Sequence record: PV764938.1
Length of the DNA stretch: 64,000 bases
Direction: 5' to 3' (one strand)
The notes beneath the pieces were generated by a model that was not told the DNA's origin, searched no databases, and worked only from the letters and a program-made list of their open reading frames with translations. The position numbers and the translations under genes were made by a program. Positions 1-64,000 of this stretch are shown piece by piece (positions within the stretch are counted from its first letter, which is position 1; every line of letters begins with the position of its first letter).

Positions 1-209
1 TAGAATGCTTGTTCAAGATGATCACTGCTCGCTTCATAAGCTTGTTGAATCGTGTAGTTGTGAAGATCCAATACAGGCGAAAACGATATATCCTGAACCT
101 GAGGACGAGTCGCGCGAGTTGGCAACGGAATACTTTCAGATAGGTTGAGCTTCACCCCTTTGGTGAAGTCGTCCCAAAGCTTCCTCTCTGTATCCGTAAG
201 CTCACGCAT
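1..209 (-). CDS. Smr-domain-like protein (3' end outside window)
   Basis: Hand translation from ATG at 209: MRELTDTERKLWDDF...VLDLHNYTIQQAYEASSDHLEQAF. Matches the Smr LDLHG-x-T-x-x-x-A motif with G>N. Confidence 0.6.
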   Translation of the reverse strand, partial: MRELTDTERKLWDDFTKGVKLNLSESIPLPTRATRPQVQDISFSPVLDLHNYTIQQAYEASSDHLEQAF

Positions 210-297
210 TTCTATTTTGACTCTACTTGTCTGAACCAGCTATATTTTGACTTAACAGGACACGACGTTGTCTGTCAATTTTTACAGGAGAAATCTT

Positions 298-741
298 ATG
301 TACGTTTCCACCAAGACCTATGGCCACGATATCGGACTGAGCTGTGCTTTTCGTCAATGGCGCGCCGAATCGCATTGCCGATTCATTCACGGCTACGCGC
401 TGAAGGTCCACCTGGAATTTGAAGCTGACGAACTGGACGCCCGTAACTGGGTTGTTGATTTCGGTTCGCTCAAGAGCTTCAAGAAGATGCTTGAAGACAC
501 TTTCGACCACAAGCTATTGGTGGCCGAGGATGATCCGGAGCTTGAAACACTTATGGACCTTCATGCAAAGGGTCTGGCTGATGTTGTAGTTCTTCCGAAG
601 GCTGGCTGTGAGGCTTTTGCCGAATACGTCTTTGGTGCTGCTGAGACGTGGCTACAGTCGAATGGATACACTCCGCGCGTTCGTATGCGCCGCGTGGAAG
701 TTTCCGAACACGGCGCAAACTCTGCGCAATTTGTTGCTTAA
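298..741 (+). CDS. queD: 6-carboxy-5,6,7,8-tetrahydropterin synthase (QueD/PTPS family)
   Basis: C-x-x-x-HG-Y motif (HCRFIHGYALKV), DFG-x-LK, FDH, EVSEH. AGGAG RBS before ATG 298. Confidence 0.92.
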   Translation: MYVSTKTYGHDIGLSCAFRQWRAESHCRFIHGYALKVHLEFEADELDARNWVVDFGSLKSFKKMLEDTFDHKLLVAEDDPELETLMDLHAKGLADVVVLPKAGCEAFAEYVFGAAETWLQSNGYTPRVRMRRVEVSEHGANSAQFVA

Positions 742-1388
742 TTTCGGTCTTCGACTTCAGCAACCTGGTCCGCAAACATTAGCTTGAGGACCAGGACTTC
801 GTTTAGCTTGTCCACGTAAACGAATGTATCTCGGACAACACCTTCCGGATGTCTTTCATCCACGCTATTCGAATATTTCTTGCAGACTAACTTGTGATGA
901 ACGCCGAGCTCAGTTAGGGCTTTGGCGTTCTCATCGTCTGTGCCCCAGTTACGGTTGCGCATTTTCACACGGAAACGGAACTCTCCGTAGAACTTACCCT
1001 TATCGTTGTTTTGACGTGGCAAAGGCTTGCCCCAGTGCGCGGGATTTGTCTGACGCACACTGTTGACGAAGAAACGGCTGTTGTGGGTCTCAATCCAACG
1101 CAAAACCGCGGGATCGTTCCCGTAGACGTAGAAGTCGTAGGTTGCCTTCACACTGACAAGGTGCGCACCCAATGGATCCAGCGCATCATGAAGAACCTGC
1201 TTGAGTTCATCAAAGTGATGCCACGATTCCAAGCTTGGACTCAGCGCGACACGGAACGCATACTTGGCGAAGAACTTGGGCCTATGGAGCATTTCAGACG
1301 CCTCGGCATCCAAGATTGCGTTGTCAACAAGACGCGCAATTGCTCGCTCCATTCTCTGCTCATAAGTCCACGCCATGGCATGCTCCAA
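738..1388 (-). CDS. hypothetical protein, C-terminal LKL-motif family
   Basis: 216-aa ORF ending FVYVDKLNEVLVLKLMF. Confidence 0.7.
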   Translation of the reverse strand: MEHAMAWTYEQRMERAIARLVDNAILDAEASEMLHRPKFFAKYAFRVALSPSLESWHHFDELKQVLHDALDPLGAHLVSVKATYDFYVYGNDPAVLRWIETHNSRFFVNSVRQTNPAHWGKPLPRQNNDKGKFYGEFRFRVKMRNRNWGTDDENAKALTELGVHHKLVCKKYSNSVDERHPEGVVRDTFVYVDKLNEVLVLKLMFADQVAEVEDRN

Positions 1389-1448
1389 AAATAAGGTCGT
1401 GCCATATTTAACACAAATCGTTTATTGACACAACTGGGTGATTTTTGG

Positions 1449-1476
1449 TTGACACGACCATTTCCTGCTTTATGTA
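1449..1476 (+). promoter_or_regulatory. sigma70-type promoter
   Basis: TTGACA-N16-TATGTA upstream of ORF 1504. Confidence 0.55.
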
Positions 1477-1503
1477 GGACACAATAATCGAAAGGATTCG
1501 TTA

Positions 1504-2025
1504 ATGAATAGCCAGGGGTTTAGGGTTTCACATCACGGTGACCAGGCACAAATGCAGGTGGATCGTGAAAAGCGCCTGGATGCCTTCCAAGATATGTCGC
1601 TCAAGTTCATCAAGGATGTGAAGTTCCTGCATGGCGGCGACATGGCTAAGGCCGTGATTGAGTCCCTTTCCGAAACGCTTGGAAAGCAGTGGTCTTCGCG
1701 TATCATCTTCGACATGATCGCACGCAACGATGAGGTTCCCGCTTACGTTCGGGTTACGCTCCGTGTGAATGCACAGAATGGCGCGGCTCCACAAAAGATT
1801 CCGCTCATCAAGGGTTTCCGTTGGCTCACCGGTACCGGTCTGAAGGAAGCCAAGGATGCTATTGAGGCCCTCATGTCTCGCGTCGAGCTTTGGGAGCTTG
1901 AGCTGGCCAAGCTTAACCGTTATCCAAACTATCGCGAAGCCCCGTATATCCAGATCGAAGTCCGCCAGGACACTTACGACGAGGCTGCGAAAGAATACAC
2001 GAATGCCGGAGGCATTATCCTTTGA
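1504..2025 (+). CDS. protein with ribosomal bL12 (L7/L12) C-terminal-domain-like motif
   Basis: QKIPLIKGFRWLTGTGLKEAKDAIE resembles the bL12 CTD signature K-I-x-x-IK-x-x-R-x-x-TGLGLKEAKD-x-VE. Confidence 0.65.
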   Translation: MNSQGFRVSHHGDQAQMQVDREKRLDAFQDMSLKFIKDVKFLHGGDMAKAVIESLSETLGKQWSSRIIFDMIARNDEVPAYVRVTLRVNAQNGAAPQKIPLIKGFRWLTGTGLKEAKDAIEALMSRVELWELELAKLNRYPNYREAPYIQIEVRQDTYDEAAKEYTNAGGIIL

Positions 2026-2258
2026 GTGACAAACTTCTGACTGATATTCGCGAACAGCTTGCCCGCTTCGGTGGTTCAGAGCTGGAAGCGAAGGAAAACA
2101 TGCCTGCGCTCGAAGCCATGTTCGATCGCCTGCAAGAGCTTCGTACGGAAATGAACGAAGCCAAGAAGAAGGCTGCGGAAGAAGCGGCAGCCCCTTACCT
2201 CGAGGCTATGGCAGAAATTCAGCGCCGTTACGCCTTCATCTTGAAACTTTCATCTTGA
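2022..2258 (+). CDS. hypothetical coiled-coil protein
   Basis: 78-aa helical ORF, GTGA overlap with upstream gene. Confidence 0.65.
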   Translation: MSDKLLTDIREQLARFGGSELEAKENMPALEAMFDRLQELRTEMNEAKKKAAEEAAAPYLEAMAEIQRRYAFILKLSS

Positions 2259-2291
2259 AACTCGGCCAACCCTAATCCCTAAGGACTACGA

Positions 2292-3629
2292 ATGTCTCAC
2301 GTTGACAATAAAGCCATCAAAATTCCTACCGACCACTATGTGGGTTTTCAGAAGCGGCAGGGCGATGATGTGCCACTCGCATTCATGACCATCGACGGTA
2401 CCGATAAGGCTGCTGAAAAGCGCAAAGCAACCGTTGATGCTTGGGCCAAGGGCAACACCTGGCAGTCCCACAGCAAGCAGGCAACGCTGGCGCCGAAGAG
2501 CCTCGTCAATAAGCCGCTTTCGGGCTTCAAGATGGGCCGCAATATTAGCTATGGCTCGGGCTGGGATTCTCGTCACGATAAGTGGCGGCTTGAGGATCCG
2601 CGCGGCTTCCAGCTGGAAATCTCCTCCGGCAACCTGCAACAGATCATGCAGCTTTGCACGATCGAGAAGGGTGAAATTCTCGAGCAGTGCATCTGGGGTC
2701 GTCTCGGCCAGGAAAACATCCTGATTCCGATCAGCTCGCCCGTTTACACGACTGCGACGGCCAATACCGACCGCATGAACAAAAAGGGCACGATCAAGGA
2801 CGCGAAGCCAGGTTCCAAGCTGATTTTCGTCAACGGCGATGAAGGCATCTACATCGGCAAGACCTACGCCAGCGGCTACGACTACGATTACGAGTACTCC
2901 AAGCGGAACGGTTACAGCGACTACGAAGACAAGAAGATCACTCGCACGTTCAAGACCTTCAACGAAAAGACCATTCACACGTATGTTCTTCTGGACAAGG
3001 ATGGCAAGTGGTCGAAGATCATGATGCGCGATTCGCTCAAGCTTTCCGAAGTCGTCGACGGTGAAGATTGGACGCTTGAGGAAGCCTGCGACAAGGCCAA
3101 CGAAGCTGTTGGTCTGAACAAGGTCTACACGGATCTTCCTAACAAGTACAACAAGGCTCGCGTCTTGCAGTTCTCGCCACAGCCGGTTAACGATTGGAGC
3201 AACTACGAGTTCTTCGTGAAGGAAATCGGCAGCTACAAGGACTACACCGAAGAGCTCAATAACGAGCGCGTGTCTTACAGCTCGTACATCGTCATCAAGG
3301 CACCGACTGGCGAGTTTGGATTCTGTCACTTCTATCACTACGACAAGACCCAGCCGCTTTCGGTGAACGACTTCCGTCAGCCACGGAAAATCGATCGCGA
3401 TGCTTTCTTCAAGGATTTCCGAATTGTTCGCCTGAGCAAGGAAGAGGAATACGAAACGTACCAGCATTCCTGGAACTACAATAGCGCGAAGATCAAAAAG
3501 ACCCGCACGGTCAACGACTATTTGGGCGTGAAGGGCATGAATGTCGACGACATCATCTTCTTCAAGTTGAAGGGCCGATACACAACGTTCTCGGGTAAGG
3601 TTCTCGAGCGCGACCACACCGAAGAATAA
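2292..3629 (+). CDS. hypothetical phage protein (445 aa)
   Basis: Long ORF with strong codon bias and an AAGGA RBS. Confidence 0.85.
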   Translation: MSHVDNKAIKIPTDHYVGFQKRQGDDVPLAFMTIDGTDKAAEKRKATVDAWAKGNTWQSHSKQATLAPKSLVNKPLSGFKMGRNISYGSGWDSRHDKWRLEDPRGFQLEISSGNLQQIMQLCTIEKGEILEQCIWGRLGQENILIPISSPVYTTATANTDRMNKKGTIKDAKPGSKLIFVNGDEGIYIGKTYASGYDYDYEYSKRNGYSDYEDKKITRTFKTFNEKTIHTYVLLDKDGKWSKIMMRDSLKLSEVVDGEDWTLEEACDKANEAVGLNKVYTDLPNKYNKARVLQFSPQPVNDWSNYEFFVKEIGSYKDYTEELNNERVSYSSYIVIKAPTGEFGFCHFYHYDKTQPLSVNDFRQPRKIDRDAFFKDFRIVRLSKEEEYETYQHSWNYNSAKIKKTRTVNDYLGVKGMNVDDIIFFKLKGRYTTFSGKVLERDHTEE

Positions 3630-3650
3630 ACGCCCGTAGAGCAGTCAAGG

Positions 3651-3680
3651 AAAAGCCCAGTGAGCAATCACTGGGCTTTT
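3651..3680. terminator. bidirectional intrinsic terminator
   Basis: AAAAGCCCAGTG-agcaat-CACTGGGCTTTT between convergent genes. Confidence 0.85.
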
Positions 3681-3688
3681 TACGTTCC

Positions 3689-5041
3689 TTAGAATTTCTG
3701 CTTGCTAAGCTCTACGAGTTCGCTGCGGTAAATTGCCTTCAGCTTCTTCGGATCCGCCAGGATCTGTGTGTACTCGTCGATGTTATCCTCAAGACGCTTG
3801 ATATTGTCGAGCACATCCTGGTACGCATCCTTCGCCCAACGGAACGAAGGCAAGCTTACGATACGGTCAGTCTGAGATTGTTCCAAAGCAATGCCCTTGG
3901 TGATGGTTGTGACTTCATCAACAATTGCCTGCTTGTTAGCGAGTGTCGGAAGCTTTGCCGGCAGCTTTGCATCGAAGCACGACTTAACAGCACGCCAGAA
4001 GTTCAAGCTATAGGAATCTTCCGCACGCATGTATTCGTAACGGACGGTGTACCAACCCAGGCGCCAATCCACAAACGACTTAACAACTTCTTCGGCCGAA
4101 TCGTACTGCTTGATTGCAGTGGAATTCCAATCCACGACAACGATACGTTCGGACTTCTTCTGCTTCAGCTTGAGGAAATCAATCGCCTTGTCTTCGTTCC
4201 ATCCGGCAATCGTGCCACGTTGGAACTTAACTGTGATATCGATGGTCTTAGTGGAACGGTCCACATAGGAGTTGATCTTGCCGTCATCTTCGAGGCCGTT
4301 GAGGCGTTCCTTGAACTTAGCCAGAGTGAGATCCGGTGGAAGTTCCGTAACATGCACGGTCGAAGTGTCAACGATGTTTACGCGACCGGACATTTCCCAT
4401 GAGTTACCCTCGAGGTGATCCACCTTAATGTCAAAGCGTTCGAAGTGAGGAACCAGCTGCTGAACCTTTTTGCCGTCCAGTGCATCGATGGAAGCCTTCA
4501 CAATGTCCGAGAACTTGCGACGGAGAATTTCAGTCGACCAGCCCACAGCAATACCCGAAACGCCGTTCAACAGAACCGTCGGGATAAGTGGGAGGAAGTG
4601 GATGGGTTCCAATGTGGAACCATCATAGTTTTCCTTCAGCGGAACAATGTCCAGGTCCGGAAGCATAAGGTTTGTCAGTGCCGTTCCACGCTTTACGTAG
4701 GTATAACGTGGAGCACCAATACCATCGACGGGAGCAGTTCGTGTACCAAAGGTACCAATACCATGAAGCAGTGGGACGTTATTGCAGAAGGGTGCTGCCA
4801 ACATGCTAATGGAGCCCGCTGCGGACGCATCGCCGTGCAAGTAGAGTCCCGAGGAGATCATTTCACCTGCGAGGGAAACCGTCTTGATCTTATCGCCCTT
4901 GTTGCGAATCAACCAAAGTGCTTTGCGCTGAGCGTCTTTGAGACCGTCTGCGACTTTAGGAATCGCGCGATTCTCACACACATAGATGGAGTATTCTCGA
5001 GAAGTGTCTTTGATATAGGTTGAGCTTGTAAGAGTTGCCAT
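3689..5041 (-). CDS. gyrA: type IIA DNA topoisomerase, cleavage subunit (GyrA/ParC/T4 gp52-like)
   Basis: RAIPKVADGLKDAQRK, YLHGDAS, catalytic APRYT, LLNGVSGIAVGWST. Confidence 0.93.
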   Translation of the reverse strand: MATLTSSTYIKDTSREYSIYVCENRAIPKVADGLKDAQRKALWLIRNKGDKIKTVSLAGEMISSGLYLHGDASAAGSISMLAAPFCNNVPLLHGIGTFGTRTAPVDGIGAPRYTYVKRGTALTNLMLPDLDIVPLKENYDGSTLEPIHFLPLIPTVLLNGVSGIAVGWSTEILRRKFSDIVKASIDALDGKKVQQLVPHFERFDIKVDHLEGNSWEMSGRVNIVDTSTVHVTELPPDLTLAKFKERLNGLEDDGKINSYVDRSTKTIDITVKFQRGTIAGWNEDKAIDFLKLKQKKSERIVVVDWNSTAIKQYDSAEEVVKSFVDWRLGWYTVRYEYMRAEDSYSLNFWRAVKSCFDAKLPAKLPTLANKQAIVDEVTTITKGIALEQSQTDRIVSLPSFRWAKDAYQDVLDNIKRLEDNIDEYTQILADPKKLKAIYRSELVELSKQKF

Positions 5042-5052
5042 TTTGAGCCTTA

Positions 5053-5250
5053 TTAAGTGTTCATTAATTTGAATAACATTGCCAGCGTAGGATCTTCAAT
5101 AATTAGGAACATGCCTTTCTGGTCGACTCCCATTGGGAGGTCATCCATATTTACACCGCGTTCGATAAAGAAGTTTCTAGCGTCTTGGAGTGATTGGACC
5201 ATGCTTTGTCTCCACCAATCCGACGACGAAATATAAACCTTGTTAGTCAT
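5053..5250 (-). CDS. small hypothetical protein, FKL-motif family
   Basis: Start moved to ATG 5250, which overlaps the upstream stop. Ends IEDPTLAMLFKLMNT. Confidence 0.7.
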   Translation of the reverse strand: MTNKVYISSSDWWRQSMVQSLQDARNFFIERGVNMDDLPMGVDQKGMFLIIEDPTLAMLFKLMNT

Positions 5251-5443
5251 CCCAAAGCATTCGGAAAAGCACGGCATGCGCGGTATTAGTGAAGGTCAGA
5301 TAGAATCCGACGTCATCGCGCTGATACTCATAGGAGTCGATTCCGTGAGTCTTCAACAATTCCACAAGACGTTCCCGTCGCTTGTCGTAGACCGAGACCA
5401 ACATATTGTAGGATGGAACTTTGTACCAGTAGACGCGATTCAT
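5243..5443 (-). CDS. small hypothetical protein, FKL-motif family
   Basis: ATGA overlap at 5440-5443. Ends LTFTNTAHAVLFRMLWDD. Confidence 0.7.
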   Translation of the reverse strand: MNRVYWYKVPSYNMLVSVYDKRRERLVELLKTHGIDSYEYQRDDVGFYLTFTNTAHAVLFRMLWDD

Positions 5444-5691
5444 CCGACCATAAACTCCAGCTTGAACAACATCGCATCTTGTTTCTTGGTGAACCAAAAT
5501 GTGATCTCATGTCGGTTGTAGCGATCGATGTAGTTGCGGAATTCTAGTGGACGGAAACTGACGGTACCAATGCAGGTTCGCTTAATCCAAGCCACGGTTT
5601 CATCCTCAGTCCAGTTCTCATCATGCACGTTGATAGTGAATGTGTGCTTGAACGTTTTGGGTGGTGATTTGACTCGGATTGCTTTGGTCAT
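5440..5691 (-). CDS. small hypothetical protein, FKL-motif family
   Basis: Ends FWFTKKQDAMLFKLEFMVG. Confidence 0.75.
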   Translation of the reverse strand: MTKAIRVKSPPKTFKHTFTINVHDENWTEDETVAWIKRTCIGTVSFRPLEFRNYIDRYNRHEITFWFTKKQDAMLFKLEFMVG

Positions 5692-6098
5692 GGCACTGTC
5701 AGTTTGAATCGTACGGCGTCTGCTTCATCTTTAAAGCCCGCATAGGCATGGAATCCACTATCGAAGAGAATCATCTTCCCATCGCTGACGTGATTTTCCA
5801 GATAATAATCAAGAGCTTCGATAGTACGAGTCCGCTTACGTGGACCCTTCTTTTCGGGTTCATTGATTCTTATGTAGTGGACCCAAGGCGAGTTCGGATA
5901 TAGCAACTTCATCAGTTCGGTTGGGTTTTCCGTATCAATGTAAACGGCTTTGTCCGTGCTATTTGTTGTATCGATGTCTGCACCGATTTTCTTCAAATAG
6001 TGGTGAAACCCGTACATGAGCAAACTGTTGGAACAGCGATGGTATTCATCGCTGCCCAAGAAGTTGATTTCACGAAGATGGTCTGCCGTGACGTACAT
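5688..6098 (-). CDS. hypothetical protein, FKL-motif family
   Basis: Ends AGFKDEADAVRFKLTVP. Confidence 0.75.
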   Translation of the reverse strand: MYVTADHLREINFLGSDEYHRCSNSLLMYGFHHYLKKIGADIDTTNSTDKAVYIDTENPTELMKLLYPNSPWVHYIRINEPEKKGPRKRTRTIEALDYYLENHVSDGKMILFDSGFHAYAGFKDEADAVRFKLTVP

Positions 6099-7975
6099 TA
6101 GATTCCAATCCAGTCCTTACGATCGTCGGAACGTCCGCCGTTAAAGATGAGATCCAGTGTATCCTTCATGTTGCCGTCATTGACGATCGGGAACAATTCA
6201 GGGTTATCCAACGAATACTGCCAGTCCTCTTCCGTCAGCGTAGACAGACCCTTAGCACGAGTAATAGACCAACCCGAATGTGCTTGAGGATCGAAGTCCT
6301 GGTAGTTGTGGGAATACCAATACTTGCGTGTCTTGCCTTTCTCAGCGATGATGAATGGAGTCTTGAAAATGTTGATGAACGGATCCAGCTTCGGGTCGAA
6401 AAGCTCCGGCCAGAATGTGTGGAAGAAGTTGATCAACAAGGCACCGATATTCAAGCCGTCCGGGTCCATGTCGTGCGCAATGTAGACTTGACCGTAACGG
6501 AGATCCTCACGCTTTGCCTTCTGACCCACGATGAGTCCCAAGCTGTTCATGATGTCAGCGAGTGCCTTGTTCGCGATGACAACCTTGAGGTCTTCACCGT
6601 TGACGTTGAGAACCTTACCACGCAGAGCAAGACCACCATGGACTTCAGGATCACGCACCGAGCTCATACCCGAGATAGCGGATTCACCTTCTGCCAGGAA
6701 GAGCTTGCACTTGGTGCGGTCTTTTCCATTAGCGTCCATTAGACCAGCGACCTTGCTGCGGGCATTCTTCTTTGCCATCTTCGCAATGTCAGCGGCGTCC
6801 TTCTTCATTGTACGTTCGGAGCAACGCTTATAGATCTCTTCGATCCATTCCTTGTTGCGCTTGATAACGTCTCTGTATAGTTCAGGATCTTCGAGAGCCT
6901 TGCCGACAACCTTGCTGACTTCCTCGTTAATGAGGCGGGTCTTGGACTGGGAGTCAAAGTTTGGACTGTGCATGTTGGTGATGTTGTAGATCATCACGCC
7001 TTCAGTCACATCCGAACGGTTCGGGCTCAGCTTACGACGCTTGCTTTCCTTCTCTAGCGCACCCAACAGGTTACGATAGAAATCACGACGGAATGTTTCA
7101 ACATGAACACCGCCGTTGAATGCCGGAATGTTGTTGACGAGCGTGTGAGTGTGTTCGCCATCATCGAGGAAATTCGGTACAAGCCAGAAGCGAGTACGGA
7201 AGAAAGTGTCCTTGATTTCAACAGCGATCGGCTTGATCTTCTCGAACAGCGACTGCTCAGGACGCGGCTTAACTCGGATCTGGGTACCATTGAAGTAGAC
7301 TTTGATCAGCGGGTTTGCGATCGCGATTTCCGTTACACGGGAACGAACAAACTCCAACGGCAATGTTGTATCAGCGAACACCTTTGTGCTCAGCTTGAAT
7401 GCGACCTTGGTGCCTGTGAGCTCACCCTTCTTGTCGATGATCTTGGGTCCTGCTGCTACCAGTTCTTCACCAAGAGCCTCGTTACCCTCGGAGAAATTCT
7501 GGGTGAATTTCTTACCATCACGATGAATGGTCAGTTTGAAATATTCGGAACAGAAGTTAACGCCGGCTGCACCGATACCGTTGGTACCAGCGACTTCGCC
7601 GCGTGCTTCAAAGTTACGACCTGCACGAGCGTGGCTCAGCGCGAGAGTCGCAGCATGGATTTGATGTTCTTCATCCCAAGCGATCGGGATGCCTCGACCG
7701 TTATCCTCAACTGACATTTCGCGTGTTTCTTCATCATACGTGATGTCGATGCGATTGCCATGCCCGTGACCGACGACTTCATCCAAGCTGTTGTCGATGA
7801 TTTCGCGGAAAGCCGTATAAACTGCGGGAACCCACTTGAAGTTCTGTGGAACTGGCTTCAGTCCCTCATATGCGATTACGGTCTGTTCGTGTAGGGCACG
7901 AGAACCGAAATACATTTCTGTCTTCAAACGGACGTGAGAGTAGTCGGTGAGTTTTTTAATAGATTGTTCTGCCAT
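6098..7975 (-). CDS. gyrB: type IIA DNA topoisomerase, ATPase/TOPRIM subunit (GyrB/ParE/T4 gp39+60-like)
   Basis: GHKL motifs EIIDNSLDE, DNGRGIP, GTNGIG. TOPRIM LFLAEGESA, LRGKVLN, DMDPDG, RAKGL. Confidence 0.95.
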   Translation of the reverse strand: MAEQSIKKLTDYSHVRLKTEMYFGSRALHEQTVIAYEGLKPVPQNFKWVPAVYTAFREIIDNSLDEVVGHGHGNRIDITYDEETREMSVEDNGRGIPIAWDEEHQIHAATLALSHARAGRNFEARGEVAGTNGIGAAGVNFCSEYFKLTIHRDGKKFTQNFSEGNEALGEELVAAGPKIIDKKGELTGTKVAFKLSTKVFADTTLPLEFVRSRVTEIAIANPLIKVYFNGTQIRVKPRPEQSLFEKIKPIAVEIKDTFFRTRFWLVPNFLDDGEHTHTLVNNIPAFNGGVHVETFRRDFYRNLLGALEKESKRRKLSPNRSDVTEGVMIYNITNMHSPNFDSQSKTRLINEEVSKVVGKALEDPELYRDVIKRNKEWIEEIYKRCSERTMKKDAADIAKMAKKNARSKVAGLMDANGKDRTKCKLFLAEGESAISGMSSVRDPEVHGGLALRGKVLNVNGEDLKVVIANKALADIMNSLGLIVGQKAKREDLRYGQVYIAHDMDPDGLNIGALLINFFHTFWPELFDPKLDPFINIFKTPFIIAEKGKTRKYWYSHNYQDFDPQAHSGWSITRAKGLSTLTEEDWQYSLDNPELFPIVNDGNMKDTLDLIFNGGRSDDRKDWIGI

Positions 7976-8145
7976 AGGTGTTTCCAGTTTTCTTTGTAAT
8001 TTAAAGAGTTAGAGCCTTTAGTGTCAATTTTTGGTTTTCAGAGACCCAAACCGTTGAGTCACATAATAATTTATGCCTGAACCAAATTTAGGTTTGCAGT
8101 TGCACCAAAACATGCTAGTAGAAGAAACCAACATGAGGAAACCCG

Positions 8146-8511
8146 ATGGCTTATTTGGCTTATGAACTTTCGGCAAGCGATCGCACAAAGCTCGCAAGGA
8201 TATTCCCGCCGAAGTTTTCGGATTTCATCGGACACCACTGCACTTACAAATTTGGCGTGATGGCGGATGCACCGCTACCACCTGAGGCTGTTCTGCGTGT
8301 CGTTGGCTTTGCAAGTGATGATTCTCTTGAATGCCTAGTCGTCGATGTTGATGGTTCTATCCGTCGGCCCGATCGCGGTACATTCCATATCACTTGGTCT
8401 CTTGATCGTTCGAAGGGTCGCAAGCCCGTTGATTCCAACGAGTTGCTTCGTGGCGGATATACTCCGATCCGACCCATAACTGTCTCGGCGACGCCAAAAC
8501 TCTTCAAGTAG
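8146..8511 (+). CDS. 2H phosphoesterase-family protein
   Basis: Two H-x-T motifs (GHHCTY, TFHITW) about 50 aa apart in a 121-aa protein. Confidence 0.7.
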   Translation: MAYLAYELSASDRTKLARIFPPKFSDFIGHHCTYKFGVMADAPLPPEAVLRVVGFASDDSLECLVVDVDGSIRRPDRGTFHITWSLDRSKGRKPVDSNELLRGGYTPIRPITVSATPKLFK

Positions 8512-8514
8512 TCT

Positions 8515-8946
8515 ATGGAAGAAAATACCCAGCATAAGATGACCGTCGTGTCATACCCGGATTACCATGTTGATCCAGGTGCCACCCATATCCTCGTCGT
8601 AGGGGATTTCAAGTTTCAAGAGCAAGCACAGGATGCCATTGGTATCCATTGGCCTGATGCAGACGTCACATTGTATCGGGGCGATGCTGCAATTCCCAAT
8701 GTGCAATCGGCAATCGAACATCACACTTGGCTTTATTATCAGTTCAAGATGGCTAAGATCGTGATTGTCACCACAAAGTCATGGAAGTGGGTTTGGCCAG
8801 TCTTGGCTACCATCGATGGCGAAATATTCTTTGTGGATGATCAATCCGATAGCTTGTTTCTCCGCACTCTAAATTTGACATATCCGGGACGAGTGTTCCA
8901 TACTGCTGAACAGGCAGTAAAAGCTGTGGTTTCTACGCGCCTATAA
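8515..8946 (+). CDS. hypothetical protein
   Basis: 143-aa ORF co-oriented in operon. Confidence 0.6.
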   Translation: MEENTQHKMTVVSYPDYHVDPGATHILVVGDFKFQEQAQDAIGIHWPDADVTLYRGDAAIPNVQSAIEHHTWLYYQFKMAKIVIVTTKSWKWVWPVLATIDGEIFFVDDQSDSLFLRTLNLTYPGRVFHTAEQAVKAVVSTRL

Positions 8947-8982
8947 ATATTCAACGATAACAACAAACCGGGGACAAGGTTG

Positions 8983-10242
8983 ATGGTAGAAAAACACAAA
9001 GTCTTGTTTTGCAGCTTCTGCAACAAGAGCCAACACGAAGTCAAAAAGCTTATCGCAGGTCCGGATGTTTTCATTTGCGATGAGTGCACCAAACTTTGCT
9101 TCGATATCCTGGATGAAAAACCAGCTGAAGCTGGTGTCCAGATCGATGAAAAGATCCCAAGCCCGCGCAAAATTAAAGAATTCCTGGACCAGTATATCAT
9201 CGGTCAGGACCATGCAAAGATGGTCTTCGGTGTTGCCGTCCACAACCACTATTTGCGCCTGGATAACCCTGTCGTAGACGGTGTTGAACTTGAGAAGTCC
9301 AACATTCTGCTGATGGGTCCGACTGGTTCCGGTAAGACACTGTTCGCACAGAGCATTGCTCGTATGCTGGATGTTCCCTTCGCAATCGCAGACGCCACTT
9401 CGCTTACTGAAGCCGGTTATGTTGGTGACGATGTTGAGTCGATCATTTCGCGTTTGCTGGCTGCCGCTGATGGCGACGTCAAGAAGTGCGAACGTGGTAT
9501 CATCTACTTGGACGAAATCGACAAAAAGGCGAAGAAGTCCGAGAACCTCAGCATCACACGCGATGTCTCAGGTGAAGGTGTTCAACAGGCTCTCTTGAAG
9601 ATCATCGAAGGCAGCGAAGTTCGTGTTAGCCCGCAGGGTGGTCGCAAGAATCCATCCGCCGAGATGACTGTCATCAACACCAAGAACATTCTGTTCATCG
9701 TTGGTGGTGCGTTCGTTGGTCTCGAAGCTATCATCGAAAAGCGCACTGGCGGTAACAACTCGTCCATCGGCTTCGGTGCAAAGGTTAAGTCCGAGACAAC
9801 CCGTTTGACTCACAATGGCTCGCTCATGGGTCAAGTTGATCCCGAAGATCTTGCCAAGTTTGGTCTAATTCCCGAGTTGATCGGTCGTCTGTCTACGGTT
9901 ACTCATCTTGAAGAACTCACAGCGGATCAGCTGGTTCGCGTTCTCAAGGAGCCCCGCAATGCTGTTGCTCGTCAGTTCGAGAAGCAGTTCAAGCTCGATG
10001 GTGTTGAACTCGAAATTGAAGATTCGGCTCTCCGTTTCATTGCTGAAACCGCCAAGGCCCGTAAAGTCGGTGCGCGTGGTCTCCGCAACGTAATTGAGAA
10101 GAAGCTGTTGAAGCTGCAATTCGAACTCCCAGACCTGAAGGCATCGGGCGTTGAAAAGATCGTTGTTGGTGAGGACTTCTTCTCGAAGGACACTCCGGCG
10201 ACTCTCGTATATGGTCAGCCTGCAGCCACTGGTTCGGATTGA
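8983..10242 (+). CDS. clpX: ATP-dependent Clp protease ATP-binding subunit ClpX
   Basis: C4 zinc finger [26 protein letters not shown], Walker [40 protein letters not shown]. Confidence 0.97.
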
Positions 10243-10307
10243 TGTTGACACATTGGTTATCCTGTTATAGAACGTAACAGGATAACCAACCAAAGGAGAC
10301 TTTTTCT

Positions 10308-10829
10308 GTGAATCTCACACACGATGTGAACAACAAGATCAAGGCGAAGGAAGTTCGTCTGGTCGGTACAGATGGACAACAGCTCGGCGTCGTAGCGTTC
10401 GACGTGGCTCTGCAACAGGCTTTTGATGCAGGTGTCGATCTGGTGCAAATCAACGGAGCGATCAACCCTCCGCTTTGCCGCATCGTCGATTACGGGAAGT
10501 TCAAGTACGAGCTGACCCGTGCCGAGAAGGATCGCAAGAAAAAGAATCGCGAAAACACCGTCGAGATCAAAGAGATCCAGCTGCGTCCGGTTACGGATAC
10601 ACACGATATCGAGATCAAGGCAAAGCGCACTGTCGGCTTCCTCGAGGACGGCGACAAGGTCAAGGTGATCGTTCGTTTCAAGGGTCGCGAACTCTCGCAC
10701 CGTGAAATGGGCCAGAAAATCCTGGATACCTTCTGCGATGCCGTCGGCGATGCCAACTACAAGGTCGAATCTCCGGTTTCGATGAACGGTCGTCAAATGA
10801 TGATGGTTCTCGGCCCAATCAAGAAGTAA
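10308..10829 (+). CDS. infC: translation initiation factor IF-3
   Basis: INAKEVRLV-like N-domain, PPLCRIVDYGKFKYE, KEIQLRP, GDKVKVIVRFKGRE. Confidence 0.96.
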   Translation: MNLTHDVNNKIKAKEVRLVGTDGQQLGVVAFDVALQQAFDAGVDLVQINGAINPPLCRIVDYGKFKYELTRAEKDRKKKNRENTVEIKEIQLRPVTDTHDIEIKAKRTVGFLEDGDKVKVIVRFKGRELSHREMGQKILDTFCDAVGDANYKVESPVSMNGRQMMMVLGPIKK

Positions 10830-10838
10830 GGTGCTCCA

Positions 10839-11036
10839 ATGGCAATGAACGACACTTGCAAGATCCGCAACACCAACAATGGCGTCAACAAGATCTGCGA
10901 CGTTCTGAGCCGTACCGATAAATCCATACGTGTGGTGTTTCCGGGGACGACGATTCCTCTGACACTCACACGTAAGGATACACGCGGCCCCTATGTTGGG
11001 CATTATGCGGGAATGGAGTTCACAAGTGTTGGTTGA
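10839..11036 (+). CDS. small hypothetical protein
   Basis: 65-aa ORF directly after infC. Confidence 0.6.
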   Translation: MAMNDTCKIRNTNNGVNKICDVLSRTDKSIRVVFPGTTIPLTLTRKDTRGPYVGHYAGMEFTSVG

Positions 11037-11343
11037 TACAGCCGAAACCCGACTAAACAAGTTGGGTAAACACGACCGCAAAGAAGTCGTGAAGATGATT
11101 AAGAAAAACCAAAAGCGCCTGGTAAAGCGTAAGGTTACCGGGTCCGCTGCTAAGAGCCTTCGTGCTCGAATACGGCAATCACGCCGCGCGGAAAATCGCG
11201 CGTATCGCATGGGTGAAATATCCATGATGAAGGACATATACGAGGGCAATACTCATGTGCCCACGTATTCGAGGAATTCAGAAAAGGCTCGTAAACAGTT
11301 CCATCGTGGACGTCAACGATCCGCTGACAATTTCCTCTATTAG

Positions 11344-11436
11344 CCGCGTGAGACTTGGTTAGTCAGAGAGAGCTTATACCTCTTTTAGCCCCAGATTAGG
11401 GTTCCCGAGACAGTTCGATTCTGTCCACGCGGACCA
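11344..11436 (+). tRNA. tRNA, anticodon UAU (Ile-reading) with long variable arm
   Basis: CCGCGTG/CACGCGG-A-CCA acceptor; GAGAG-CTTATAC-CTCTT anticodon arm; GCCC/GGGT variable hairpin; GACAG-TTCGATT-CTGTC T arm. Confidence 0.8.
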
Positions 11437-11440
11437 ACAG

Positions 11441-11563
11441 ATGAGTCGGAAGCCCCCAATGCTCGACGGAGTACGCGGCCCCGGCACCAGCAATGGGTTC
11501 TGATTCGCGACCTCCGGTTTAAGCCGTTGCCGACGGGTACGGCTAGGAGGCTTTTCGGAGTCC
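11441..11563 (+). ncRNA. candidate ~120-nt structured RNA between the tRNA and a terminator
   Basis: Nested helices GGAAGCC/GGCTTTT, CGCGG/TCGCG, CCTCC/GGAGG, AGCCGT/ACGGCT. No credible ORF. Confidence 0.4.
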
Positions 11564-11577
11564 ATTGCAACGGTACA

Positions 11578-11605
11578 AAAACAGGAAGCCTGAGGCTTCC
11601 TGTTT
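11578..11605 (+). terminator. intrinsic terminator
   Basis: AAACAGGAAGCC-TGA-GGCTTCCTGTTT. Confidence 0.75.
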
Positions 11606-11615
11606 CCATTTGTGG

Positions 11616-11643
11616 TTGACACAACTGGTATTCCTGTTATTGT
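11616..11643 (+). promoter_or_regulatory. sigma70-type promoter
   Basis: TTGACA-N14-GT-TATTGT. Confidence 0.65.
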
Positions 11644-11662
11644 CCCAGTAATAGGAGAGAAC

Positions 11663-12205
11663 ATGAACGTACACGTAAACGCCAATTTCGTCCTTCGCGC
11701 TGCGGTCAATCGCAAATGGCCTGCCGATGAGCAGAAGGAATGGTGGTACATGAAACTGGCAGACGCTCGTCGCCGGAAACTTCTCCGCTGTTCGGAACAA
11801 CAGAATCACCGCTGCTGTTACTGCGGTGTAAAGACCTGGCATCCCCAATATGGTGAAGTCGGTTCGAAGCGTCGTATGGCTACTCTGGAGCACGTATTGG
11901 CACGTGCTGAAGGTGGCACCGACAATATGAACAATCTGACTATGGCTTGCTCCCGTTGCAATAACGGACGTGGCGATCACTTCGAGGCCATGGAATTCTA
12001 CGAAATGACTGTCGGCTTACGCCCGCAAAAGGCTCGCACTCGTGCCGAAGTCAGCGCGGAGAAAGTTGCAGAACGCAAAGCCAAGCAACAAGCTCGTTCA
12101 CAGACCGCGACGGTTTACGCCGCATACACGCTTAGCGCGTTGGACCTTTGGTGGTGGTGGGATGCCTGGTTGACGTACGGCGAATCCATGTTAGAAACGG
12201 AATAA
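11663..12205 (+). CDS. HNH endonuclease (McrA-like, Zn-binding)
   Basis: CCYCG...TLEHVLARAEGGTDNMNNLTMACSRCNNGRG. GGAGAG RBS before ATG 11663. Confidence 0.85.
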   Translation: MNVHVNANFVLRAAVNRKWPADEQKEWWYMKLADARRRKLLRCSEQQNHRCCYCGVKTWHPQYGEVGSKRRMATLEHVLARAEGGTDNMNNLTMACSRCNNGRGDHFEAMEFYEMTVGLRPQKARTRAEVSAEKVAERKAKQQARSQTATVYAAYTLSALDLWWWWDAWLTYGESMLETE

Positions 12206-12216
12206 AGGAGACCATT

Positions 12217-12348
12217 ATGAACGAAAAGATTATCATCGTGTCCAAGGACAGCCCGGTCAGCAACGATGTTCTCGCTGCATTCGAGGCTCATGGCTGGGAT
12301 ATCCAGTTCGAGGAAGATCTCGAAGCCCAGGCGGCGGTTGAAGCCTAA
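12217..12348 (+). CDS. small hypothetical protein (43 aa)
   Basis: AAAGGAG RBS, ATG 12217. Confidence 0.6.
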   Translation: MNEKIIIVSKDSPVSNDVLAAFEAHGWDIQFEEDLEAQAAVEA

Positions 12349-12391
12349 GCTTGCTGTTCGTATAATTGTTCTACGACATTGTTATTCCTGG

Positions 12392-12445
12392 TTGACAGGG
12401 GAAATTCCTATGTTAATTTGGGAATAACAAAGGAGATCGGACATG
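12392..12445 (+). promoter_or_regulatory. promoter plus conserved RBS cassette
   Basis: TTGACA-N14-GT-TAATTT followed by AAGGAGATCGGACATG. Confidence 0.7.
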
Positions 12446-12841
12446 ACGAAGAAGACTGTTGCAATTGTTGGTGGTGCTGGTCAGATTGCTGCTCGTATTG
12501 CTCACATTATGCTGGACAATCCTGGTGCGAAGGTCACAGTAATCAACACCGACGATATCGCCGAAGTCAAGCTCGATGTCGAAACTATGACCATCGGTTA
12601 CGATCCCAAGATGGTCGAATCGCTGATGGGTTCGCTTACGGAGCAGGAACTCTACGGCATCACCCTTCACGAAGCTCATCGCTTGGTTCTGGAAGGTCGT
12701 TTGGGCTCCACCGATTACAAGATTCCCAACGCGCCGGTTAAGGACGTCAAGATTGACGTTTCGGATGATCTCCCCAAGAATGCGAAAAAGCCCAAGTTCC
12801 TTCTGGAACAGAATCACAGCATTCGTGGCTTCCGTCGCTAA
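12443..12841 (+). CDS. hypothetical protein
   Basis: 132 aa, strong RBS. Confidence 0.75.
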   Translation: MTKKTVAIVGGAGQIAARIAHIMLDNPGAKVTVINTDDIAEVKLDVETMTIGYDPKMVESLMGSLTEQELYGITLHEAHRLVLEGRLGSTDYKIPNAPVKDVKIDVSDDLPKNAKKPKFLLEQNHSIRGFRR

Positions 12842-12851
12842 GGAGATCCAA

Positions 12852-13025
12852 ATGAAACTCGGTGTTCTCAACTTCGGCAAATTCATGAAGCTGGTCATGG
12901 AACGGGCCAACGACAACACGCCACCGCCGGCAACGTTCTACTTCAAGGACACGAGCGACCGCATCAGCCCCGAGCGGATGGCGGAGTTTATGGCAGAAAT
13001 CGGCGCAATCGCAGGAGACAATTAA
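12852..13025 (+). CDS. small hypothetical protein (57 aa)
   Basis: AGGAGATCCAAATG start. Confidence 0.65.
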   Translation: MKLGVLNFGKFMKLVMERANDNTPPPATFYFKDTSDRISPERMAEFMAEIGAIAGDN

Positions 13026-13414
13026 TGGCCCGCAAGACCAAGGCACAGGAACTCGCAGACTTCTCTGCGCACGTCAATAAGCTGGCCGTCGGCTATGGAC
13101 TGTTTCCGACAACCCTCGTCATGACCCAGATTCTCGACCTCGGCTATGATATTTCCGAGGAACGGCCCGAGAATGTGTTCCAGATCATTATGCTTGCGGT
13201 TACAGAGATCCAGACGCTCTGGGAAACGTATGGCTCCAAGCCCAACGTACTGGTCGACGCAAAGCTCGCAAACGTCCACAAGAGCCTCCAAAATGTCTCC
13301 GAAGAATATCAGATGATGTTCTGGATTGGTGTGTCCAATCACGGTGTGCGGTTCAAGCGCCAACCCGCGTTCATCACCAAGGACATTGCCGAGTATATGC
13401 TGGAAAATTCCTGA
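13025..13414 (+). CDS. hypothetical protein
   Basis: 129 aa, GGAG RBS, TAATG overlap. Confidence 0.7.
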   Translation: MARKTKAQELADFSAHVNKLAVGYGLFPTTLVMTQILDLGYDISEERPENVFQIIMLAVTEIQTLWETYGSKPNVLVDAKLANVHKSLQNVSEEYQMMFWIGVSNHGVRFKRQPAFITKDIAEYMLENS

Positions 13415-13429
13415 TTAAGTACGTACTTG

Positions 13430-13470
13430 TTGACAACTCTAGTTCCTATAAACTAATGTAGGAACTAGAG
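13430..13470 (+). promoter_or_regulatory. promoter overlapped by a 12-bp inverted repeat
   Basis: TTGACA 13430-35 and TAATGT 13454-59. CTCTAGTTCCTA (13437-48) is complementary to TAGGAACTAGAG (13459-70). Confidence 0.6.
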
Positions 13471-13890
13471 TGTGTCACACGGATACAGTGAACCCGGACT
13501 TAGACGGGCACGATGAGGCGCTGCACTCGCGTCGAACGGAACGAGGTCATCCCCGGCCCCATGCAAAAGGACTCCCGGGTAGATGTGGACCGCCGCAAAG
13601 GGTCGCCGCTGCTGATGGCAGTGAGGAAAAGATCAGTGAAATCTCCTTTGATGTTGAGAACTCTGAGGTACGAAGTTGTAGACTCGTGAAGCTACTTCGT
13701 ATTGCACGCGCCCGCAAGGCAGCGTAACCGTATGAGGGTGAAAGCCCTGGATAGCCGGAAGTTGTAGGATCACGCATACCACCTACGCGATATTCCGTAC
13801 ACGAGAAACTATGAAGCACTCGTAGGAAGTCTGTCCCCCTGTTAGGACTTTGCAATTGTTTTTGTTGCGTTGTTCTAACGGGGGGATAAT
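13465..13890 (+). ncRNA. candidate ~430-nt structured non-coding RNA, unassigned family
   Basis: Gene-free interval after a promoter. Helices ACCCGG/CCGGGT, TACGAAGT/ACTTCGTA, GGG-TGAAAG-CCC, ACGAG/CTCGT and a 15-bp hairpin 13833-47/13873-87. GNRA-like loops on the + strand. Confidence 0.55.
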
Positions 13891-13926
13891 AAACATCGCA
13901 TCTGTAGGAAATCATATACGCTTCGC

Positions 13927-14065
13927 TTTTCCCACCAATAGTCCCATCAAAACCCTGATATATTTCCCACCAAATAGCCCACCAAGCCATCCACGGAAAT
14001 AGCCCATAGAGATCTGACATCCATAACCACCCATGGAAAATCCCGGAATAATGAATACTCCGGGA
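13927..14065. repeat. C-rich imperfect direct repeats plus inverted repeat
   Basis: CCCACCAA at 13931, 13966 and 13978; AAATAGCCCA twice; TCCCGGA/TCCGGGA at 14041-65. Confidence 0.55.
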
Positions 14066-14096
14066 CTACGACTTCCTTGGAATTATGCTCTAGTAC

Positions 14097-14480
14097 TCAG
14101 CTAGTACCCCACGTCAGGAACACCTCAGGCTTCTGAGCTTTGAACCACTCCTTGGCCTCATCCGGCGTATCCGAATTGTCCAGGATCACTTGGAGCTTGG
14201 TCTGGTACTCCTTGTTTTGACTGGAATCCGGCTCCATAGCCGCCTTGAACTTTTCTTTGAGTTCAGCGAGTTTGTCCCAGCCGATATCGTTGCATTCGTC
14301 GATGTCGGTGATTTCAATGCCCAGGAACAACGGCTGATCGCCGGAACCACTGTAGGAGCTTTCGAGAATGTCCGCCTGATAGAGATCGTCGATAGCGATC
14401 TTCAGATCCTCGGAAATATCGAAATTGTTGTAGTCTTTGAGATTCAGTCCGAAAATGAACTGTCCGATTGCATAGGTCAT
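14097..14480 (-). CDS. hypothetical protein
   Basis: 127-aa acidic ORF with an AAGGAG RBS. Confidence 0.75.
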   Translation of the reverse strand: MTYAIGQFIFGLNLKDYNNFDISEDLKIAIDDLYQADILESSYSGSGDQPLFLGIEITDIDECNDIGWDKLAELKEKFKAAMEPDSSQNKEYQTKLQVILDNSDTPDEAKEWFKAQKPEVFLTWGTS

Positions 14481-14632
14481 TTCTTGCTCCTTATTGCTTT
14501 CTCAAGCTCACGTTTCTTTTCAAACATTTTGTGCTTGCGGTGTTGAATTTCTTTTTCCGGCTTGAAGAACACCGCATCGATGTAATCGTCTACAGCGTTT
14601 TGGTATTCTTCAAGGGCTTTCAAAGCGTCCAT
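14477..14632 (-). CDS. small hypothetical protein (51 aa)
   Basis: Hand translation MDALKALEEYQNAVDDYIDAVFFKPEKE...; overlaps both neighbours by 1-4 nt. Confidence 0.6.
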   Translation of the reverse strand: MDALKALEEYQNAVDDYIDAVFFKPEKEIQHRKHKMFEKKRELEKAIRSKK

Positions 14633-15801
14633 CAGCCATCAATCCAATGCGGAACAAACCGCGAGAGATTCCTCGTAATTGGGCCTTTATCCTCACGGAT
14701 ACCGATACCACAGGCCTTGCCCGCTACTACCCAAGACCCAATACACATATAGTCGTCGCCAAACTTGGGCAAGACTGCGGCGGCCTGGACGACATAGCCT
14801 TCCTCGCCGTATTCGCCATCGGCCTCAACCCGTCCGCCTTCGACCCATTCGCTCACTAGCGTAACGTTTTCGCCTTCACGACTCAACAAGGGCTTGCGAA
14901 CATACTCGGTGAGTTCCTTGCTGCGCGGGTCGTCATCCCAATACGCAGGGAGCAAATTGGGATGATCCGGAAACAATTCCCAAAGGATCGGCAAAATGCC
15001 CTTGTTCGAGAGCAGCGCCTTCCACAGGGGTTCGTAAATGCGTGTCGGCGAGGTGATCAGCTTGGGACCAAACTCCTCGTGGAACATATGCTCCAACGGG
15101 TAAAGCTTGAACAGGTTCTTGATCTGCTTGTCGTCGTTGTCCATGAAGTTGTCTTGGGCATCGATGCCAATGTCCGAGATATCAAGGATAGTGACTTCCA
15201 AACCGGCCTGGTGTGCGCAATCTGCCATGTAGTAGACTGTGAGCGCATCCTCTTCGGATTCAAGCGCACCGGTGAAATGGAACTCTTTGTGAGTGCCACC
15301 AAGCACACGAAAAGCCTCGACAAGCTTTTCGTGAATGCTGTTGTACTGATCAGCGCCCTCAGGGAGGATTCCCCGCTGTTTCATGTCCTCGAGCCACATC
15401 CACTGAAACACAGCGGACTCATATAGGCTTGTCGGAGTGTCCGCGTTGAATTCCAGCATCTTCGCTGGAGATTCACCATCGTAGGACAGGTCGAACCGAC
15501 CATAGAGGTCATGATCCGTAACTTCCCAGGACCGTTTGATGGCGTCGTGATAGATCGCCGGGATACCCAACTTTGTCATCAAGCTGGGATCCTTGTAAAC
15601 GATATGATCGACTGCGGCGTAGCAGAGTTCTACGAGTGCAGTTGTCGGATCCTCGATGTTGTTTTCGATTTCATCCAACGTGAACCGATAGGCACGAGAT
15701 TCATCCCAGTAGAGTTCCCCATACATGTGATGAATGTGGAAATCATTTTCCTCGGCAATTTCAACCCAATCGGGTCTCGCACCAATATCGACTCTCTGCA
15801 T
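14632..15801 (-). CDS. ygiC: glutathionylspermidine synthase-like ATP-grasp ligase (YgiC/YjfC family)
   Basis: YWDES, LYGRFDLSY, KMLEFNADTPTSLYESA, FKLYPLE, LSNKGILPILW, KPLLSREGEN, IGSWVV. Confidence 0.93.
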   Translation of the reverse strand: MQRVDIGARPDWVEIAEENDFHIHHMYGELYWDESRAYRFTLDEIENNIEDPTTALVELCYAAVDHIVYKDPSLMTKLGIPAIYHDAIKRSWEVTDHDLYGRFDLSYDGESPAKMLEFNADTPTSLYESAVFQWMWLEDMKQRGILPEGADQYNSIHEKLVEAFRVLGGTHKEFHFTGALESEEDALTVYYMADCAHQAGLEVTILDISDIGIDAQDNFMDNDDKQIKNLFKLYPLEHMFHEEFGPKLITSPTRIYEPLWKALLSNKGILPILWELFPDHPNLLPAYWDDDPRSKELTEYVRKPLLSREGENVTLVSEWVEGGRVEADGEYGEEGYVVQAAAVLPKFGDDYMCIGSWVVAGKACGIGIREDKGPITRNLSRFVPHWIDG

Positions 15802-15810
15802 GTGTTCCTC

Positions 15811-16392
15811 TTAACCGCCGAAGCCACCACTGCGACCACCAAAGCCGCCCTTACCAATTGTGGTAGTACGAACTGCGGGCTTTGTAAAGCTGTGATTCGC
15901 CACATATCCGCGCGGCGACACTTTAAATGCACCGGTGCTCTTGCTGACGTAATCGCCACCAGCGTTTACGAGGCCAGACTGCGACTTGCTCCGATACAGA
16001 GCCTGTGAGCTCAGCGGCGTAGACATTCCACGATTGTCGGGCAGAGCGTAGCTGGGGCGGCCCATCATGTAACCGTACATGAATGGCATGAACCCATGAC
16101 CACCGGCGCTGTGGGTCGCTGGGGTTGGTTCACATTTGCCCTGAGTTTCTTCTTCGCAATCTTTCTGGGATTCAAAGGACGGTGCGTTCTTCTGGTGATC
16201 CAGGAGAGCCTCACGGAAGCTCTTTTCGCAAGCTGCGGGATCATTCAGCCGACGACCGCGGTCATCCGCAGCGTCGATGCACTGGGCAACATTTTCGTAT
16301 GCGCTGGTCTGGATGTCAGGTTCACTTTCACAACCAGCGAGAAGGCCTGCGACACCAATCAGTGCCAGGCTAACACTTGCAGACTTTTTCAT
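15811..16392 (-). CDS. ygiB: DUF1190 / YgiB-like lipoprotein
   Basis: Lipobox LLAGC, paired cysteines, FMPFMYGYMMG, Gly-rich tail GKGGFGGRSGGFGG. Directly upstream of the ygiC homologue. Confidence 0.85.
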   Translation of the reverse strand: MKKSASVSLALIGVAGLLAGCESEPDIQTSAYENVAQCIDAADDRGRRLNDPAACEKSFREALLDHQKNAPSFESQKDCEEETQGKCEPTPATHSAGGHGFMPFMYGYMMGRPSYALPDNRGMSTPLSSQALYRSKSQSGLVNAGGDYVSKSTGAFKVSPRGYVANHSFTKPAVRTTTIGKGGFGGRSGGFGG

Positions 16393-16427
16393 AGTATACT
16401 CAAAGACTTAGGGGCAATGTCGATCTA

Positions 16428-16940
16428 TTAGCCTTGGGCGCCGATGATGCGACCGTCTGTGCCGATCACATCAACCTTACCCAAAGCATTCTTGCGGAGA
16501 CCTGCACAGGCTTCCGCGAAGTATTTGCGAGCAGCTTCTTCGTGAGCCGGGAATGCCCACTCCTCAGGAGATTGCGGATCCCAAAGCAGCACTTCAAGCG
16601 TTTCGCGCGGAGTTTGCGCGGCCATCTGTGATTCAGACCACGGCGTATAGGCGGGTTCAGGACCCTCATACGAGGCAATCAACAGATTCTTAGTGTTGTT
16701 CTCGATGGACTTGAAATCCACGATCTTCCACGTCAACGTGCTCGTGTTGACGCCCGACTCTTGATAGGTCTCCGCTGACAGCGTCTGTCCCCAGGAATCG
16801 CCCATCTCCTGAAAGCCACCGGGCAAGCTAATCTTACCGTAGCCGTGAGAAAGTGCGCGACGAATCACCAAGATCTTGTTCTGGATTTTGACCAATGGGA
16901 CCATAACGGTCGGCGGATTGTAGTTGGAAAATTTAGTCAT
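16428..16940 (-). CDS. NUDIX hydrolase
   Basis: Variant Nudix box LPGGFQEMGDSWGQTLSAETYQESG, AFPAH tail. Start set at ATG 16940. Confidence 0.75.
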   Translation of the reverse strand: MTKFSNYNPPTVMVPLVKIQNKILVIRRALSHGYGKISLPGGFQEMGDSWGQTLSAETYQESGVNTSTLTWKIVDFKSIENNTKNLLIASYEGPEPAYTPWSESQMAAQTPRETLEVLLWDPQSPEEWAFPAHEEAARKYFAEACAGLRKNALGKVDVIGTDGRIIGAQG

Positions 16941-17128
16941 CGTGAATGGATTCCATATACCATGAGAAGAACGAGGCCAAGCACTACTGCGGCAACAATG
17001 GAAGACGCAATAAATTTCTTCCAAGGACCCCACGTTGGGTTATTATCACCCAAAATATAGTTGAACATCATATTGAAGATACCGTAACTGATGACGGTAA
17101 TAAATGTCATGTCCGTATCCCAGATCAT
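16937..17128 (-). CDS. small membrane protein
   Basis: 63 aa with two hydrophobic segments. Confidence 0.6.
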   Translation of the reverse strand: MIWDTDMTFITVISYGIFNMMFNYILGDNNPTWGPWKKFIASSIVAAVVLGLVLLMVYGIHSR

Positions 17129-17373
17129 GCGATCTTTCTTTCAAGCTCTTCTACTTCATTGCGAAGAAGTCGGAGCACGATTTCACTCGCGCTTGGTTTG
17201 GGGATGCCACCGCGCACAGTGGCATTTGGAAATTCGCCGCGAATCGTATCGAGTGCCATTTCGAAATCCTTGAGGTCCTCGGCGTACCAAGCCTCTTGAA
17301 TCTTTTCGATTAGCTCTCGAGCTTCTTTTTCCTCGGCATTGTTTGCGAATTGAAAGTTTGGCCTACTTGCCAT
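17125..17373 (-). CDS. hypothetical protein
   Basis: ATG 17373 (TGATG coupling), 82 aa. Confidence 0.6.
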   Translation of the reverse strand: MASRPNFQFANNAEEKEARELIEKIQEAWYAEDLKDFEMALDTIRGEFPNATVRGGIPKPSASEIVLRLLRNEVEELERKIA

Positions 17374-17552
17374 CAGTAATAACCCCAAGCATGACCAGTG
17401 AGAATACATGCGGCTACCAACACGCTTACTGTGCCAGCGCCCCACATCCATTTGTGGAATACTTTGTCTTGAATGCCTGTGACAACACCAAGCATCAGAA
17501 GCGCAAACCCACCGGCGCCTGTAAGACAGAATGCAATTTCGCCGATATCCAT
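17373..17552 (-). CDS. small membrane protein (59 aa)
   Basis: Hand translation MDIGEIAFCLTGAGGFALLMLGVV...; AAAGGAG RBS. Confidence 0.6.
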   Translation of the reverse strand: MDIGEIAFCLTGAGGFALLMLGVVTGIQDKVFHKWMWGAGTVSVLVAACILTGHAWGYY

Positions 17553-17674
17553 AGTGAGCTCCTTTGAGTTAGTCCATAACAGTTTGGTGTCCTAAGTCAA
17601 TAGCCAAAATATTGACAAGGCTTCGTTAACCCTGTTAGGGTGAAGCAAGCTCGCAAAACAAAATGGAGAAAATA

Positions 17675-17941
17675 ATGAGCGCTCATAAGAATTCCGAACG
17701 CGCGGTAAACAAGAAGGGACTGACCGTTGAGGTTCGTGCTGGCCGTGACGAGAAGGAAGCAAAGAACAACCTGGAGCACGCGATTAAGCTGTTGAAGCGT
17801 CGCGTAATGCAGGAAGGCCTTATCAAGGACCTGCGTAAGAACGAATACGCAGAAACCAAGGGCCAGGTTCGCCGTCGCAAGCACAAGGAAGCAGTTCGCC
17901 GTAACGCGAAGACAATGCGTCTGAATCGAGACAAGGCATGA
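17675..17941 (+). CDS. rpsU: 30S ribosomal protein bS21
   Basis: TVEVR...NNLEHAIKLLKRRVMQEGLIKDLRKNEYAETKGQVRRRK matches the bS21 pattern. Confidence 0.85.
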   Translation: MSAHKNSERAVNKKGLTVEVRAGRDEKEAKNNLEHAIKLLKRRVMQEGLIKDLRKNEYAETKGQVRRRKHKEAVRRNAKTMRLNRDKA

Positions 17942-18075
17942 TTTACTTTATTGTCGGTGTCGGAGTCGGTTACGTCTTGGGCAACCAGGACGTAAAAGAT
18001 TACCTAGGAGACAAGTTTGAGATTATTCAAAGCTTTTTTGTCAATCTTTACAAGGATCTCACCGGCAAGTGGTAA
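17938..18075 (+). CDS. small membrane protein (45 aa)
   Basis: MIYFIVGVGVGYVLGNQDVKDYL...; ATGA overlap. Confidence 0.55.
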   Translation: MIYFIVGVGVGYVLGNQDVKDYLGDKFEIIQSFFVNLYKDLTGKW

Positions 18076-18210
18076 ACTTCCTCGGAAACGTTCTTGGACT
18101 TTTACTGTTGGTTCTAGTGTTGTTGGCTTTACTTTCGACCAACACTCACATAAACGAGGACCTGCAGATGTTCATGATGATCACAGCAATCAGTTAAAAG
18201 GAAACACAGA

Positions 18211-18327
18211 ATGACAACGTTTATCGTTGGTGTAGTTGTCGGCCTCATCGTAGGTTGGAACTTCCTGAAGCAGCCCGAGTGGGTAGCAACTAACGTTGCA
18301 AAGCTTCGTGCAAAGCTGGGCCTCTAA
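18211..18327 (+). CDS. small membrane protein (38 aa)
   Basis: MTTFIVGVVVGLIVGWNFLKQPEWV...; AAAGGA RBS. Confidence 0.6.
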   Translation: MTTFIVGVVVGLIVGWNFLKQPEWVATNVAKLRAKLGL

Positions 18328-18379
18328 GGCTTGCGCAAATCTCCTCTAGGAAGTATATCTTAGGGGAGATTTTCCATAT

Positions 18380-18817
18380 GTGAGTACCATGATGTTTGAT
18401 TTCAAGCCAGGCGAAAAGCATTTGATTAACGGCGGTAAGCTGGTAGCCCTCAAGTTAGCGTCCGACCGCTTGAATTTGTCCTACTACTTGAACAGCTTCA
18501 AGCCTCACACCCAACGCGATGGAACCTATCGCCGAAACTGTGATTTCCTTGGCTTCCTCGAGGAGTTTGGCTCAAACTGTGGACACAAGGCTGCTGGACA
18601 AAGTTTTGTTGCGGTTCACATTTTCGAGCAAAACTGGGATTGGGAGCTAACGTTGAAGGATGGAATAAACGCACAGTCGCATCCGTGGGTCCTATTCTTT
18701 CAGGGCTGTGATGACATTTCCTATTATAAGCGGTTTCAAACATATGCTGAGCTGCAAGAGGAATGGGATTCAACGCTGACTTTCACGGCTACTGATTCGC
18801 ATTTTGTTTGCAACTAG
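18380..18817 (+). CDS. hypothetical protein
   Basis: 145-aa ORF. Confidence 0.6.
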   Translation: MSTMMFDFKPGEKHLINGGKLVALKLASDRLNLSYYLNSFKPHTQRDGTYRRNCDFLGFLEEFGSNCGHKAAGQSFVAVHIFEQNWDWELTLKDGINAQSHPWVLFFQGCDDISYYKRFQTYAELQEEWDSTLTFTATDSHFVCN

Positions 18818-18820
18818 GTG

Positions 18821-18848
18821 TTGACTTAGTTCCTGTTTCTGTTATTTT
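18821..18848 (+). promoter_or_regulatory. sigma70-type promoter
   Basis: TTGACT-N14-GT-TATTTT. Confidence 0.6.
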
Positions 18849-18874
18849 ACAGACATAGGAAGAAGGACACGCAA

Positions 18875-19141
18875 ATGACGCCGGTACAACAGCTTGAGGC
18901 AATCTTCGCATATGTCCGTAAAAACGGCAAATACGTAGAGCGTGACTACAAGACGATCGGCGGTATGTGGATAGTGGATACTTGGGTCCTCAACGATATT
19001 AAAGTCCAACTGATGGATGAAGGTTCGACGCAAGCTGTAATTGCAGATGGCCTCAACGCTCATTCCACTTGTGGACGGCCTGTGAATTACTCACAGGGTA
19101 CTGAAGTTGAAATCACAGCAGTTTACGAAAGCCTAAAGTAA
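18875..19141 (+). CDS. hypothetical protein
   Basis: 88 aa, AAGGA RBS. Confidence 0.7.
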   Translation: MTPVQQLEAIFAYVRKNGKYVERDYKTIGGMWIVDTWVLNDIKVQLMDEGSTQAVIADGLNAHSTCGRPVNYSQGTEVEITAVYESLK

Positions 19142-19147
19142 GTTAGC

Positions 19148-19357
19148 ATGACCATGTTTATGACCAATGAAATCGCTACCGCGCATCGTGTTCCGACCTA
19201 CGAATTCGTGACTCCTGTTCTGCGTTCAAAAATCCGTGCATTCTCTGAAGCCGAAGCCATCGAACGCGTCAATGCCCTCTACATGGGATTCACCGATCGC
19301 GAAGGAACTTGGAAAAAAGTTGGCGATTTTGAATTTTCGTGGGAATCAAAGGCATAA
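19148..19357 (+). CDS. small hypothetical protein
   Basis: 69 aa. Confidence 0.6.
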   Translation: MTMFMTNEIATAHRVPTYEFVTPVLRSKIRAFSEAEAIERVNALYMGFTDREGTWKKVGDFEFSWESKA

Positions 19358-19403
19358 ATAGAAATAGCTGGGAAACGCCATGTGTGCGGATCTCGGTGAT
19401 GAT

Positions 19404-19478
19404 GCGGATGTAGCTCAGCGGTAGAGTCCCTGCTTGCCATGCAGGTTGTCGAGAGTTCGAATCTCTTCGTCCGCTCCA
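19404..19478 (+). tRNA. tRNA-Gly(GCC)
   Basis: GCGGATG/CGTCCGC-T-CCA; CCTGC-TTGCCAT-GCAGG; canonical T arm. Confidence 0.95.
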
Positions 19479-19513
19479 AATAAAGGTTGAGAATCACGAG
19501 CTCAGCTTTTCCT

Positions 19514-19544
19514 AAGAGGATGGTCTTTATGACCATCCTCTTTT
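19514..19544 (+). terminator. intrinsic terminator
   Basis: AAGAGGATGGTC-TTTAT-GACCATCCTCTTTT. Confidence 0.8.
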
Positions 19545-19587
19545 CATATCTTGACTTACTTCATGCCTAGTTCGTAATTATTGATGT

Positions 19588-19863
19588 ATGAAAATAATTA
19601 CAGATTTCGAAACTACGATGGGCCACAGTCTTGTGCTGGAATTTGAGGCACAAGATCCATTGTGCCAAACATTCGTGGATTATGTAGCAAGTCTTCCTCC
19701 ACCTAATAAGCTAAGGGAATTGAAAGTCTACATAACTCAATATCCTACAAGACCAGTATATCGGAATGGTATGACTAAGCTTCAACGAATTCCTATTCGT
19801 AAGTTTTGTGTTGATTTTGCACAACATGAACGTGTTATTCTGAAACTTGCTTTGGGTATCTAA
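19588..19863 (+). CDS. small hypothetical protein, LKL-motif family
   Basis: Ends VDFAQHERVILKLALGI. Confidence 0.7.
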   Translation: MKIITDFETTMGHSLVLEFEAQDPLCQTFVDYVASLPPPNKLRELKVYITQYPTRPVYRNGMTKLQRIPIRKFCVDFAQHERVILKLALGI

Positions 19864-19868
19864 CATCC

Positions 19869-20114
19869 ATGCACATGAAAACCGCAGGTCCCTATGAGGA
19901 CGATGGCCTTTACACGCTCTGGGTCCACGTATATCGGAATTCCGAAGATTCCGCTCGCGTCCTCGAGTTCTGTGAAGCAACAGGTATTTTTGGACGTTGG
20001 AGTGATTATGATCTCGATGCGTGGTGGGGCTCAGTAGCCAAACGCTGCACAGTCGTCGAGTTCAAAGACATAGATCGAAACACTCTGCTCATGCTTCAAC
20101 TGGGTTTGAAGTGA
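19869..20114 (+). CDS. small hypothetical protein, LKL-motif family
   Basis: Ends VEFKDIDRNTLLMLQLGLK. Confidence 0.7.
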   Translation: MHMKTAGPYEDDGLYTLWVHVYRNSEDSARVLEFCEATGIFGRWSDYDLDAWWGSVAKRCTVVEFKDIDRNTLLMLQLGLK

Positions 20115-20130
20115 CGCCTTAAATAGGCAT

Positions 20131-20355
20131 ATGGGGCATAGATTGATTACTGAAATGTATGAGCACGATGGCCAAGTCGAACTCGTCTACGGGTGCGATA
20201 CTTGGGAAGAAGCCGTGCGTATTCATGGCATCGCAACTGAACTTGGATACCTTTGCTATCCATCTCAAGCCGCGCTTGTCCGTCACCAATCCACATTCGT
20301 CCGAATCATCACCACCGATGATAAAGATCGCGTTATCTTGAAGCTTGCGCTATGA
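20131..20355 (+). CDS. small hypothetical protein, LKL-motif family
   Basis: Ends IITTDDKDRVILKLAL. Confidence 0.7.
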   Translation: MGHRLITEMYEHDGQVELVYGCDTWEEAVRIHGIATELGYLCYPSQAALVRHQSTFVRIITTDDKDRVILKLAL

Positions 20356-20579
20356 GTGACCTCAAGATCCTTTTCAAGACTCCAGGGCCCGATAACAAGG
20401 TTGGCGTTTGCATGGGGTTCTTCTCAGAGGAAGCTCACCGTCATCTAGGCGAGTGGACTGAATCTGAAAATCTCGATGCCGCATTCACCTATGATACGTC
20501 TTCGGCTTTGTATTCGGGCGTCGTATACATACACGATTGCACCGAACAACAGCTCATGATTTTGAAGTTGATGACATGA
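20352..20579 (+). CDS. small hypothetical protein, LKL-motif family
   Basis: Ends YIHDCTEQQLMILKLMT; ATGA overlap. Confidence 0.7.
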   Translation: MSDLKILFKTPGPDNKVGVCMGFFSEEAHRHLGEWTESENLDAAFTYDTSSALYSGVVYIHDCTEQQLMILKLMT

Positions 20580-20863
20580 TCACGACTGTCTATCCGATTC
20601 AAGACCGCACTCATCCAATGTTCGTGAATATCCGCATAAGCGAGATTCATTCAGAACGTAGCCTGATGCTTTGTGAGGCAAATGCGGTTCTCAGCGTGGT
20701 GACTGAGACACCCGCTGATGTGGATGAACTAGAAGAATACCTTAGGGAGTCCGATGGTATTCTTCTGCATAATCATGTGCTTACCACTGGGGTTTCGGTG
20801 AATTTCATCGGCTACGGATCTATTGAAGAAATGATGATTGGAAAGCTGACATTATCGGCATGA
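20576..20863 (+). CDS. small hypothetical protein, LKL-motif family
   Basis: ATGA overlap at 20576. Ends FIGYGSIEEMMIGKLTLSA. Confidence 0.7.
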   Translation: MITTVYPIQDRTHPMFVNIRISEIHSERSLMLCEANAVLSVVTETPADVDELEEYLRESDGILLHNHVLTTGVSVNFIGYGSIEEMMIGKLTLSA

Positions 20864-21111
20864 GTATTACAATTCACGAACGACAATTTCCGTATCTGGG
20901 TTACCAAGTCCGAATCAATCCCTATAAAGAGGGTATGGAAAAGGACCTGATGGATTGGCTACATGAGACCAAAGTCGAACTCGATTATTCCGTCTACACG
21001 AGCGGGTATGGCGTCCTTTTGGATACCGTGACATTCGAGAAAATCCTCGTCTGCTATATTCGATCGATTACAGATGAACAGCGTATGCTTTTGAAGTTGA
21101 CATTCGTATGA
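20860..21111 (+). CDS. small hypothetical protein, LKL-motif family
   Basis: Ends YIRSITDEQRMLLKLTFV. Confidence 0.7.
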   Translation: MSITIHERQFPYLGYQVRINPYKEGMEKDLMDWLHETKVELDYSVYTSGYGVLLDTVTFEKILVCYIRSITDEQRMLLKLTFV

Positions 21112-21356
21112 TCCAGTTTGGCGTTAATAATATCTATGTGAATGCTGTCACTCACAGGTCCATTGAAGGCTGGGGCATCGTGAATATGCCGTATTCCGAT
21201 TATGGGCGGCTTGACGAATTCTGTAAGGAAAACGCGATTGTCATATCTCGTTGCTACCCATACCTAGTAGACTGGTCCGAAACGATTCATATGAGCGTGA
21301 TCCTGCAGGGAACTAACGCTGAAACACAAATGCTCTTAAAGTTGATGTTTTCTTAA
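21108..21356 (+). CDS. small hypothetical protein, LKL-motif family
   Basis: Ends ILQGTNAETQMLLKLMFS. Confidence 0.7.
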   Translation: MIQFGVNNIYVNAVTHRSIEGWGIVNMPYSDYGRLDEFCKENAIVISRCYPYLVDWSETIHMSVILQGTNAETQMLLKLMFS

Positions 21357-21364
21357 AAAACATA

Positions 21365-21393
21365 TTGCAATGCTTTCCAGTCCAAGCTATAAA
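21365..21393 (+). promoter_or_regulatory. sigma70-type promoter with the -10 box inside an inverted repeat
   Basis: TTGCAA-N17-TATAAA; CCAGTCC/GGACTGG flank the -10. Confidence 0.6.
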
Positions 21394-21404
21394 GGACTGG
21401 TAAT

Positions 21405-21480
21405 GACGGGGTGGCCGAGTTGGTTAGGCACTTCCCCGCAAGGGAAGGACACGTAGGTTCGAGTCCTCCCCCCGTCACCA
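21405..21480 (+). tRNA. tRNA-like RNA (nominal anticodon GCA, non-canonical anticodon loop)
   Basis: GACGGGG/CCCCGTC-A-CCA, normal D and T loops. Anticodon arm is CTTCCC-CGCAA-GGGAAG, with no U33. A73 instead of the Cys U73. Confidence 0.7.
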
Positions 21481-21502
21481 ACATTTCGGCGTAAGCCACT
21501 TG

Positions 21503-21533
21503 GCCCGGATTGCGAAAGTGGTCCGGGCTTTTT
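21503..21533 (+). terminator. intrinsic terminator
   Basis: GCCCGGAT-TGC-GAAA-GTG-GTCCGGGC-TTTTT. Confidence 0.8.
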
Positions 21534-21547
21534 GTTTGGAGGAATGA

Positions 21548-22210
21548 ATGAAGTTTGAGTCACCTTTGGATAACGCAAACATCGCTTTTGAAGATCGTCG
21601 TCTTCTAGATATTCTCTATAACGAAGCTCATCGCAAATATCACAATCGTCCTCATCCCGGGCATGTTCGCGCTTATTGCGAACGCATTCGTTTCCTTTAT
21701 GCGAATGTCTTGGATAAGATGCCGGGTTCCAAAGCTTTCAACGGTATCGGACTGAGTCTCTTCTATGACCAAGTCACGGCATGGCACGACGCCTACTATA
21801 CAATTGGCCGCTCCGATAATGAGGAACGTTCCGCAGTTTTGTTTGCTTCGTCCGCCACCGCAGACGCTCTTCCGCAGCAGATTGCCACGGATGTAACCGC
21901 AGGTATCCGCGCATCAGCGGACCACTGGAATCCACTCAATGACGCGCTTCCGACGCATATCAAAGTGTTCTTGGATGCTGATCTTTTCGAGCTCAGCACT
22001 CATTACGAAGTGTTCCATCAAAACGCCCTGAATATTTTGGATGAGTATGCAAGCCACTTTCCGTATGAGGAGTGCGTGAAGGGGCGCGAGACTTGGTACC
22101 GCAGTGTGCTGGAAAAAGATCGAATCTTTTGGATCTGCAAGGATCGTGATGATCTGGTACGCGCAAATATCGAGCGTGCCTTGAAAGAGGTTTGTAAGTG
22201 CAAGAGCTAA
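21548..22210 (+). CDS. HD-superfamily metal-dependent phosphohydrolase
   Basis: KYHN...H, WHDAYY, NEERSA, FLDADL, EY...GR pattern. Confidence 0.8.
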   Translation: MKFESPLDNANIAFEDRRLLDILYNEAHRKYHNRPHPGHVRAYCERIRFLYANVLDKMPGSKAFNGIGLSLFYDQVTAWHDAYYTIGRSDNEERSAVLFASSATADALPQQIATDVTAGIRASADHWNPLNDALPTHIKVFLDADLFELSTHYEVFHQNALNILDEYASHFPYEECVKGRETWYRSVLEKDRIFWICKDRDDLVRANIERALKEVCKCKS

Positions 22211-22389
22211 GACTAACGGTACCCGAACTTGAGGAGAAGTTCGAAGAATATTTAGACTGGCTAAATGAGACCAACGGCCGCATATATATTCTAGATGAAA
22301 ACAACGAACCAACTGTGGTGATGATCTCTGCCCAAGAAGCTAGAGAATTGGGGATGGATCTAGGCGAAGATGAAACAGGCACTGATTAA
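22198..22389 (+). CDS. Phd/YefM-like antitoxin-type small protein
   Basis: TVPELEEKFEEYLDWLNETNGRIYILDENNEPTVVMISAQE follows the Phd/YefM N-terminal pattern; acidic tail. Confidence 0.55.
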   Translation: MQELRLTVPELEEKFEEYLDWLNETNGRIYILDENNEPTVVMISAQEARELGMDLGEDETGTD

Positions 22390-22522
22390 TGTATTTGCGA
22401 CCCTCTCTGTGGTGGGATTGGTTATTGTGGTCACAGGTCTATTACTGTGGGCTACAGCAGCCATCAATGATGAGCTTACCGAACTCAAAAGAATCGTTGG
22501 CCCAGTAAACCAAGAATATTGA
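22370..22522 (+). CDS. small membrane protein (50 aa)
   Basis: Hand translation MKQALINVFATLSVVGLVIVVTGLLLWATAA... Confidence 0.5.
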   Translation: MKQALINVFATLSVVGLVIVVTGLLLWATAAINDELTELKRIVGPVNQEY

Positions 22523-22570
22523 TTTCCTGATACCAAAGCTTGCAGAGTCTCCCTAAAGGAGACTCTTATC

Positions 22571-22846
22571 GTGTCAAAATTGCTCAAGAAAATCATTCAC
22601 GTTAATCGTCATTTCATTGCTGCCAATGCCAAGGACGGCGGCAATCGTCCCGTCTATACGGTTAAAGTTGGTGGCCAGACCCGTTATGGTCGTGAAGTAG
22701 AAATCCTCGGACCTTCTCGTATGGTCTATGATGGTCGCCAGCTTTCCTGCGGTGCCCGTGCTTGGATCGAAACCGATGCCGAGATCAACATCATCGATGA
22801 AATGAGCTTCCAGGAAGCGAAATCTTTTTCTGAAACAAATAGTTAA
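22571..22846 (+). CDS. conserved hypothetical phage protein
   Basis: IHVNRH...VEILGPSRMVY...LSCGARAWIET; AAAGGAG RBS. Confidence 0.8.
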   Translation: MSKLLKKIIHVNRHFIAANAKDGGNRPVYTVKVGGQTRYGREVEILGPSRMVYDGRQLSCGARAWIETDAEINIIDEMSFQEAKSFSETNS

Positions 22847-22991
22847 AAGAATATTGAAACCAGGAATTCCTATCCTGTATAACAGATATAAGTTGTTCGC
22901 AATGAGGCGAACAACCCGGAGTAGGACAAGCTCTAGGACGCTGCCGACAAACTCCCAATAAAAAGAACACTTCGTACAGAAAGTGCAAAAC

Positions 22992-23963
22992 ATGACAGAC
23001 AATACGAGTCCCCACGACGACCAGCCAGCTCTTACGGTTGCACAAATCATTGCTCAAGATAAGCTGATGATTGACCGTAATGCGTTGCCTCATCCAGGTG
23101 ATGAAGGTGAGTTGGTGTATGTGGATCCGCGTACACTCCATATCGACCACGGTAACTACCAGCGCGAAACCAACTTGAAGCACGCAACGACCATCGGTCA
23201 GAACTTCAAGTACGAATACTCTAAAGCGGTTTCGGCGTATCGTTGCCCAACAACAGGTCGACTGTTCGTAACTGACGGACAGCACACAAGCATTGGGGCT
23301 GCTCTGGCAGGAGTGGCGCGGATCCCAGTTCTCGTTTTCAATCTGCAACAGCAGGTTTCTTCCAAAGTTCTTATCAAGCGCCAGTCCAAGCAGTTCGTGG
23401 CTATCAATAAGAACGTCAAGAAGATGGACCGTTACACGCTTCACCGCAACGAACTCATCCAAGAGGAAGCTCTTGCTGTTGAAGTTCAGGAGCTCTGCGA
23501 TAAGACCGGTGTTGTGTTGATTCCGACGAGTCAGAAGAAGAAGCGCACTCCTGGTTCTATGAGCCACGTCGATGTCGTCTACAAGAGCGTGACACAGATT
23601 GGCTCGAAGGCCGCAGAGATGGGCTTTAGGTTCCACCGCAAGTTCTGGCCACGCGAACCTATTGAACCCGTTGTATTCTGGGGTCTTGCTCGTTTCTTCA
23701 AGCAATTTGAGGCTTACCGCGCACGTGGTATTGCAGGTGCTCAGTTTGACGAAACGCTAATTTACAAGGCGCTAACCGAAGACGGTCTTCGTATGCTGAA
23801 GGACGTTCCGGATTTCCTGGAAACTTACTTCGCACAGACCGGCGCGGTCAACGCCAACAACGGTGACATTTGGCGTGCCAAGGCCATCCGCATGGCGTAT
23901 AACGACTATGTCGATGATCTGAAGCTGGGCGCGGATAAGCGTCTGGATGCAAGGATCTACTAA
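22992..23963 (+). CDS. ParB-like N-terminal domain protein (DUF6551-like)
   Basis: VDPRTLHIDHGNYQRE...FVTDGQHT motif. Confidence 0.65.
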   Translation: MTDNTSPHDDQPALTVAQIIAQDKLMIDRNALPHPGDEGELVYVDPRTLHIDHGNYQRETNLKHATTIGQNFKYEYSKAVSAYRCPTTGRLFVTDGQHTSIGAALAGVARIPVLVFNLQQQVSSKVLIKRQSKQFVAINKNVKKMDRYTLHRNELIQEEALAVEVQELCDKTGVVLIPTSQKKKRTPGSMSHVDVVYKSVTQIGSKAAEMGFRFHRKFWPREPIEPVVFWGLARFFKQFEAYRARGIAGAQFDETLIYKALTEDGLRMLKDVPDFLETYFAQTGAVNANNGDIWRAKAIRMAYNDYVDDLKLGADKRLDARIY

Positions 23964-23964
23964 T

Positions 23965-24771
23965 ATGAATGCGGTTGTAGGTTTCACAGTTGCCGAGCTT
24001 GAGTCTCGGCAACTATTTCCGATCTTTGCCAGCAACAGCGACGACGATATTTCCTTCTTCGTGGATTTTGAAGATCCGAATTGGAACGGAGACATCAAGA
24101 CGTATGTGCAGATGCTTGCGGCGAATCCAGAACTACTTGAGCGCACTACTTGTTTCAAGCGTTGTTCGAGTGCAACTAAGCTGAATCGCGAAGACTGTTT
24201 CTTTCCGATCCAGAGCTTTACTTTCACTACGAAGGGCGCCCGTGCAACGTGGGAAACCAGTGTAAAGGAAATCAAGAATCTAGCAAGTCGTGAGCAATCC
24301 CAAGCGTATCGTGCAAAGAACCTTCCGTTCCTTCGCATGTATGCGATGGGTGATCCCGAAGGTCGCATTCACTGCCCGATCTTTAACATTTGCATTGATA
24401 GTATCGAACTATTCGGAACTATTGTGAATGCGTGGGTTCAGCACCACTTTAGGTTCCTCAACGGCTTTTCCGTACATAAGGAAAACTTGGATCCCGGCGC
24501 AATACTTAGCTCAACCGACTTTAGTGTTCCATCGTCTCGGGCCTATGATGGCATCAAAGATATGGCTAGGACGATCTTCTTGAGCTCCACTGCGCATGAT
24601 GCACTCCACAAGATCAAGCGTTCCGGTGATATTGCCGATTATACCGTTGAGCAACTTCCTTGGGCTCTTCGCAGCGAAGCAAACTGGGAAGCATTTAACA
24701 CGTTTGTAATGTCCTACGGTTACGATCATCTCGGTGATTACCAGACTTGGTTCAACGAACAAAAGAATTAA
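23965..24771 (+). CDS. hypothetical protein
   Basis: 268-aa ORF, 1 nt after the upstream stop. Confidence 0.75.
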   Translation: MNAVVGFTVAELESRQLFPIFASNSDDDISFFVDFEDPNWNGDIKTYVQMLAANPELLERTTCFKRCSSATKLNREDCFFPIQSFTFTTKGARATWETSVKEIKNLASREQSQAYRAKNLPFLRMYAMGDPEGRIHCPIFNICIDSIELFGTIVNAWVQHHFRFLNGFSVHKENLDPGAILSSTDFSVPSSRAYDGIKDMARTIFLSSTAHDALHKIKRSGDIADYTVEQLPWALRSEANWEAFNTFVMSYGYDHLGDYQTWFNEQKN

Positions 24772-24803
24772 CAGATTGCTCTGGGAAACACATTCCCAGA
24801 GCA

Positions 24804-24809
24804 TAAATA
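24804..24809 (+). promoter_or_regulatory. putative T4-late-like promoter (TAAATA)
   Basis: TAAATA upstream of Hsp20. The same hexamer precedes genes at 27073 (TATAAATA 26986-93), 46489 and 54147 and, on the minus strand, 43242 and 45423. Confidence 0.45.
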
Positions 24810-24891
24810 GTTGTGGGTAAAGTACGCACTTATCCACAATGGACGCCCAAGAGGGTCCAAACGTAAACTCTCGCTATTTAGGAGAAACAAA

Positions 24892-25353
24892 ATGACTACT
24901 ATTCGCACTCTCACTTCCTCTGACATCCAGAATCTCTTCGCACGCACTGCAATTGGTGCTGAGCGTTACTTCGACGACTTCTTCTCTGCGAAGACTACTC
25001 CGAACTATCCGCCCTACGATATTGAGGCGTTGAGCGAAGATGACTACCGCATTACTTTGGCGGTTGCCGGATTCACAAAGGAAGAACTCGCAGTGTCCAT
25101 CGATAATGGCACTCTCCGTGTGAAGGGTACTCGCTTCCATGAGGAGCAAGCCTCGATCACTGAAGAAGTTCAGGAGACCAAGTACCCATTTGCGATTCAC
25201 AAGGGTATTGCGAAGCGTGACTTCGATCGTACTTTCAAGCTGATGGAATACGTGGTTGTTTCGGATGTTGCTTTGAAGGATGGTCTTCTGGTCATCAACT
25301 TGAAGCGTGAACTTCCCGAAGCTCTTAAGCCCCGTACTATTGACATCGGCTAA
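24892..25353 (+). CDS. small heat-shock protein Hsp20 (IbpA-like)
   Basis: NYPPYDIE, YRITLAVAGF, HKGIAKRDFDRTFKL, LKDGLLVINLKRELPEALKPRTIDI. Confidence 0.95.
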   Translation: MTTIRTLTSSDIQNLFARTAIGAERYFDDFFSAKTTPNYPPYDIEALSEDDYRITLAVAGFTKEELAVSIDNGTLRVKGTRFHEEQASITEEVQETKYPFAIHKGIAKRDFDRTFKLMEYVVVSDVALKDGLLVINLKRELPEALKPRTIDIG

Positions 25354-25413
25354 TCCGAGTCCTTGGACAAGCGGGTCAACGCTCGCTTGTCCTTGATATA
25401 TCTGAGGTGAAAT

Positions 25414-25977
25414 GTGGCATACGGTTCTTTGACCGTCATCTGTGGTCCCATGTATGCGGGAAAGACTACAGAAACTCTCAAGCGCATACTCTGGGCACGT
25501 AACGGTGAAAACAGAAACGTTTATGTGTTCAAACCAACATTCGATACGCGATACGGTGAATCCGAAATCGTTAGCCATGATGGTCTCCGGGCCAAGGCCG
25601 AGAATGTTAATGCAATCCCAAGCACTGAATTCAAAGAAGGCGACTTGGTCTTTTTGGATGAGATTCAGTTCTACATGGAGCCCTACTTCCGTGGGGACGT
25701 GGTTGCATGGGTCAAGTCGTTGCTCGCACAAAACGTTGAAGTGGTTGCTGCGGGTCTCGATATGGACTGGCAGGGCAATCCATTCGAGCTAACTGCGCGT
25801 TTGCTTGCCATGGCCAATGATGCTAAAAAGTTAACGGCACATTGCACGGTTTGCGGTAAGCCCGCGACCAAAACCTTTAAAAAGCAGCAGGATCCGGACT
25901 CTGGATCGGTTGAACTTGGTGCAACAGAGCTATATGAGGCTAGGTGCAATTCGCATTGGTTCTTTCCTAACGCTTGA
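25414..25977 (+). CDS. tdk: thymidine kinase
   Basis: GPMYAGKTTE, FLDEIQF, AAGLDMDWQGNPF, KLTAHCTVCG, YEARC. Confidence 0.95.
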   Translation: MAYGSLTVICGPMYAGKTTETLKRILWARNGENRNVYVFKPTFDTRYGESEIVSHDGLRAKAENVNAIPSTEFKEGDLVFLDEIQFYMEPYFRGDVVAWVKSLLAQNVEVVAAGLDMDWQGNPFELTARLLAMANDAKKLTAHCTVCGKPATKTFKKQQDPDSGSVELGATELYEARCNSHWFFPNA

Positions 25978-26038
25978 CAAGGAAAAGCTCCTAAGCTAGT
26001 TTGCAGGAAATGTTCTGTTCACAAGGATTTGAAACAAA

Positions 26039-26338
26039 ATGAGCGATACGGCAACCGCAACGGTAACCAAGACCACGATCAAGCTTCCCTCGCAGTGGAA
26101 GGTGGTCATGTTGAATGACGATTTCACCCCGATGGACTTCGTCGTTTCCGTTCTGACCAACATTTTCGACAAAACGCAGGAAGAAGCGCGTGAGTTGATG
26201 ATGGCGATCCACAACACCGGCCGTGCAGTCGTCCTCGTGACGACTCTGGAAGTCGCTCGTCAGAAGGTCGATGACACGATGAAGCTCGCGAAGAGCTACG
26301 ACTTCGACAAGTTCAAGGTAATCAAGGAGCAGGCATGA
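26039..26338 (+). CDS. clpS: Clp protease adaptor ClpS
   Basis: WKVVMLNDDFTPMDFVV...MMAIHNTGRAVV...EVARQK. Confidence 0.93.
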   Translation: MSDTATATVTKTTIKLPSQWKVVMLNDDFTPMDFVVSVLTNIFDKTQEEARELMMAIHNTGRAVVLVTTLEVARQKVDDTMKLAKSYDFDKFKVIKEQA

Positions 26339-26970
26339 TTCTGTCTAGGGATAAGAAAACCATTTTCGACGGCAAACTGCCAAGAGTGGCCATGCGCTTA
26401 TCCCAGCTGAAGCAGCTTCATGCACGGTTGCTCCGCAGTTTTGCGGAGTGCCCTGGCTTCGACAATACCCGCCTAAGTGTTCGAGTCCGAACAGTTGAAC
26501 GAAAGAAACAACTGGAGTTCGAAAGTCTCCAGTCGTTTCTCGATCATCACAAGGACAAGGAAGAGCTTCCCTCGAACCTTGAACTCTCCTACAGCTATTC
26601 CAGCTTGGGCCCCTATAACGGCTCCATCGATGTCATCCTGATGGATGCAAAGTTGAATTTCGGTGACAACGGATTCAACGACGTTTACATCGCGTCGAAC
26701 GATCACGACTGGGCCGATCGTGTTCATCAAACGATCCAATCCAAGCTTGCCACTTGCAGCGTATTCCGATCCGCAAATTTCATCAAGACCGTGAGCTTTA
26801 CAGCGGCAATGGTCTGCTTGATGATTTTCGGTGCTGCTTTGGTTCCGTTTGCCAGCATCGAAATGGGATTGATTGCAGTGGTCTTCCTGTTGTCCATGCT
26901 AATCACAGCAATCCCTAATGATGCGAAGCCATTCAAAAGAATGTCGTCGAATCGAATTTCTCTCTCCTAA
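26335..26970 (+). CDS. hypothetical membrane protein
   Basis: 211 aa with two C-terminal hydrophobic helices. Confidence 0.7.
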   Translation: MILSRDKKTIFDGKLPRVAMRLSQLKQLHARLLRSFAECPGFDNTRLSVRVRTVERKKQLEFESLQSFLDHHKDKEELPSNLELSYSYSSLGPYNGSIDVILMDAKLNFGDNGFNDVYIASNDHDWADRVHQTIQSKLATCSVFRSANFIKTVSFTAAMVCLMIFGAALVPFASIEMGLIAVVFLLSMLITAIPNDAKPFKRMSSNRISLS

Positions 26971-27020
26971 ACTGAGCCTTTCAGGTATAAATAAACACGG
27001 GTGATAACACCCATGTTTAA

Positions 27021-27058
27021 GGCAGTTAAGACCCGCGCGGTTGCGGGCAGTTAAGACC
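27021..27058 (+). repeat. 13-bp direct repeat in the VWA gene leader
   Basis: GGCAGTTAAGACC at 27021-33 and 27046-58, with a CCCGC/GCGGG hairpin between the copies. Confidence 0.7.
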
Positions 27059-27072
27059 TGAAAGGTACATCA

Positions 27073-27804
27073 ATGGCTCTAGTAAATGCTTTTGAAGTCG
27101 CACCTGTGACTTCCACTCCTAAAACTGAAACCCTCATTCAATTCGTACTCGATGAAACTGGCTCGATGAATTCGTGCTGGGACGCCACTATCAATAGCTT
27201 CAACGAATACATCGGATCCCAGCGCACTGTCAACGATGGTATGGTTTGCCGCGTTGGTCTCACAAAGTTCTCTGACATCGGTCGCTCACTCTTCTACAGA
27301 AGTTCAACCGATAATGATCCTACAACCACCCAGAGCATTCGCAACGTATACGTGCAAAAGGACATCAAGGATGTTCCGCTTCTGACACGTTCCACATATA
27401 CACCGAACGGTGGTACCAACCTCTACGACGCAATCGGTAAGACCATTGTCGATCTTGATGGCGTGGTAAAGGATTCCCAGAACGTCCTCGTCGTGATCAT
27501 CACAGACGGTGAAGAGAATGCTTCGCGCGAATACAGTGTTCAGGCGATCAAGACAATGATTGAAGATCGTCAAGCCAAGGGCTGGACATTCGTATACCTG
27601 GGCGCAAATCAGGACGCATGGAAAGTCGGCTCTACATTCGGTCTCGCAAAAGGACAAACTATGTCCTACAGCACTGCTGAAATGGCTTCCACGATGGATT
27701 CGCTCAGCATGGCAACCACTGTTTACCGCAGCGCACGCTCGCTGAACGCAACGGATAACAAGTCGGGTGAAGTAGCTCGCAACTTCTTCGGAGACGTAAA
27801 GTGA
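27073..27804 (+). CDS. von Willebrand factor type A (VWA) domain protein
   Basis: MIDAS-like FVLDETGSM, GGTNLYDAIG, VVIITDGEENAS. Confidence 0.9.
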   Translation: MALVNAFEVAPVTSTPKTETLIQFVLDETGSMNSCWDATINSFNEYIGSQRTVNDGMVCRVGLTKFSDIGRSLFYRSSTDNDPTTTQSIRNVYVQKDIKDVPLLTRSTYTPNGGTNLYDAIGKTIVDLDGVVKDSQNVLVVIITDGEENASREYSVQAIKTMIEDRQAKGWTFVYLGANQDAWKVGSTFGLAKGQTMSYSTAEMASTMDSLSMATTVYRSARSLNATDNKSGEVARNFFGDVK

Positions 27805-28652
27805 AGCAGGGACAATTTCAACTTGATATCACCGTAAATGGCAAGTCCGTTTACGAATACGCACACGAAGGCGATTCCTACATCGAGGGTCGCAAGGGTT
27901 CCACATTCAAGATGACCTTCTTGAACTTCAGTGGAAACAAAGTGTTAGTGGTTCCCGCAGTAGATGGACTATCCGTTTTGGATGGCAAGCCTGCGGGTCC
28001 TGACAGCCCAGGTCTTGTCGTGCAAGCGGGCTCGTCTGCGGCAATTCCCGGATGGATGGTAGACTCCAATCGTGCAAGCGAGTTCATCTTTGCGGATCGT
28101 GAGTCGTCCTATGCTCGTAGCGTTGACGCCACAACCACAAATACTGGCGTGATTGGTCTGCTCGTGTTTGGCGAAGCCCAGAAGGAACGTCAGGTCACAA
28201 ACATCGTTAATTACCCGACGATCTATCCGACGATTCAACCGTGGACACCTTGGACGACAACCCCGAAGAATCCTTGGGGTGGTCCGATTTGGGTTAACGA
28301 TTCTTCCAGCAACCCAACCTACAGCGTGAACACTTCGTCGGTTACGATGGGTCTCGATAACATGCTTGTGGGTGCTGTTGGATCAAATGCTTCGGTAGAA
28401 CCTACCCAACGTCGTATCACAAAGAACACTGAAGAAAATCTCGGTGTTGGCTGGGGTCAAGCTGTTGATTTCAAAACGAATACTACAACCTTTGATAAGG
28501 GTGAACAATTAGCGCAACTCGTGCTATTCTACGATTCTCGTAGGAATCTAGAACGTCGTGGTATCATCGTAGAACGTCGTGAATCAGTAAGCGTAAGACC
28601 CAATCCTTTCCCTGGTATCGGTTGCAAGCCACCAGCGGGCTGGAAGGGTTAA
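27801..28652 (+). CDS. conserved hypothetical protein coupled to the VWA gene
   Basis: 283 aa, GTGA overlap. VDGLSVLDGK...IPGW...TGVIG and a C-terminal PNPFPG...CKPP. Confidence 0.8.
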   Translation: MKQGQFQLDITVNGKSVYEYAHEGDSYIEGRKGSTFKMTFLNFSGNKVLVVPAVDGLSVLDGKPAGPDSPGLVVQAGSSAAIPGWMVDSNRASEFIFADRESSYARSVDATTTNTGVIGLLVFGEAQKERQVTNIVNYPTIYPTIQPWTPWTTTPKNPWGGPIWVNDSSSNPTYSVNTSSVTMGLDNMLVGAVGSNASVEPTQRRITKNTEENLGVGWGQAVDFKTNTTTFDKGEQLAQLVLFYDSRRNLERRGIIVERRESVSVRPNPFPGIGCKPPAGWKG

Positions 28653-28717
28653 TATTGACTTTTCTGAAACAGATATTGCAGAGTGGGATTAAATTCCCAC
28701 TCTGAAGGACGCAAAAG

Positions 28718-28960
28718 ATGAACGATATCCAGGTTAACCTGAGTCGGGAACAATGTGATATCATTGCATTGGCCCTAGACACACTAATGAGTATTCGTGG
28801 ACTAAAAGAAGAAGTCCGCTCCGAAGTGAACATGCTGTTTTATCGCTTCGATACACTCAGTGATCCCGTTGATGAAACTCGAACCCTCCCAAAAGTAACA
28901 GGCCCACAACTCGTGTACGATCGTGACTCCAACGTTCGTCCGCTGTTTCCAAAAGGTTGA
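28718..28960 (+). CDS. hypothetical protein
   Basis: 80 aa, AAGGA RBS. Confidence 0.65.
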   Translation: MNDIQVNLSREQCDIIALALDTLMSIRGLKEEVRSEVNMLFYRFDTLSDPVDETRTLPKVTGPQLVYDRDSNVRPLFPKG

Positions 28961-28984
28961 CACAACTGGCGCCTGTGTTAGTTT
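28957..28984 (+). promoter_or_regulatory. sigma70-type promoter
   Basis: TTGACA-N14-GT-TAGTTT; shares GGTTGACACAACTGG with the promoter at 11614. Confidence 0.65.
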
Positions 28985-28990
28985 CCACAA

Positions 28991-29209
28991 ATGTTTGATA
29001 AACTTAAGAAATGGTACGAAGATCGCTTCGTGGCCAAATACATCGTATACTATCGGTTCCCAAGCCGGTGGTATCCCGGCAAAGTCGTTGAGGGTCAAGA
29101 ACGCCCAAGTAGCCGAAACAATGCTCTACAACGGGCACGAATCGGCAACGGACTTTACGGAGATGGATCGCATTGGGTCAGGAAAGTAGAAGATGAACCG
29201 TCCAACTAA
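28991..29209 (+). CDS. small hypothetical protein
   Basis: 72 aa, probably near-leaderless after the promoter. Confidence 0.6.
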   Translation: MFDKLKKWYEDRFVAKYIVYYRFPSRWYPGKVVEGQERPSSRNNALQRARIGNGLYGDGSHWVRKVEDEPSN

Positions 29210-29765
29210 CACGTTCGTTGCAATCGATGAAATTGAGCGACGCATGAAGTCCGCGGTGAAGAAGTTCCATTCGGATCTTCTTAGCCTTCGCACGGGCACA
29301 GCATCGGCATCGCTTTTGGATTCCATCGTCGTTGAGGCCTACGAGACGACAGTTCCGCTTGCACAGGTCGCAACAGTGAGTGTGCTTGAGGCTCGCACGC
29401 TTGGTGTTTCTGTCTGGGACAAAGCCACAGTCAAGGCTGTGGACCGAGCCATTCGAGAATCCAAGCTCGGCTTGAGTCCAGTCGTGGATGGTCTTACCCT
29501 ACGTATACCTCTTCCGGCTCCAACCGAGGAACGTCGTCGTGAACTCGTTAAGGTCTCGAAGACATTTGAGGAAGCTTCGAAGGTGGCAGTCCGAAACATT
29601 CGCCGTGATTCGCTCAATCATATGAAACGGCTAGTCGGTGGTGGCACCATGGCCCAACACACTATGAGCTCGCTGAGCACCAAGGTTCAGGATCTCACCG
29701 ATAAGTATGTTGGTGAGATTGAGACGCTCCAAGCGGCCAAGGAAAAAGAAATCCTGACGGTGTGA
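29193..29765 (+). CDS. frr: ribosome recycling factor
   Basis: LRTGTASASLLD-x-I-x-V-x-x-Y, PLAQVATVS, VWDK, PTEERRRELVK, KVAVRNIRRD, KEKEILTV. Confidence 0.95.
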   Translation: MNRPTNTFVAIDEIERRMKSAVKKFHSDLLSLRTGTASASLLDSIVVEAYETTVPLAQVATVSVLEARTLGVSVWDKATVKAVDRAIRESKLGLSPVVDGLTLRIPLPAPTEERRRELVKVSKTFEEASKVAVRNIRRDSLNHMKRLVGGGTMAQHTMSSLSTKVQDLTDKYVGEIETLQAAKEKEILTV

Positions 29766-29784
29766 TTTTTCTTCCTATTTTAGG

Positions 29785-29812
29785 TTGACGCGTCCTAAAT
29801 TGGTGCTAAGTT
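29785..29812 (+). promoter_or_regulatory. promoter for the large ncRNA
   Basis: TTGACG-N14-GC-TAAGTT; TTTAGG/CCTAAA palindrome around the -35. Confidence 0.7.
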
Positions 29813-29818
29813 ACGAAC

Positions 29819-30647
29819 ATGAACAGCAAGCAACGAAGGGTTTCGGAACTTGCTGGACTAGAGTAAAGTCGGAGTCGGAGTAAGTGTGCGGCAAACACAA
29901 CTCGTCTCTAAAACGGGTGTCAAGCACGGAATGGACGCATTCGGTTGCAACGACAAGCAGTTCGATTCTGTTGATCCCGATTTCGGCTTCGCTTGCTAAA
30001 TTAGAAGTATCCGGGCAGTCATAAAGTGACCACTCCGGCGCAGGGTGAAAGATTCAAAGCTTGGGCCCGGATACTTCTACTTTAGTGGGAAACTGTAAAG
30101 GTAGTTTATCGGTGTAGGACGCCTGAGGGGCGGCTTTCGATGACGTTGGACTTAATAACTTGCGTACCCTAGGCAACTGCGCGAGTGAACGGAAAGATCG
30201 AGAGGGTAGGGCTTCGATGCCCGAACTACAGGCGGCGGTTGAAAATATACCGCGTCAGCCAGTGCATGGTGCGGGCGATAAAAAGCCCCTTGGTTCGAAT
30301 CCGGGACTACCGATAAACTTCCTTTACAGTTTGGGATAACTGCTTGAACGCTTCCTCGGTGTGGAGGATCCGTTATATGGTGATTCACTTAATTGCGTGA
30401 GTGCTTCGCCTAAGGATTGCAGTGGCTGAGCTAGGACAATGTCTACGGAACGCAACTGGGATAAAGTCCGAATAGCAGTTATCTCATTAAGTTTGGCCAG
30501 TTGAGGAAACTCCTGGCCTCTTTTCTAGGGGCGAGCAATCGCGAAACGAGTAGGAGCGGGATGTCAGTACCATTGGCGCCCGCAACCAAAGGAGTAGCGT
30601 GGGCTTATGAGGATGGTACCCTTCCTGGTTCAAGTCCAGGCGTCCCG
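29819..30647 (+). ncRNA. ~830-nt large structured RNA, GOLLD-like
   Basis: Perfect long-range helices 30002-16/30065-79 (15 bp), 30090-101/30321-32 (12 bp), 30104-13/30309-18 (10 bp) and 30335-44/30474-83 (10 bp). tRNA-like 3' module GGGATG/CGTCCC plus CCTGG-TTCAAGT-CCAGG. Size and 3'-domain words (CGATAAAC, ATAGCAGTTA, GCCAGTT, GCGAAACG) recall GOLLD from memory; not verified by covariance search. Confidence 0.72.
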
Positions 30648-30685
30648 GGTTTTATTTTGCAACAACAAGAATAATAAGAAAGCAC

Positions 30686-32608
30686 ATGATCAAAATTACC
30701 TTCCCCGATGGTTCTGTTCGCGAATTTGACCCGGTTCTCCTGGACGGGCATACTATTGCTAAGAGCATCAGCCCAAGTCTTCACAAAGCTTCTATTGCGA
30801 TGATTCTAAATGGGGAAGTAGTCGATCTTTCCCATATGATTATGGATCACTCCACTGTCGAGTTGCTCAAGCGTGGCGACGAGCGGGTCCTTCCAGTTAT
30901 GCGTCACAGCATGGCGCACATTCTTGCAGAAGCCGTCATTAACCTCTGGCCCGAAACCAAGCTTGGTGTTGGTCCATCGACGGAAAACGGCTTCTTCTAT
31001 GACTTCCATCGTGACACCCCGATCACCGAGGCAGAGCTTCCGTTGATTGAAGCGGAGATGCGCAAGCTCATCGCCGAAAATAAGAACTTCCTGCGTTGGA
31101 ATGATGTTCCGCGTGAGTCGCTTCTCGAAATGTTTGAGAATCAACCCTACAAGCAAGCGATTATGCAGACGCTCCCATCGGACGCGGAGATCAGCGTTTA
31201 CTGGCAGGGTTCGTATCCGGAAATGTGCCTGGGTCCTCACGTGGTGTCCGCGGGTCAACTCGGCAACAGTTTCAAGCTTGTTAAGGTTGCTGGTGCGTAT
31301 TGGAAGGGTGATTCCTCCCAGCCCATGTTGAGCCGTATCACCGGCGTATATTTCCCGGAACAGAAACAGCTGGATCAGTATTTGGTTCGTCAAGCCGAAG
31401 CTGAAAAGCGCGATCACCGCAAGCTCGGCAAAGAACTCGATCTGTTCCACTTTGAGGAAGCTGCACCCGGTAGTGTATTCTGGCATCCTAAGGGTTGGTC
31501 GCTTTTCCAAAAGCTTATCAACTACATGCGCGAGACTCAAAACGCCGCAGGATATCAGGAAGTCAATACTCCGGATATGATGGACAAATCCCTTTGGGAA
31601 ATCTCCGGTCACTGGCAAAATTATCACGCCAATATGTTCACGACAACGACCGAGGACGAGCGAGAATTCGCGTTTAAGCCGATGAACTGTCCGGGCCATA
31701 TGATGGTCTACAATCAAGGTATCCGCAGCTACAAGAGCTTGCCGCTAAAGCTGGCCGAGTTCGGTAAAGTCCATCGCTACGAGCCTTCTGGAGCCCTACA
31801 CGGACTTATGCGCGTGCGAAGCTTCACGCAGGATGATGCTCATATCTTCTGCACCGAGGATCAGCTTCTCGATGAATGCGTGGCCGTCAATAACCTGATC
31901 TTCAAGATCTACAAGGACTTTGGCTTCACCGACATTCGTGTAAAGTTGAGCACCATGCCTGAGAACCATATTGGTTCGGTTGAATCATGGGAGAAGGCAA
32001 CGAACGCGCTGAAGGATGCACTCGAGCATTTGGGTCAGCCCTACACGATCTTCGAAGGTGAAGGTGCTTTCTATGGTCCAAAACTCGAATACGTTCTGAC
32101 CGACGCAATCGGCCGTGATTGGCAATGTGGAACTCTGCAGGTTGATTTCAACTTGCCAGCGCGTTTCAATTCGACCTACGTTGACGCCAACAATAAGCGT
32201 CAGTTCCCGGTTATGCTGCACCGCGCAATGTTTGGATCCCTTGAGCGATTCACTGGTATCCTTATCGAGCATTTCGCAGGTATTCTCCCGGTATGGTTGC
32301 AGCCGACTCAAGTCGCAATCGTCACCGTAAGTGATTCGCCGGCTCAGGTCGAAACCGCCCAGCGTATTTCGGGTTTCCTGAAGAACTACAGCGTTTCGCA
32401 TGTTGTGGATGACCGCGTGGAAAACCTAAGTGCGAAAATCGCCGAACAGTTCAAGGGCAAGGTCCCCTACGTGCTGGTAATCGGCGATAAGGAAGCTGAA
32501 GAAAAGGGCGAAGTCGTAAGTGTTCGTGAACTCGGTGGTGCATCCTACCGACTACCGACTGACGATTTCCTCTATGAGCTATCCGCTGTTATTCGAGAAA
32601 AGCGGTAA
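30686..32608 (+). CDS. thrS: threonyl-tRNA synthetase (full length: TGS, editing, catalytic and anticodon-binding domains)
   Basis: RHSMAHILA, MCLGPH, RDHRKLGKELDLF, KPMNCPGH, GLMRVRSFTQDDAHIFC, GAFYGPK, WQCGTLQVDF, HRAMFGSLERF. Confidence 0.98.
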   Translation: MIKITFPDGSVREFDPVLLDGHTIAKSISPSLHKASIAMILNGEVVDLSHMIMDHSTVELLKRGDERVLPVMRHSMAHILAEAVINLWPETKLGVGPSTENGFFYDFHRDTPITEAELPLIEAEMRKLIAENKNFLRWNDVPRESLLEMFENQPYKQAIMQTLPSDAEISVYWQGSYPEMCLGPHVVSAGQLGNSFKLVKVAGAYWKGDSSQPMLSRITGVYFPEQKQLDQYLVRQAEAEKRDHRKLGKELDLFHFEEAAPGSVFWHPKGWSLFQKLINYMRETQNAAGYQEVNTPDMMDKSLWEISGHWQNYHANMFTTTTEDEREFAFKPMNCPGHMMVYNQGIRSYKSLPLKLAEFGKVHRYEPSGALHGLMRVRSFTQDDAHIFCTEDQLLDECVAVNNLIFKIYKDFGFTDIRVKLSTMPENHIGSVESWEKATNALKDALEHLGQPYTIFEGEGAFYGPKLEYVLTDAIGRDWQCGTLQVDFNLPARFNSTYVDANNKRQFPVMLHRAMFGSLERFTGILIEHFAGILPVWLQPTQVAIVTVSDSPAQVETAQRISGFLKNYSVSHVVDDRVENLSAKIAEQFKGKVPYVLVIGDKEAEEKGEVVSVRELGGASYRLPTDDFLYELSAVIREKR

Positions 32609-32674
32609 CACGCATTGACGCCATGCGGATAGTCTGTTATTGGAAGAGATCATTTCTCCAAGAGGACAATCCGC

Positions 32675-33685
32675 ATGGTCGCATCACGCACGCTTATGGC
32701 AAAGGGATCCAAATGGATCGTTAATGCCGACTTCTCCGCCGAAAACCATTACGGCGCTGAGTATCAATGGCAAAAGAATGCCAAGGGCGGGCAGGATCTC
32801 GTCCAGACCAAGAAGCACATGACGGACTTCAAGAAGGGTGAGATCATCGTGATCACCGACAAGTCCTCAACGTATCATCCCCGCACCTATGATAAGGGCA
32901 TCTTCTATCCGGTCACCTGCGAAGGTCGCAAGGGCCAGGGCAGCTTCGAGCTCAAGGATATCTCCCAGTATTTGGACCTGCACGAGGAAGTGCTCCAGTT
33001 GATCTGGGTATTCTACTCGGCCAAGATGGGCGGATACATCGAAAAGATCCCCTATTCGACGTATCACGACGGTGACAGCTACGAAGCTGCTCAGAAGACC
33101 GGCGGCGTGCTCTTCAACGCGAAGATCACCAAGGCCATGAAGAAGAAGCGCAGCCAGGATACCAAGCAGTATCTGCTCAGCCATTCCGGTTATTACGACG
33201 GCATCGATACCAGCGACATCTACTACGTGTTCGAACCCGGTGGCAAAAAGGTCGACTTCCCGGATGACCTGGTGATCCAGGAACTCAACAAGATCACGAA
33301 GGAAGTCCGCTCGGAGACCAAGGCCAGCGACTACCTGACGGAAGCATTCCGTTTGCGTCCGCTGACACTCAAGTACGGCAGCGCCATCCGCAGTGTCTTC
33401 AAGGACATGGAAGAAAAGGGCGAGTCCTACACCACGCTCCTCATGTTCCAGGACACCAGCGAGGACGTCGATCAGTACGACAAGTCCAAGCCCATCGATC
33501 AGCTCAAGACGGAATTCAAGGCGTCAAAGCCCGCGAAGGGCACCTACATCATGAAGTCCGACTATCGCACGGTAGCCTTCGCGTTCAAGAACCGCAACGA
33601 TGCTCTCATGTTCCGACTCAGCTACTCGGGCGATTTGTCCTCACAACTGGTCGATGCGGAAACCCTCGCGGAAGTCTCCAAGTGA
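32675..33685 (+). CDS. hypothetical protein with C-terminal FRL motif
   Basis: 336 aa; FAFKNRNDALMFRLSYS near the C-terminus. Confidence 0.8.
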   Translation: MVASRTLMAKGSKWIVNADFSAENHYGAEYQWQKNAKGGQDLVQTKKHMTDFKKGEIIVITDKSSTYHPRTYDKGIFYPVTCEGRKGQGSFELKDISQYLDLHEEVLQLIWVFYSAKMGGYIEKIPYSTYHDGDSYEAAQKTGGVLFNAKITKAMKKKRSQDTKQYLLSHSGYYDGIDTSDIYYVFEPGGKKVDFPDDLVIQELNKITKEVRSETKASDYLTEAFRLRPLTLKYGSAIRSVFKDMEEKGESYTTLLMFQDTSEDVDQYDKSKPIDQLKTEFKASKPAKGTYIMKSDYRTVAFAFKNRNDALMFRLSYSGDLSSQLVDAETLAEVSK

Positions 33686-34005
33686 CACGACGCAAATACG
33701 TCAACCGCGTGGAAATCGAACATATTGATTCACCCATTCAGTCAATGAATGGGTGGAAGAATCACGAGCAGTTTGAGTACCGCGTGAGTTGGCGTATCTA
33801 TACGAAGGACAATGGTGAGGAACTCAGAGACTATCGCATTTGTGCAGAGCTTGATATGCCCATCATTGTGCCGGAGATTCAAGAATGGTTTGGGCCCTAT
33901 GGCCCGAACGGTCGCTGGGACATTGATTACGCCTACATGTACCTGTTCTTCCGAACCCTGACGGATATCACTGAATTCAGACTCAGGATAAATTTACCAG
34001 GATAG
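33682..34005 (+). CDS. hypothetical protein, FRL-motif family
   Basis: Ends LFFRTLTDITEFRLRINLPG. Confidence 0.7.
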   Translation: MTRRKYVNRVEIEHIDSPIQSMNGWKNHEQFEYRVSWRIYTKDNGEELRDYRICAELDMPIIVPEIQEWFGPYGPNGRWDIDYAYMYLFFRTLTDITEFRLRINLPG

Positions 34006-34008
34006 GTG

Positions 34009-34062
34009 TTGACGTCTTCCTATTTGCTGTTATATTAAGGGCAACAAAGGAGATCGGACATG
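34009..34062 (+). promoter_or_regulatory. promoter plus conserved RBS cassette
   Basis: TTGACG-N14-GT-TATATT ... AAAGGAGATCGGACATG. Confidence 0.7.
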
Positions 34063-34425
34063 GCTAATTACATTCTCAAGCGTTTCAATGCTCGTATGTT
34101 CAACATCGACTACAAGCGCAAGACTATCGGCATGGTCACTGCTCAAGAGGATGGCACCTGGTCCGCACGTCTCATCGACGACTCCATCACGGTCAAGGTC
34201 GAGGGCTTCGCAACTTCTTCCAACGCTTTCTACGCTGCAACGCAGTCGCTGAAGGTGTTCTCGCTGAACCGTCGCGCACGTACAAACCTCATTGCTCCGA
34301 CCACCGGCACCGGTAACGAGGCGGAGGAAATCGAACAGCGCAATCGTAGCGTTCGCGAATACGTTGCCGCGTACAACGCTTACGAGCAGCGTTCTGTGCT
34401 TCGCGTAGCAACACGCCGGCGCTAA
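34060..34425 (+). CDS. hypothetical protein
   Basis: 121 aa, strong RBS. Confidence 0.75.
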   Translation: MANYILKRFNARMFNIDYKRKTIGMVTAQEDGTWSARLIDDSITVKVEGFATSSNAFYAATQSLKVFSLNRRARTNLIAPTTGTGNEAEEIEQRNRSVREYVAAYNAYEQRSVLRVATRRR

Positions 34426-34426
34426 G

Positions 34427-34813
34427 ATGATATCGAATCTCGTTGCAAGATATCGGGCGCTCGTGAAGGAAAGACTCGAGCGCCGTGACGACAACGATCT
34501 CGCCGATAATTCGGTGATTTACGAGCAGCCGACCTATAACCATCGGTTCGTGCTTTCGGAACTCATCGGTAATCGCCACTTCCTTCGGCATCAGTTGTCG
34601 ATCCATATAAATTACTCGATCTTTGAAGCCGACAATTTCCGTGCCATCGAGCTCGCAGAGGAAATCGCACACGAGCAACTGGTGACAGATGGTATGGAGA
34701 AATACCGCGACTACTTTATCGGCGGCTACGTCAGTAACGGCACCGATGCAATCCTCGTGATTCAGACCAATAGTTTGGATATGCTGACACTGGCCAAGCT
34801 CACCTTTTCCTAA
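34427..34813 (+). CDS. hypothetical protein, AKL-motif family
   Basis: Ends VIQTNSLDMLTLAKLTFS. Confidence 0.7.
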   Translation: MISNLVARYRALVKERLERRDDNDLADNSVIYEQPTYNHRFVLSELIGNRHFLRHQLSIHINYSIFEADNFRAIELAEEIAHEQLVTDGMEKYRDYFIGGYVSNGTDAILVIQTNSLDMLTLAKLTFS

Positions 34814-34817
34814 TAGG

Positions 34818-34845
34818 TTGACTCCAGTTGTTCCTATGTTAAAGT
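34818..34845 (+). promoter_or_regulatory. sigma70-type promoter
   Basis: TTGACT-N14-GT-TAAAGT. Confidence 0.65.
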
Positions 34846-34869
34846 GGGAATAAGACAAAGGAGCAATAC

Positions 34870-35502
34870 ATGGAAAAGTTCAAGAAGCAGCTTTTGGTTC
34901 TCCGCAGCCAACTTATTGGTGCAGGCTACCATAACGCGCTGATCGCTCTGGAAAAGGGTCTCAAGTACCACAAGGGCAAGCGCAAGGGCGGCGATCCTGA
35001 ATTCTCCCACCAGGTAAACATTGCGCTGTTCGCGCTTACGCTCCCTGGCATCCGTAACATGGAACTCCTGATCTGCATCATCTTGCTGCACGATGTGCGC
35101 GAGGACTACGACGTCGGTCACGAAGAGTTGGTGTCCTGGTTCCCGGAACGAGCTTTCGGTCTCCAAGTCGCACACAGCGTCGAAAACATGACCAAGGAAT
35201 TCCGCAAGGTTCGCAAGGACGACAAGCTGGTCTTTGCTTCGCTCGCAGAAGACGAATACGGCTCCCTCGCCAAGCTTTGCGACCGCATTCACAACTTGCA
35301 GAGCATGGCCGGCGTCTTCACCCTGGCCAAGCAAAAGGCCTACATCGAGGAAGTATTCGAGTTGTTCTTCCCCATGCTGAAGGATGCAAAGCGCAACTTC
35401 CCCTGGCACACCTCTGCTTACGAAAACATCAAGTGGATGCTCCAGAGCCAGATCGACTTGCTCCAGCACATCCACAAGGCGATGGAGCCCCAGGATGCCT
35501 GA
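34870..35502 (+). CDS. HD-domain (p)ppGpp-hydrolase-like protein (small alarmone hydrolase / Mesh1-SpoT HD family)
   Basis: YHKGKRK-x-G-x-P-x-x-x-H, LLHDVRED, V-x-x-MTK, KLCDRIHNL. Confidence 0.8.
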   Translation: MEKFKKQLLVLRSQLIGAGYHNALIALEKGLKYHKGKRKGGDPEFSHQVNIALFALTLPGIRNMELLICIILLHDVREDYDVGHEELVSWFPERAFGLQVAHSVENMTKEFRKVRKDDKLVFASLAEDEYGSLAKLCDRIHNLQSMAGVFTLAKQKAYIEEVFELFFPMLKDAKRNFPWHTSAYENIKWMLQSQIDLLQHIHKAMEPQDA

Positions 35503-35824
35503 GTTCACGCAAGTCCGTAACCCACATGCACCGGCCGAGTTTCCGTTCATGTTGCGGGCCAACAATAAAAACGAATTGCAACATTACGAGGCCTGGTGCT
35601 ATAGGTTTCTTGGGGCAAAGGCTGTAGCTGGCGCCCATAAGAACTCTCGGTGGTACCAGTCCAACGGCTACTTCTTTTTTCGTAGGCTGACAGACGTTAC
35701 CCGATTTGTATTCGGAGCAAGACTTGACGTCCCCAAAGCCAATGCCGGTCCTGAACTTACAGGTCTTGAAATCTCGCAGCTCTACGCCAAACTTTACGGT
35801 GCATTTCCGGAAGCTCGAAGATAA
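35495..35824 (+). CDS. hypothetical protein
   Basis: ATG 35495 overlaps the upstream stop; YFFFRRLTDVTRFVF motif. Confidence 0.65.
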   Translation: MPEFTQVRNPHAPAEFPFMLRANNKNELQHYEAWCYRFLGAKAVAGAHKNSRWYQSNGYFFFRRLTDVTRFVFGARLDVPKANAGPELTGLEISQLYAKLYGAFPEARR

Positions 35825-36059
35825 CGAGCTCGCCTACGGCTTCGAAGCCGGATTCGCCGTTATATCGTCCAAGGGTAAGAAGCTTCTACCAATCCTTGAA
35901 GAATATTTGGGCGACAATATCAAAGATTTTGACTCCTTTTTGGAGCGTCCCGTTTATCGACCCAAAGAGGGCCGCTCTTGGGTTGAAGACCATTTGTATT
36001 TCCGTACTAAAGCTCTGGCCACTCAAGTGTATCTGAGGTTCCATGCAACCGACATATGA
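35706..36059 (+). CDS. hypothetical protein (start uncertain)
   Basis: Ends LYFRTKALATQVYLRFH; overlaps the previous ORF, so the true start is probably downstream. Confidence 0.5.
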   Translation: MYSEQDLTSPKPMPVLNLQVLKSRSSTPNFTVHFRKLEDNELAYGFEAGFAVISSKGKKLLPILEEYLGDNIKDFDSFLERPVYRPKEGRSWVEDHLYFRTKALATQVYLRFHATDI

Positions 36060-36360
36060 TTTTGGTTGGGAATTCAAATATGGAACCATTGTGGGTTCCA
36101 CAATGAACCACTTGGGTAAGGTGGTTGCAATTCCTACCTATTACACGCTGACGATGCAACCGACCCGCAATCAAAATGATCGCCTCAATTTGAATGAGGC
36201 TGTGAATGAAATGTGGGAATGGTGCTCCATAACATTTGGAGACCAGCGTGACTTTGACGGTGAAGTCGTTTGGACCCACAATTGGAGCCCTAACATCAGC
36301 TTCATTTTCCGTGAAGAAGCTAACTTGACTTTGTTCGTGCTCCGCTATAAGGGCACCTAA
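36043..36360 (+). CDS. hypothetical protein, motif family
   Basis: Ends FIFREEANLTLFVLRYKGT. Confidence 0.7.
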   Translation: MQPTYDFGWEFKYGTIVGSTMNHLGKVVAIPTYYTLTMQPTRNQNDRLNLNEAVNEMWEWCSITFGDQRDFDGEVVWTHNWSPNISFIFREEANLTLFVLRYKGT

Positions 36361-36430
36361 GAATATTGATTTTCTGATTCCTGAACAATTAAGATACTGG
36401 TAAATTCTTAATTGTTTTAGGAGAAATCAT

Positions 36431-37192
36431 TTGGATCTCGTTAGTAAGAAGTCGGACAAAGTGTTCGACGATACTCTAGTCGATCTCGGCGGCATTGCAA
36501 TGTTCGATGTTGCCTCGACTAAGCTGGATAAAGAATTCCGTTGGCTGAACCAGGCAACTGCTGATGATTGGAAACGTTTGGCTCCGATCTATTTGGGCCA
36601 TACCTCGGGTACCATTTACGTTCGTTTCGTGCATCCTTGCCATGAACGTTTCGGCTCAATTGCCAAACTGACACGTTCTTCTTATTACAGCAATTCCTAC
36701 TATAACGGCTACGGTTACAATCGTTCTTACCAAAAGCCGGACCAGTCTCAGGAAGTCGCTGAGTTTGCACGCCAACGCTCGCTAGGCGGCGATTTGCGTT
36801 GGAACGGACGCAACAGTAGCCCGAACCTTTACTCGTATAGCGACTATGTCGAATGGCTGCCCAATTACAATGGTGAAACTCACTGGGCCTTCGATCGCGA
36901 GCGTAAGCAGCGAGTACACGCGAAAGCTGCCTTTGACCGTCTGGGCCGTGAAATCCAAGTCGGTGACTTCTGCACTTACATCCTATATCAGTTCGACGGT
37001 CGTGGCGCTGCCGGCATCTACTTCGGTAATGTCACAGCCATCGATAAGGAAGGCAAAGTCACCTGCAAAAACATCACGTTGAAGTCGGGCGAGCGAGTCG
37101 CTGAAAAAGAAATCAAGGATAATAACCTGATCACCATCCTAACGGATGACTTGATGCGCCAGCTCATGCTAAGCAAGTTGGCAAGTGCATAA
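36431..37192 (+). CDS. hypothetical protein with C-terminal KOW/SH3-like segment
   Basis: FDRLGREIQVGDF...G-x-V-x-x-I; paralogous to 62997..63698. Confidence 0.75.
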   Translation: MDLVSKKSDKVFDDTLVDLGGIAMFDVASTKLDKEFRWLNQATADDWKRLAPIYLGHTSGTIYVRFVHPCHERFGSIAKLTRSSYYSNSYYNGYGYNRSYQKPDQSQEVAEFARQRSLGGDLRWNGRNSSPNLYSYSDYVEWLPNYNGETHWAFDRERKQRVHAKAAFDRLGREIQVGDFCTYILYQFDGRGAAGIYFGNVTAIDKEGKVTCKNITLKSGERVAEKEIKDNNLITILTDDLMRQLMLSKLASA

Positions 37193-37466
37193 AATGTTCC
37201 TCTACGCCTATAGAGATAAAACCAAAAAGGGCATACCGTTCCCACATCACGTTATTATGTACGATAACGAGGATCGTTGGGACCATGCGTTTATGGTTGC
37301 TTTGAAGGCGGAGCGAGAGCGTCTGTGCAGAAATGCCTTACGTGCTATAGGCGTAGAGGGAAAGAATTGGTCGTTCGATGCTTCTTGGGATAATGAATTT
37401 GGCTACTCAATCACGTTCATGTTCCGAGATGCAGGACAAGCTGCCGTGTTCAGGTTGATGATATGA
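37185..37466 (+). CDS. small hypothetical protein, FRL-motif family
   Basis: Ends FMFRDAGQAAVFRLMI. Confidence 0.7.
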   Translation: MHKMFLYAYRDKTKKGIPFPHHVIMYDNEDRWDHAFMVALKAERERLCRNALRAIGVEGKNWSFDASWDNEFGYSITFMFRDAGQAAVFRLMI

Positions 37467-37750
37467 ATATTGAATACAAGTGCGAGCCGCATGTAGATCA
37501 CGAAGGATTCGATCATTGCATCGCGATGGATTCAAAGAATTTCATACAGTACCGGGAATACAACAGGAAAATCCTTGCTGTTTTGGGCCCGGTTTGTGAG
37601 ACATGGAACGACAGTAATGTCATTGGGAGGCATGGCTTCCTTAGTATGGATGATCCATCCACCGCAAATTGGTTGATCGTAGATTTGGTTCCGCTCACGC
37701 TTCGGTTCAAAACGAAGGCCGATGCGATGATGGCGAAGTTGTTGGCTTAG
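37463..37750 (+). CDS. small hypothetical protein, AKL-motif family
   Basis: Ends LRFKTKADAMMAKLLA. Confidence 0.7.
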   Translation: MNIEYKCEPHVDHEGFDHCIAMDSKNFIQYREYNRKILAVLGPVCETWNDSNVIGRHGFLSMDDPSTANWLIVDLVPLTLRFKTKADAMMAKLLA

Positions 37751-37760
37751 GAAAAAACTA

Positions 37761-38144
37761 ATGGAATTGATTACAGGAATGGCTATTGCGGCCAAGAACC
37801 CTAAGAACGCCTATGGCGTTTATTTGGAGTTCATGCACGGTGACGCCGACGGTTACACGGAAGAGCGCATTGCTGTTTTCCAAGCCGACACTAAGGTTGA
37901 CCGCAATGGCAATGCTCTCGAGGATTGCATCGGTCTGATGCGTCGTATCGAAGAGCTGGATCGCCAGTGCTACCTGCGCAAGGAAGAAGATCGTCTGCTC
38001 AGCCTGCCGCATTATGAGAAGTTCATCGATTACTGGCCCGGCGACAACACCTGTGATGGTCAATATCCGGCCGCTTTTGATGGCTGGTATGTCCGCTATT
38101 ACGACGCCGCCGGTAACGAATTCGAGGTCGACGTTCGTGGTTGA
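37761..38144 (+). CDS. hypothetical protein
   Basis: 127 aa. Confidence 0.75.
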   Translation: MELITGMAIAAKNPKNAYGVYLEFMHGDADGYTEERIAVFQADTKVDRNGNALEDCIGLMRRIEELDRQCYLRKEEDRLLSLPHYEKFIDYWPGDNTCDGQYPAAFDGWYVRYYDAAGNEFEVDVRG

Positions 38145-38526
38145 AAAGATCATCATCCCTGATGATATCATGAAGCTGGCCATCGACACGGCCGCTGCTA
38201 TCAGCCCTGAAACACCTTGGGAACCCATTGCAGCGGCTATTCTTTATGAACGCCAAGCCAATGCAAATGAAGTTGAACATTGGCGCGGTAAGTGGCGTGA
38301 ACTTAGTTTCTCAAGGGATGCTGGTGCCGAAGTTGCTGAGAATTGCCGCGAATATGCCAAAGTTATCGTTGGTGTGAACGCAACATGGGTCGATGATGAC
38401 CTGAGAGTCCTTGCGCATCTGGCGGATATTGCCGTGCGCAATGGTTTGTACCAAGGCTTGAATCCCGTTTGCAGGATCTCTATTGAAGCTTTGGCTGAAA
38501 AACGCAGGAGAGAAGAAGATGCGTGA
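38137..38526 (+). CDS. hypothetical protein
   Basis: GTG start 38137 with a GAGG RBS. Confidence 0.65.
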   Translation: MVEKIIIPDDIMKLAIDTAAAISPETPWEPIAAAILYERQANANEVEHWRGKWRELSFSRDAGAEVAENCREYAKVIVGVNATWVDDDLRVLAHLADIAVRNGLYQGLNPVCRISIEALAEKRRREEDA

Positions 38527-38854
38527 TCTTTACACGAGCATTTCAACGACCGGTAAAGTCGAGGACACTGTTAACCCATACACGCTGAACGGTGATGAAA
38601 TTCACGGCGTTCGTTGGTCGGGCACCAATTTCTACAGCGTCAAGCAGATCATCGGCTATAACACCGAAGGTATTTTGAACGGTAAGCTTCACGTGTTCGG
38701 CCGGCCTATTAATGTGGGTGATTTCGTGTATACTAACGTGAGTATTGATCGTATCACTTACGGTCCTTCTCGCGGTTCGTTTGGTGGAAACCTCCAGGAA
38801 ACTGAAGTTTTCATCATCGACAATGGTAACTATCGGATCATCCAAGAGGCCTAA
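38519..38854 (+). CDS. hypothetical protein
   Basis: ATG 38519 with an AGGAG RBS. Confidence 0.65.
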   Translation: MRDLYTSISTTGKVEDTVNPYTLNGDEIHGVRWSGTNFYSVKQIIGYNTEGILNGKLHVFGRPINVGDFVYTNVSIDRITYGPSRGSFGGNLQETEVFIIDNGNYRIIQEA

Positions 38855-38855
38855 T

Positions 38856-39707
38856 ATGCTTGTTTATGCTGCAATTGGTGACGCTTACGGCGCAGCTTTT
38901 GAATTCCTCGATTATGCGCGGTGGCCCATCAATAACGGCCAAGCATATTTCCGCCAGCCCGACACTGGTCTCGGCGAAGGCAGATACACCGACGACACAC
39001 AGATGATGGCCGCCATCATGACGACCATGCTTGAGCAGGGCGATCTGGCGACCTCATCCGATTATGTCGAAAACTTCTTCCAGTTCTACAAGCGTGATCC
39101 GCGTCCTGGCTATTCCATGGGATTCAAGAATCTTATGGATGGCTGCGAGAACGGTCATGAACTGGAGAAGCAACTCCGTCCAATATCATCGCGTTCTGGT
39201 GCGGTTATGCGTGCGGCACCGATCGGTGGTTTCGATAGCGTGCATGAAGTGTTGGAGATGGCAGCTCGTCAGGCCGCCACTACCCACAACACGCCAATTG
39301 CCATTGAATGCTCCCAAGCAATCGCCCTGCTTGCCCACTATTTGATCCACAATAAGGGACCTCGCAACCAAGCTCGCGGATACATCAACGACATGCTCGC
39401 AAAGCGTGAAGTTGACTGGACCGTTGATCGCAATGATTGGGCTACTGTGGAAGCCGTTGACTGTGCCCGCAATGCAGTCACGGCATGGTACAACTCCCAC
39501 AGCGTGACAGAAGTCCTCGTTAAGAGCGTTGCTCCTGGTGGTGATACTGATACGGTTGCGACCATCGCAATGAGCCTGGCATGGGCTGACAAAACAATTA
39601 CAGACGATCTCCACGTAAATATGTTGAACGATTTGGAATCCGGCGTATATGGGTTCGGATATCTCTTCGATATCAACCATCGCTATACGGAGCAGTTCTG
39701 TAAATGA
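38856..39707 (+). CDS. ADP-ribosylglycohydrolase (DraG/ARH family)
   Basis: AIGDAYGAAFEF, YTDDTQM, SGAVMRAAPIG, TTHN, GGDTDTVATIA. Confidence 0.92.
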   Translation: MLVYAAIGDAYGAAFEFLDYARWPINNGQAYFRQPDTGLGEGRYTDDTQMMAAIMTTMLEQGDLATSSDYVENFFQFYKRDPRPGYSMGFKNLMDGCENGHELEKQLRPISSRSGAVMRAAPIGGFDSVHEVLEMAARQAATTHNTPIAIECSQAIALLAHYLIHNKGPRNQARGYINDMLAKREVDWTVDRNDWATVEAVDCARNAVTAWYNSHSVTEVLVKSVAPGGDTDTVATIAMSLAWADKTITDDLHVNMLNDLESGVYGFGYLFDINHRYTEQFCK

Positions 39708-39958
39708 GTCTGACTGAACAGGTTAGCAATAAGCTGACGCGGAAACAAAAGATCATTCTCATTTTGAGCATTGGACTCATGTGGTTGGCCACCACGGCCT
39801 ATGACATTCACTTGAGGATCGGGCTTGAACGGTACCGAATCGAGACTCGCAACGAAAGCGACCGCGTCAGCGCGGAAGTCCTCAAACAGCTCTTGGAGCG
39901 TTTGGCCGAAGAGAAACGGCAAGAGGAATCCGCTGATTCAATAGATTGGTCAATATGA
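39704..39958 (+). CDS. small membrane-anchored protein
   Basis: N-terminal hydrophobic helix, ATGA overlap. Confidence 0.6.
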   Translation: MSLTEQVSNKLTRKQKIILILSIGLMWLATTAYDIHLRIGLERYRIETRNESDRVSAEVLKQLLERLAEEKRQEESADSIDWSI

Positions 39959-40099
39959 AACCTAAAAATTCGGTCCCTCTTAGGGAGGAGCTAAGATGTT
40001 TGGCTCCTCTTGTAATCGTATCATGTATCCTCTTCGCCTGTGTCTATACGGCAATGCAGTTTCGTGATAGCTTTGTTCCGACACAAGTTGAGGTGACTC

Positions 40100-40489
40100 A
40101 TGCTCCCTGAAGAAGTTTCCATTATCACGGAAGAGCAGCGCGATTGGGACGACACCTATCGTATTGATGCCGGTCGCACCTATTGCTTTGAGTTCACGTT
40201 TGCGCAAGGCGAGATCATGACGATCGACGTGATCCATACTCGTCCGCAAGCCCAGGACTTGAGCCTGCGGTGCTGGTTCTCCGAAAAGCCTTATGGTCAA
40301 CAAGAGTTCCCGTTTATCGACTCCATGGACGTTTTCTATCCGGGTCGTCATGTTCGGCAAATCCTTATTGGATCTCCGCAGACCGACGCCATCTATAAAA
40401 TGCCGGCGGCCAAGACGAACTATATGATGGTGCAGAACGCACAGAACGCTGAGAATTTTTTCAAGTTGGCGTTTAACATCAAAGCTTGA
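40100..40489 (+). CDS. hypothetical protein
   Basis: 129 aa, GAGGTG RBS. Confidence 0.7.
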   Translation: MLPEEVSIITEEQRDWDDTYRIDAGRTYCFEFTFAQGEIMTIDVIHTRPQAQDLSLRCWFSEKPYGQQEFPFIDSMDVFYPGRHVRQILIGSPQTDAIYKMPAAKTNYMMVQNAQNAENFFKLAFNIKA

Positions 40490-40513
40490 CATACAGGTAG
40501 CCAGTGTTAGTAT
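40486..40513 (+). promoter_or_regulatory. sigma70-type promoter
   Basis: TTGACA-N14-GT-TAGTAT. Confidence 0.65.
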
Positions 40514-40539
40514 TGGCGCGAAGCTATTAAGGAGAACTC

Positions 40540-41940
40540 ATGCTTTACGGTCATAAGGAGATCGTCGACAACCGGATTGCAACACTGGTCACGTCGGCGA
40601 CAACGGTCGAGGAATACACCTCATTCCTCAAGATTGTCCAAGGTCAGGCCTTCGACAAGCGCAACTTCAACGAAGTCTATACGAGCCAGGCACTTCAGCA
40701 TATGGTTGAAGACCTGTATCGTGGCTTCAAAAAGCCGATTCATGTGTTCTACCACAACGACGATGCTCAGCGCGATGCGTTTGTAGCGGAGTGGAAGATC
40801 AACGTTGTCGAAAACGGCGTCCAGTCCCGCGACAAACAGGCCGATATGCTCTTCGAAGAGAAGTATCGGAAGGAAAACGAAGCCAAGCAAAAGCGCAACG
40901 CCGACGAAGCGGCGGCCGAAGCTGCCGGTCAGGAATACACCGGTGAACGCGAGAAGACAATCGCCGAAATGTTCGGCCTCGAAGAAAATGATCCGTGGGA
41001 TCGTCGTACTGAAGAGGAACTCGAATACGACCGTGAAATGAAGAAGATGATGAACGACGCCAAGGCGGCCGGCACCATGTCCGACGACTCCTTCGCTGCG
41101 CCGGCAAATCCTTCGAACGCAAATCCCGACAAGATGCAGCCGGGCCAGACGCCTCCGAGCAACGGCAAGCTGACCATCACGGACTCCGATGGTATCATCA
41201 ACGCGGACGGTTCGCTGAACATCTCCAACATCCAGGCCGTGAAGACTGGTGGCCCGGTCGACGAAAATCTGAAGGCTGCACGCGAACAGGCCTACGACGA
41301 CAAGAAGAAGGAACTCCTTCAGGGTCGTAAGACGTTCTCGCCGGAAGACTTCGCAGCGGTTCTCGCCGGTGACGGTTCGTCCGATGCAAACATGATCAAG
41401 GGCGATCGTGAAATCCGCAACGGCACCAAGCCCATCGAGCGTCCGTCGCTCTCGCAGAACGCTGAAGAAGCGCGTGCCGACGTGCAGAAGATGGAAGACG
41501 ACGCGATGGCACAGACCCGTCGCGAAAACGACTTCAAGCACAAGCAGGAAGCCGAACAGGGCATCTTCCGCGGTGCTGATCTTTTCGGCGAAGACGATGT
41601 CGACTTCGGTGATCTCGATCCTGACCTGCAGGCTGCTCTGCAAAACTACGGCGTCCAGGCAAGCACGATCTCCGTGAAGGATTATCCCTTCAACAGCCAG
41701 CTCGGCGGCAAGTCGGTCATTCCCTTTGATACGTTCGGTCGCGTTAGCGATCCCGGCAAGGAAATGACTGCGGTCGTGGACACCGTAAACGTTGTCCAGC
41801 ACGGCACTGTCAACATGGGCGCGACCGCTGCAATGGTCGTATCTCGCGAAGACGAATCCCGCGATGGCTGGGTCATTTACCAGCGCACTGGTGGCCGTCT
41901 CGGCAACACCGTTGTAACGTCGGTCGTCCGCATTCGATAA
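40540..41940 (+). CDS. large acidic hypothetical protein (466 aa)
   Basis: AAGGAG RBS, strong codon bias, D/E-rich low-complexity centre. Confidence 0.85.
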   Translation: MLYGHKEIVDNRIATLVTSATTVEEYTSFLKIVQGQAFDKRNFNEVYTSQALQHMVEDLYRGFKKPIHVFYHNDDAQRDAFVAEWKINVVENGVQSRDKQADMLFEEKYRKENEAKQKRNADEAAAEAAGQEYTGEREKTIAEMFGLEENDPWDRRTEEELEYDREMKKMMNDAKAAGTMSDDSFAAPANPSNANPDKMQPGQTPPSNGKLTITDSDGIINADGSLNISNIQAVKTGGPVDENLKAAREQAYDDKKKELLQGRKTFSPEDFAAVLAGDGSSDANMIKGDREIRNGTKPIERPSLSQNAEEARADVQKMEDDAMAQTRRENDFKHKQEAEQGIFRGADLFGEDDVDFGDLDPDLQAALQNYGVQASTISVKDYPFNSQLGGKSVIPFDTFGRVSDPGKEMTAVVDTVNVVQHGTVNMGATAAMVVSREDESRDGWVIYQRTGGRLGNTVVTSVVRIR

Positions 41941-41989
41941 CAATAGGGGCCGGCACTCGTTGCCGGCTTTCCTATGACTGGAAATCACT

Positions 41990-42406
41990 ATGGCTTATGA
42001 TGACGGCGAATTCTTAGCTCCAATCAAATTGGACAACGACTCCCTACTGCATTGGGTAAAGTTCTGCATGGGCTATCATCCGATTATTCAGGATGAAACA
42101 TACCAGCGTCTGGAAAAGCTCGACGTGTATCAGCAAATGCGTGACAACCCTGAGCTGTTGAAGCGTCTCCGTGCTGTTCTGGAGGCGGATGTGATAGTAC
42201 GTGAAACACGTAAGGATCGCCGCTATTATTTCACCAACAAAGCGATGACCACGATTAGCAAGCTTAGGTTTCTCAAGATGAAGACCGGCCTTGAAGTCAA
42301 GGAGCGGGTGGCCGAACGACAAAAAGCCCACGATGCATATGAAATGCTTCGCAGGCTTTCGTTTCAAGATCCAGAAGGTCTAGTCTTTAAACTAGAGTTC
42401 CGTTAA
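41990..42406 (+). CDS. hypothetical protein, FKL-motif family
   Basis: Ends LSFQDPEGLVFKLEFR. Confidence 0.7.
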   Translation: MAYDDGEFLAPIKLDNDSLLHWVKFCMGYHPIIQDETYQRLEKLDVYQQMRDNPELLKRLRAVLEADVIVRETRKDRRYYFTNKAMTTISKLRFLKMKTGLEVKERVAERQKAHDAYEMLRRLSFQDPEGLVFKLEFR

Positions 42407-43242
42407 TAGTCCTTCAGTAGACGCATAACGATTTCCTTCTCAGCAGCAACCTTGGACTTCCAATCGTTGATCTGCTCGTCCGAAATCATACCGCCCATAG
42501 CTTTACCCAAGTTGATTGCAGTCTCGATGAGCGAGTCGATAGCGTCCTCATCTGGGTGTCCGAACATGTCGGAGCCTTCAGCAACGGATTCCGCTGGCTG
42601 CGCTTGTGCAGCCATGGACTTCAGCTTTGCAAGCTTGGAGTCGTAGGACGATGCCCAGTTCGTGACCTTTGCATAGAAACGCTTTGCAAGGTCCTTGATC
42701 TTGTCCAGGAAGCCCTCGTCCAGCTGAATAGCTTCTTCGATAGACTCGTAACGCTTGTCCTTGGCCTTCAAGCCTGGGGACTTCTGGGTGACGGAGGAGA
42801 ACTGTGCCTTGAGGCCTTCCATAACAGCGAGTAGTTCAGGAGTCAGGTGCTCTTCAAGAGCCTCAAGAACCTTCGAGTACTGAACAGTTGTCGTTGGCTT
42901 TGGATCCTTGGTCATTTCGAAGGTGAAACCAACAGTTTCAACAACGCGAGTACGGCAAGCATCATCAGCGTGGAACAAATCAGCGATAGCTCCCTTAGTA
43001 TCAGCCTTAACTTCTTCCTTAAGCTGGTCAATCTTTTCGGAGAGCCACTTGATTCGGTTGAGGTTGCGACCCAACTTGGTGTATCGACCTGAGTCGTAGG
43101 ACTGGAGGTTTGCGATGACCTTTGTGATTTCACCCTTCTTCTCCTCGTGCGAGTAAGAAACGTTTGGGGAGTCGATTGGGCCTGTGTACTCGGCTTCCGT
43201 GAGCTTCATAAACAAGCGCATCTGGTCTGAATGGTTAGCCAT
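42403..43242 (-). CDS. hypothetical protein (possibly late/virion)
   Basis: 279 aa; TAAATA on the minus strand at 43271-76; AAGGA RBS. Confidence 0.8.
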   Translation of the reverse strand: MANHSDQMRLFMKLTEAEYTGPIDSPNVSYSHEEKKGEITKVIANLQSYDSGRYTKLGRNLNRIKWLSEKIDQLKEEVKADTKGAIADLFHADDACRTRVVETVGFTFEMTKDPKPTTTVQYSKVLEALEEHLTPELLAVMEGLKAQFSSVTQKSPGLKAKDKRYESIEEAIQLDEGFLDKIKDLAKRFYAKVTNWASSYDSKLAKLKSMAAQAQPAESVAEGSDMFGHPDEDAIDSLIETAINLGKAMGGMISDEQINDWKSKVAAEKEIVMRLLKDY

Positions 43243-43331
43243 AGAAATATCCTTAATAGAGGGTTTTCCTTATTTATTGACTTTTATCTGTCTGTGATTG
43301 CAGAACAAAGTTAATAGAAAAAGGACTCCCA

Positions 43332-43979
43332 ATGTATCATTTGATTTTTCACTCACGTAAGCATCAGCCTTCTGCCTATTATTACCGCCAGCCCAAGGTT
43401 AATCGCGCGTCGACTCACAACCAGTTTGAGCTTGATACTATTCGTGGCTCTATTAAGTCGCGTTGGGAACTGCACGGTTTCGGTAACGAGGATTTCCAAA
43501 AGGCCATCTGGATCATGGAAGAGCGGATGGATATCAAGGCTCCGCCGTTGCACCTGCACAAGAACATGAACGGCCATATCATCACCGTCGAGAACTCCGC
43601 TGATGCTATTTGGTTCCGTTTGAATCACGAAAACGTAAGCAAAAACAAGTGCAAGCTCATTGAGATGTATAAGGACTTGGATATTGAGTTCATCCGTTCC
43701 GAATACAAGCGTTTCGATGCTGCATATCAGGAACTGACTGCACGGACTTCATTGGGTTCCACGCTGAACCAATCCGTTTACAACTTGCAGAAATTTGCAA
43801 CGCACAGCATCATCGAAAACACTCATCAACTTAATTCCGACGCTGTTTACCTGCATAGCCGTTTACGGACACTGTACGATGACCACACAAAGGTTATGGA
43901 TGATCTGCGCAAGGATTGCCGGGAAATCGCCCAAAAGGTGTTTGACCATTTGGATGAAAAACGCACCAGCATCGGCTAA
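43332..43979 (+). CDS. hypothetical protein
   Basis: 215 aa; internal VENSADAIWFRL motif. Confidence 0.7.
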   Translation: MYHLIFHSRKHQPSAYYYRQPKVNRASTHNQFELDTIRGSIKSRWELHGFGNEDFQKAIWIMEERMDIKAPPLHLHKNMNGHIITVENSADAIWFRLNHENVSKNKCKLIEMYKDLDIEFIRSEYKRFDAAYQELTARTSLGSTLNQSVYNLQKFATHSIIENTHQLNSDAVYLHSRLRTLYDDHTKVMDDLRKDCREIAQKVFDHLDEKRTSIG

Positions 43980-44052
43980 TACTTTGTATTATATTAACTA
44001 AGCAAGAGTGCTTATTCAGTTGTGGTTGACATTTTAGGAATCTCAATTATAC

Positions 44053-44535
44053 TTGGTGTGTGGTTTGAAATTCCATTTGGGTCGAAGCATGTTTAGGCAC
44101 GTGTTAGTTAAGGCACATTGTCGGAAAGAGCTCATAGCCGCTTTGGATATAGCGGACGACTCACTACGGATTGTCCGTTTTCGACCTTTCGAAACTCGGT
44201 TGGCAGCAACCGAGTTTCTCCAACTCAAGCTGAATATATTGCGTTCTCACCGGGCCATAGCAGCTCCAGTAAAGCTTCCGACGAGTCCTGAGTACACACG
44301 GGCTATTACGGAGCTAACCGAACTGGGCGAGCGTCTACGGGCTATTCCAGCGGGGTGGGCAGCCAATAAGGCAATGACGGAAAAGAAAATTGTTGAACAG
44401 AGTTCTCGTCTAAGCTATATGGAGCAGGAAGACACGGGAACCCAAAAGGAACTCTACTGGGTCGTCTATCTAGCAGAGGAACCGCAAAATGTTCAACACA
44501 GTGGATCTAGTCCGCAACTTCAGCAAGCTCATTAA
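44053..44535 (+). CDS. possible hypothetical protein
   Basis: Fills the gap after a TTGACA promoter but overlaps the next gene. Confidence 0.35.
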   Translation: MVCGLKFHLGRSMFRHVLVKAHCRKELIAALDIADDSLRIVRFRPFETRLAATEFLQLKLNILRSHRAIAAPVKLPTSPEYTRAITELTELGERLRAIPAGWAANKAMTEKKIVEQSSRLSYMEQEDTGTQKELYWVVYLAEEPQNVQHSGSSPQLQQAH

Positions 44536-44779
44536 CAACGGCCGCACCCTTCGCAGCATTTCCGAACATATGCGCGGCGAACACATCGAACTCGACGAAG
44601 AAATCGAAAAGGTCGAACAGGGCGTTGAAGAAGGCGCTGATGGCGTTGTCGGCGAAAGCATCGACGTAATAGCTTGCGCACTTGATGCAATCTTCCAGCA
44701 TAAGCCGGATATCACTGACGAAGAAATCTATACGATCATGGATCGTAAGTGCCGCAAGTGGGTCCAGAAATACTCTTAA
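44489..44779 (+). CDS. MazG-like nucleotide pyrophosphohydrolase
   Basis: EHMRGEHIELDEEI...VGESIDVIACALD...RKCRKW all-alpha NTP-PPase pattern. Confidence 0.75.
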   Translation: MFNTVDLVRNFSKLINNGRTLRSISEHMRGEHIELDEEIEKVEQGVEEGADGVVGESIDVIACALDAIFQHKPDITDEEIYTIMDRKCRKWVQKYS

Positions 44780-45423
44780 TAGAATAGGAAACGACAAGGC
44801 TCAGGCTTCGAAGGCTTGGGCTTTTCTGTTGTGTCAATGTCACCGTCGATGCGATCGGGCATTCCATCGGATGAGATCATCATATCCGAATAAACAAAGC
44901 GCACCAGAGCACGAGGCATCTCTGTAAATTCGGTACTGCCGTAGGCATTCGTATTAGAGATCCATGCACGCTGAGCCGGACCGAAAATGGCAAGCATTTT
45001 AGCGTTTGCTGATGGACTCAAGCGAGTCTCCTTTAGGCCATCCACACAAACTGTTTCTGTTCCGCTGTGAAAGAACATGCGAGCATTTTCCGTCAGCAGG
45101 ACATTATCCGATGCACTCAACAGCATGGTGCAGGCGCTGTAGCATTCGCCATCAATGACAATGGTCTTGTTGGAGTGTTGACTCAGATAATCAAGAGTTG
45201 CGAGCATTCCGTTGACCTTGCCACCGAGACCCAATTGGATCACGACTGCATCGGTTTGCTCAAGCATTTCAATGAGATTATCGTCGGTGCCACCGGCATA
45301 TGCAGTGACGACCGTTGTGTTGATGAAATTTTCATGGGATTGAGGACGACCGCCATGGGTAACTGCGCCGAAAAGCGTTACCAGGGAGATCACTAGGATG
45401 GTGAAAAACTTGCCCACAGTCAC
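44776..45423 (-). CDS. secreted ClpP/crotonase-fold protease-like protein
   Basis: Signal peptide; GLGGKV, IVIDGECYSACTMLL, MFFHS. Confidence 0.65.
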   Translation of the reverse strand: MTVGKFFTILVISLVTLFGAVTHGGRPQSHENFINTTVVTAYAGGTDDNLIEMLEQTDAVVIQLGLGGKVNGMLATLDYLSQHSNKTIVIDGECYSACTMLLSASDNVLLTENARMFFHSGTETVCVDGLKETRLSPSANAKMLAIFGPAQRAWISNTNAYGSTEFTEMPRALVRFVYSDMMISSDGMPDRIDGDIDTTEKPKPSKPEPCRFLFY

Positions 45424-45465
45424 TCCCCCAAATAGTGTTACGAACTATTTAAGGGAGAAACTGGC

Positions 45466-46068
45466 TTATTTAACTACTAGGTCACCGTGCTCGACGAGAT
45501 TTGGGAGCTTCGATGACTCCACAAACATATTGGGGAAATATGCGCGGGCAGTGTCGTTGTCCATATCGGTGAATTCGATGGAACCGAAAGCATCGGTATC
45601 CAGGATCCATTCCTGAACTTCTTCAGTGAACAGATCAAACATCTTTGCGTTGCCGTTCCCCGAAAGCTGATAGGTGCGCTTTCCGTCCTTGGCCGTCGAG
45701 TAAACTGCGGCGCTGTGGAATTGGAACACCGCATGTTCCGTGAACACAACGTTTTGGGGCCGCGTTAGCAACAGCGTGCAGGCACTTGCACAGACCCCAT
45801 CGATTACGATGATCTTGTCTTGGTTTTCATCGAGGAACTTGAGAGTTGAGATCATCCCATCGAGTTCACCACCGCGACCCTCTCGGATAACAATGGCGTC
45901 GATCTGATCGAAGATCTTGATCATGAACTGATCGGTGCTGTTTGTGCCGTCGACCATTGCGACGACCTTGTTTGCCGTAAATTTGTCCATAACGGTTGGC
46001 TTGGTAGCGCAACCCGTAGACAAAAGTGCCAGTGCCGTACCGATAAGTGCTGATGCGATCTTGTTCAT
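45466..46068 (-). CDS. lipoprotein, ClpP/crotonase-fold protease-like (paralogue of 44776..45423)
   Basis: Lipobox LSTGC; GRGGEL, IVIDGVCASACTLLL, FQFHS. Start set at ATG 46068. Confidence 0.7.
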   Translation of the reverse strand: MNKIASALIGTALALLSTGCATKPTVMDKFTANKVVAMVDGTNSTDQFMIKIFDQIDAIVIREGRGGELDGMISTLKFLDENQDKIIVIDGVCASACTLLLTRPQNVVFTEHAVFQFHSAAVYSTAKDGKRTYQLSGNGNAKMFDLFTEEVQEWILDTDAFGSIEFTDMDNDTARAYFPNMFVESSKLPNLVEHGDLVVK

Positions 46069-46198
46069 TTGTTCCTCGTTTCCTGTTTCCAGTAATACAG
46101 GAAAGGAAAAAATGTTCAAGTCTAAAAATAAAAATATTGAGCTTTTTGAGCGCCAGATGCTAGGTAATTGGTGAACGTCGAAAACAAAGGAACACGAC

Positions 46199-46402
46199 AT
46201 GAACTTCATCAAGAACCTTTTCGCCCGCATCAACAACTGGGGCCGCGCTGACAACGATGCCGTTTATGCTGCGCTCCCGGGCTTCACTGCGGACATGACT
46301 GCCGATCACGCTACGCTCGGCGCTCGCATCGACGCTGCAAAGGCAACTGATGCTGCAAACCGCCGTCGCCTGGGTATTGCCCAGTACGCTTACAAGTTTT
46401 GA
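46199..46402 (+). CDS. small hypothetical protein
   Basis: AAAGGA RBS, 67 aa. Confidence 0.7.
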   Translation: MNFIKNLFARINNWGRADNDAVYAALPGFTADMTADHATLGARIDAAKATDAANRRRLGIAQYAYKF

Positions 46403-46414
46403 TAGTGTCGTGTT

Positions 46415-46438
46415 AAGCCGGGATTAAGTTCCCGGCTT
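46415..46438 (+). terminator. intrinsic terminator
   Basis: AAGCCGGGA-TTAAGT-TCCCGGCTT. Confidence 0.65.
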
Positions 46439-46488
46439 TACCATTCCTGGTAAATAATTTCGAACACATCGAAATGCCAGGAGCTACA

Positions 46489-46956
46489 ATGTCTAACGCT
46501 AACGAAATTCGCAAAACGCTTGAGATTCTGAACGAAGCAGCGCCTTCGAAGAAAATCCCACAAGCGGGTGTCGATCAGAATAAGAACGTCCGAGTCAACA
46601 TCGAGACTCTCGGCCGTCAGGCTCCATCCCGTGGACGCTATGATTTCAACAAGGGCTTCCTGACATTCCAGGATATCCTAGACGATCCGAATCCATTCAT
46701 CGGAAAGTATCGTAAGGAATCCCAGCAGGATACTTCTAACCTTGCCCGTTATATCGGTGGCATGAAACCCAATGATAAACTGACGGATAAAGAAAAGTAT
46801 CTGCGTGACGGATACGAAGCACGTGGTTTCGACAACGGTCGTAACTATTTGGTTTGGTGGAAGGACAAGAAGGAATCCCTCTTGATCTTCGCAAGCTCCA
46901 AGGACGACCACATGCAGATCAGAGACTTCCTCAAGTTCTTCAACGTGATTCGATAA
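46489..46956 (+). CDS. hypothetical protein (possibly late)
   Basis: TAAATA 46451, AGGAG RBS, MSNANEIRKTLEILNE N-terminus. Confidence 0.75.
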   Translation: MSNANEIRKTLEILNEAAPSKKIPQAGVDQNKNVRVNIETLGRQAPSRGRYDFNKGFLTFQDILDDPNPFIGKYRKESQQDTSNLARYIGGMKPNDKLTDKEKYLRDGYEARGFDNGRNYLVWWKDKKESLLIFASSKDDHMQIRDFLKFFNVIR

Positions 46957-47017
46957 ACATTTTGACTAGCATACCTAAAGAGTCTATCCTCAACTGAAAG
47001 GTTGAGGATTTTCTTTT

Positions 47018-47206
47018 ATGGGTAAGTTACTTCGTAAGTGCGTTACTGGCGCAGCCGTACTCGCAATTCTCGTTATCGTTTATGGCGAATTCAGAAATCA
47101 TTTCTTCGTCTGCCCCACAGATACCCTGAAGGTTCGTCTGGCCGATGGTGGTGTTGGCTGTGTTGTCGGCACTCCTGCAGTGGATACATTTAGGACGACA
47201 GAATGA
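47018..47206 (+). CDS. small membrane-anchored protein
   Basis: Hydrophobic N-terminus then C-x-x-x...G-x-x-GC; paralogous pattern to the next ORF. Confidence 0.55.
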   Translation: MGKLLRKCVTGAAVLAILVIVYGEFRNHFFVCPTDTLKVRLADGGVGCVVGTPAVDTFRTTE

Positions 47207-47388
47207 CCCAGCGTATTGGAGCCATTGCACTCGTCCTTTTTGGTCTCGCTGTCGCGGGCATTGTAGTGCGTGAGCAGAACAAGGAGCGCCTTGCTTCTTT
47301 GACTTGCGCACCGACCACACCACGTGTAGTTTTGAGCAATGGCACAATTGGCTGCCCACTTGTTATTACGGATGAGGCAAAGAAGTGA
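47203..47388 (+). CDS. small membrane-anchored protein
   Basis: ATGA overlap; TCAPT...NGTIGC resembles VCPTD...DGGVGC of the previous ORF. Confidence 0.6.
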   Translation: MTQRIGAIALVLFGLAVAGIVVREQNKERLASLTCAPTTPRVVLSNGTIGCPLVITDEAKK

Positions 47389-47630
47389 TTGATACGACCG
47401 CATATGAAGAAGCCGTATACCAGTATAAGCTGTATTGTGTGGCACTTGAGCTTTCCCGCAGTGAGCTCCTTAAGGACGCTCTTAATCGGCAAGCCCGAAA
47501 AGAATTCGAGAGCGCACTCGATGTTGTGCGTAGAAGTGCAATTAGAATGAACAAGCTGGAGGGCGATATTGCTCACGCTGCCCTCGTAAGTGCTTGTAAT
47601 CGTTTGAATATTTCCGCTCCAGAGCGATAA
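47385..47630 (+). CDS. small hypothetical protein
   Basis: GTGA overlap, 81 aa. Confidence 0.6.
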   Translation: MIDTTAYEEAVYQYKLYCVALELSRSELLKDALNRQARKEFESALDVVRRSAIRMNKLEGDIAHAALVSACNRLNISAPER

Positions 47631-47753
47631 AAATTCAAAAAAGTTCGTGTCCTGTAATTAAAACTATTGACAATTCCACACAGGACATATAAATATAAAC
47701 ATAGAAGCGTCGTGCAAAGGCACCACGTTAAACGAATTTTAAGGATACTGACC

Positions 47754-47918
47754 GTGCAAACGACAACTCAACATAGCTGGCAAGTGAAGGGCTTTAAAGC
47801 CTTGCGCGCGGCTGCGTTTGAGCAGGTCGCGGCGCTAGAACAGTATCTGGGCAACCGTATTAATATGCGTCCAGATACCACCGGGTCGGTACTCCGAGGA
47901 GGCACTAAGATAATTTAA
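47754..47918 (+). CDS. 54-aa leader-like ORF
   Basis: AAGGA RBS, GTG start, stop inside a hairpin followed by a terminator. Confidence 0.45.
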   Translation: MQTTTQHSWQVKGFKALRAAAFEQVAALEQYLGNRINMRPDTTGSVLRGGTKII

Positions 47919-47946
47919 GCTTAGGCACTCCATTTTAGGATAACTG

Positions 47947-47975
47947 ACCCGGATTAGGAAACTAATCCGGGTTTT
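47947..47975 (+). terminator. intrinsic terminator
   Basis: ACCCGGATTAG-GAAA-CTAATCCGGGT-TTT. Confidence 0.85.
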
Positions 47976-48019
47976 GTCGTTTCTTACTCCAACAAAAACA
48001 ACTACAGAAAAAGATTTTA

Positions 48020-48117
48020 AAAAAGTTGAAAAAAGTAGTTGACGCGGAAAAGAAACATATCGTATAAGAAGATATAACGAAAAAACAGTTGACGCAGGAA
48101 TTGATTCATGCTAGACT
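48020..48117 (+). promoter_or_regulatory. tandem rrn-like promoters at the head of the tRNA array
   Basis: A-tract UP-like element; TTGACG(48040)-N17-TATAAG and TTGACG(48089)-N17-TAGACT. Confidence 0.75.
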
Positions 48118-48121
48118 GTCG

Positions 48122-48350
48122 GGCAAGAGCGCAGCGAAAGCTTAGTTCTTGTAAAGTTTAAGAAGGTGGCTGCTTCCCCATAGAAGCAGACTTCGGCTTG
48201 TAGGATGGCGGAGACTTCGAGTGCTCCAATGCTAGACTGGTTTCAAGCGAAGGATACATTACGGGGACGGACTGTAGTAGGTCCGCTCCCGTATTGGAAA
48301 GCTCATCCTGTCACTGTAACGGCCGATTCGACGCCCACAGCGATGATCTT
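48122..48350 (+). ncRNA. candidate ~230-nt structured RNA leading the tRNA array
   Basis: GCAAGAGC/GTTCTTGT, CTGCTTC/GAAGCAG, AGGATG(48202)/CATCCT(48304), TACGGG/CCCGTA, GGAC/GTCC. Confidence 0.5.
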
Positions 48351-48356
48351 TCTTAT

Positions 48357-48431
<75 letters not shown>

Positions 48432-48502
48432 ACTTTTGTGGGCCGAATGTGCTGGGTTATCTTTTGCTGATGAACCCCAGGACAAACTACTTGCCCACTT
48501 AT

Positions 48503-48578
48503 GCTCCTGTAGATCATCTGGTGAAGACTCCGCACTGTCTATGCGGAAAGGCGGGTTCGATTCCCGTCAGGGGCGCCA
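48503..48578 (+). tRNA. tRNA-Asp(GTC)
   Basis: CCGCA-CTGTCTA-TGCGG; G73; CCA. Confidence 0.92.
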
Positions 48579-48580
48579 AT

Positions 48581-48656
48581 GCTTTCGTAGTGAAACTGGA
48601 CATAACAGGAGTCTACGAAACTCCAGATGAAGGTTCGAGTCCTTCCGAAAGCACCA
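48581..48656 (+). tRNA. tRNA-Arg(ACG)
   Basis: GGAGT-CTACGAA-ACTCC; CCA. Confidence 0.92.
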
Positions 48657-48740
48657 ACAGTTTACGCGAGCCGATATGTTTTGGTTATCTTGACTCTTAA
48701 TCAAACCCTACCCAAAGCAGTCCACTTGCTCGCACTTTAT

Positions 48741-48819
48741 GCCCTCGTAGCCCAACATAGGTAGAGGTGTCACGCTCAGAACGTGAAGGTTGTCGGTTCG
48801 ATCCCGACCGAGGGCACCA
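48741..48819 (+). tRNA. tRNA-Leu(CAG), short variable loop
   Basis: TCACG-CTCAGAA-CGTGA; 5-nt variable loop; A73-CCA. Confidence 0.9.
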
Positions 48820-48826
48820 ACTTTAT

Positions 48827-48903
48827 GCTCCTGTAGCTCAGACAGGTAGAGCGGCACCCTGAAACGGTGCGCGTCGGTGGTTCGATTCCATCTGGGGGCA
48901 CCA
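48827..48903 (+). tRNA. tRNA-Phe(GAA)
   Basis: GCACC-CTGAAAC-GGTGC; CCA. Confidence 0.92.
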
Positions 48904-48915
48904 AACAACACATGA

Positions 48916-48992
48916 TGGGGAATGGCCAAACTGGCAAGGCAGCGCACTTTGAATGCGAAGATGTGTAGGTTCGAACCCTACTTCCCCAACCA
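48916..48992 (+). tRNA. tRNA-Gln(TTG)
   Basis: CGCA-CTTTGAA-TGCG; TGGGGAA/TTCCCCA. Confidence 0.9.
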
Positions 48993-49007
48993 AATAGAAA
49001 TACCAAT

Positions 49008-49090
49008 GGGTGGTAAAAGCTAGTGGTTCTAGCAAGTGGTCTGTAAAACCGCGCCGTACGGGAGTTGTTCGATTCAACTACCACCCACCA
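49008..49090 (+). tRNA. tRNA-Tyr(GTA)
   Basis: GTGGT-CTGTAAA-ACCGC; extended variable region; A73-CCA. Confidence 0.88.
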
Positions 49091-49097
49091 ACAATGA

Positions 49098-49173
49098 TGG
49101 CAAATGGCGCAACTGGTAGCGCAACACACTCTGAATGTGAAGGTTCTAGGTTCGAGCCCTAGTTTGCCAACCA
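49098..49173 (+). tRNA. tRNA-Gln(CTG)
   Basis: CACA-CTCTGAA-TGTG; TGGCAAA/TTTGCCA. Confidence 0.9.
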
Positions 49174-49196
49174 ATTCTTTTGACGATGTGCTTAGC

Positions 49197-49273
49197 TGGT
49201 GCGAGCCGAACATGGTGGACGGGACTCACTGTTAATGAGTACATGGTAGGTTCGATTCCTACCGCATCAGCTA
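49197..49273 (+). tRNA. tRNA-Asn(GTT), ends CTA instead of CCA, inside a 12-bp extended stem
   Basis: ACTCA-CTGTTAA-TGAGT; TGGTGCG/CGCATCA-G-CTA. Confidence 0.82.
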
Positions 49274-49287
49274 AACACATCTCAAAT

Positions 49288-49361
49288 GGGCCGTGGCTCT
49301 GGGTTAGCGGGTTTTCCTTGCAAGAAAACTGACACCGGTTCGATTCCGGACGTGTCCACCA
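49288..49361 (+). tRNA. tRNA-Ala(TGC), irregular acceptor stem
   Basis: TTTTC-CTTGCAA-GAAAA; G3:U70; bulged acceptor; A-CCA. Confidence 0.75.
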
Positions 49362-49366
49362 AACAT

Positions 49367-49442
49367 GGGGTAGGGGCTTGGGTACCCGGATTTTGCTGGC
49401 AGCGAGATAGCCTGGTCGGTTCGATTCCGATCTACTCCACCA
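49367..49442 (+). tRNA. tRNA-Ala(GGC)
   Basis: CTGGCAG loop; GGGGTAG/CTACTCC with G3:U70; A-CCA. Confidence 0.82.
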
Positions 49443-49471
49443 ATTATTTTCGATATTTTTGAATTCAGGAG

Positions 49472-49536
49472 TTGACGCATTCCTGAATTGTGTTATTCTG
49501 ATAATACGGAAACAAACACAACGGAGATCGAAAATG
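49472..49536 (+). promoter_or_regulatory. promoter plus conserved RBS cassette, -35 inside a palindrome
   Basis: AATTCAGGA-GTTGACGCAT-TCCTGAATT; TTGACG-N14-GT-TATTCT; GGAGATCGAAAATG. Confidence 0.7.
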
Positions 49537-49749
49537 GCTAAGTCGAAGATGGAACTGATTCGCGAATTTGCTGCAAAGCAGGGCGTTGAAATCGTTGAAA
49601 TCAAGGTCAAGCGCGTCCGTGCAAAGGACCTCGCAGGTCTCCCGAAGATGGTCGAAAAGACGAACCTGATGACCGGTAAGAAGTACATGGAAGCAGAAGG
49701 CACTCCGCTTTGCTGCTCGCCGGCTTCGGAAACTTACTGGAGCATGTAA
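49534..49749 (+). CDS. small conserved phage protein
   Basis: Ends NLMTGKKYME...TPLCCSPASETYWSM. Confidence 0.75.
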   Translation: MAKSKMELIREFAAKQGVEIVEIKVKRVRAKDLAGLPKMVEKTNLMTGKKYMEAEGTPLCCSPASETYWSM

Positions 49750-49976
49750 TGGCATATCCGGTTCGGTCAACATTCTGGGCTGCTTACAAACTCGTAAGCA
49801 GCCGAGGTGTTTCATTTTTCGAGCAACCCAGCAACGCGGAGCTTGAGCCGATGGTTGCTGCGATCCTGATTCGCGAAAAGGGATATCCTACTGATACAGT
49901 TGTAGAAATCGATGGCTCCGATCCAATGGCTATGGTCTTGGTCGTAGAAGACAACGGTTCCTGGGAACTGGTTTAA
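49749..49976 (+). CDS. small hypothetical protein
   Basis: TAATG overlap, 75 aa. Confidence 0.6.
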   Translation: MAYPVRSTFWAAYKLVSSRGVSFFEQPSNAELEPMVAAILIREKGYPTDTVVEIDGSDPMAMVLVVEDNGSWELV

Positions 49977-50065
49977 ATTCGAGCTGGGGAGTAACAACGG
50001 CAATTGTTGCCGGCCCCACTGAGCCACAGCCCTACTGGAGCTTTGCCGAGCTTCTGTGGGGTTGA

Positions 50066-50128
50066 GACTTCTGGTGTAATGTAGCACACCGCATGGCGCG
50101 GGAGAGTCCGTCGATTCGGGCAAAGTCG
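50066..50128 (+). pseudogene. degenerate tRNA-like element
   Basis: GACTT/AAGTC acceptor remnant, GTG/CAC D arm, CCGC-ATGGC-GCGG short arm, GTCCG-TCGATT-CGGGC T-like arm; no CCA. Confidence 0.45.
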
Positions 50129-50141
50129 TTGGCAACAATAT

Positions 50142-50217
50142 GGGTCATGGGCCAGATGGGACGGCTCCGCTTTTACACGGCGGCATTGACTAGGTTCGAT
50201 TCCTAGATGACCTACCA
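50142..50217 (+). tRNA. tRNA-Val(TAC)
   Basis: CCGCT-TTTACAC-GGCGG; A-CCA. Confidence 0.88.
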
Positions 50218-50225
50218 AACTACAT

Positions 50226-50299
50226 ACCTGTCTAGTATAATGGTAGTGCAGCTGGCTCCAACCCAGCGAGCGTGGGTTCGATTCCTACGGCAGGTGCCA
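50226..50299 (+). tRNA. tRNA-Trp(CCA)
   Basis: GCTGG-CTCCAAC-CCAGC; G-CCA. Confidence 0.9.
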
Positions 50300-50322
50300 A
50301 CACTCTTACGCTTCGGCGTTAT

Positions 50323-50413
50323 GGGGAGTGCCAATAAGTATCGGTGGTCCGGTAGCTGCGCTGTAAACGCAGTCCCTTAGGGCAAGAGGTTCGATTCCGT
50401 CCATTCCCCACCA
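50323..50413 (+). tRNA. atypical tRNA-Tyr(GTA) with 8-bp acceptor stem
   Basis: GGGGAGTG/CATTCCCC-A-CCA; CTGCG-CTGTAAA-CGCAG; long connector before the D hairpin; bulged T stem. Confidence 0.7.
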
Positions 50414-50430
50414 ATTCAGGAATATCCTGG

Positions 50431-50458
50431 TTGACAACTCTGGTTCCCATGTTAAACT
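50431..50458 (+). promoter_or_regulatory. sigma70-type promoter
   Basis: TTGACA-N14-GT-TAAACT. Confidence 0.65.
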
Positions 50459-50486
50459 GTAGTTGAGTTTAACGATGGAGCAGACG

Positions 50487-50741
50487 ATGGCTAACTTCAA
50501 AGGCGAGCTTTTCAACTATAACGGTTCGGCAAAGATCATCTCCGCTGAAGCAAGTGAGCTCTACGGTTTCTATACGGAAAGCGTGTTTGGGATCACAAGT
50601 CATCGCACGGGACGCACGATTCATTTCTGCCACAAGTCCACCGAACGTGATCGCGATAACGATATCACGCATTGGGTTTACGAACCCCTCGGTACAGATG
50701 CTGAAGTGCAGGGCTGGCGCGTCCACATTTACAACGATTAA
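50487..50741 (+). CDS. small hypothetical protein
   Basis: GGAG RBS before ATG 50487. Confidence 0.7.
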   Translation: MANFKGELFNYNGSAKIISAEASELYGFYTESVFGITSHRTGRTIHFCHKSTERDRDNDITHWVYEPLGTDAEVQGWRVHIYND

Positions 50742-50744
50742 CAG

Positions 50745-50819
50745 TTTCTGGTAGTTCAAGCTGAGACAAGAATAGCCGCTGGCCAGCGGAAGATGCGGAT
50801 ACTCAACCCGCCCAGAGAG
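50745..50819 (+). pseudogene. tRNA-like element with 4-nt anticodon loop
   Basis: TTTCTGG/CCAGAGA acceptor; CCGCT-GGCC-AGCGG; GCGG/CCGC T stem with a non-canonical loop; no CCA. Confidence 0.55.
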
Positions 50820-50827
50820 CCTTACAT

Positions 50828-50902
50828 ACCTCTGTAGAATATTGGTTATTTCACCTCCCTTTCAAGGAGAAGAAGCGAGTTCGATTCTCGTCAGGGGTAC
50901 CA
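50828..50902 (+). tRNA. tRNA-Glu(TTC)
   Basis: CTCC-CTTTCAA-GGAG; CCA. Confidence 0.87.
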
Positions 50903-50907
50903 AACAT

Positions 50908-50985
50908 GCTGCCGTACTCCAACCTGGTAGAGAGGTTACGTTGAGAACGTAAATGTTGTGGGTTCGACTCCCATCGGCAGCACCA
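50908..50985 (+). tRNA. tRNA-Leu(GAG), short variable loop
   Basis: TTACG-TTGAGAA-CGTAA; A-CCA. Confidence 0.9.
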
Positions 50986-50990
50986 AACAT

Positions 50991-51065
50991 GCTCTGTTCG
51001 TCTACTGGTTAGGATACTAGGTTTTCACCCTGGTGAAACGGGTTCAATTCCCGTACAGAGTACCA
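50991..51065 (+). tRNA. tRNA-Glu(TTC)
   Basis: CTAGG-TTTTCAC-CCTGG; CCA. Confidence 0.9.
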
Positions 51066-51112
51066 AAAATAAATTGACGTTTAACTGGATACTAACTATA
51101 GTATCCAAGTAT

Positions 51113-51188
51113 GCAGCTCTGGCAGTGATGGTTCATGCGCTGGATTGAAGTCCCAGATATCCCGGTTCGATCCCGGGGGGCTGCACCA
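51113..51188 (+). tRNA. tRNA-Phe(GAA)
   Basis: CTGG(A)-TTGAAGT-(C)CCAG; GCAGCTC/GGGCTGC-A-CCA. Confidence 0.85.
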
Positions 51189-51200
51189 AATTTTGTGAAT

Positions 51201-51274
51201 GCCTGGCAGTGGTCTAGCCGGTCCGGATTACCGTTCGGAAAGGTTGGTTGGTTCAATTCCTTCGCTGGGCTCCA
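51201..51274 (+). pseudogene. Gly-like tRNA variant with distorted anticodon loop
   Basis: GCCTGGC/GCTGGGC-T-CCA; loop TTACCG(T) is 6 or 8 nt; weak D and T stems. Confidence 0.5.
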
Positions 51275-51280
51275 CAAAAT

Positions 51281-51356
51281 GGGCTGTTAGCTCATCTGGG
51301 AGAGCGCCTGCTTTGCACGCAGGAGGTGATCGGTTCGAGTCCGATACGGTCCACCA
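51281..51356 (+). tRNA. tRNA-Ala(TGC)
   Basis: CCTGC-TTTGCAC-GCAGG; G3:U70; A-CCA. Confidence 0.95.
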
Positions 51357-51413
51357 AAGTTTTCGGTACAACACGTGGATAACTCTGCTATAGTGGACAA
51401 AAGGGGATCTGCT

Positions 51414-51680
51414 ATGGTTGTTGTGCTTAGAATTATGGGGACACCAAGCGGTGGTTCTACACCCTACGACAACAAGTTTGTTGTTCGTTGCAACTTTGAA
51501 GCCGGATATGGAACATTGGCAGTTGATGTCACAGATGATCCGAAAAAGGCGATGCAGTTTACTCACGCGGTAGATGCTTTTGCATATTGGAAGACCCAAA
51601 GCAAAACTGAACCGCTGCGGCCGGATGGTTTACCCAATAGGCCGCTCACAGGCGTCAACATGTCGTTGGAACGCCTATAG
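51414..51680 (+). CDS. small hypothetical protein
   Basis: AAAGGGG RBS; ends RPDGLPNRPLT. Confidence 0.65.
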   Translation: MVVVLRIMGTPSGGSTPYDNKFVVRCNFEAGYGTLAVDVTDDPKKAMQFTHAVDAFAYWKTQSKTEPLRPDGLPNRPLTGVNMSLERL

Positions 51681-51685
51681 TTTAT

Positions 51686-51760
51686 TCCAGGGAATCCAAA
51701 TGGTGCGGACCACGCCCGATAAGCGTGTTTTAGTGGGGTCAGAACCCACCCCTGGTACCA
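51686..51760 (+). pseudogene. degenerate tRNA-Ile(GAT)-like RNA
   Basis: CACGC-CCGATAA-GCGTG (C33); T loop GTCAGAA; retains A-CCA. Confidence 0.6.
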
Positions 51761-51766
51761 ACACTT

Positions 51767-51841
51767 GCGCATGAGTCCGAATGGTGAGGGCCTCCCCTGA
51801 TAAGGGAGTGGTAGATGGTTCAATTCCATCCGTGCGCACCA
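51767..51841 (+). tRNA. tRNA-Ile(GAT)
   Basis: CTCCC-CTGATAA-GGGAG; GCGCATG/CGTGCGC-A-CCA. Confidence 0.9.
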
Positions 51842-51849
51842 AAACATAT

Positions 51850-51926
51850 TGCGGGTTAGAGAAGTGGTCATCTCATCGGTCTCATAAACCGGGAATCGTT
51901 GGTTCGAATCCAACACTCCGCAACCA
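51850..51926 (+). tRNA. tRNA-Met(CAT), initiator-like D arm, bulged acceptor
   Basis: TCGGT-CTCATAA-ACCGG; A-CCA. Confidence 0.82.
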
Positions 51927-52013
51927 AAAACAACAGGCGTAAAAGGACTCTTTGACCTCGGTGAAGATTCGACTAAGTCCGAGTAGATGTCCGTCGATTA
52001 GCTCTGTTGTTTT
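51927..52013 (+). ncRNA. candidate rod-like small RNA
   Basis: AAAACAACAG/CTGTTGTTTT closing helix, then GGAC/GTCC and CTCGG/CCGAG. Confidence 0.45.
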
Positions 52014-52088
52014 CTCCCTTAAACACCTCGCCGGGCAGGAGCGTTCGAACTGCACGAGGTGGCTAGACGAACGTGGTCTAGTAAACAA

Positions 52089-52158
52089 CGCTCTGCTACT
52101 GGGTAGACTTGGCTCTCATAAGGCTGATGAGGTGGTTCGATTCCACCCTGAGCGACCA
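52089..52158 (+). tRNA. tRNA-Met(CAT), minimal D arm (70 nt)
   Basis: CTCATAA loop; GGTGG-TTCGATT-CCACC; A-CCA. Confidence 0.72.
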
Positions 52159-52233
52159 ACTTCCTGAGATTCCGATCTCGCCGGGAGGATCTATAGTTCG
52201 GATGTAAAACATGGATCTTCCCACCCTCCCTAT

Positions 52234-52309
52234 GTGTCTGTAGCTCAACTGGATGAGCACCACCCTACGAAGGTGACCGATGTAGGTTCGACTCCTATCA
52301 GACACGCCA
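52234..52309 (+). tRNA. tRNA-Arg(ACG)
   Basis: CACC-CTACGAA-GGTG; GTGTCTG/CAGACAC-G-CCA. Confidence 0.92.
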
Positions 52310-52320
52310 AAACCAACGGA

Positions 52321-52348
52321 TTGACTTTGCTTGAGCCTGTGTTATAAT
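52321..52348 (+). promoter_or_regulatory. sigma70-type promoter
   Basis: TTGACT-N14-GT-TATAAT. Confidence 0.75.
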
Positions 52349-52376
52349 GTAAAAACAACAGCTTAGCGAGGTTCAT

Positions 52377-52805
52377 GTGGGGTTTGTTTATGATGATGGC
52401 GGTCGTTCGGCCGCAGGCTTCAAAGGCAAAACAGGAGATTGCGTTACACGCGCAATCGCAATTGCCACACAATCCGATTACAAGACGGTTTATGATGCGC
52501 TGAATACGATTGCAAAATCCGAAAAGCTCACAAAACGTAAGCCGAAGAAATCAAACTCTCGTACTGGTGTTTGGCGCGATACCGCAGGCAAATACTTGGA
52601 GAGTTTGGGTTGGGTCTGGGTTCCGACAATGCGGATCGGCTCAGGCTGTAAGGTTCATTTGAACCCGAATGAATTACCATGTGGTCGTATCGTAGTGAAG
52701 CTCACGCGCCATATGGCCGCAGTCGTTGATGGAGTGCTGCACGACACGTATGATTGCTCCCGCGACGGTACACGATGCGTATACGGTTACTACCGGATGC
52801 GCTGA
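52377..52805 (+). CDS. conserved phage protein, possible papain-like Cys-His-Asp fold
   Basis: GDCVTRAIAIA...RHMAAVVDGVLHDTYD. Confidence 0.7.
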   Translation: MGFVYDDGGRSAAGFKGKTGDCVTRAIAIATQSDYKTVYDALNTIAKSEKLTKRKPKKSNSRTGVWRDTAGKYLESLGWVWVPTMRIGSGCKVHLNPNELPCGRIVVKLTRHMAAVVDGVLHDTYDCSRDGTRCVYGYYRMR

Positions 52806-52815
52806 TGTGCTTTGT

Positions 52816-52901
52816 TGAAGTGTGACCGAGAGGTAAGGTACCCGGCTGTTAACCGGAGGTTGGATTTATCCAGGCAGGATCGATACCTGCCACTTCAGCC
52901 A
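52816..52901 (+). tRNA. tRNA with Asn anticodon (GTT) and long variable arm, inside a 12-bp extended stem
   Basis: CCGG-CTGTTAA-CCGG; variable hairpin TGGAT-TT-ATCCA; T loop ATCGATA; G73-CCA. Confidence 0.82.
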
Positions 52902-52971
52902 AGCACATCTTTATTGAATATTGAGTGTCATGTCATGTAGGTTCGGGTTGTTAACCCTTAAGGAGCATGAC

Positions 52972-53286
52972 ATGACACTTGATGAACAGATCCGAAATGC
53001 AATCGTTAATCACCAGCGCATGGTTATCCTATATAAGGACGCCAATGATGATGCTCCGGTGGAACGCACGTTCGATGCTTGGACCTACGGGGAAGCATTG
53101 CTCGCAACTGGTACCAAGCAAGCGATGATCGGCGGCAAGTTCGTCGGTGAGCATGTCGCACGTATCAAGTTTGATCGCATTTCGAGCGTCAAGGCTGTTC
53201 TCACGGAATCGTCTGAGGGTCCGGTTGCTCCGCAGCCTGGCAGCAAGAAGAGCTGGAACTGGGAAACAGTTTACGCTCAATGGTAA
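52972..53286 (+). CDS. WYL-domain-like protein
   Basis: IRNAI...RMVILYK...ERTFDAWTYG...RIKFDRI follows the WYL pattern; AAGGAG RBS. Confidence 0.6.
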   Translation: MTLDEQIRNAIVNHQRMVILYKDANDDAPVERTFDAWTYGEALLATGTKQAMIGGKFVGEHVARIKFDRISSVKAVLTESSEGPVAPQPGSKKSWNWETVYAQW

Positions 53287-53308
53287 TACCGGGGCTTCGG
53301 CCCCAAAT

Positions 53309-53382
53309 GGTTCATTGGTGAATGGGTATCACACTAGTCTGTCTAACTGGAATAGCGGGTTCGAGCCCCGCATGAATCGCCA
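53309..53382 (+). tRNA. tRNA-Asp(GTC)
   Basis: CTAGT-CTGTCTA-ACTGG; G-CCA. Confidence 0.92.
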
Positions 53383-53400
53383 ACTTTCTTCCTAAATCGG

Positions 53401-53461
53401 TTGACTACTTCCTGAATTCCTATAATATGGGAATACAACGGAAACACGGAGATCGAACATG
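53401..53461 (+). promoter_or_regulatory. promoter plus conserved RBS cassette
   Basis: TTGACT...TATAATAT; GGAGATCGAACATG. Confidence 0.7.
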
Positions 53462-53701
53462 TCGAAGAAGCTTTTTGGACTTACGGTAACTGAACAGGCC
53501 GCCCTGCGTTACGCTTTTCTCAACAAGCCCACTGGTCTGTTTATCTACAGCCCGACCGGTAATGCAAAGGCGATGGTTCGCAAACTGACGGAAAAGGGCC
53601 TGATGTACCGGACCAAGTTTGGTCAGAACGGTCTGACGGCCGCTGCAATCGAGCTTCGCTCGAAGCTCCTGGAAATTCAGCCGCGCTATATGCCGGCATA
53701 A
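53459..53701 (+). CDS. small hypothetical protein (possible winged helix)
   Basis: 80 aa; KAMVRKLTEKGL...GLTAAA. Confidence 0.7.
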   Translation: MSKKLFGLTVTEQAALRYAFLNKPTGLFIYSPTGNAKAMVRKLTEKGLMYRTKFGQNGLTAAAIELRSKLLEIQPRYMPA

Positions 53702-53778
53702 CAGGGTATAAGGAAGTCTGGTTATCCGGTCACCCTCGGATGGTGGCAACGCTGGTTCAAATCCAGCTACCCTGACCA
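53702..53778 (+). tRNA. tRNA-Pro(CGG)
   Basis: CACC-CTCGGAT-GGTG; CAGGGTA/TACCCTG-A-CCA. Confidence 0.9.
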
Positions 53779-53791
53779 ATTACAAAGAAAC

Positions 53792-53886
53792 GGCAGGACC
53801 CCGGACTATCCGCGGTAACATTGTCCTGAGTCGGCGTACTGAACAGGAACTGATCATTCCCAGTTTAAGTGCCTGTCCTGCCACCA
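53792..53886 (+). ncRNA. 95-nt CCA-ended tRNA-like RNA with non-canonical arms
   Basis: GGCAGGAC/GTCCTGCC-A-CCA; arms TCCTG/CAGGA and AACTG/CAGTT; no TTCG T loop and no 7-nt anticodon loop. Confidence 0.55.
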
Positions 53887-53890
53887 ATTT

Positions 53891-53968
53891 CAGGGTATAG
53901 CTCAGCCTGGTGAGAGTGCTACGTCGGGAACGTAGAGGCCGCTGGTTCAAATCCAGCTATCCTGACCA
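53891..53968 (+). tRNA. tRNA-Pro(GGG)
   Basis: CTACG-TCGGGAA-CGTAG (C33); A-CCA. Confidence 0.88.
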
Positions 53969-54018
53969 AGACCAATAACTATGACGCATGTTACATGCGC
54001 GTTAGTTAGTACGAATAT

Positions 54019-54096
54019 GGACTGGTAGCTCAATTGGTCTAGAGCATCCGACTCTTAATCGGAGGGTTGTGGGTTCGAGTCCCACCCGGTCTACCA
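54019..54096 (+). tRNA. tRNA-Lys(CTT)
   Basis: TCCGA-CTCTTAA-TCGGA; A-CCA. Confidence 0.94.
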
Positions 54097-54146
54097 ACAT
54101 ACTCGGTTTGTAAATAGTGGACACTTTTACAAACCCGGGTAGCCGT

Positions 54147-55250
54147 ATGACACGTCGTAGCAATCTTCTCCGTAGAATCGGAATTAGTAGTTCTGGATCG
54201 AAATTTGGTCCACCGGCTTGGTCTCTTCCAACCGGTGTAGCACCGGATCCCAATAAGATTGCTATCACAGCGGGAACCGGATATGCGGGTTCCACATATA
54301 CTGCGAATTTCGCAACTGGCGGACAATGGTTCGCTGATGGTGTTGCTATTTCCGGTGCAACTGCTCTGACCTATACGATGACAGTCGCCAATGAGGGCAA
54401 AGTCATAACGTATCGTCGAAGCGGCGTTATTTCAAATAGCATTCAAATGTGGTTGTATCCGATGTTGGGAACAACACTCAAATGTTGGTACGACGCAGCT
54501 CTCACAACATCGTTCTCGTATCAATCGGGTATAAACATTTCGAGTTGGGCAAATCGTGTAAGTGGCGCTGTGGCAGCGACGCAGAACACAACTAACAAGT
54601 ATCCGCAATTCACAACTAACGGTCTCCAGAGCGGTTACAACGCTGTTGTTGCCAACGGTACGTTCCAGCAGTTTACAATGGCTTCGGGCTTTGCTCTTGG
54701 TGATCAAACAACGCTTTGCGTTATGAAAACCTCAGACACAAAGACAACCTCTGCAACTAGCTGGTGGGGTAGCCCTGGTATTTGGGGTGACGAAATCAGT
54801 GGTTTCCCTAACGATTTTGCATGGGGGTTCCAAGCTGGTTACCCAATGTTTGGTGCATCCAATACTAAGTTCACATCGACGACAAGGATGGTCGCAGATG
54901 GTCAACCGATGCTGCTGGGTTATACTCGAACCAATACAACGGGTTTGATTAACAACTACTATAATGGTAGTTTCCTGGACTCCGGGACAACGGCCGGTGG
55001 AACTCGTGTTATCAATAACGGAACAACTTCGTTGTTCAATAGTAACTCGATGAACAACGTTGCATCGGGTAATGCCGCATATTTGAGTGCAGCGATTTCG
55101 GATTTCATAATTTTCGACACTGTGCTCAAAGATTCCGATCTTCGCCAAGTTGAAGGTTGCGCTGCATGGCGTTGGGGTCTGCAAAGCAAGCTTCCGGTGG
55201 ATCATCCTTATAGGAATGGTCCTCCAGGTTTTCTTGTAGAAGCTGCTTGA
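54147..55250 (+). CDS. probable virion-surface / tail-fibre-type protein (Ig-like plus LamG/concanavalin-like region)
   Basis: G/T/S/N-rich beta protein; GQWFADGVAISGATALTYT; WYDAA; EGCAAWRWGLQSKLPVDHPY; TAAATA upstream. Confidence 0.7.
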   Translation: MTRRSNLLRRIGISSSGSKFGPPAWSLPTGVAPDPNKIAITAGTGYAGSTYTANFATGGQWFADGVAISGATALTYTMTVANEGKVITYRRSGVISNSIQMWLYPMLGTTLKCWYDAALTTSFSYQSGINISSWANRVSGAVAATQNTTNKYPQFTTNGLQSGYNAVVANGTFQQFTMASGFALGDQTTLCVMKTSDTKTTSATSWWGSPGIWGDEISGFPNDFAWGFQAGYPMFGASNTKFTSTTRMVADGQPMLLGYTRTNTTGLINNYYNGSFLDSGTTAGGTRVINNGTTSLFNSNSMNNVASGNAAYLSAAISDFIIFDTVLKDSDLRQVEGCAAWRWGLQSKLPVDHPYRNGPPGFLVEAA

Positions 55251-55274
55251 CATTAATGGAATTGGTGTTAGAAA
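55247..55274 (+). promoter_or_regulatory. sigma70-type promoter
   Basis: TTGACA-N14-GT-TAGAAA. Confidence 0.6.
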
Positions 55275-55277
55275 CAA

Positions 55278-55495
55278 ACTGCATCGGACGGAAAGTTCGG
55301 TGCAAAGGACTGTATATGCCAGGCGATCTTATCGGACAGGGACGTAATTAACCCCGGGTCCAATTGAGGTAGTTTAAAGGTAAAACGCAGACGGTGACCA
55401 GGGTTCGATCCCCTGGGCGGGCGCTTGCCCGCTACGGTGAAGCCGGAGAGATGCAAGTTTCGAAATCTTGCTCCGATCATAGGATCGTCTGGCGT
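55278..55495 (+). ncRNA. candidate ~220-nt multi-hairpin RNA containing D-arm and T-arm modules
   Basis: TGCATCGGAC/GTTCGGTGCA; D-arm-like TAGTTTAAAGGTAAAAC; CCAGGG-TTCGATC-CCCTGG; CGGGC/GCCCG; GCAAG/CTTGC; CAGACG/CGTCTG. Confidence 0.5.
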
Positions 55496-55508
55496 ATATA
55501 GTTCAAAT

Positions 55509-55586
55509 GGGTGTATGCCTGGAAGTGGGAATCAGGGCTGGCTCTTAACCAGCGACATGTCGGTTCGATCCCGACTGCACTCACCA
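55509..55586 (+). tRNA. tRNA-Lys(CTT)
   Basis: GCTGG-CTCTTAA-CCAGC; A-CCA. Confidence 0.88.
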
Positions 55587-55596
55587 AACGTTTTAT

Positions 55597-55677
55597 GGGC
55601 CGGCTACAAGTGGCTGGTAGAGGGCGTGGCCTTCGGGGCGCTCTTGCGGAGGGACACGCGCTCCGTCTGGTCCACCA
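55597..55677 (+). ncRNA. anticodon-less tRNA mimic with Ala identity elements
   Basis: GGGCCGG/CTGGTCC-A-CCA with G3:U70; CTAC/GTAG D stem; AGGGCG/CGCTCT arm capped by CC-TTCG-GG; GCGGAG/CTCCGT T-like stem. Confidence 0.65.
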
Positions 55678-55740
55678 AATTTCCAAACTTTTCAAATCCT
55701 AGCATTCAGTTGCTAGGCTAAACCGGTTAAGCAACCAAAT

Positions 55741-55816
55741 GGGTGTGTGGCCGAGCGGTTTAGGGACCGGCCTTTTAAGCCGGGCAACGTGGGTTCGAAT
55801 CCCACCGCACCCACCA
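55741..55816 (+). tRNA. tRNA-Lys(TTT)
   Basis: CCGGC-CTTTTAA-GCCGG; A-CCA. Confidence 0.93.
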
Positions 55817-55821
55817 TTTAT

Positions 55822-55895
55822 GTTCGGGTAGGCTAATGTAAAGCCGCTCCCACGAAAGGGAGTGATTGTTGGGTCAAAACCAACCCTGAACACCA
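55822..55895 (+). pseudogene. tRNA-like RNA with 6-nt ACGAAA anticodon loop
   Basis: GTTCGGG/CCTGAAC-A-CCA; CTCCC-ACGAAA-GGGAG; T loop GTCAAAA. Confidence 0.6.
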
Positions 55896-55896
55896 T

Positions 55897-55973
55897 GTCC
55901 TTGTAGCCCAATTGGTAGAGGTACCAGACCGAGATTCTGGGGGTTGTGGGTTCGAATCCCACCTAGGACACCA
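55897..55973 (+). tRNA. tRNA-Leu(GAG), short variable loop, C33
   Basis: CCAGA-CCGAGAT-TCTGG; A-CCA. Confidence 0.8.
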
Positions 55974-55988
55974 AACGATGTGTTTAGT

Positions 55989-56064
55989 CAGGGTAGACGT
56001 AGGGCAAGATTACTACTACCCTTGGAAGGTAGTGAACCCGGGGCGGCGCCGGGTACCCTGACTA
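55989..56064 (+). pseudogene. degenerate tRNA-Pro(TGG)-like RNA inside a 12-bp extended stem
   Basis: CAGGGTA/TACCCTG-A-CTA; CTACC-CTTGGAA-GGTAG; CCCGG/CCGGG T stem with loop GGCGGCG. Confidence 0.6.
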
Positions 56065-56077
56065 AGCACATCAATAT

Positions 56078-56155
56078 GCCCGTGTAGTCCAACCAGGTAG
56101 AGGCGCCGGATTCAAATCCCGGATGTTGTCGGTTCGAGTCCGACCATGGGTACCA
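56078..56155 (+). tRNA. tRNA-Leu(CAA), short variable loop
   Basis: CCGG(A)-TTCAAAT-(C)CCGG; A-CCA. Confidence 0.87.
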
Positions 56156-56163
56156 AATTATAT

Positions 56164-56238
56164 GCTCCTATCGAATAGCGGTCAGTTCGCTACCCTCTCA
56201 AGGTAGAAACACGGGTTCGAATCCCGTTAGGAGTACCA
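56164..56238 (+). tRNA. tRNA-Glu(CTC)
   Basis: CTACC-CTCTCAA-GGTAG; CCA. Confidence 0.92.
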
Positions 56239-56293
56239 ATTATTGACTTCCTGGATTTCCCGGCACTAAAATGCTAGGAAAAACAAGGAGTTA

Positions 56294-56710
56294 GTGATGA
56301 AGCTTGAGGACAAATACGCAGGTGCAATGGGATCCGTTGAGGAGTTCGATTTCGAACACTTTGTTGAGGGTTCCCTGAGAAACCTGATGAAGGATGATGA
56401 TCTTCGTTCGTTCCGTTACGAAGAGGTTATTCTCCGTCCTCGCCATCTGATCATGCTTTGGGAAACACTTCGGACCGCGAAGGCCGAGCTATTCACGGCT
56501 CGTGCACCAATTGTGGTATTCGATGGTCAAAGCTACGAGATCCGATCCATTGCTACCGACACATTCGAGGATCTTCTCAAATACGTTGAGGATCTCACAC
56601 AGAGCAATTCGCGCGTGCTGTTGTACTCGGTCATGCGTAACGGCTTTGTTGACCCCAATACATTTGAGGGTCAAACCCGATACAAAGTCCGTTTCGGTAT
56701 CATCTCTTAA
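56294..56710 (+). CDS. hypothetical protein
   Basis: 138 aa, AAGGAG RBS, TTGACT promoter upstream. Confidence 0.75.
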   Translation: MMKLEDKYAGAMGSVEEFDFEHFVEGSLRNLMKDDDLRSFRYEEVILRPRHLIMLWETLRTAKAELFTARAPIVVFDGQSYEIRSIATDTFEDLLKYVEDLTQSNSRVLLYSVMRNGFVDPNTFEGQTRYKVRFGIIS

Positions 56711-56712
56711 AT

Positions 56713-56786
56713 GCCCATATAGCTCAGTGATAGAGCAACGCTTTCGTACAGCGAAGACTTGGGTTTGATTCCCAGTGTGGGCTCCA
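56713..56786 (+). tRNA. tRNA-Thr(CGT)
   Basis: CGCT-TTCGTAC-AGCG; GCCCATA/TGTGGGC-T-CCA. Confidence 0.85.
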
Positions 56787-56787
56787 T

Positions 56788-56862
56788 GCTCCTATAGTTC
56801 TAGTGGTAAAACAATCCTTTGGTAGGGGACAGTTGGTGGTTCGATTCCACCTAGGAGCACCA
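56788..56862 (+). tRNA. tRNA-Thr(GGT)
   Basis: TCCT-TTGGTAG-GGGA; GCTCCTA/TAGGAGC-A-CCA. Confidence 0.88.
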
Positions 56863-56867
56863 ATTGC

Positions 56868-56921
56868 TTGACACTTTGGTTGCCTGTGTTAGTCTAAGAC
56901 GATAACAGGAGATCGAACATG
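56868..56921 (+). promoter_or_regulatory. promoter plus conserved RBS cassette
   Basis: TTGACA-N14-GT-TAGTCT; GGAGATCGAACATG. Confidence 0.7.
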
Positions 56922-57185
56922 AAGGCAACTGTTTTTTATTGGCTCAAGAAGCCATGCGACGACGCCCTACTCGACAAGGCCTACGACAATGGTCTTGTTG
57001 ATCCCGATTGGGTTAAGAAGGGCGGCCGCACATTCGTCGAATTCAACCGCGAAGGTGAAACTGTCGACGAAATCGTAGCTGGCTGTAAAGCTGATCTCGA
57101 AAAGCACGGCATCGGATTCAAAGACAAGGTTTACGTCTTGGAAATTGATGGTGTGCGGCAAAACGTGGATCCACGCTACTCGTAA
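56919..57185 (+). CDS. small hypothetical protein
   Basis: 88 aa, strong RBS. Confidence 0.75.
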   Translation: MKATVFYWLKKPCDDALLDKAYDNGLVDPDWVKKGGRTFVEFNREGETVDEIVAGCKADLEKHGIGFKDKVYVLEIDGVRQNVDPRYS

Positions 57186-57191
57186 TTTTAT

Positions 57192-57265
57192 GCCCGTGTA
57201 GTTCAATGGTAGAACGCTTGGTTGTGGCCCAGGAGACGTAGGTTCAATTCCTACCGCAGGTACCA
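57192..57265 (+). tRNA. tRNA-His(GTG) lacking G-1, with U72/A73
   Basis: CTTGG-TTGTGGC-CCAGG; base -1 is T; 3' end CGCAGGT-A-CCA. Confidence 0.88.
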
Positions 57266-57283
57266 AATCAGAAGGATCCCGTA

Positions 57284-57820
57284 GTGGATTACGTGAAGAA
57301 ACTAAAAGAAGCACAGGACACCGGAGGCGCAAAAGCTGTCTGCGGAACTGTGCTTCTTGTCATGCAGGGAATCAGTTCAGACAATGGACGGTTCAATCGG
57401 CAAAAGCTTGCTGGAACTCTCGAGAATGATGGCAACAGTGGGTTGCTCGCTGCTTTCGAGTTCTGCGAAATGCTCATGGCCAACACCATCTATTATTCGA
57501 TGCGTGATCGCTCCGATACTCCGTTGAAGCAGATCCGTTGGCTGACAGAGCTGTGCAAAATGCACAAGGACTACCACAGCAAAACAACGCCCGAATTCGT
57601 GTTTATGCTGGACGCCGTTGCCTATGCGATGAACGAGAACATCAAGGATTTCCTCGAGGTCATCGACAAGAAAGTTTCCAAGTTTGGATCCGAAAGCGTC
57701 GGCAGCAAGCACCAGGATAAGATCCACAAACTCGCACAATACTTGATTGAGTTTCAAATCGAAGGCGAACACGTCGAACAGTTGAAGCGACGGGCAATGA
57801 TCGCAAAGCTTGCCAAATAA
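57284..57820 (+). CDS. hypothetical protein, ends RAMIAKLAK
   Basis: 178 aa, AAGGA RBS. Confidence 0.75.
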   Translation: MDYVKKLKEAQDTGGAKAVCGTVLLVMQGISSDNGRFNRQKLAGTLENDGNSGLLAAFEFCEMLMANTIYYSMRDRSDTPLKQIRWLTELCKMHKDYHSKTTPEFVFMLDAVAYAMNENIKDFLEVIDKKVSKFGSESVGSKHQDKIHKLAQYLIEFQIEGEHVEQLKRRAMIAKLAK

Positions 57821-57871
57821 TATCGCAGTTTAGGAACTCCTTTGCTAGAATCAGTCAAAAGGAGTTCCTAT

Positions 57872-58285
57872 ATGCTTGAAGATCTATTTCTAAGGGGCTG
57901 GGTCGTACTTGTCGATCCTGGGGTCCCCCTTGAGGACCCCGCTGAGTATCTCGCGGAAAAATACTTGGGTATGTTCCCGTCCGCGGAACTTATCGAATGC
58001 ACTGAAAATTTCAAAGTCGCCGAATCAGATCGCATTGTGGAATGGCACAATGACTCTAAATTCGGTATGAACATTACTTTCCTCTATTACGTGGATGAGA
58101 TGTCCGAGAGCACAGGCGGTTCAATCAGCCTGCGTAACTTGGACACACAAGATGAAGCTAAGATTTATCCCAAGGCTCACCAACTAATCATCATGAGTCA
58201 GAAACCACATATTGAACATAGAGCAGAATACTGTAGTGTGCGACGTCACATGTTCAATATCGACTATAAGGTCAAGGGTTTCTGA
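57872..58285 (+). CDS. 2OG-Fe(II) oxygenase-family protein
   Basis: EWHNDS (H-x-D), ITFLYYV, GG, distal IEHRAE and R; AAGGAG RBS. Confidence 0.75.
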   Translation: MLEDLFLRGWVVLVDPGVPLEDPAEYLAEKYLGMFPSAELIECTENFKVAESDRIVEWHNDSKFGMNITFLYYVDEMSESTGGSISLRNLDTQDEAKIYPKAHQLIIMSQKPHIEHRAEYCSVRRHMFNIDYKVKGF

Positions 58286-59007
58286 TGTATCGGTTTGCGT
58301 TCTTTTTCTTTTTGTTCTTGGTTCTCTCAACCCCGCTGTGGGCTTGTGAGGTTACTGAACGCACTGGTGCTCCTCAGGTCCAGGTTCCCGGTATTTCAAT
58401 CTGCCGGACTGGATACGAGCTCCTCTACCGACCCGAATACAAGACAGCGTTTTGGTCTGCCGAGCATGTGACGGCGGATGAAGTTAAGGGAAAGTCCGAA
58501 CGTGAGGATGCCTTCCAAAGCGATCCACTCATTCCGGACCAGCTTGAGGCTCAACTATCCGACTATGCAAAGTCCGGTTATGCTCGTGGACATTTGGCTC
58601 CCGTCGGCAACTTCCGCGACGATCCCAAGGAAGCACAGGAAAGCTTCTACCTGACGAACATGGTTCCGCAGTGGCAGAAGTGTAACAATGCGGGCGTATG
58701 GTCGCAGATTGAACGAGTGGTTCGTGACTGGGCTGTTCACTATGGTGAGCTTTACGTGGTCACTGGCCCGATTTATCAGGGTCCAGTTCGGACAATCGGT
58801 CGCGGTGTTCGTGTACCGGACCAGCTGTTCAAGGTTATTTGGAATCCGCAGCTGAATGCAACGGTTGGCTTCGTTGTTCCGAATCTGCCCCTGTGCAAGA
58901 CCAAGCCCCGTGATTTCATGGTGAGTGTTGAGAACGTGGAGTTTCTCACTGGGATTAAATTCTTCCCTAAGGTGAAGGCGGAGTCTTTGGACCGCCTCTG
59001 GAACTAA
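58285..59007 (+). CDS. secreted DNA/RNA non-specific endonuclease (NucA/EndA family)
   Basis: Signal peptide; YARGHLAP, ESFYLTNMVPQ, NAGVWSQIE, YVVTGPI, VPDQLFKV. Confidence 0.92.
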   Translation: MYRFAFFFFLFLVLSTPLWACEVTERTGAPQVQVPGISICRTGYELLYRPEYKTAFWSAEHVTADEVKGKSEREDAFQSDPLIPDQLEAQLSDYAKSGYARGHLAPVGNFRDDPKEAQESFYLTNMVPQWQKCNNAGVWSQIERVVRDWAVHYGELYVVTGPIYQGPVRTIGRGVRVPDQLFKVIWNPQLNATVGFVVPNLPLCKTKPRDFMVSVENVEFLTGIKFFPKVKAESLDRLWN

Positions 59008-59294
59008 ACGCCCAGAAGCGGATCTTCTCCATAGCGGATTGCGAAGAATACAACAAATTCCTTCGCGTCCGCTGGGGTCAAGTTGAACCACTCTCCCTTG
59101 ACACGCTTGTAGCCGAGATCCAAATGGATTTTCTTCTCAAGCTTACGGACTTGCTTTGCAGCGATGGGTTCCTTGTGGTGGATAAACAATTCACCTGGAT
59201 AACCCGTTTGTAGGGTTTGAAGTCTCTTCTCTACGTTGCCGCTGAGTCCGATTTTTTGTGGGCCTTCTTTTGGGCCTATGACATAAATAAACAT
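59004..59294 (-). CDS. GIY-YIG / T5orf172-like protein
   Basis: FIYVIG...QKIGLSGNVEKRLQTLQTG...EKKIH...GEWF. Confidence 0.8.
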   Translation of the reverse strand: MFIYVIGPKEGPQKIGLSGNVEKRLQTLQTGYPGELFIHHKEPIAAKQVRKLEKKIHLDLGYKRVKGEWFNLTPADAKEFVVFFAIRYGEDPLLGV

Positions 59295-59355
59295 TGAAAT
59301 GCTCCGAAAGTTTCGCTAGTATAGCGGAAATTGGAATAGATTCCAATTTAGAAAT

Positions 59356-59431
59356 GGGTGATTAGCTCAGTTGGTAGAGCGCCGGCTCGACACGCCGTAG
59401 GTCACAGGTTCAAGTCCTGTATCACCCACCA
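59356..59431 (+). tRNA. tRNA-Val(GAC)
   Basis: CGGC-TCGACAC-GCCG; GGGTGAT/ATCACCC-A-CCA. Confidence 0.92.
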
Positions 59432-59505
59432 AACACACAACGGTCATCCAATCCTAACCGAATTGGGACGCATTCGTGGCAACCCTTTCAAGGTGTTGTG
59501 TGTTT
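59431..59505 (+). ncRNA. candidate 75-nt RNA closed by an 11-bp helix
   Basis: AAACACACAAC/GTTGTGTGTTT; internal TCCAAT/ATTGGG and CCT/AGG hairpins. Confidence 0.4.
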
Positions 59506-59508
59506 TAT

Positions 59509-59585
59509 GCACCTGTAACTCAGTGGACGAGAGTGTCACGCTTCGAACGTGAAAGTCGGGGGTTCGAATCCCTCCAGGTGCTCCA
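59509..59585 (+). tRNA. tRNA-Arg(TCG)
   Basis: TCACG-CTTCGAA-CGTGA; GCACCTG/CAGGTGC-T-CCA. Confidence 0.9.
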
Positions 59586-59646
59586 ATTGCTTGACAAATC
59601 CAAAAGACTCTGTAGGACTACAGGATAAAGGATTTGAGGATAAGCC

Positions 59647-60021
59647 ATGCAATACTATTTCCCAGAAAAGCAGGAATTCACGCTCGACTATTTTAGTGCG
59701 AAGTCGATCACACGCGACACGAAGCATGAAGTCCAAGTGGCTGTGGAAAGCTGGCTCGCCGAAAACGGTTATGAGCAGACCGACTTCTACCTCTACACGC
59801 GCAAGACGACGATCGATCATATCGACGTCGACTACAACGGCGGACTGTTCTATTACATGCACCTGAACAACTATCTGCGTGATGTAGCAAGCGTCGTGTG
59901 GTGTATCGCTGAACGTCGCGAGCGTGCTGCTGGAAAATCCGAAAAGGAACGCGGCAAAATCGTCGACAAAGCAATGCGTGAATTCGTTGAGTTCGCCAAG
60001 GCCAAGTATCCGAAAAAGTAA
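59647..60021 (+). CDS. hypothetical protein
   Basis: 124 aa, GAGGA RBS. Confidence 0.75.
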   Translation: MQYYFPEKQEFTLDYFSAKSITRDTKHEVQVAVESWLAENGYEQTDFYLYTRKTTIDHIDVDYNGGLFYYMHLNNYLRDVASVVWCIAERRERAAGKSEKERGKIVDKAMREFVEFAKAKYPKK

Positions 60022-60031
60022 AGGGCACACC

Positions 60032-60277
60032 ATGTTTGTTCTCTTCGGCGTAATCTCGCCCTATGATGGTTCCTATATCTTGGGAGTCTTTGACACTCTC
60101 GAGAAGGCTACCGAGGGACGTTCGACGTTCCGAGCCGACTACTGGGCCAAAAACAAGTGCGAGCCCTATGAGTCCTACGAGACTTATGAGCACGCGCTCA
60201 ACGTACTTGGTGAACAGCATCAGCCCGTTGATGTGTTTGTGCCGGGCAAGACCAAGCGACCAAAAGGACGTCACTAA
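60032..60277 (+). CDS. small hypothetical protein
   Basis: ATG 60032; TAATG coupling to the next gene. Confidence 0.65.
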   Translation: MFVLFGVISPYDGSYILGVFDTLEKATEGRSTFRADYWAKNKCEPYESYETYEHALNVLGEQHQPVDVFVPGKTKRPKGRH

Positions 60278-61053
60278 TGCGATTCATTGGCGGCAAAGAC
60301 TATTATGATGGCGTGACGGGTTTCGATACGGATGATCGTATCGTATTCATCCGACAAAACTTCGCCAAAGCGGAACACCGTCCCAAGGACAAAGTCTACG
60401 GATACGAGAGCACGCTGGTTTTCGACAACTACTCGCGCAAATCTCGCTGGAAACATGAAGGTGCTGATCTCGGCACCATCGACGTTATCTTCTGTGGGCT
60501 TCTCTACCGCGGTCTTGTCCGTACGGAGACCAAGTATAACGCAGATGCTGGGCAACACTCTACGACGTATCACTGCTTCTGGGATCACACGTCCGCGCTT
60601 GCTGAGCTTGAACGCCAGGACTGCAAACTCCACGACGATGATTTCGCTTGGAGGCCTCACGGTGTCACCACTGAACGCAAGCGGGTAACGCCTGATACTT
60701 TTCACAAGTATTTCGAACCGCAGCCTTTGCCCCAGCGCATTACGGATATGCTGATCGCCGACAACGTTGTTCACAGCATTCAGCTTGGTATGGTTCCTGA
60801 TTATCATCCCAAGTACACGACGAACTATCCGAAATGGGTCGACAACACCGATGGTCTCAAGGCTATTGGTTTCGCCAGTGTGATCGATCCCTGGCAAGCA
60901 TATCAGCAAATCGATATGTGGCTCGGCTCACAACTTGCACGAGACGAGGACAACATGGTGAAGCTCTCGGATAAAGAGCTGATCGCCAAGCATGGCTTCG
61001 ATAAGGTCAGCTTCCGCAACACGCATCACGCCGGTAAGCCTCGTGGACGTTGA
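60277..61053 (+). CDS. conserved hypothetical phage protein
   Basis: MRFIGGKDYYD...WQAYQQIDMWLG...KHGFDKVSFR. Confidence 0.8.
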   Translation: MRFIGGKDYYDGVTGFDTDDRIVFIRQNFAKAEHRPKDKVYGYESTLVFDNYSRKSRWKHEGADLGTIDVIFCGLLYRGLVRTETKYNADAGQHSTTYHCFWDHTSALAELERQDCKLHDDDFAWRPHGVTTERKRVTPDTFHKYFEPQPLPQRITDMLIADNVVHSIQLGMVPDYHPKYTTNYPKWVDNTDGLKAIGFASVIDPWQAYQQIDMWLGSQLARDEDNMVKLSDKELIAKHGFDKVSFRNTHHAGKPRGR

Positions 61054-61288
61054 GCTGCTTCGTGAATACGCATGGAAGACCTATATGCGGAAGGAGGAAC
61101 TCCTCCCAACGGATCTTCCCGCTAAGAGCTTCAAGCATCATCTGGAATTGCTCGAACAAGATGAGCTTCTCGACGTGTTAATCAAGATAAAATACACGCG
61201 AGAACTCGAAATGGGATGGCATTCTTTGGATGAAATTTATGGGACTCGTACCCGTCGCGCAGTTCAAAGAAATGCAAATCTTTTCTAA
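61043..61288 (+). CDS. small hypothetical protein
   Basis: GTG start overlapping the upstream gene. Confidence 0.55.
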   Translation: MDVELLREYAWKTYMRKEELLPTDLPAKSFKHHLELLEQDELLDVLIKIKYTRELEMGWHSLDEIYGTRTRRAVQRNANLF

Positions 61289-61295
61289 AAACTAA

Positions 61296-61324
61296 TTGAC
61301 GCAAACAGAAGCTCACGTTATAAA
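61296..61324 (+). promoter_or_regulatory. sigma70-type promoter
   Basis: TTGACG-N17-TATAAA with A-rich upstream. Confidence 0.7.
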
Positions 61325-61338
61325 GAGAACAACAAAGG

Positions 61339-61440
61339 GCAACACATAGAGTTGGTCAGCCGGACAAGGCTTCGGTGACTAAATTTAGGTTTAGGGTGGT
61401 CTTAGGATCCCACTACAAGCTGGCCAACATTATGTGTTGC
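61339..61440 (+). ncRNA. candidate ~100-nt RNA: degenerate cloverleaf on a long extended stem
   Basis: GCAACACATA/TATGTGTTGC plus GTTGGTCAGC/GCTGGCCAAC; three small internal hairpins. Confidence 0.55.
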
Positions 61441-61444
61441 TTAT

Positions 61445-61520
61445 TTCCCGATAGCTCAGTTGGTAGAGCGTTCGACTGTTAATCGAATTGTCCCTGGTTC
61501 GAGCCCAGGTCGGGGAGCCA
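61445..61520 (+). tRNA. tRNA-Asn(GTT), canonical
   Basis: TTCGA-CTGTTAA-TCGAA; G-CCA. Confidence 0.95.
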
Positions 61521-62068
61521 ATTGAAGGATGCGTTGATGTCGCATTCCTTCAAGTCAGAAGAGGTTTGCTTTTGGAGAAAGAGCAATCCGAACTGACACT
61601 TATTTGTCCCTAGTGGACATACGGAAGCCTTAGTGCAGCAGCGAAAGCCCACGCACTTCGGGAGGGGGAGAGCAAAAAGGTTTCGACCGAAAAGTTCTCC
61701 CCCGTTTATTCAGAGGTCCGGCACTGACCAAACTCCTGATGGAGGAAACTAAGGTGCCTGGACAAAGCCGGAAGTTGTAGACGAGAACCTCGTGCTTGGC
61801 TCCTTCCGGCTCCCCAATATAGGTAAGACCAAGATATGTTGCTCCACTAAACACGGAGAGTTACACGGTTTGGTCATTGATTCGGCGTGTGGAACGGGGC
61901 CGGGATCATAAACACTTTCCCAAAGTCGGGGTTACATTTAGTAGTTTGATACCGGCGATGGCGGCAGGGTTTTGCGTGTCTTAACTCCTGCTCGTCCAAA
62001 ACTACTCGGCGCGGCCGGGAAATAAGCCGTTGCTCCGTAAAAGCAACACCGGAAGCTGGCAACCGGTT
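61521..62068 (+). ncRNA. candidate ~550-nt structured RNA region, unassigned
   Basis: No credible ORF. TTGAAGGA/TCCTTCAA, GGGGGAGAGC/GTTCTCCCCC, GTCCGGCAC/GTGCCTGGAC, GCCGGAAG/CTTCCGGC, AGTAGTTT/AAACTACT, GCAGG/CCTGC, GTTGC/GCAAC, ACCGG/CCGGT. Confidence 0.55.
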
Positions 62069-62129
62069 AAAAATATTGAACTTCTGGTTCAAGAGCTGTT
62101 AGGATTCCTGAGTAACAAAGGAGTCCACA

Positions 62130-62447
62130 ATGGCAAACATTGAACTAGGAACGCTGAAGGCGGTCGATCGTTACATTGACATGCTGGAAGCAAAAGGGAT
62201 CAAACCCGACAACTGTACGCTTGACGACACGAAGGATCCAACAAGCCTTCCACATATCCTGTGGATGTGCAAGGAACTGAAGATGAAGATTATGCCCTAT
62301 TCGGGTCATGGCTTCTCCGTCGATAAGTTTTCGAGGTGGCTCGGATTTATTCAGGGCATTCTCATCTCGAAGGGACTGACAACAGTCCGTGCAGAACGTG
62401 ACGTAACCCGTAGCTGGTTTACAAGCCAGATTCTGGAAACGGATTGA
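62130..62447 (+). CDS. hypothetical protein
   Basis: AAAGGAG RBS; HILWM...KFSRWLGFIQG. Confidence 0.8.
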   Translation: MANIELGTLKAVDRYIDMLEAKGIKPDNCTLDDTKDPTSLPHILWMCKELKMKIMPYSGHGFSVDKFSRWLGFIQGILISKGLTTVRAERDVTRSWFTSQILETD

Positions 62448-62471
62448 TCTCTCGGGGCTTCGGCCCCATTT

Positions 62472-62548
62472 AGGGGTATAGCTCAGCCAGGTAGAGCAAT
62501 GGTCTCCAAAACCATGTGTCGGGGGTTCGAATCCCTCTGCCCCTGCCA
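62472..62548 (+). tRNA. tRNA-Trp(CCA)
   Basis: ATGGT-CTCCAAA-ACCAT; AGGGGTA/TGCCCCT-G-CCA. Confidence 0.95.
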
Positions 62549-62571
62549 ATAAATACTTTAGCGAAAGCTAT

Positions 62572-62645
62572 TGGGGAATAGGTTAATGGTAGACCAGCAG
62601 ACTCTGACTCTGTTAGTCTTGGTTCGAGTCCAGGTTCCCCAGCCA
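62572..62645 (+). tRNA. tRNA-Gln(CTG)
   Basis: GCAGA-CTCTGAC-TCTGT; TGGGGAA/TTCCCCA-G-CCA. Confidence 0.95.
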
Positions 62646-62817
62646 ATACAGCTTGACACAGTTGTGGTTAGGTTGTAGCTTGAATAGTAGGCAGAACTTC
62701 ACGGGGTTCTGTAACATGAGTAGACGGAGTCCGCTGCAACACGCCCACGCTGTGATGGGGAATGTGCAAACAGGGGTAAACGCGCAGGTCTCATCGTCAA
62801 AACGATGCGCGAGTAAT

Positions 62818-62906
62818 GGAGCATTATACAGCCTGGGAACGCTGTCGGGGCTTGCTAAGCCTTTGGATCCGAAAGGGTTAGGGTTCGATTCCCTATTGCT
62901 CCTCCA
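62818..62906 (+). tRNA. tRNA-Ser(GCT), atypical (5-bp D stem, U73)
   Basis: GGGGC-TTGCTAA-GCCTT; ATCC-GAAA-GGGT variable arm; T-CCA. Confidence 0.8.
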
Positions 62907-62909
62907 ATT

Positions 62910-62935
62910 AAAAAGCGGCCTTCGGGTCGCTTTTT
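62910..62935 (+). terminator. intrinsic terminator
   Basis: AAAAAGCGGCC-TTCG-GGTCGCTTTTT. Confidence 0.85.
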
Positions 62936-62947
62936 CCATTTCCAGTG

Positions 62948-62999
62948 TTGACTTATTCCTGATTCCTGCTAGAAACAGGAAAACAGGAGATCGACTATG
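62948..62999 (+). promoter_or_regulatory. promoter plus conserved RBS cassette
   Basis: TTGACT-N14-GC-TAGAAA; GGAGATCGACTATG. Confidence 0.7.
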
Positions 63000-63698
63000 A
63001 CGGAAGTTGCCTACGTGGAATTCACAGCTTACAGGGGTGGTCCCAAATATTCGGAACTCCGTAAGGAGTTCATGACCGAAGCCCTCACCGGCAAAGTCTA
63101 CATTCGGCTTGATGGTTCCGCACGTAACGGTATGATCGGAATCGCCGACTACTCCAACTGCGACAGCGTGTTCACGAAGAAAGAATTCCACGCATATCGT
63201 CGTGGTAAAGATATCGGCGAACTGAAAAGCTACGCCCGAACGCTTCTCGAGGAATGCAGGACCTTTAAGGAATATATCGACCGTGTTTGCTATAACTGGG
63301 ATGATTTCGAACTCCGTATGGATGACGGAACAATCATCAAGCCGGCCCGATATAATGGCGAGGATCGCGGCTTTACGTGGCTACGCGATTACACTGGGCC
63401 GACCGTAAAGACGTTCACAAAGGTCCCCAAGTCGGTTCGCGAAGCCAAACGCGCTGCATTTGTTCCAACGTTTCCGGATGCTCTCGGCAAGATCGTTGAA
63501 GTCGGTGACTTTGTGGCAGTGAGCATCGGCGGCCAAATGACAATGGGATCGGTAACGGAAATCGTAAAAACGGGTAAATCGATCCGCGTGAAGGGCATTA
63601 TGAATGCTACGGAGACGTTGATTACCGACAGTACCAAGCTTATTGTAATCGACGGCGAAACCAAGACCCGTGCGATGATGAAGAAACTCGCTAAATGA
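62997..63698 (+). CDS. hypothetical protein with C-terminal KOW/SH3-like segment
   Basis: PDALGKIVEVGDFVAV...GSVTEI; ends RAMMKKLAK; paralogous to 36431..37192. Confidence 0.8.
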   Translation: MTEVAYVEFTAYRGGPKYSELRKEFMTEALTGKVYIRLDGSARNGMIGIADYSNCDSVFTKKEFHAYRRGKDIGELKSYARTLLEECRTFKEYIDRVCYNWDDFELRMDDGTIIKPARYNGEDRGFTWLRDYTGPTVKTFTKVPKSVREAKRAAFVPTFPDALGKIVEVGDFVAVSIGGQMTMGSVTEIVKTGKSIRVKGIMNATETLITDSTKLIVIDGETKTRAMMKKLAK

Positions 63699-63961
63699 TC
63701 ACAATCAACGATATGCCCAACGCAATGGCCCTAAAGGACCACCATTGCCGTTTCTATTGGTCTGACAATGGTTCGCGTTGGGTTTTCAGCGATAAACGTT
63801 TCACCGAGATTCGCGAAATCGTTGGTCTCGACACGCATATCATCCATTTTCATACTCCGTTCCACAAGGAACGGATTGGTGTAAAAACACTTCTGCGGAA
63901 TGATCCGATCATCCAATTCCAAACCCTGGCTGATCTAGTTCACTTCCGTTTGCTGCTTTAG
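63695..63961 (+). CDS. small hypothetical protein, FRL-motif family
   Basis: Ends IQFQTLADLVHFRLLL; ATGA overlap. Confidence 0.7.
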   Translation: MITINDMPNAMALKDHHCRFYWSDNGSRWVFSDKRFTEIREIVGLDTHIIHFHTPFHKERIGVKTLLRNDPIIQFQTLADLVHFRLLL

Positions 63962-63970
63962 GGGACCACT

Positions 63971-64000
63971 ATGAAATTTGTGTTTTCAGCCCAGGGCAAC
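63971..64000 (+). CDS. start of a gene running off the window
   Basis: GGGGA RBS, ATG AAA TTT GTG... Confidence 0.4.
   Translation, partial: MKFVFSAQGN

Follow-up and report, generated by a model that had tools for sequence, protein, structure and literature searches.

A leader-trailer clamp around tRNA genes of Sinorhizobium phage Phosso and other large phages

Phage tRNA arrays are usually seen as codon-supply or anti-defence spares that are matured by the host machinery as it matures its own tRNAs. Studies of bacterial RNase P have shown that A(−2)U(−1) is the optimal leader for the enzyme, and that pairing of two leader bases with the 3′ RCC causes a roughly 10-fold loss in kcat/Km (PMC10731613). 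E. coli RNase III participates in the maturation of phage T4 tRNAs (PMC4810235), and bacterial Y RNAs include tRNA-like modules (PMC4201824). No earlier description of tRNAs clamped in the manner reported below was found in the literature.

Three tRNA or tRNA-derived genes with this arrangement, referred to as W1, W2 and W3, lie in a 64,000-nt stretch of sequence record PV764938.1, from Sinorhizobium phage Phosso, that was analysed as a whole (the window). Their coordinates and sequences are as given in an initial annotation of the window:

49185..49281, + strand: clamp W1, with a tRNA-Asn(GUU) body at 49197-49269 between two 12-nt arms
49185-49196, + strand: W1 5′ arm, GATGTGCTTAGC
49270-49281, + strand: W1 3′ arm, G73-CTA-AACACATC as DNA and G73-CUA-AACACAUC as RNA
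52804..52909, + strand: clamp W2, with a tRNA-Asn(GUU)-like body at 52816-52897 that has a long variable arm
52804-52815, + strand: W2 5′ arm, GATGTGCTTTGT
52898-52909, + strand: W2 3′ arm, G73-CCA-AGCACATC as DNA and G73-CCA-AGCACAUC as RNA
55977..56072, + strand: clamp W3, with a degenerate Pro(UGG)-like body at 55989-56060
55977-55988, + strand: W3 5′ arm, GATGTGTTTAGT
56061-56072, + strand: W3 3′ arm, A73-CTA-AGCACATC as DNA and A73-CUA-AGCACAUC as RNA

The primary transcript of each gene closes on itself, as the 12-nt leader forms in-register base pairs with the discriminator, with C74 and A76, and with eight trailer bases. As first proposed in the initial annotation, this lengthens the 7-bp acceptor by 12 bp at all three sites. 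In W1, 11 of 12 positions are paired, with a single C·A mismatch; W2 also has 11 of 12, a U·G pair among them, with a U·C mismatch that faces C75; all 12 are paired in W3, one as U·G (W3, absent from the ARAGORN calls, was read by hand). The replacement of CCA by CTA in two of the three genes was likewise confirmed, CTA being present in W1 and W3 and CCA in W2. Part of the shared 12-bp sequence, YTT-H-G-N, is the mere complement of N73-CCA-A. The TGA stop codon of an upstream ORF (52377-52805) falls within the W2 5′ arm. Minimum free energy folds give a 19-bp closed helix (the 12-bp extension plus the 7-bp acceptor, coaxial with the 5-bp T stem) together with a cloverleaf, with z-scores of −5.6 for W1, −4.5 for W2 and −7.2 for W3, and the TGTG clamp extensions of Phosso have free energies of −12 to −15 kcal/mol.

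The motif GATGTGYTT...AARCACATC has exactly three matches in the window, against none in 100 shuffles, and the same three are the only matches across the whole 469,473-bp Phosso genome. Leader and trailer pair at 1-7 of 12 positions in the 38 other ARAGORN tRNAs of the window, as opposed to 11 in W1 and W2. Formation of the clamp helix by chance is excluded. A fourth Phosso clamp, around a tRNA-Thr, has a sequence unrelated to that of W1-W3.

In-register clamps are also present in viral contigs of 415 kb, 578 kb, 134 kb and other sizes, as well as in soil-metagenome contigs, and 33 non-redundant clamped tRNAs were assembled from such large viral and soil-metagenome contigs. The 12-bp sequence reported in the initial annotation is real in W1-W3 but is not unique to Phosso. 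The leaders of the assembled clamps are base-paired to N73, C74 and A76 and to eight or more trailer bases, and the extension is at least 12 bp long in 33/33. Leader-trailer pairing is bimodal, at 10-12 of 12 positions in clamped tRNAs versus 1-9 of 12 in 109 unclamped neighbours. Both-sided changes occur at 10 of the 12 extension pairs among the 33 clamps, with a covariation score of 0.878; shuffles score 0.20 and slid controls 0.09-0.20. No clamps were found among about 270 tRNAs of other phage arrays. Cellular genomes totalling 596 Gb were scanned with a core-motif pattern anchored on the T loop, and this too gave no clean case in register.

Comparison with a close relative, L233 (77-90% identity), gave a similar picture. 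W1 is 100% identical in the relative, while the W2 orthologue retains the clamp helix through a change of GAUGUG/CACAUC to GAUAUG/CAUAUC, such G-C to A-U double changes preserving both clamp and T stem; the orthologue of W3 is a canonical tRNA-Pro(tgg) that is clamped and encodes CCA. These data uphold the proposal that the flanks are a selected signal at the RNA level that buries the discriminator and CCA: the initial annotation would have given this up had homologues lacked compensatory changes, and such changes were found instead. In the extension, G·U pairs outnumber A·C mismatches by 13 to 4, a count partly biased by the selection criterion, which points to selection on the tRNA-sense RNA strand. 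The leader-trailer clamp is a selected RNA structure common to a set of large phages.

The same observations bear on whether the inverted repeats act as DNA, either as the ends of a mobile cassette that carries tRNAs and moves by recombination or transposition, or as a palindrome to which a protein binds. The TG...CA-type inverted termini look like transposon ends, and different cargo lies between the same ends in one genome. However, the repeat starts exactly at tRNA position −1 and takes in the discriminator and CCA, no flanking direct repeats (target-site duplications) surround W1-W3, and no empty palindromic sites exist in the Phosso genome. Moreover, orthologues alter both arms in a compensating manner without conserving their sequence, and G·U is far better tolerated than A·C. 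A role as a DNA-level element is thus extremely improbable. Mobile cassettes of the MITE or integron attC-like type were also considered by class and set aside, given the lack of direct repeats and empty palindromes and the covarying arms.

The explanation that best accommodates these features, held tentatively and at a little below even confidence, is a leader-trailer processing clamp, in which the tRNAs are held as locked precursors until a cut in double-stranded RNA opens them. The clamp would protect the precursor from RNase P and from 3′ trimming, and would also prevent its aminoacylation. A double-strand-specific endonuclease, with host RNase III as the default candidate, would open the helix; ordinary end trimming would follow, and a phage-encoded CCA-adding enzyme would rebuild the end wherever position 75 is not C. 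Opening the helix in this way would at the same time release the 3′ end of whichever tRNA or mRNA is immediately upstream. RNase III is a plausible agent on the grounds of helix length and precedent: the clamps, like RNase III processing helices, are near-uninterrupted duplexes of about two turns in which the sequences on either side of a stable RNA pair. Since a six-frame motif search of the Phosso genome gave no RNase III signature, the enzyme would have to come from the host. Phosso does encode a CCA-adding-family enzyme and a T4 Rnl1-type RNA ligase, along with an annotated polynucleotide kinase that has no Pfam match.

Several properties of the clamped tRNAs concern processing. The first base is not G in 18 of 20 clamped tRNAs, compared with 32 of 109 unclamped ones (Fisher p = 4e-7). 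Unclamped tRNAs of clamp-bearing arrays carry an A(−2)U(−1) leader in 74% and 79% of cases, while 95% of clamped tRNAs have G(−2), paired to an invariant C74, with N(−1) pairing with N73. The 3′ ends of the 20 clamped tRNAs are CCA in 15, CTA in four and CAA in one; position 75 therefore varies where C74 does not, and it is unpaired in 25 of the 33 clamps. Clamped tRNAs of other phages score 49-70 bits as tRNAs and must therefore be matured to function. The genes next to the Phosso clamps are relevant to the proposed cuts:

49098..49173, + strand: tRNA-Gln(ctg), unclamped, its 3′ end 11 nt before W1
56078..56155, + strand: tRNA-Leu(caa), unclamped, starting 5 nt after W3
61445..61520, + strand: tRNA-Asn(gtt), canonical and unclamped, 64.1 bits, the ordinary isoacceptor counterpart to W1 and W2

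Maturation of the tRNA-Gln(ctg) 3′ end needs a cut between that gene and the W1 clamp, and an RNase P cut at the 5′ end of tRNA-Leu(caa) would give W3 a 5-nt single-stranded 3′ tail. Upstream of tRNA-Asn(gtt), a long-stem cloverleaf-like element was observed at 61337-61443.

A generic double-strand RNA nuclease leaves unexplained the recurrence, in phages of very different composition, of a UGUG/CACA box at a fixed distance. Lying 7-10 bp from the tRNA, the box is found more often than chance would allow and may be a sign of a dedicated factor. One such proposal is that the box is read by a nuclease or binding protein, either encoded by the phage or retargeted by it, which releases or holds the tRNAs at a set time of infection. 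Three of the four Phosso clamps carry RUGUGYUU/AARCACAY, as do most of those from at least six other phage lineages, invariably at positions −10 to −7. The other loci were discovered via the TGTG core, which inflates the TGTG frequency in the collected set and biases it towards this core; the box is nevertheless still present in roughly 60% of clamps found by co-location alone, without the pattern, and a CACA trailer is not general to unclamped tRNAs, where C is found at 20-23% versus 70-75%. However, clamps of unrelated sequence occur within the same genomes (Thr in Phosso; Ile, Gln and Leu in other lineages), the box drifts by compensatory change to AUAUG, UGUA or UGCG, and no candidate protein that reads it was identified. 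A dedicated sequence-reading factor is accordingly judged unlikely. A strictly sequence-specific nuclease, as suggested in the initial annotation, is not required, because clamps with unrelated sequences exist on the Phosso tRNA-Thr and on several tRNAs of other phages. It is possible, if rather doubtful, that the box at a fixed distance on a helix of at least 12 bp is read by a dedicated factor in a phage-specific, gated release of tRNAs. The reader would be a dsRNA nuclease of unspecified kind, or the phage Ro60 with an exonuclease, and would time the appearance of tRNAs with a non-G first base and of non-standard long-arm tRNAs; W3, and perhaps the element at 61337-61443, would have become lasting RNAs of tRNA shape that serve a new function.

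ARAGORN calls W1 and W2, the latter with its long variable arm, as tRNA-Asn(GTT), and the Rfam tRNA model RF00005 scores them at 44.0 and 43.9 bits, both above the 29-bit family threshold; W3 has no tRNA call from ARAGORN or Rfam, even at E≤10. When the whole window was compared with Rfam at gathering scores, tRNA alone was matched. Of all genes in the Phosso array, the clamped ones resemble tRNAs least (44 bits, 44 bits and no match). For each of W1-W3 the genome also contains another, unclamped isoacceptor copy, so W1-W3 may be dispensable as tRNAs. Charging of W1-W3 would depend on ends made by the predicted processing, CCA being encoded in W2 only. In W3 the anticodon arm is intact and a GC hairpin stands where the T arm should be, the T arm and CCA having gone relative to the orthologue, which retains both. 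W1 and W2 remain recognisable as tRNAs. W3 is either decaying or kept for its clamp and anticodon arm alone, and its fully paired helix without CCA resembles a permanent structure more than it does a precursor.

These features recall the alternative raised in the initial annotation, that the genes are anticodon-loop decoys, stable non-chargeable look-alikes that absorb host anticodon nucleases or other tRNA-targeting defences. W1 and W2 retain a perfect CUGUUAA Asn anticodon loop; W3 retains its CUUGGAA loop, and its anticodon stem differs from that of the orthologue by a compensatory change, even though its T arm has been replaced. The unclamped isoacceptor copies and the T4-type tRNA repair set of Phosso (the Rnl1-type ligase and annotated polynucleotide kinase) also favour this view. 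Decoys nonetheless misfit the clamped family, in which most genes outside Phosso are canonical, CCA-bearing (15 of 20) and score well, and in which the W3 orthologue is an intact tRNA-Pro. The many clamped identities (Arg, Met, Pro, Ile, Gln, Leu, Thr, His and Asn) argue in the same direction, and the non-G first base and anti-RNase-P leader are features of processing rather than of decoys. As a general explanation decoys are very unlikely, and for the degenerate W3 alone such a role is conceivable.

A permanent product is also envisaged if the terminal helix and tRNA-like module bind the phage Ro60 orthologue, so that the clamped RNA tethers or gates Ro60. The Phosso orthologue is genuine (TROVE and vWA_Ro60 domains, E about 1e-47), and the 3 kb on either side of its gene contain no canonical YrlA. 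Two features of Y RNAs, a long terminal stem from both ends and a tRNA-like module, are present in the clamps, and D. radiodurans Yrn1 has the same topology of terminal stem with D-like, anticodon-like and T arms (PMC4201824). W3 is all paired, lacks CCA and is not a tRNA, and the RNase P cut of the downstream tRNA would leave a short single-stranded 3′ tail beside the helix, the type of RNA bound by Ro. However, the Ro-contact motif, which is GNCGAAN0-1G in bacteria or GGUCCGA in vertebrates and lies near the 5′ end (PMC4201824), is not present in the 5′ strands of the Phosso clamps, which read (A)CGAUGUGYUU or CUGAUGUGCUU. Y_RNA and YrlA covariance models gave zero matches on W1 or W3 at E≤10. 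The Ro60 gene (290301-291965 of the record) and the clamps (421185-428072) are about 130 kb apart, unlike YrlA genes, which adjoin the Ro gene. Ro60 relatives occur in 528 viral contigs, yet about 190 tRNAs at the fetched Ro-gene loci lack any clamp. Clamp-bearing contigs are absent among the best 80 Ro matches, which may or may not count against a link with Ro60. Clamped genes elsewhere are mostly canonical tRNAs. A Y-RNA-like function is judged quite unlikely; both this and the decoy reading are weaker than the processing clamp.

If the processing clamp is correct, some phages send part of their tRNA set through a separate and possibly timed maturation pathway, with one class resisting RNase P while its neighbours bear the RNase-P-optimal leader. 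It would also provide a sequence rule for locating clamped tRNA genes, account for the persistence of some “pseudo-tRNAs” with CTA ends, and offer synthetic biology a natural, compact RNA lock on tRNA expression. Phosso itself has been cultured and infects a laboratory host, which makes these ideas accessible to direct test.

There are parallels with several known systems. In the RNase III stalks of 16S and 23S rRNA, as in the clamp, the flanks of a stable RNA pair and enclose the mature molecule (PMC10250234), and cutting at these stalks and at RNase III sites in phage transcripts separates the units of a polycistronic transcript, as proposed for clamps. In contrast to rRNA stalks, the clamp surrounds just one tRNA and prolongs its acceptor stem in exact register through the discriminator and CCA. 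It also has a recurrent UGUG/CACA box and a C75 mismatch, and its cleavage is a proposal. Extended acceptor stems of bacterial pre-tRNAs, where G(−2)G(−1) or G(−2)U(−1) pairs with the 3′ RCC, are an RNase P anti-determinant (PMC10731613, PMC12439589). Clamps similarly pair −1 and −2 with N73 and C74, which slows RNase P in the known cases, but those pre-tRNAs add only 1-2 bp and are processed directly, whereas clamps add at least 12 bp and reach at least 8 nt past CCA. The bacterial and phage Y RNAs (YrlA and Yrn1), bound by Ro60/Rsr, resemble clamps in joining a terminal helix to a tRNA-like module, with the arm order of Yrn1 matching that of clamped RNAs (PMC4201824) and YrlA being circularly permuted relative to them; clamped genes differ from Y RNAs in that the majority encode complete, canonical tRNAs that have a CCA and an anticodon arm. 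Finally, in synthetic RNase P riboswitches a leader paired near the cleavage site shuts off tRNA 5′ processing, much as the clamp may do (PMC7897497), although those devices are engineered and ligand-controlled, while the clamp is natural and its release mechanism putative.

Sinorhizobium phage Phosso (PV764938.1) is a jumbo phage of 469,473 bp that was isolated on S. meliloti. It carries a dense array in which tRNA genes alternate with small ORFs, and a sigma-70-like promoter precedes each unit. Three elements of this array are enclosed in what is referred to here as a clamp, in which the tRNA 5' leader pairs in register with N73, C74, A76 and at least eight trailer bases (window positions are record positions minus 372,000):

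49185-49281, W1, clamped tRNA-Asn(GUU)
52804-52909, W2, clamped long-arm tRNA-Asn
55977-56072, W3, clamped degenerate Pro(UGG)-like body

Re-reading of the sequence confirmed the positions and flanks of all three sites as initially annotated, along with the change of CCA to CTA in two of them, W1 and W3. The motif GATGTGYTT-N-AARCACATC matched three times in the window and never in 100 shuffles, and the whole Phosso genome has no TGTGYTT…AARCACA pair beyond W1-W3. When 12 leader bases were scored against the 12 bases from the discriminator on for each ARAGORN tRNA of the window, W1 and W2 had 11 pairs and the remaining 38 tRNAs had 1-7; W3, read by hand, paired at 12/12. MFE folds of W1-W3 gave a closed 19-bp helix with a cloverleaf (z = -5.6, -4.5 and -7.2, respectively). 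ARAGORN called W1 and W2 as tRNA-Asn(GUU), with Rfam tRNA model scores (44.0 and 43.9 bits) among the array's lowest, while neither tool called a tRNA at W3. A fourth Phosso clamp lies beyond the window on tRNA-Thr(tgt) (record 461179-461254), with a 19-bp helix, AACAAACGCATTAGTTGAT/ACCAATTAATGCGTTTGTT; the helix energy added is -22 kcal/mol for this clamp and -12 to -15 kcal/mol for the TGTG clamps. Upstream of W2, a 142-aa ORF (window 52377-52805, +) has no Pfam match, contains the motif GDCVxRAIAIA, and has relatives that are 50-67% identical in 20 unrelated viral contigs. The ORF ends in a TGA that falls inside the W2 5' arm, which would thus be covered by a ribosome terminating there. Used as a lead to Phosso relatives, this ORF led to unrelated phages and no additional tRNA arrays, and a 367-aa array-embedded ORF led to no relatives. 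A CUGAUG in W2 was considered as a hammerhead or other ribozyme and rejected, since it has no Rfam match and the motif is missing from W1 and W3.

Evidence that the clamp is a selected RNA structure came from comparison of homologous sequences. Pairing counts are bimodal, with 10-12/12 for clamped tRNAs versus 1-9/12 for 109 unclamped neighbours. When 33 non-redundant clamps were aligned without gaps, 10 of the 12 extension pairs showed changes in both strands, and the covariation score was 0.878 (shuffles, 0.20; slid controls, 0.09-0.20). Compensatory changes in homologues, whose absence had been named beforehand as a refutation, are thus present in this alignment, and they are seen most cleanly in L233, a metagenome contig from a relative that has the gene order of Phosso at 77-90% nucleotide identity. 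The W1 copies are identical. W2 retains its clamp in L233 with GATGTG/CACATC changed to GATATG/CATATC, and its T stem is likewise preserved, G-C having become A-U through another double change. At the W3 site of L233, the same flanks enclose a canonical tRNA-Pro(tgg) that has CCA and whose T loop reads TTCGAAT. Phosso W3 is therefore a clamped tRNA-Pro whose T arm and CCA have been lost. A compensatory change, C-G to U-A, separates the anticodon stems of the two, and W3 owes its perfect helix to a newly acquired A(-3):U75 pair. Together, these comparative data provide good support for selection on the clamp as RNA. Inverted repeats could also mark a DNA-level mobile cassette, but this is extremely improbable given the exact tRNA register of the clamp, the covariation of its arms, the tolerance of G.U pairs (a count that is partly biased), and the absence of empty sites from the Phosso genome.

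The motif is not confined to Phosso, since clamps also occur in other viral and soil-metagenome contigs. A bare-motif scan of viral contigs returned more than 120 matches, close to chance level as roughly estimated from the motif's frequency and a presumed collection size, with one real clamp (locus L117); anchoring the pattern on the T loop removed the chance matches. The real clamp belongs to the tRNA array of a 415-kb viral contig, where tRNA-Arg(acg) is flanked by GATGTGCTTTGC…GCCAAGCACATC and the adjoining tRNA-Arg(gcg) by AGTGTGTTTTGC…GCCAAACACACT, with the register unchanged and three compensatory pair changes. No close relative of this contig was found in GenBank. The anchored pattern also identified clamps in 578-kb, 134-kb and several smaller viral contigs, and in soil-metagenome contigs. 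Scoring every tRNA in clamp-bearing loci by structure alone revealed further clamps of unrelated sequence, including CTGCGATTTTGT/ACCAAATCGCAG on a tRNA-Ile and AAGATTAACTGGC/GCCAGTTAATTTT on a long-arm tRNA-Asn. The T-loop-anchored core-motif pattern had six matches across 596 Gb of cellular genomes, none of them a clean in-register clamp. Clamps are absent from the arrays of Atu_ph07 (21 tRNAs), phiCbK (24) and RpAliso (22), and, except for Phosso's own, from ~190 tRNAs at loci that either surround Ro genes or are otherwise unrelated.

Across the family, the N(-1):N73 pair is followed by one between G(-2), present in 95%, and C74, which is invariant. Position -3 is mostly U or C and is unpaired against C75 in 25 of the 33 clamps; position 75 is variable (CCA 15, CTA 4, CAA 1). 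A U(-4):A76 pair and at least eight additional pairs follow. Most clamps have a UGUG/CACA box at -10 to -7, at a frequency inflated in the collected set by the inclusion of the box in the discovery patterns. The YUU-H-G-N part of the flank sequence reported as conserved is no more than the complement of N73-CCA-A, an end encoded by almost every tRNA in clamp-bearing arrays; the box is not explained in this way. The trailers of 101 unclamped tRNAs rule out that ARCACA is ordinary trailer: they are rich in A/U, and C makes up only 20-23% at the box positions. Recurrence of the box would be explained by a dedicated factor that reads it, in line with the proposal of a sequence-specific nuclease or binding signal, but box-less clamps occur in the same genomes, making such a factor fairly unlikely. 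Clamped tRNAs begin with a base other than G more often than unclamped tRNAs (18/20 versus 32/109; p = 4e-7), and discriminator G is commoner among them. Nearly all unclamped tRNAs (window 48000-63000 and related loci) have N73-CCA-A and a leader ending in A(-2)U(-1). The clamped tRNAs of other phages score 49-70 bits as tRNAs. The suggestion that clamped RNAs serve as anticodon-loop decoys suits the degenerate Phosso copies but not the clamp family at large, and is very unlikely.

While the structure is well supported, the mechanism by which a clamped tRNA would mature is one that we infer. A(-2)U(-1) has been reported as the best leader for bacterial RNase P, and pairing of two leader bases with the 3' RCC lowers kcat/Km about ten-fold (PMC10731613). 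Protein-only RNase P is likewise impeded by G-C-extended acceptor stems (PMC12439589), and engineered leader sequestration turns RNase P processing off (PMC7897497). The scores of clamped tRNAs in other phages imply that maturation is required for their function. Moreover, since a clamp lies 3-11 nt 3' of a functional tRNA and ~5 nt 5' of the next, a cut at or in the helix is also needed to finish the upstream tRNA. A double-strand-specific enzyme could make this cut. Host RNase III would be the default candidate given the substrate-size 19-bp helix stacked on the T stem, the involvement of RNase III in T4 tRNA maturation (PMC4810235), and the lack of an RNase III signature in a six-frame search of Phosso. 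The invariant C74 beside a variable, unpaired position 75 suggests a rebuilt 3' end, and the Phosso CCA-adding-family enzyme, which has PolyA_pol and tRNA_NucTran2_2 domains, could rebuild it. From the excess of non-G first bases, the tRNAs served by the clamp may be inherently poorer or error-prone as RNase P substrates, or may have a weak terminal base pair; the purpose of the clamp may be fidelity, folding or timing. Phosso encodes the following tRNA-repair and translation features (PV764938.1 positions, all beyond the window), together with IF-1, IF-3, RRF, S21, three peptidyl-tRNA hydrolases and several aminoacyl-tRNA synthetases:

167468-168694, T4 Rnl1-type RNA ligase, beyond the window
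371043-371558, polynucleotide kinase, by annotation only, without a Pfam match
367954-369522, CCA-adding-family enzyme, beyond the window
446731-446806, tRNA with anticodon CTA, annotated tRNA-Pyl, amber-reading

In a 15.7-kb viral contig (L126), a degenerate, clamped Pro(UGG)-like RNA is followed 1.2 kb downstream by an Rnl1-like RNA ligase (5106-6086, +) that is 35% identical to Phosso's. The Pro(UGG)-like RNA and W3 have in common an unusual 5' segment, AGGTAGACGTRGGGC; a search for their odd D-arm elsewhere gave one extra match, by chance, at a locus without tRNAs.

Other structured elements occur in and near such arrays. Seven tRNA-sized elements lie in gaps of the Phosso array, all on the + strand of the window:

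49005-49092 (+), uncalled element; L233 carries tRNA-Tyr(gta) at this place
49288-49363 (+), uncalled element
50324-50412 (+), uncalled element with a weak tRNA-Sec-like match at 50324-50408, 28.5 bits
51195-51278 (+), uncalled element
52060-52160 (+), uncalled element
55335-55420 (+), uncalled element
55820-55895 (+), uncalled element

They have T-loop-like GGTTCGA motifs, and several end in CCACCA; none had an ARAGORN call or an Rfam match at gathering score. At window 61337-61443 (+), a ~24-bp terminal stem, GGGCAACACATAG-AGTTGGTCAGC / GCTGGCCAAC-ATTATGTGTTGCTT, surrounds three small hairpins in a cloverleaf-like fold (z = -4.7) that no tool called and that ends 1 nt before a canonical tRNA-Asn(gtt); its stem contains CACA/UGUG with the strands exchanged relative to the clamps. 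At window 59428-59508 (+), the trailer of tRNA-Val(gac), CCAAACACACAAC, and the leader of the tRNA-Arg(tcg) that follows, GTTGTGTGTTT, are complementary, forming an inverted clamp-type motif, a hairpin between the two tRNAs with a non-significant fold (z = -1.2). Many long-variable-arm or over-length tRNAs were observed, at window 11344-11436 and 52816-52901 and at six loci (L117, L123, L125, L130, L134 and L229), with Asn, Gln, Lys, Ile(tat), Met, His and Pro anticodons; several are clamped. To our knowledge, cellular tRNAs with these anticodons are never long-armed. The phage forms could be intron-bearing, or type II-like with altered identity. A GOLLD RNA (194.7 bits) lies inside a phage tRNA array at L215 1700-2162 (-). 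It is followed 46 nt downstream by a miniature clamp (L215 1569-1654, -; z = -6.7), in which ATGTGTTTTGT-GTAACAG and CTGTTAC-A-CTA-AACACAT enclose ~50 nt that do not resemble a tRNA. This arrangement also occurs at L217 and L219. Directly downstream of the ribosome recycling factor gene, a long near-perfect hairpin of RNase III-substrate size (window 29991-30090, ~25-bp stem) overlaps the end of an annotated 38-codon ORF.

Phosso also encodes a true Ro60 orthologue:

PV764938.1 290301-291965 (= L148 40301-41965), +, TROVE and vWA_Ro60 domains

No YrlA or Y RNA is recognisable within 3 kb of this gene, leaving the protein without a canonical YrlA alongside, and the arm order of D. radiodurans Yrn1 is that of a clamped tRNA (PMC4201824), as would be expected if clamped RNAs were Y-RNA-like ligands of phage Ro60. 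However, the contact motif of Ro60-bound Y RNAs is missing from the clamps, Y RNA models do not match W1 or W3, the clamps and the Ro60 gene are 130 kb apart, and clamps are rare, whereas Ro60 relatives occur in 528 viral contigs; this role is quite improbable. Many of these Ro60 relatives are beside tRNA clusters. For the clamp as a selected helix around a precursor tRNA, no account of in-register leader–trailer clamps of at least 12 bp on individual phage tRNAs was found in the literature. Helices formed by leader and trailer are already known around rRNAs, as are acceptor extensions of 1-2 bp in pre-tRNAs, and what is new relative to these is the in-register pairing of at least 12 bp on single phage tRNAs.

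Follow-up and report, generated by a model that had tools for sequence, protein, structure and literature searches.

A conserved tRNA-shaped RNA with alanine identity marks and no anticodon in the tRNA array of Sinorhizobium phage Phosso and its relatives

Phage tRNA arrays are usually read as codon supply, or as a replacement of host tRNAs that have been cut by defence nucleases. Some RNAs derived from tRNAs work outside ribosomal translation, and the non-proteinogenic tRNA-Gly of Staphylococcus is one of them. The bacterial Y RNA YrlA ends in a Ro-binding stem, not in an acceptor end. The tRNA-like domain of tmRNA (SsrA) displays alanine identity through G3:U70, A73 and CCA, has no anticodon, and undergoes tRNA-like processing, features that are found, or in the case of processing predicted, in the RNA described here as well. 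Another tRNA-derived RNA placed outside ribosomal translation is tRNA-Other from Bacillus cereus (PMC3399842). As for alanine identity, an acceptor helix with G3:U70 and A73 suffices for alanylation by the alanyl-tRNA synthetase (AlaRS), even in minihelices (Francklyn and Schimmel 1989, cited in PMC9976931).

The element that concerns us here is found in Sinorhizobium phage Phosso (PV764938.1), a jumbo phage of 469,473 bp whose host is S. meliloti. All positions refer to the window, i.e. the whole stretch of 64,000 nucleotides that was analysed, in which a position equals that of the Phosso record minus 372,000; the portion 54000-57500 is 100% identical to the record. ARAGORN finds 62 tRNAs in Phosso, 41 of which lie within the window, all of them on the + strand and, with few exceptions, ending in a CCA that is encoded, and the phage additionally carries genes for the translation proteins IF-3, S21, RRF, ThrRS, and ClpS. 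The element is a whole tRNA-shaped RNA gene of 81 nt at 55597-55677 (+), placed between the second copy of tRNA-Lys(CUU) (55509-55586, +) and tRNA-Lys(UUU) (55741-55816, +). Both neighbours were called by ARAGORN and are the same in every relative, the former marking the conserved position, and the Phosso record holds no annotation between them at 55597-55677. As in the tRNAs of the array, the leader letters AU stand immediately before +1 and the 3' end is an encoded CCA. The RNA strand reads as the + strand, because of the G:U pairs of the fold. Our proposal, to which we assign a probability of roughly 0.55, is that this element would be a processed, AlaRS-chargeable, non-decoding tRNA mimic, that is, a functional small RNA gene of Phosso-like jumbo phages derived from a tRNA-Ala.

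The surrounding array contains several other unusual pieces. At 55822-55895 (+) lies a tRNA-like gene that has not been annotated; its anticodon loop has 6 nt (ACGAAA), its T loop (GUCAAAA) is odd, and its CCA is encoded. It scores 40.5 bits with the Rfam tRNA model and receives no ARAGORN call; in close relatives from sequencing runs this unit is precisely absent, with 55819 joined to 55896. A partial tRNA at 55370-55415 (+) keeps the D and T arms, with 5 nt replacing the anticodon arm, and reaches 23 bits, below threshold; no acceptor stem is visible, and the piece is probably what remains of a tRNA. A conserved hairpin lies in the leader of tRNA-Lys(UUU) (55698-55740, +), CCUAGCA-UUCAGU-UGCUAGG, followed by CUAAACCGGUUAAGC, and this hairpin is kept with compensatory changes in the relatives L058 and L056 (we refer to contigs by our own L numbers), also in relatives that do not have the mimic. 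Outside the window, positions 171983-172058 and 446731-446806 of the Phosso record are occupied by two tRNAs with the anticodon CUA, amber suppressors that ARAGORN labels as Pyl.

The first-pass annotation of this DNA, made by a model from the letters, had described a tRNA mimic of alanine identity at this place, and every letter that it described is present in the sequence, including G1:C72, G2:C71, G3:U70, A73, the encoded CCA, the apical CC-UUCG-GG, and the T loop, which is the 9-nt GGACACGCG. Its "perfect tRNA outline" holds for the four-arm cloverleaf and fails beyond it, as there is no linker at positions 8-9, the variable region is a single nucleotide, the acceptor and T stems add up to 13 bp, and neither TPsiC nor an anticodon loop is found. 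The 5' strand of the acceptor stem, GGGCCGG (55597-55603, +), whose G1, G2 and G3 are invariant, pairs with the 3' strand CUGGUCC (55667-55673) through G1:C72, G2:C71, G3:U70, C4:G69, C5:G68, G6:U67, and G7:C66; the 3' segment (55667-55677, +) continues with the discriminator A and the encoded CCA, and its UCCACCA is invariant in all copies. The D-like arm (55604-55620, +) consists of the stem CUAC/GUAG and the loop AAGUGGCUG, with CAAGUG and UGG kept in all subtypes and compensatory changes at four of its four pairs. Position 8 is a C, and the canonical U8 and G18G19 core are absent from the element.

In the place of the anticodon arm there is a longer arm (55621-55644, +) with the sequence AGGGCG-UGG-CC-UUCG-GG-G-CGCUCU, made of a 6-bp stem, five of whose six outer pairs covary, a UGG/G internal loop, the CC:GG pairs, and a UUCG tetraloop. 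The 7-nt anticodon loop with U33 and the anticodon triplet are absent in all copies, and the three subtypes have instead the tetraloops UUCG, UUAU, and GUAU above the internal loop. A short intron inside an anticodon loop was considered and rejected: once the apical hairpin is taken out, 4-5 nt remain where a loop of 7 nt would be expected, and what is left varies from subtype to subtype. The T-like arm (55646-55666, +), GCGGAG-GGACACGCG-CUCCGU, has a 6-bp stem with a G:U at its base and a 9-nt loop lacking the TPsiC consensus; four of the six pairs covary, including a double swap in L063. With this 6-bp T stem, the acceptor and T stack amounts to 13 bp (7+6), compared with the canonical 12 (7+5). 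In seven of seven sequences, the GUG of the D loop could pair with a (C/U)AC of the T loop through three pairs, a contact made mostly of invariant bases that would possibly give a tRNA-like elbow. Linker nucleotides are nearly absent from the four-way junction, so that the L-shape is not assured.

Homologues of the element, which the first-pass annotation had named as a check, do exist: eight copies, of three diverged subtypes, are spread over related giant-phage genomes and contigs, and each of them lies between the same pair of tRNA-Lys genes. The first relative (L008, a 480-kb IMG/VR contig, the same contig as L065) was reached with an exact 20-mer from the T arm, and further giant-phage genomes and contigs through homologues of an endonuclease encoded 2.6 kb downstream of the element. 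L063 was found in metagenomes with a degenerate DNA pattern, after which copies were collected by BLAST and the covariance model R1, while types B and C were located by their position in the array. Type A comprises Phosso, L050, L051, L055, L008 (=L065), and L063; type B is the 88-nt copy at L053:5641-5728, with the UUAU tetraloop, and type C the 86-nt copy at L056:3684-3769, with the GUAU tetraloop. The replacement arm of all subtypes is built of an outer stem of 5-6 bp, an internal loop (UGG/G, UGG/GG, or UUG/AG), a helix of 2-3 bp, and a tetraloop, and the T loop, of 9 nt in Phosso versus 11 nt in types B and C, keeps ACG. Each genome has one copy and no paralogue by BLAST and the R1 model. 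In a collection of 50,697 phage records searched at the DNA and protein levels, the element matches Phosso alone, its flanks matching tRNA-Lys only. Looser DNA patterns gave 40 chance matches in IMG/VR, 14 in metagenomes, and 7 in cellular genomes, and a second covariance model (R2) rejects all of them; the family is thus not found in cellular genomes by these patterns.

Conservation is what sets the element apart from its surroundings. Type A copies are 92.6-96.3% identical to Phosso in the element, versus 75-94.7% in the flanking tRNAs and 33-75% in the 63-nt downstream spacer, and the neighbouring proteins of L008 show 36-76% identity to those of Phosso. Within type A, 74 of the 81 positions are invariant, and the variation is confined to one stem, in the form of compensatory changes. 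Unguided, RNAalifold yields as consensus a cloverleaf of four arms, with an acceptor stem of 7 bp and a CCA at the 3' end, and covariation occurs in all four stems. In a model-based alignment of seven sequences (A4; L051 is outside the seven), which was fitted to the structure and hence favours the cloverleaf, 98.9% of the cells pair and compensatory changes occur at 16 of the 25 pairs (acceptor three, D four, long arm five, T four). Among 500 shuffles, 0 reached the pairing and covariation observed in A4, and sliding the registers gave nothing near them; in types B and C, the pairs are visible directly in their own sequences. The changes in the acceptor stem include 4:69, from C:G to G:C, 6:67, which occurs as G:U, A:U, and C:G, and 7:66, from G:C to A:U. 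The energies of the single sequence give a different picture, with -30.0 kcal/mol for the cloverleaf versus -35.8 for the minimum-energy fold and a z-score of -0.08 against shuffles, so that thermodynamics alone would not set the element apart from chance. Conservation, unlike the single-sequence energy, confirms that the element is maintained as a real tRNA-shaped RNA and excludes chance.

The element is at the same time accessory, as some close relatives lack exactly this piece and dispense with it. In contigs of close relatives from soil and wastewater libraries, 55588 is joined to 55691 or 55694 through 10-12 other letters; these contigs came from four RNA-library runs and may represent DNA carry-over. 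At the mimic site of another relative (L058:6361-6490), an unrelated insert of about 130 nt occupies the space between both tRNA-Lys genes. Immediately after the type C mimic (L056:3775-3915) there is a tRNA-like sequence with a long insert between acceptor and T arm, which may be an intron-bearing or disrupted tRNA. The contigs with types B and C also encode, just after a tRNA-His gene, proteins of 191-194 aa that match the catalytic core alone of class II HisRS-type synthetases (L053:3012-3587 and L056:2133-2717).

The most constant part of the element is its acceptor end: G1:C72, G2:C71, G3:U70, A73, and CCA are unchanged in all eight copies (L051 included for G3:U70). Unlike G3:U70, the G:U pairs 6:67 and 27:46 swap to A:U or C:G. 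Among the 62 Phosso tRNAs, G3:U70 occurs only in tRNA-Ala(GGC) and tRNA-Ala(UGC), and the last nine nucleotides of the element (3' GGUCCACCA) are those of the Phosso tRNA-Ala(UGC). A relative has at L054:3436-3509 a tRNA-Ala(UGC) that is unusual: its D arm is non-canonical, its first nine bases (GGGCCGGCU) are those of the mimic, and it is possibly the sister of the mimic's ancestor. Because of the invariant identity set, the exclusivity of G3:U70, and the ends matching tRNA-Ala(UGC) genes, the element most likely descends from a tRNA-Ala paralogue and has kept the set read by AlaRS. A six-frame Pfam search finds no AlaRS in Phosso, so charging would fall to the host enzyme, and as the best account of these marks we propose that the host AlaRS would charge the element with alanine. 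The first-pass annotation had spoken of an alanylatable RNA that cannot decode; the tRNA shape, the alanine identity, and the missing anticodon loop stand in all copies, and alanylation is predicted from the sequence. On these grounds, the element is probably loaded with alanine and yet unable to read the genetic code.

For its transcription, processing, charging, and downstream role, we infer the following course. The element would be transcribed together with the surrounding tRNA array, cut by RNase P at G1, and trimmed at its 3' end to the encoded CCA. The resulting RNA would adopt a compact cloverleaf of four helices whose acceptor end copies that of tRNA-Ala (G1:C72, G2:C71, G3:U70, A73), and the host alanyl-tRNA synthetase, which needs the acceptor helix only, would load it with alanine. 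Since a longer closed hairpin replaces the anticodon arm, no codon could be read, and the T loop and the 13-bp acceptor/T stack would also be unlike those of an elongator tRNA. These features, taken with the inability to read codons, make it most likely that the element acts outside decoding as an acceptor-arm mimic. It might serve as a decoy or competitor for a host factor recognising tRNA-Ala or tmRNA-type acceptor ends, or as a dedicated alanine donor for a non-ribosomal reaction. The idea of the first-pass annotation that it could feed a non-ribosomal transferase gains no support, since none of four Pfam transferase families (FemAB, Acetyltransf_6, ATE_C, and the Leu/Phe L/F-transferase) has a match in six-frame searches of Phosso and the 480-kb relative, from which novel folds would escape. 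Its further suggestion of a sink or decoy for EF-Tu, RelA, or tRNA-targeting toxins gains no support either.

Several other explanations have to be weighed against this tRNA mimic. A conserved structured non-coding RNA, in which the tRNA-like shape serves processing or stability only and no amino acid is attached, is the one that we regard as unlikely but deserving serious thought. The invariant D region, internal loop, and T loop would then bind a phage or host protein or RNA, and G3:U70 would be kept for that partner or for folding. The 74 of 81 invariant positions of type A go far beyond what pairing needs, the loop motifs CAAGUG, UGG, and ACG are kept across subtypes, and the T4 tRNA cluster does hold stable RNAs of unknown function that are not of alanine type, all of which would suit such an RNA. 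However, the features that never vary in the acceptor are exactly the determinant set of AlaRS and agree with those of tRNA-Ala in the phage itself, covariation is tolerated at the acceptor pairs next to them, and an unrelated RNA of Aeromonas phages has converged on the same set. A bistable switch, which we hold to be distinctly improbable, would have the 5' strand pair either with the 3' strand, forming the cloverleaf, or with the D region, forming a hairpin that leaves the 3' tail GUCUGGUCCACCA single-stranded, and would thus control processing, charging, or the pairing of the tail with a target. In type A, the cloverleaf is 1-6 kcal/mol less stable than the competing fold, and the minimum-energy fold contains an 8-bp hairpin between 3-10 and 15-22 (55599-55618), with which neither the acceptor stem nor the D stem is compatible. 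Five pairs of this hairpin can be aligned; across subtypes they are 94% paired, three of them with compensatory changes, in an alignment not fitted to the hairpin. Type B keeps the hairpin with compensatory changes, and type C has a shifted 5-bp version. This conservation of the competing hairpin means that the acceptor stem may not always form. Against a switch, the minimum-energy fold of type B already has the acceptor stem, the D-stem pairs, which are exclusive with the hairpin, covary too, the tail has no known target, and the UGG of the D region may be kept for other reasons.

Even further from the evidence is a rescue RNA that works like a minimal tmRNA, or one that counteracts host trans-translation; it would receive alanine, associate with host SmpB, and be delivered to stalled ribosomes. 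We consider this reading highly improbable even though alanine identity and a missing anticodon are common to the element and the tRNA-like domain of tmRNA, and ARAGORN finds no tmRNA in Phosso. Even at E<=10, the element has no match among the Rfam tmRNA models, its T loop is not the canonical one kept by tmRNA, its 81 nt are fully used by four helices with neither a tag reading frame nor a pseudoknot, and SmpB (PF01668) is absent in Phosso and the 480-kb relative. The rescue role that the first-pass annotation had offered therefore finds no backing, the resemblance to tmRNA ending at the acceptor end with no SmpB of the phage to accompany it. A tmRNA or split tmRNA in the strict sense was rejected because no model matches, a tag is absent, and the T loop is not canonical. 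What we find hardly credible is a tRNA-Ala pseudogene in decay, or a cloverleaf that arose by chance in spacer DNA. It is true that the array has other degenerate tRNA-like pieces (55370-55415, 55822-55892) and that the single-sequence fold is no better than shuffles, but conservation equals or exceeds that of the flanking tRNAs amid diverged spacers, compensatory changes occur in all four stems, and the same unusual architecture recurs in three diverged subtypes. The drift of a dead tRNA-Ala, which the first-pass annotation had named as what would overturn its reading, is refuted by this same conservation, covariation, and occurrence in three subtypes.

The unrelated RNA mentioned above, from Aeromonas phages, is an unannotated look-alike of 74 nt in the tRNA cluster of phage Aeh1 (NC_005260, 108791-108864, -), of alanine type and without an anticodon, conserved in 14 Aeromonas phage records (Aeh1 plus 13 others; for instance L108:12792-12865). 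It shares with the Phosso element G1-G3:U70, A73, CCA, a closed short "anticodon" loop (5 nt in Aeh1), and a non-canonical T loop (CGGAAAU in Aeh1), and differs from it in its length of 74 nt, its canonical linkers, and its 7-nt T loop. With the family model R2 it scores 20.8 bits, no higher than ordinary tRNA-Ala genes do, which provides no evidence of homology and makes it an independent analogue, not a detectable homologue, of the Phosso element. The same logic in a non-homologous RNA suggests a recurring strategy. In a tentative and rather doubtful extension of our proposal, tRNA mimics that are charged with alanine and have no anticodon would have arisen repeatedly in phages, once among rhizobial jumbo phages and separately among T4-like Aeromonas phages, and would make up an effector RNA class of their own. 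These mimics might divert or block a host factor reading tRNA-Ala or tmRNA-type ends (a defence nuclease or transferase, SmpB, or EF-Tu) or feed alanine to a non-ribosomal reaction, and the mimic of the Phosso family might also be bistable, with the hairpin gating its acceptor end.

A conserved member of a tRNA array with charging identity but no decoding points to a use of aminoacyl-RNA, or to tRNA mimicry, outside translation, and could lead to a host target or a principle of counter-defence that is new. Our literature search found no paper on Phosso or on an anticodon-less alanine-type tRNA mimic in phages. The element receives no ARAGORN call and no Rfam match at gathering thresholds or at E<=10, and the tRNA model RF00005 gives no match to it at E<=10 in either an 801-nt or a whole-genome search. 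Since both tRNA finders and Rfam overlook it, genes of this sort do not show up in current phage annotations. The element is a new, unannotated RNA family within a known kind, that of the tRNA-like non-decoding RNAs.

Within this kind, the closest comparisons place the element as follows. tmRNA, with its canonical T loop, its lack of a D stem, its pseudoknots and tag reading frame, its length of about 300-400 nt, and its partner SmpB, contrasts with an element of 81 nt that is closed by a hairpin, has a D stem, and bears a non-canonical T loop. Whereas YrlA has its Ro-binding stem, the element has free acceptor ends with CCA, and no Rfam family other than the tRNA neighbours matches at the element. 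T4 rnaC (species 1) and rnaD (species 2) are, like the element, non-tRNA stable RNAs of unknown function that are co-oriented within a phage tRNA cluster; unlike it, they measure 139 and 119 nt and lack an acceptor end of alanine type, and they resemble it in neither sequence nor fold. tRNA-Other and the Staphylococcus tRNA-Gly resemble the element, as we propose it, in standing outside ribosomal translation, where they serve regulation or non-ribosomal amino-acid transfer, but they are cellular, have an anticodon loop and a near-canonical cloverleaf, and show Lys/Trp-like and Gly identities. Finally, the alanine minihelices and microhelices (Francklyn and Schimmel 1989, cited in PMC9976931) are laboratory constructs, whereas the element is a gene that occurs in nature, is conserved, and has two arms more than they do.

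Follow-up and report, generated by a model that had tools for sequence, protein, structure and literature searches.

The unannotated gap that follows tRNA-Asn in Sinorhizobium phage Phosso encodes a conserved, structured and non-coding RNA of modular architecture, which belongs to a family carried by related jumbo phages. The RNA sits within a tRNA operon and contains about 12 helices backed by compensatory base changes, arranged in three self-contained domains. These domains are separable and are found apart in other phages, and in some relatives the RNA carries an additional domain that resembles the tRNA-like domain of the bacterial Y RNA YrlA. Our tentative interpretation, held at somewhat less than even confidence, is that positions 61599-62070, together with optional hairpins at 61521-61597, are a genuine non-coding RNA of Phosso-like jumbo phages that would be released from the tRNA operon and serve as a modular scaffold. 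All positions refer to the window, i.e., the whole 64,000-nt stretch of record PV764938.1 that was analysed, unless they are given as record positions (window position + 372000). Features in window coordinates lie on the + strand.

Genomic context of the RNA

Phosso was derived from soil and isolated on S. meliloti NRRL L-50, and its genome comprises 469,473 bp (PV764938.1). ARAGORN detected 41 tRNA genes in the 64-kb window, exclusively on the + strand. In the deposited annotation, tRNA-Asn is followed by a gap, a hypothetical CDS of 105 aa, tRNA-Trp, tRNA-Gln, and tRNA-Ser. The gap (61521-62129, 609 nt) carries no annotation and is flanked by tRNA-Asn(GUU) at 61445-61520, which has an encoded CCA end and an Rfam tRNA score of 64.1 bits, and by the 105-aa CDS, which begins at 62130. 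The proteins flanking the RNA displayed no informative functional family.

The first-pass annotation of this DNA, made from the sequence alone, had proposed a strong promoter at 61296. This element is present at 61296-61324, where a -35 box TTGACG (61296-61301) and a -10 box TATAAA (61319-61324), separated by a 17-nt spacer, can be read from the sequence. It went unlisted by the consensus scanner because that program demands a T at position 6 of the -10 box. The promoter is followed by a leader (61331-61444) with one long hairpin (~61337-61442), which precedes tRNA-Asn. The promoter arrangement was found again upstream of tRNA-Asn in the related contig L022, and the -10 box was found again in L041; both contigs have a homologous leader. 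At the opposite end, the 105-aa ORF (62130-62447; phrog_7775) lies outside the RNA, between it and tRNA-Trp(CCA) at 62472-62548. This ORF is preceded by a promoter-like site (TTGAAC, 18-nt spacer, TAGGAT; 62076-62105), also read from the sequence, and the same arrangement precedes the homologous ORF in L041, L015, and L014. The site likely marks the 3' limit of the RNA.

Contigs from a soil metatranscriptome (X9), belonging to a relative of about 90% identity, span 61314-61582 and 61693-62323; they have low depth, may derive from contaminating DNA, and do not allow the ends of the RNA to be read.

Relatives carrying the RNA

A DNA search of GenBank phages found no homologous RNA besides that of Phosso. 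Therefore, relatives were sought via the 258-aa protein encoded upstream (60277-61053), which had 19 homologues whose contigs were examined. A second search relied on a 24-base degenerate DNA pattern taken from the most conserved block of the RNA, in its core, and yielded one further metagenomic contig, L041. This pattern had no copy in 185,579 prokaryote species genomes and one copy in IMG/VR, and a scan of JGI metagenomes returned one new contig plus the IMG/VR phage. A further pattern match, L039, was a false positive in GC-rich coding sequence and was discarded.

Homologues of the RNA were detected in ten contigs (L041, L015, L012, L017, L022, L010, L014, L018, L020, and L021), among which L010 is the complete 480-kb IMG/VR phage genome G001; L013 is a locus identical to L012 from another sample. 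The family has so far been seen in one clade of soil jumbo phages only. In nine of the ten contigs, the RNA directly follows tRNA-Asn(GUU). The 105-aa ORF is missing from L010, L017, and L022, and in those the 3' end of the RNA abuts tRNA-Trp; a small ORF separates the RNA from the next gene or tRNA in Phosso, L041, L015, and L012.

Folding, covariation, and non-coding nature

The + strand of the gap has a folding energy of -223 kcal/mol, compared to -191 +/- 5.8 kcal/mol for dinucleotide shuffles (z -5.6), while the - strand of the same gap has a z-score of -3.5 against shuffles. No open frame within the gap is longer than 76 codons. Pairwise comparisons to three relatives displayed no 3-base periodicity of mismatches (26/22/23, 34/31/31, and 30/30/33 at the three codon positions), and indels relative to these sequences are frequent and mostly of 1-2 nt. 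Taken together, the even distribution of mismatches, the short indels, and the short frames indicate that the gap is not coding. The first-pass description of a densely paired non-coding region after tRNA-Asn is thus borne out by the fold, by the absence of a coding signal, and by conservation in relatives. Its figure of at least eight helices was too low, as about 12 have covariation support.

At the 5' end are two lineage-variable hairpins of the MFE fold, a perfect 13-bp hairpin at 61521-61553 and a second one at 61554-61597. They have counterparts in L015 and L010 and none in L041 and L012, where the RNA begins at the equivalent of 61599. The 5' domain proper (61599-61811; alignment A6) opens with three hairpins at 61599-61712 (helices 1-3 and 5). 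In the small hairpin at 61608-61618, GUCC/GGAC covaries with GCCC/GGGC; the GUGC...GCAC hairpin at 61633-61656 is invariant; and the 10-bp hairpin that pairs 61665-61674 with 61694-61703 changes on both sides at 6 of its 10 pairs. The second part of the domain (61713-61763; helix 6) is a hairpin with one bulged U that pairs 61716-61725 with 61753-61763. The GUCC/GGAC pairing at the foot of this hairpin is invariant and the upper stem covaries, with 96.7% of alignment cells paired and three double-change pairs. The third part (61766-61811; helix 7) is a hairpin formed by AGCCGGAAG and CUUCCGGCU, with conserved internal strands GUUG(U)AGAC and CUUGGCUC, in which 5 of 9 pairs change on both sides. 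Over the whole 5' domain there are 45 pairs, 92.2% of them paired, and 19 double changes. The weakest element of this domain is a three-pair long-range closure between the vicinity of 61661 and ~61813 (83% paired), to which L015, L012, and L017 have an alternative local pairing.

The core module (61822-61909, ~90 nt; alignment A3, eight sequences) displays a 7-bp helix (61827-61833 with 61869-61875) that surrounds an irregular, conserved helix and, at the apex, a helix of 4 bp (61842-61845 with 61855-61858). An internal loop with UG opposite AGUU is conserved, and it is kept in L014 even as the adjacent helix covaries. A second hairpin (61878-61886 with 61899-61908) closes a near-invariant GUGUGGAACG loop of 10-12 nt. 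The core has 25 pairs, of which 96.9% are paired and 11 are double changes, and with slid partners the paired fraction falls to 33-49%.

The 3' domain (61910-62070; alignment A5) has a closing helix between 61915-61921 and 62017-62023, which encloses four further helices. The inner helices include 61925-61929 with 61952-61956, followed by a variable hairpin. A hairpin with a CGUAA loop pairs 62029-62034 with 62041-62047, and the terminal hairpin (62048-62052 with 62063-62067) carries an invariant AAGCUGGCAA loop. This domain has 27 pairs, 95.6% paired, with 11 double changes. An extra covarying helix of the 3' domain was seen by eye (AGUAGUUU/AAACUACU in Phosso, AGUGGUUU/AAACCACU in L015), and it was left out of the counts owing to a one-column shift of some rows in the MAFFT alignment.

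Summed over the three domains, 41 pairs display compensatory changes, and no covarying helix links two domains. For each domain, 0 of 500 shuffles were as good, and slid partners dropped to 30-49% paired; these statistics partly mirror relatedness, since they derive from about ten sequences of a single phage clade, so that the shuffle controls overstate significance, and more reliance can be placed on the slid controls and on how many distinct pair types occur.

These results bear on the possibility that the region consists of decayed tRNA genes or functionless junk, or that a protein gene was missed. Relatives do contain tRNA-derived pieces (T arms and a D arm), and ORFs of 72-74 aa are present on the minus strand. 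However, the RNA retains 77-84% nucleotide identity over ~430 aligned bases, whereas the neighbouring 258-aa protein of the same contigs retains 56-67% amino acid identity. The 41 compensatory pairs, the lack of codon periodicity, and the many 1-2-nt indels likewise speak against decay and against a protein-coding reading. As far as sequence analysis goes, this explanation is refuted, and we assign it a negligible probability.

Modular architecture of the family

Two covariance models were used to follow the modules among relatives. Model R1 represents the core, and R2 covers the pair of hairpins at the 3' end of the 5' domain, the module in which the 15-mer discussed below resides. R1 recovered the core at 70-110 bits in Phosso and in eight relatives, one of which, L041, lay outside the set from which the model was built; L018 and L020 gave no R1 match. 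In the two complete genomes (Phosso and G001), there is exactly one R1 match each, at the tRNA-Asn locus. R2 matched L041, L012, L018, L022, and L015, and weakly L010, and had no match in L014, L017, L020, and L021. The presence of an R2 match without an R1 match in L018 indicates that this contig has a 5' domain lacking the core. Conversely, L021 has the core alone, located between a sigma-70-type promoter (TTGACA-17-TATATT) and an intrinsic terminator composed of a hairpin plus a U run. Six members have the 3' domain, which L010, L014, and L021 lack. The modules of L017 are arranged differently, with the two R2 hairpins ahead of the remaining 5' domain. The soil DNA metagenome X2 contains Phosso itself, together with a variant that joins 61901 to 62467, placing the core directly before tRNA-Trp as in L010.

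Insertions occur where the 5' domain meets the core (61812-61821 in Phosso), and L041 and four other relatives carry differing inserts at this junction. The insert of L041 consists of 87 nt with unrelated hairpins, and those of L015, L012, L022, and L014 span 135-190 nt and have a tRNA-derived structure.

The separability of the domains agrees equally with one large RNA and with a set of independent small ones. The locus could thus be a co-transcribed array of small structured RNAs, each of them excised and acting alone like the neighbouring tRNAs. This reading agrees with the self-closing nature of each domain and the absence of covarying helices between domains, with the free-standing core of L021 and the coreless 5' domain of L018, and with the loss of the 3' domain in three members and the altered order of the 5' modules in L017. 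However, no tRNA-like or other known processing signal lies between the Phosso domains, and the order 5' domain, core, 3' domain is retained in six members. We regard such an array as possible, albeit unlikely, and give even chances to a single stable large species rather than several.

The gene arrangement also bears on a role in cis, in which the RNA would act on the 105-aa ORF as a leader or riboswitch, or would serve the tRNA transcript as a platform for processing or stability. Co-transcription with the tRNAs is compatible with such a role, as is the metatranscriptome contig of the relative, which crosses the junction between RNA and ORF. On the other hand, a leader or riboswitch is unlikely because L010, L017, and L022 keep the RNA without the ORF. 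Moreover, a promoter-like site of its own precedes the ORF and is conserved in three relatives, and the core is a free-standing gene in L021. Overall, a cis-acting element is a highly improbable explanation.

A tRNA-like insert and the phage Ro60 protein

The junction inserts of L014, L022, L015, and L012 share one order of elements: a variable-loop-like stretch, a T arm (e.g., GUCGG-UUCAAAU-CCGAC), a closed acceptor-like stem, the dinucleotide UA, a D arm (GCUC-AGCCUGGUA-GAGC), and a 5-bp equivalent of the anticodon stem, through which the insert is joined to the remaining RNA. The loop closing the acceptor-like stem is UUCG in L014, UUUU in L022, and 18 nt long in L015 and L012, and the closed stem covaries (CAGU/ACUG in L015 versus CGGU/ACCG in L012). 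The tRNA-like domain of YrlA, a bacterial Y RNA (RF02553), has the same architecture (Chen et al. 2014, PMC4201824). The Rfam YrlA model matched the insert of L014 with 34.2 bits (E 7e-6) and that of L022 with 19.5 bits, both scores being below the gathering threshold of 69 bits.

The Phosso RNA itself had no match to the YrlA model at E values up to 10, and a tRNA-like domain (T arm, closed acceptor-like stem, and D arm) is absent from 61521-62129. A search of the whole Phosso genome found no canonical YrlA and only weak matches on ordinary tRNAs, such as the tRNA with a CUA anticodon at record position 171934. A match in G001 (130776-130896) proved to be an artefact of two adjacent tRNA genes. 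In addition to the YrlA-order domain of four relatives, Phosso and G001 share with Y RNA systems a TROVE/Ro60 protein, and Y RNAs are themselves modular scaffolds. In Phosso, this protein scored 115 bits against Pfam PF05731; it is annotated as 'Ro-like RNA binding protein' (XYS97555.1; record 290301-291965), and its gene sits amid tail genes. G001, the sole complete relative genome checked, also encodes Ro60/TROVE. In contrast to YrlA, the Phosso RNA is five times longer, is devoid of the tRNA-like domain, and its 5' and 3' ends form no Ro-binding stem. In described YrlA loci, the RNA adjoins the Ro60 gene (PMC4201824), whereas the Phosso RNA (record 433521-434070) lies ~140 kb from the Ro-like CDS. 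No gene for RtcB was found in Phosso or G001.

Sequence motifs through which Ro60 might be recognized were also considered. YrlA carries an Rsr-binding motif, GNCGAAN(0-1)G, close to its 5' end (PMC4201824). This motif lacks conservation at the corresponding position of the RNA; the sole near match is a GAAA-tetraloop hairpin at ~61640-61650, which has other loops in L015 and L017. The sequence GGUCCG at 61715, in the 61716 hairpin, resembles the vertebrate/metazoan Ro-binding GGUCCGA. As a recurrent Ro handle it was rejected, being missing in L010 and occurring at chance frequency in the window and in both genomes. A handle composed of a stem plus CAGCAA was discarded as well, as TTACAGCAA is at chance level in the window and absent from the tRNA-Asn-adjacent RNA. 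Considering these points, binding of the RNA to the phage Ro60 appears doubtful, and the bolder proposal that the RNA is the missing Y-RNA partner of this protein, a giant modular Y RNA made from a tRNA operon, is unlikely.

A domain shaped like a tRNA invites a different reading as well. The RNA could be a decoy or sponge that keeps tRNA-directed nucleases of the host, or general RNases, engaged and in this way shields the phage tRNA supply. Its location inside a region of 41 tRNAs suits this role, and so does the tRNA-shaped insert of relatives, whose closed acceptor end could not be charged. Yet the Phosso copy has no such domain, no anticodon-loop mimic was seen, and nothing links the RNA to a specific nuclease. 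This makes a decoy very improbable.

Relationship to the RNA at 13.7 kb

A second structured RNA is present in the window at ~13430-13890. It is itself conserved: across all 480 nt, the G001 counterpart is 74-77% identical, retains the promoter, and displays compensatory changes. No Rfam large-RNA, RNase P, tmRNA, or intron family matched 13380-13950 at E values up to 10. The first-pass annotation had noted that a 15-mer at 61766 is identical to one at 13753 and opens a helix at both places, and it had proposed that the tRNA-Asn-adjacent region is one large RNA or several smaller ones, possibly of an undescribed family shared with this RNA, which it placed at 13.5 kb. The identity is exact (AGCCGGAAGTTGTAG), and the 15-mer does provide the 5' strand of a helix in both RNAs: at 61766, AGCCGGAAG pairs with CUUCCGGCU and covaries, and in the 13.7-kb RNA CGGAA pairs with UUCCG, with a compensatory change in G001. 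The structured RNA or string of modules and its undescribed family stand; the kinship between the two RNAs does not.

Kinship is contradicted by several results. A local alignment of both RNAs returned only a 21/24 match around the 15-mer. Neither R1 nor R2 matched the 13.7-kb RNA, even when all filters were switched off, and R2 applied in this way to 13300-14000 gave a best score of 5.8 bits, away from the 15-mer. The window contains 18 exact + strand repeats of at least 15 nt, about 8 of which are without an evident tRNA link, so that one common 15-mer is at background level. In most relatives, the motif is GUUGAGAC rather than GUUGUAGAC, and the extra U that produces the 15-nt identity is found only in Phosso and L012. 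The shorter motif GAAGTTGTAG has three copies in the window, all within the two RNA regions; genome-wide, it is no commoner than a reversed control, and its first copy in the 13.7-kb RNA (13672) is not kept in G001. What the two RNAs have in common is GCCGGRAGUUGUAG as the 5' strand of a hairpin, and both are structured, promoter-driven, conserved, and unannotated. However, the 3' halves of the hairpins differ, and the remaining likeness is the ~10-nt 5' strand CCGGRAGUUG. An isolated 15-mer at chance level, combined with the lack of R1 and R2 matches, leaves kinship unsupported; a 15-mer common to two structured RNAs within 64 kb is not evidence of relatedness.

Comparison with known RNA families

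At gathering thresholds, Rfam 15 detected only tRNAs in the whole window. The first-pass annotation had called for a model search against ROOL and other families; at E values up to 10, this search found in 61200-62950 no large-RNA family (GOLLD, ROOL, OLE, HEARO, or raiA), RNase P, tmRNA, or group I/II intron, consistent with an undescribed family. There was also no Rfam match to 6S RNA, and ARAGORN called no tmRNA. A P4-like sequence, GAGGUCCGG at 61713, was dismissed because it is part of a local covarying hairpin and forms no pseudoknot. Regarding rRNA mimicry, nine members of the family were compared, by sequence similarity only, to the 16S, 23S, and 5S rRNA of E. coli; the best E value was 0.057, and the matches were scattered, 15-40 nt long, and in no case common between members. 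The RNA is described neither in Rfam 15 nor in the literature searched. For AP-J-162, a related Sinorhizobium jumbo phage, the published list comprises tRNAs, one tmRNA, and one miscellaneous RNA; neither a non-coding RNA nor a Ro/TROVE protein came up in a term search of that paper.

In general character, the RNA resembles GOLLD and ROOL, which, like the Phosso RNA, are several hundred nucleotides long, rich in helices, phage-encoded, and adjoining tRNA genes. Our RNA could accordingly be imagined as an "ornate" assembly of RNA alone, in which a homo-oligomer forms beside tRNA genes and requires no dedicated protein. Its size, dense helices, invariant loops (AAGCUGGCAA, GUGUGGAAC, and CGUAA), and phage tRNA neighbourhood recall those RNAs (PMC12286853). 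Unlike them, it has no match to an Rfam large-RNA family even at E values up to 10, its domains are separable, and it has so far been found in one clade of soil jumbo phages only. In addition, we identified no self-complementary kissing loop, and the modular loss of domains speaks against one fixed architecture. An assembly of this type is therefore improbable.

Phage T4 provides a smaller parallel. Its species 1 and 2 RNAs are non-tRNA structured RNAs in the phage tRNA operon, are released by tRNA processing enzymes, and measure ~140 nt or less. No homology between them and the Phosso RNA was found. The Phosso RNA fails each computed membership test for described families and has one optional domain in common with Y RNAs. 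Judged by its sequence, it is an undescribed family of a known general kind, the large structured phage RNA beside tRNA genes.

Proposed biogenesis and role

We postulate the following scheme for the RNA as a tRNA-operon-released modular scaffold; every step beyond a conserved, structured RNA in a tRNA operon is inferred. Transcription would start at the 61296 promoter and yield a joint transcript with tRNA-Asn. RNase P would strip the hairpin leader off tRNA-Asn, whose 3' maturation would release the 5' end of the RNA at ~61521. The 3' end would lie near 62070, before the promoter-like site of the ORF, and in relatives at the RNase P site of tRNA-Trp. Thus, the maturation enzymes of the flanking tRNAs probably determine the ends of the RNA. 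The product would be a chain of independently folded domains, with further modules inserted between them. Its invariant loops and its internal loops (e.g., UG/AGUU) resemble binding sites, and its most likely role would be that of a stable, trans-acting, protein-binding scaffold. The best single named candidate for a partner is the phage's own Ro60/TROVE protein, in which case the RNA would be akin to Y RNAs, though oversized and modular.

The large translation-related toolkits of jumbo phages include RNA components that have barely been charted. To these components, the locus adds a covariation-supported RNA family of ~500 nt, which is unusual in that its domains are separable and that a Y-RNA-type tRNA mimic comes and goes at one junction. 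Because Phosso is cultured and encodes Ro60, two questions become directly testable, namely what the ligands of a viral Ro60 protein are and for what reason large RNAs are placed within phage tRNA operons. If the Ro60 partnership were true, exchangeable domains (the YrlA-type tRNA mimic and other hairpins) would tether Ro60 to differing effectors or substrates during infection, and the family would represent a new, virus-run branch of Ro60-Y RNA biology.

The core of the RNA family as a free-standing gene

In L021, a contig from a different phage, the ~90-nt core stands alone as a small RNA gene (2134-2402), with its own promoter, close to the sigma-70 consensus, and its own intrinsic terminator. 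The 258-aa protein, whose gene precedes tRNA-Asn in Phosso, has a homologue encoded ~1.2 kb upstream of this small RNA gene.

On the related contig L022, a truncated 5′ half of tRNA-Asn (6510-6550) lies directly before the intact tRNA-Asn, and this partial copy comprises the acceptor strand and the D arm, closed into a hairpin. In Phosso, the 105-aa ORF (phrog_7775) looks like a cassette put in between the RNA and tRNA-Trp. Upstream of this ORF there is a promoter-like TTGAAC-18-TAGGAT site (window 62076-62105), which is kept in three relatives.

Other candidate RNAs and RNA-related genes in Phosso

An unannotated stretch of ~170 nt separates tRNA-Gln from tRNA-Ser (window 62646-62817), and a TTGACA-like site is found inside it at ~62656. 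In the element at window 55309-55502, a T arm and a closed stem come after a D-arm-like AAAGGUAAAAC. The element also contains the string AGGUAAAAC-CAGA, which is similar to how the core begins in the related contig L010. It may represent a Y-like RNA in its own right.

Beyond the window, the gene of a Ro60/TROVE protein (PV764938.1 290301-291965) is located between the tail-sheath and tail-tube genes. A 510-nt gap lies near this gene (record 288243-288753). No canonical YrlA was found anywhere in the Phosso genome. At 171983-172058, also beyond the window, the record has an amber-reading tRNA, annotated only as tRNA-Undet (contig L029, 1550-1622); its anticodon is CUA, and it is well formed, scoring 67 bits. 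It is flanked by two hypothetical genes, one following a cysteinyl-tRNA synthetase gene and the other preceding a seryl-tRNA synthetase gene.

A probable second structured RNA

The 13.7-kb RNA (window 13420-13900), which the first-pass annotation had proposed as possible kin of the RNA at 61521-62070, is conserved at 74-77% identity over ~480 nt in G001, a complete relative genome, where its promoter is also kept. Compensatory changes are seen, such as a GAGGG-UGAAA-GCCCU hairpin that gives way to GUCAGC-GCAA-GCUGA. The 13.7-kb RNA had no match in Rfam, and it looks like a second new RNA, unrelated to the first.
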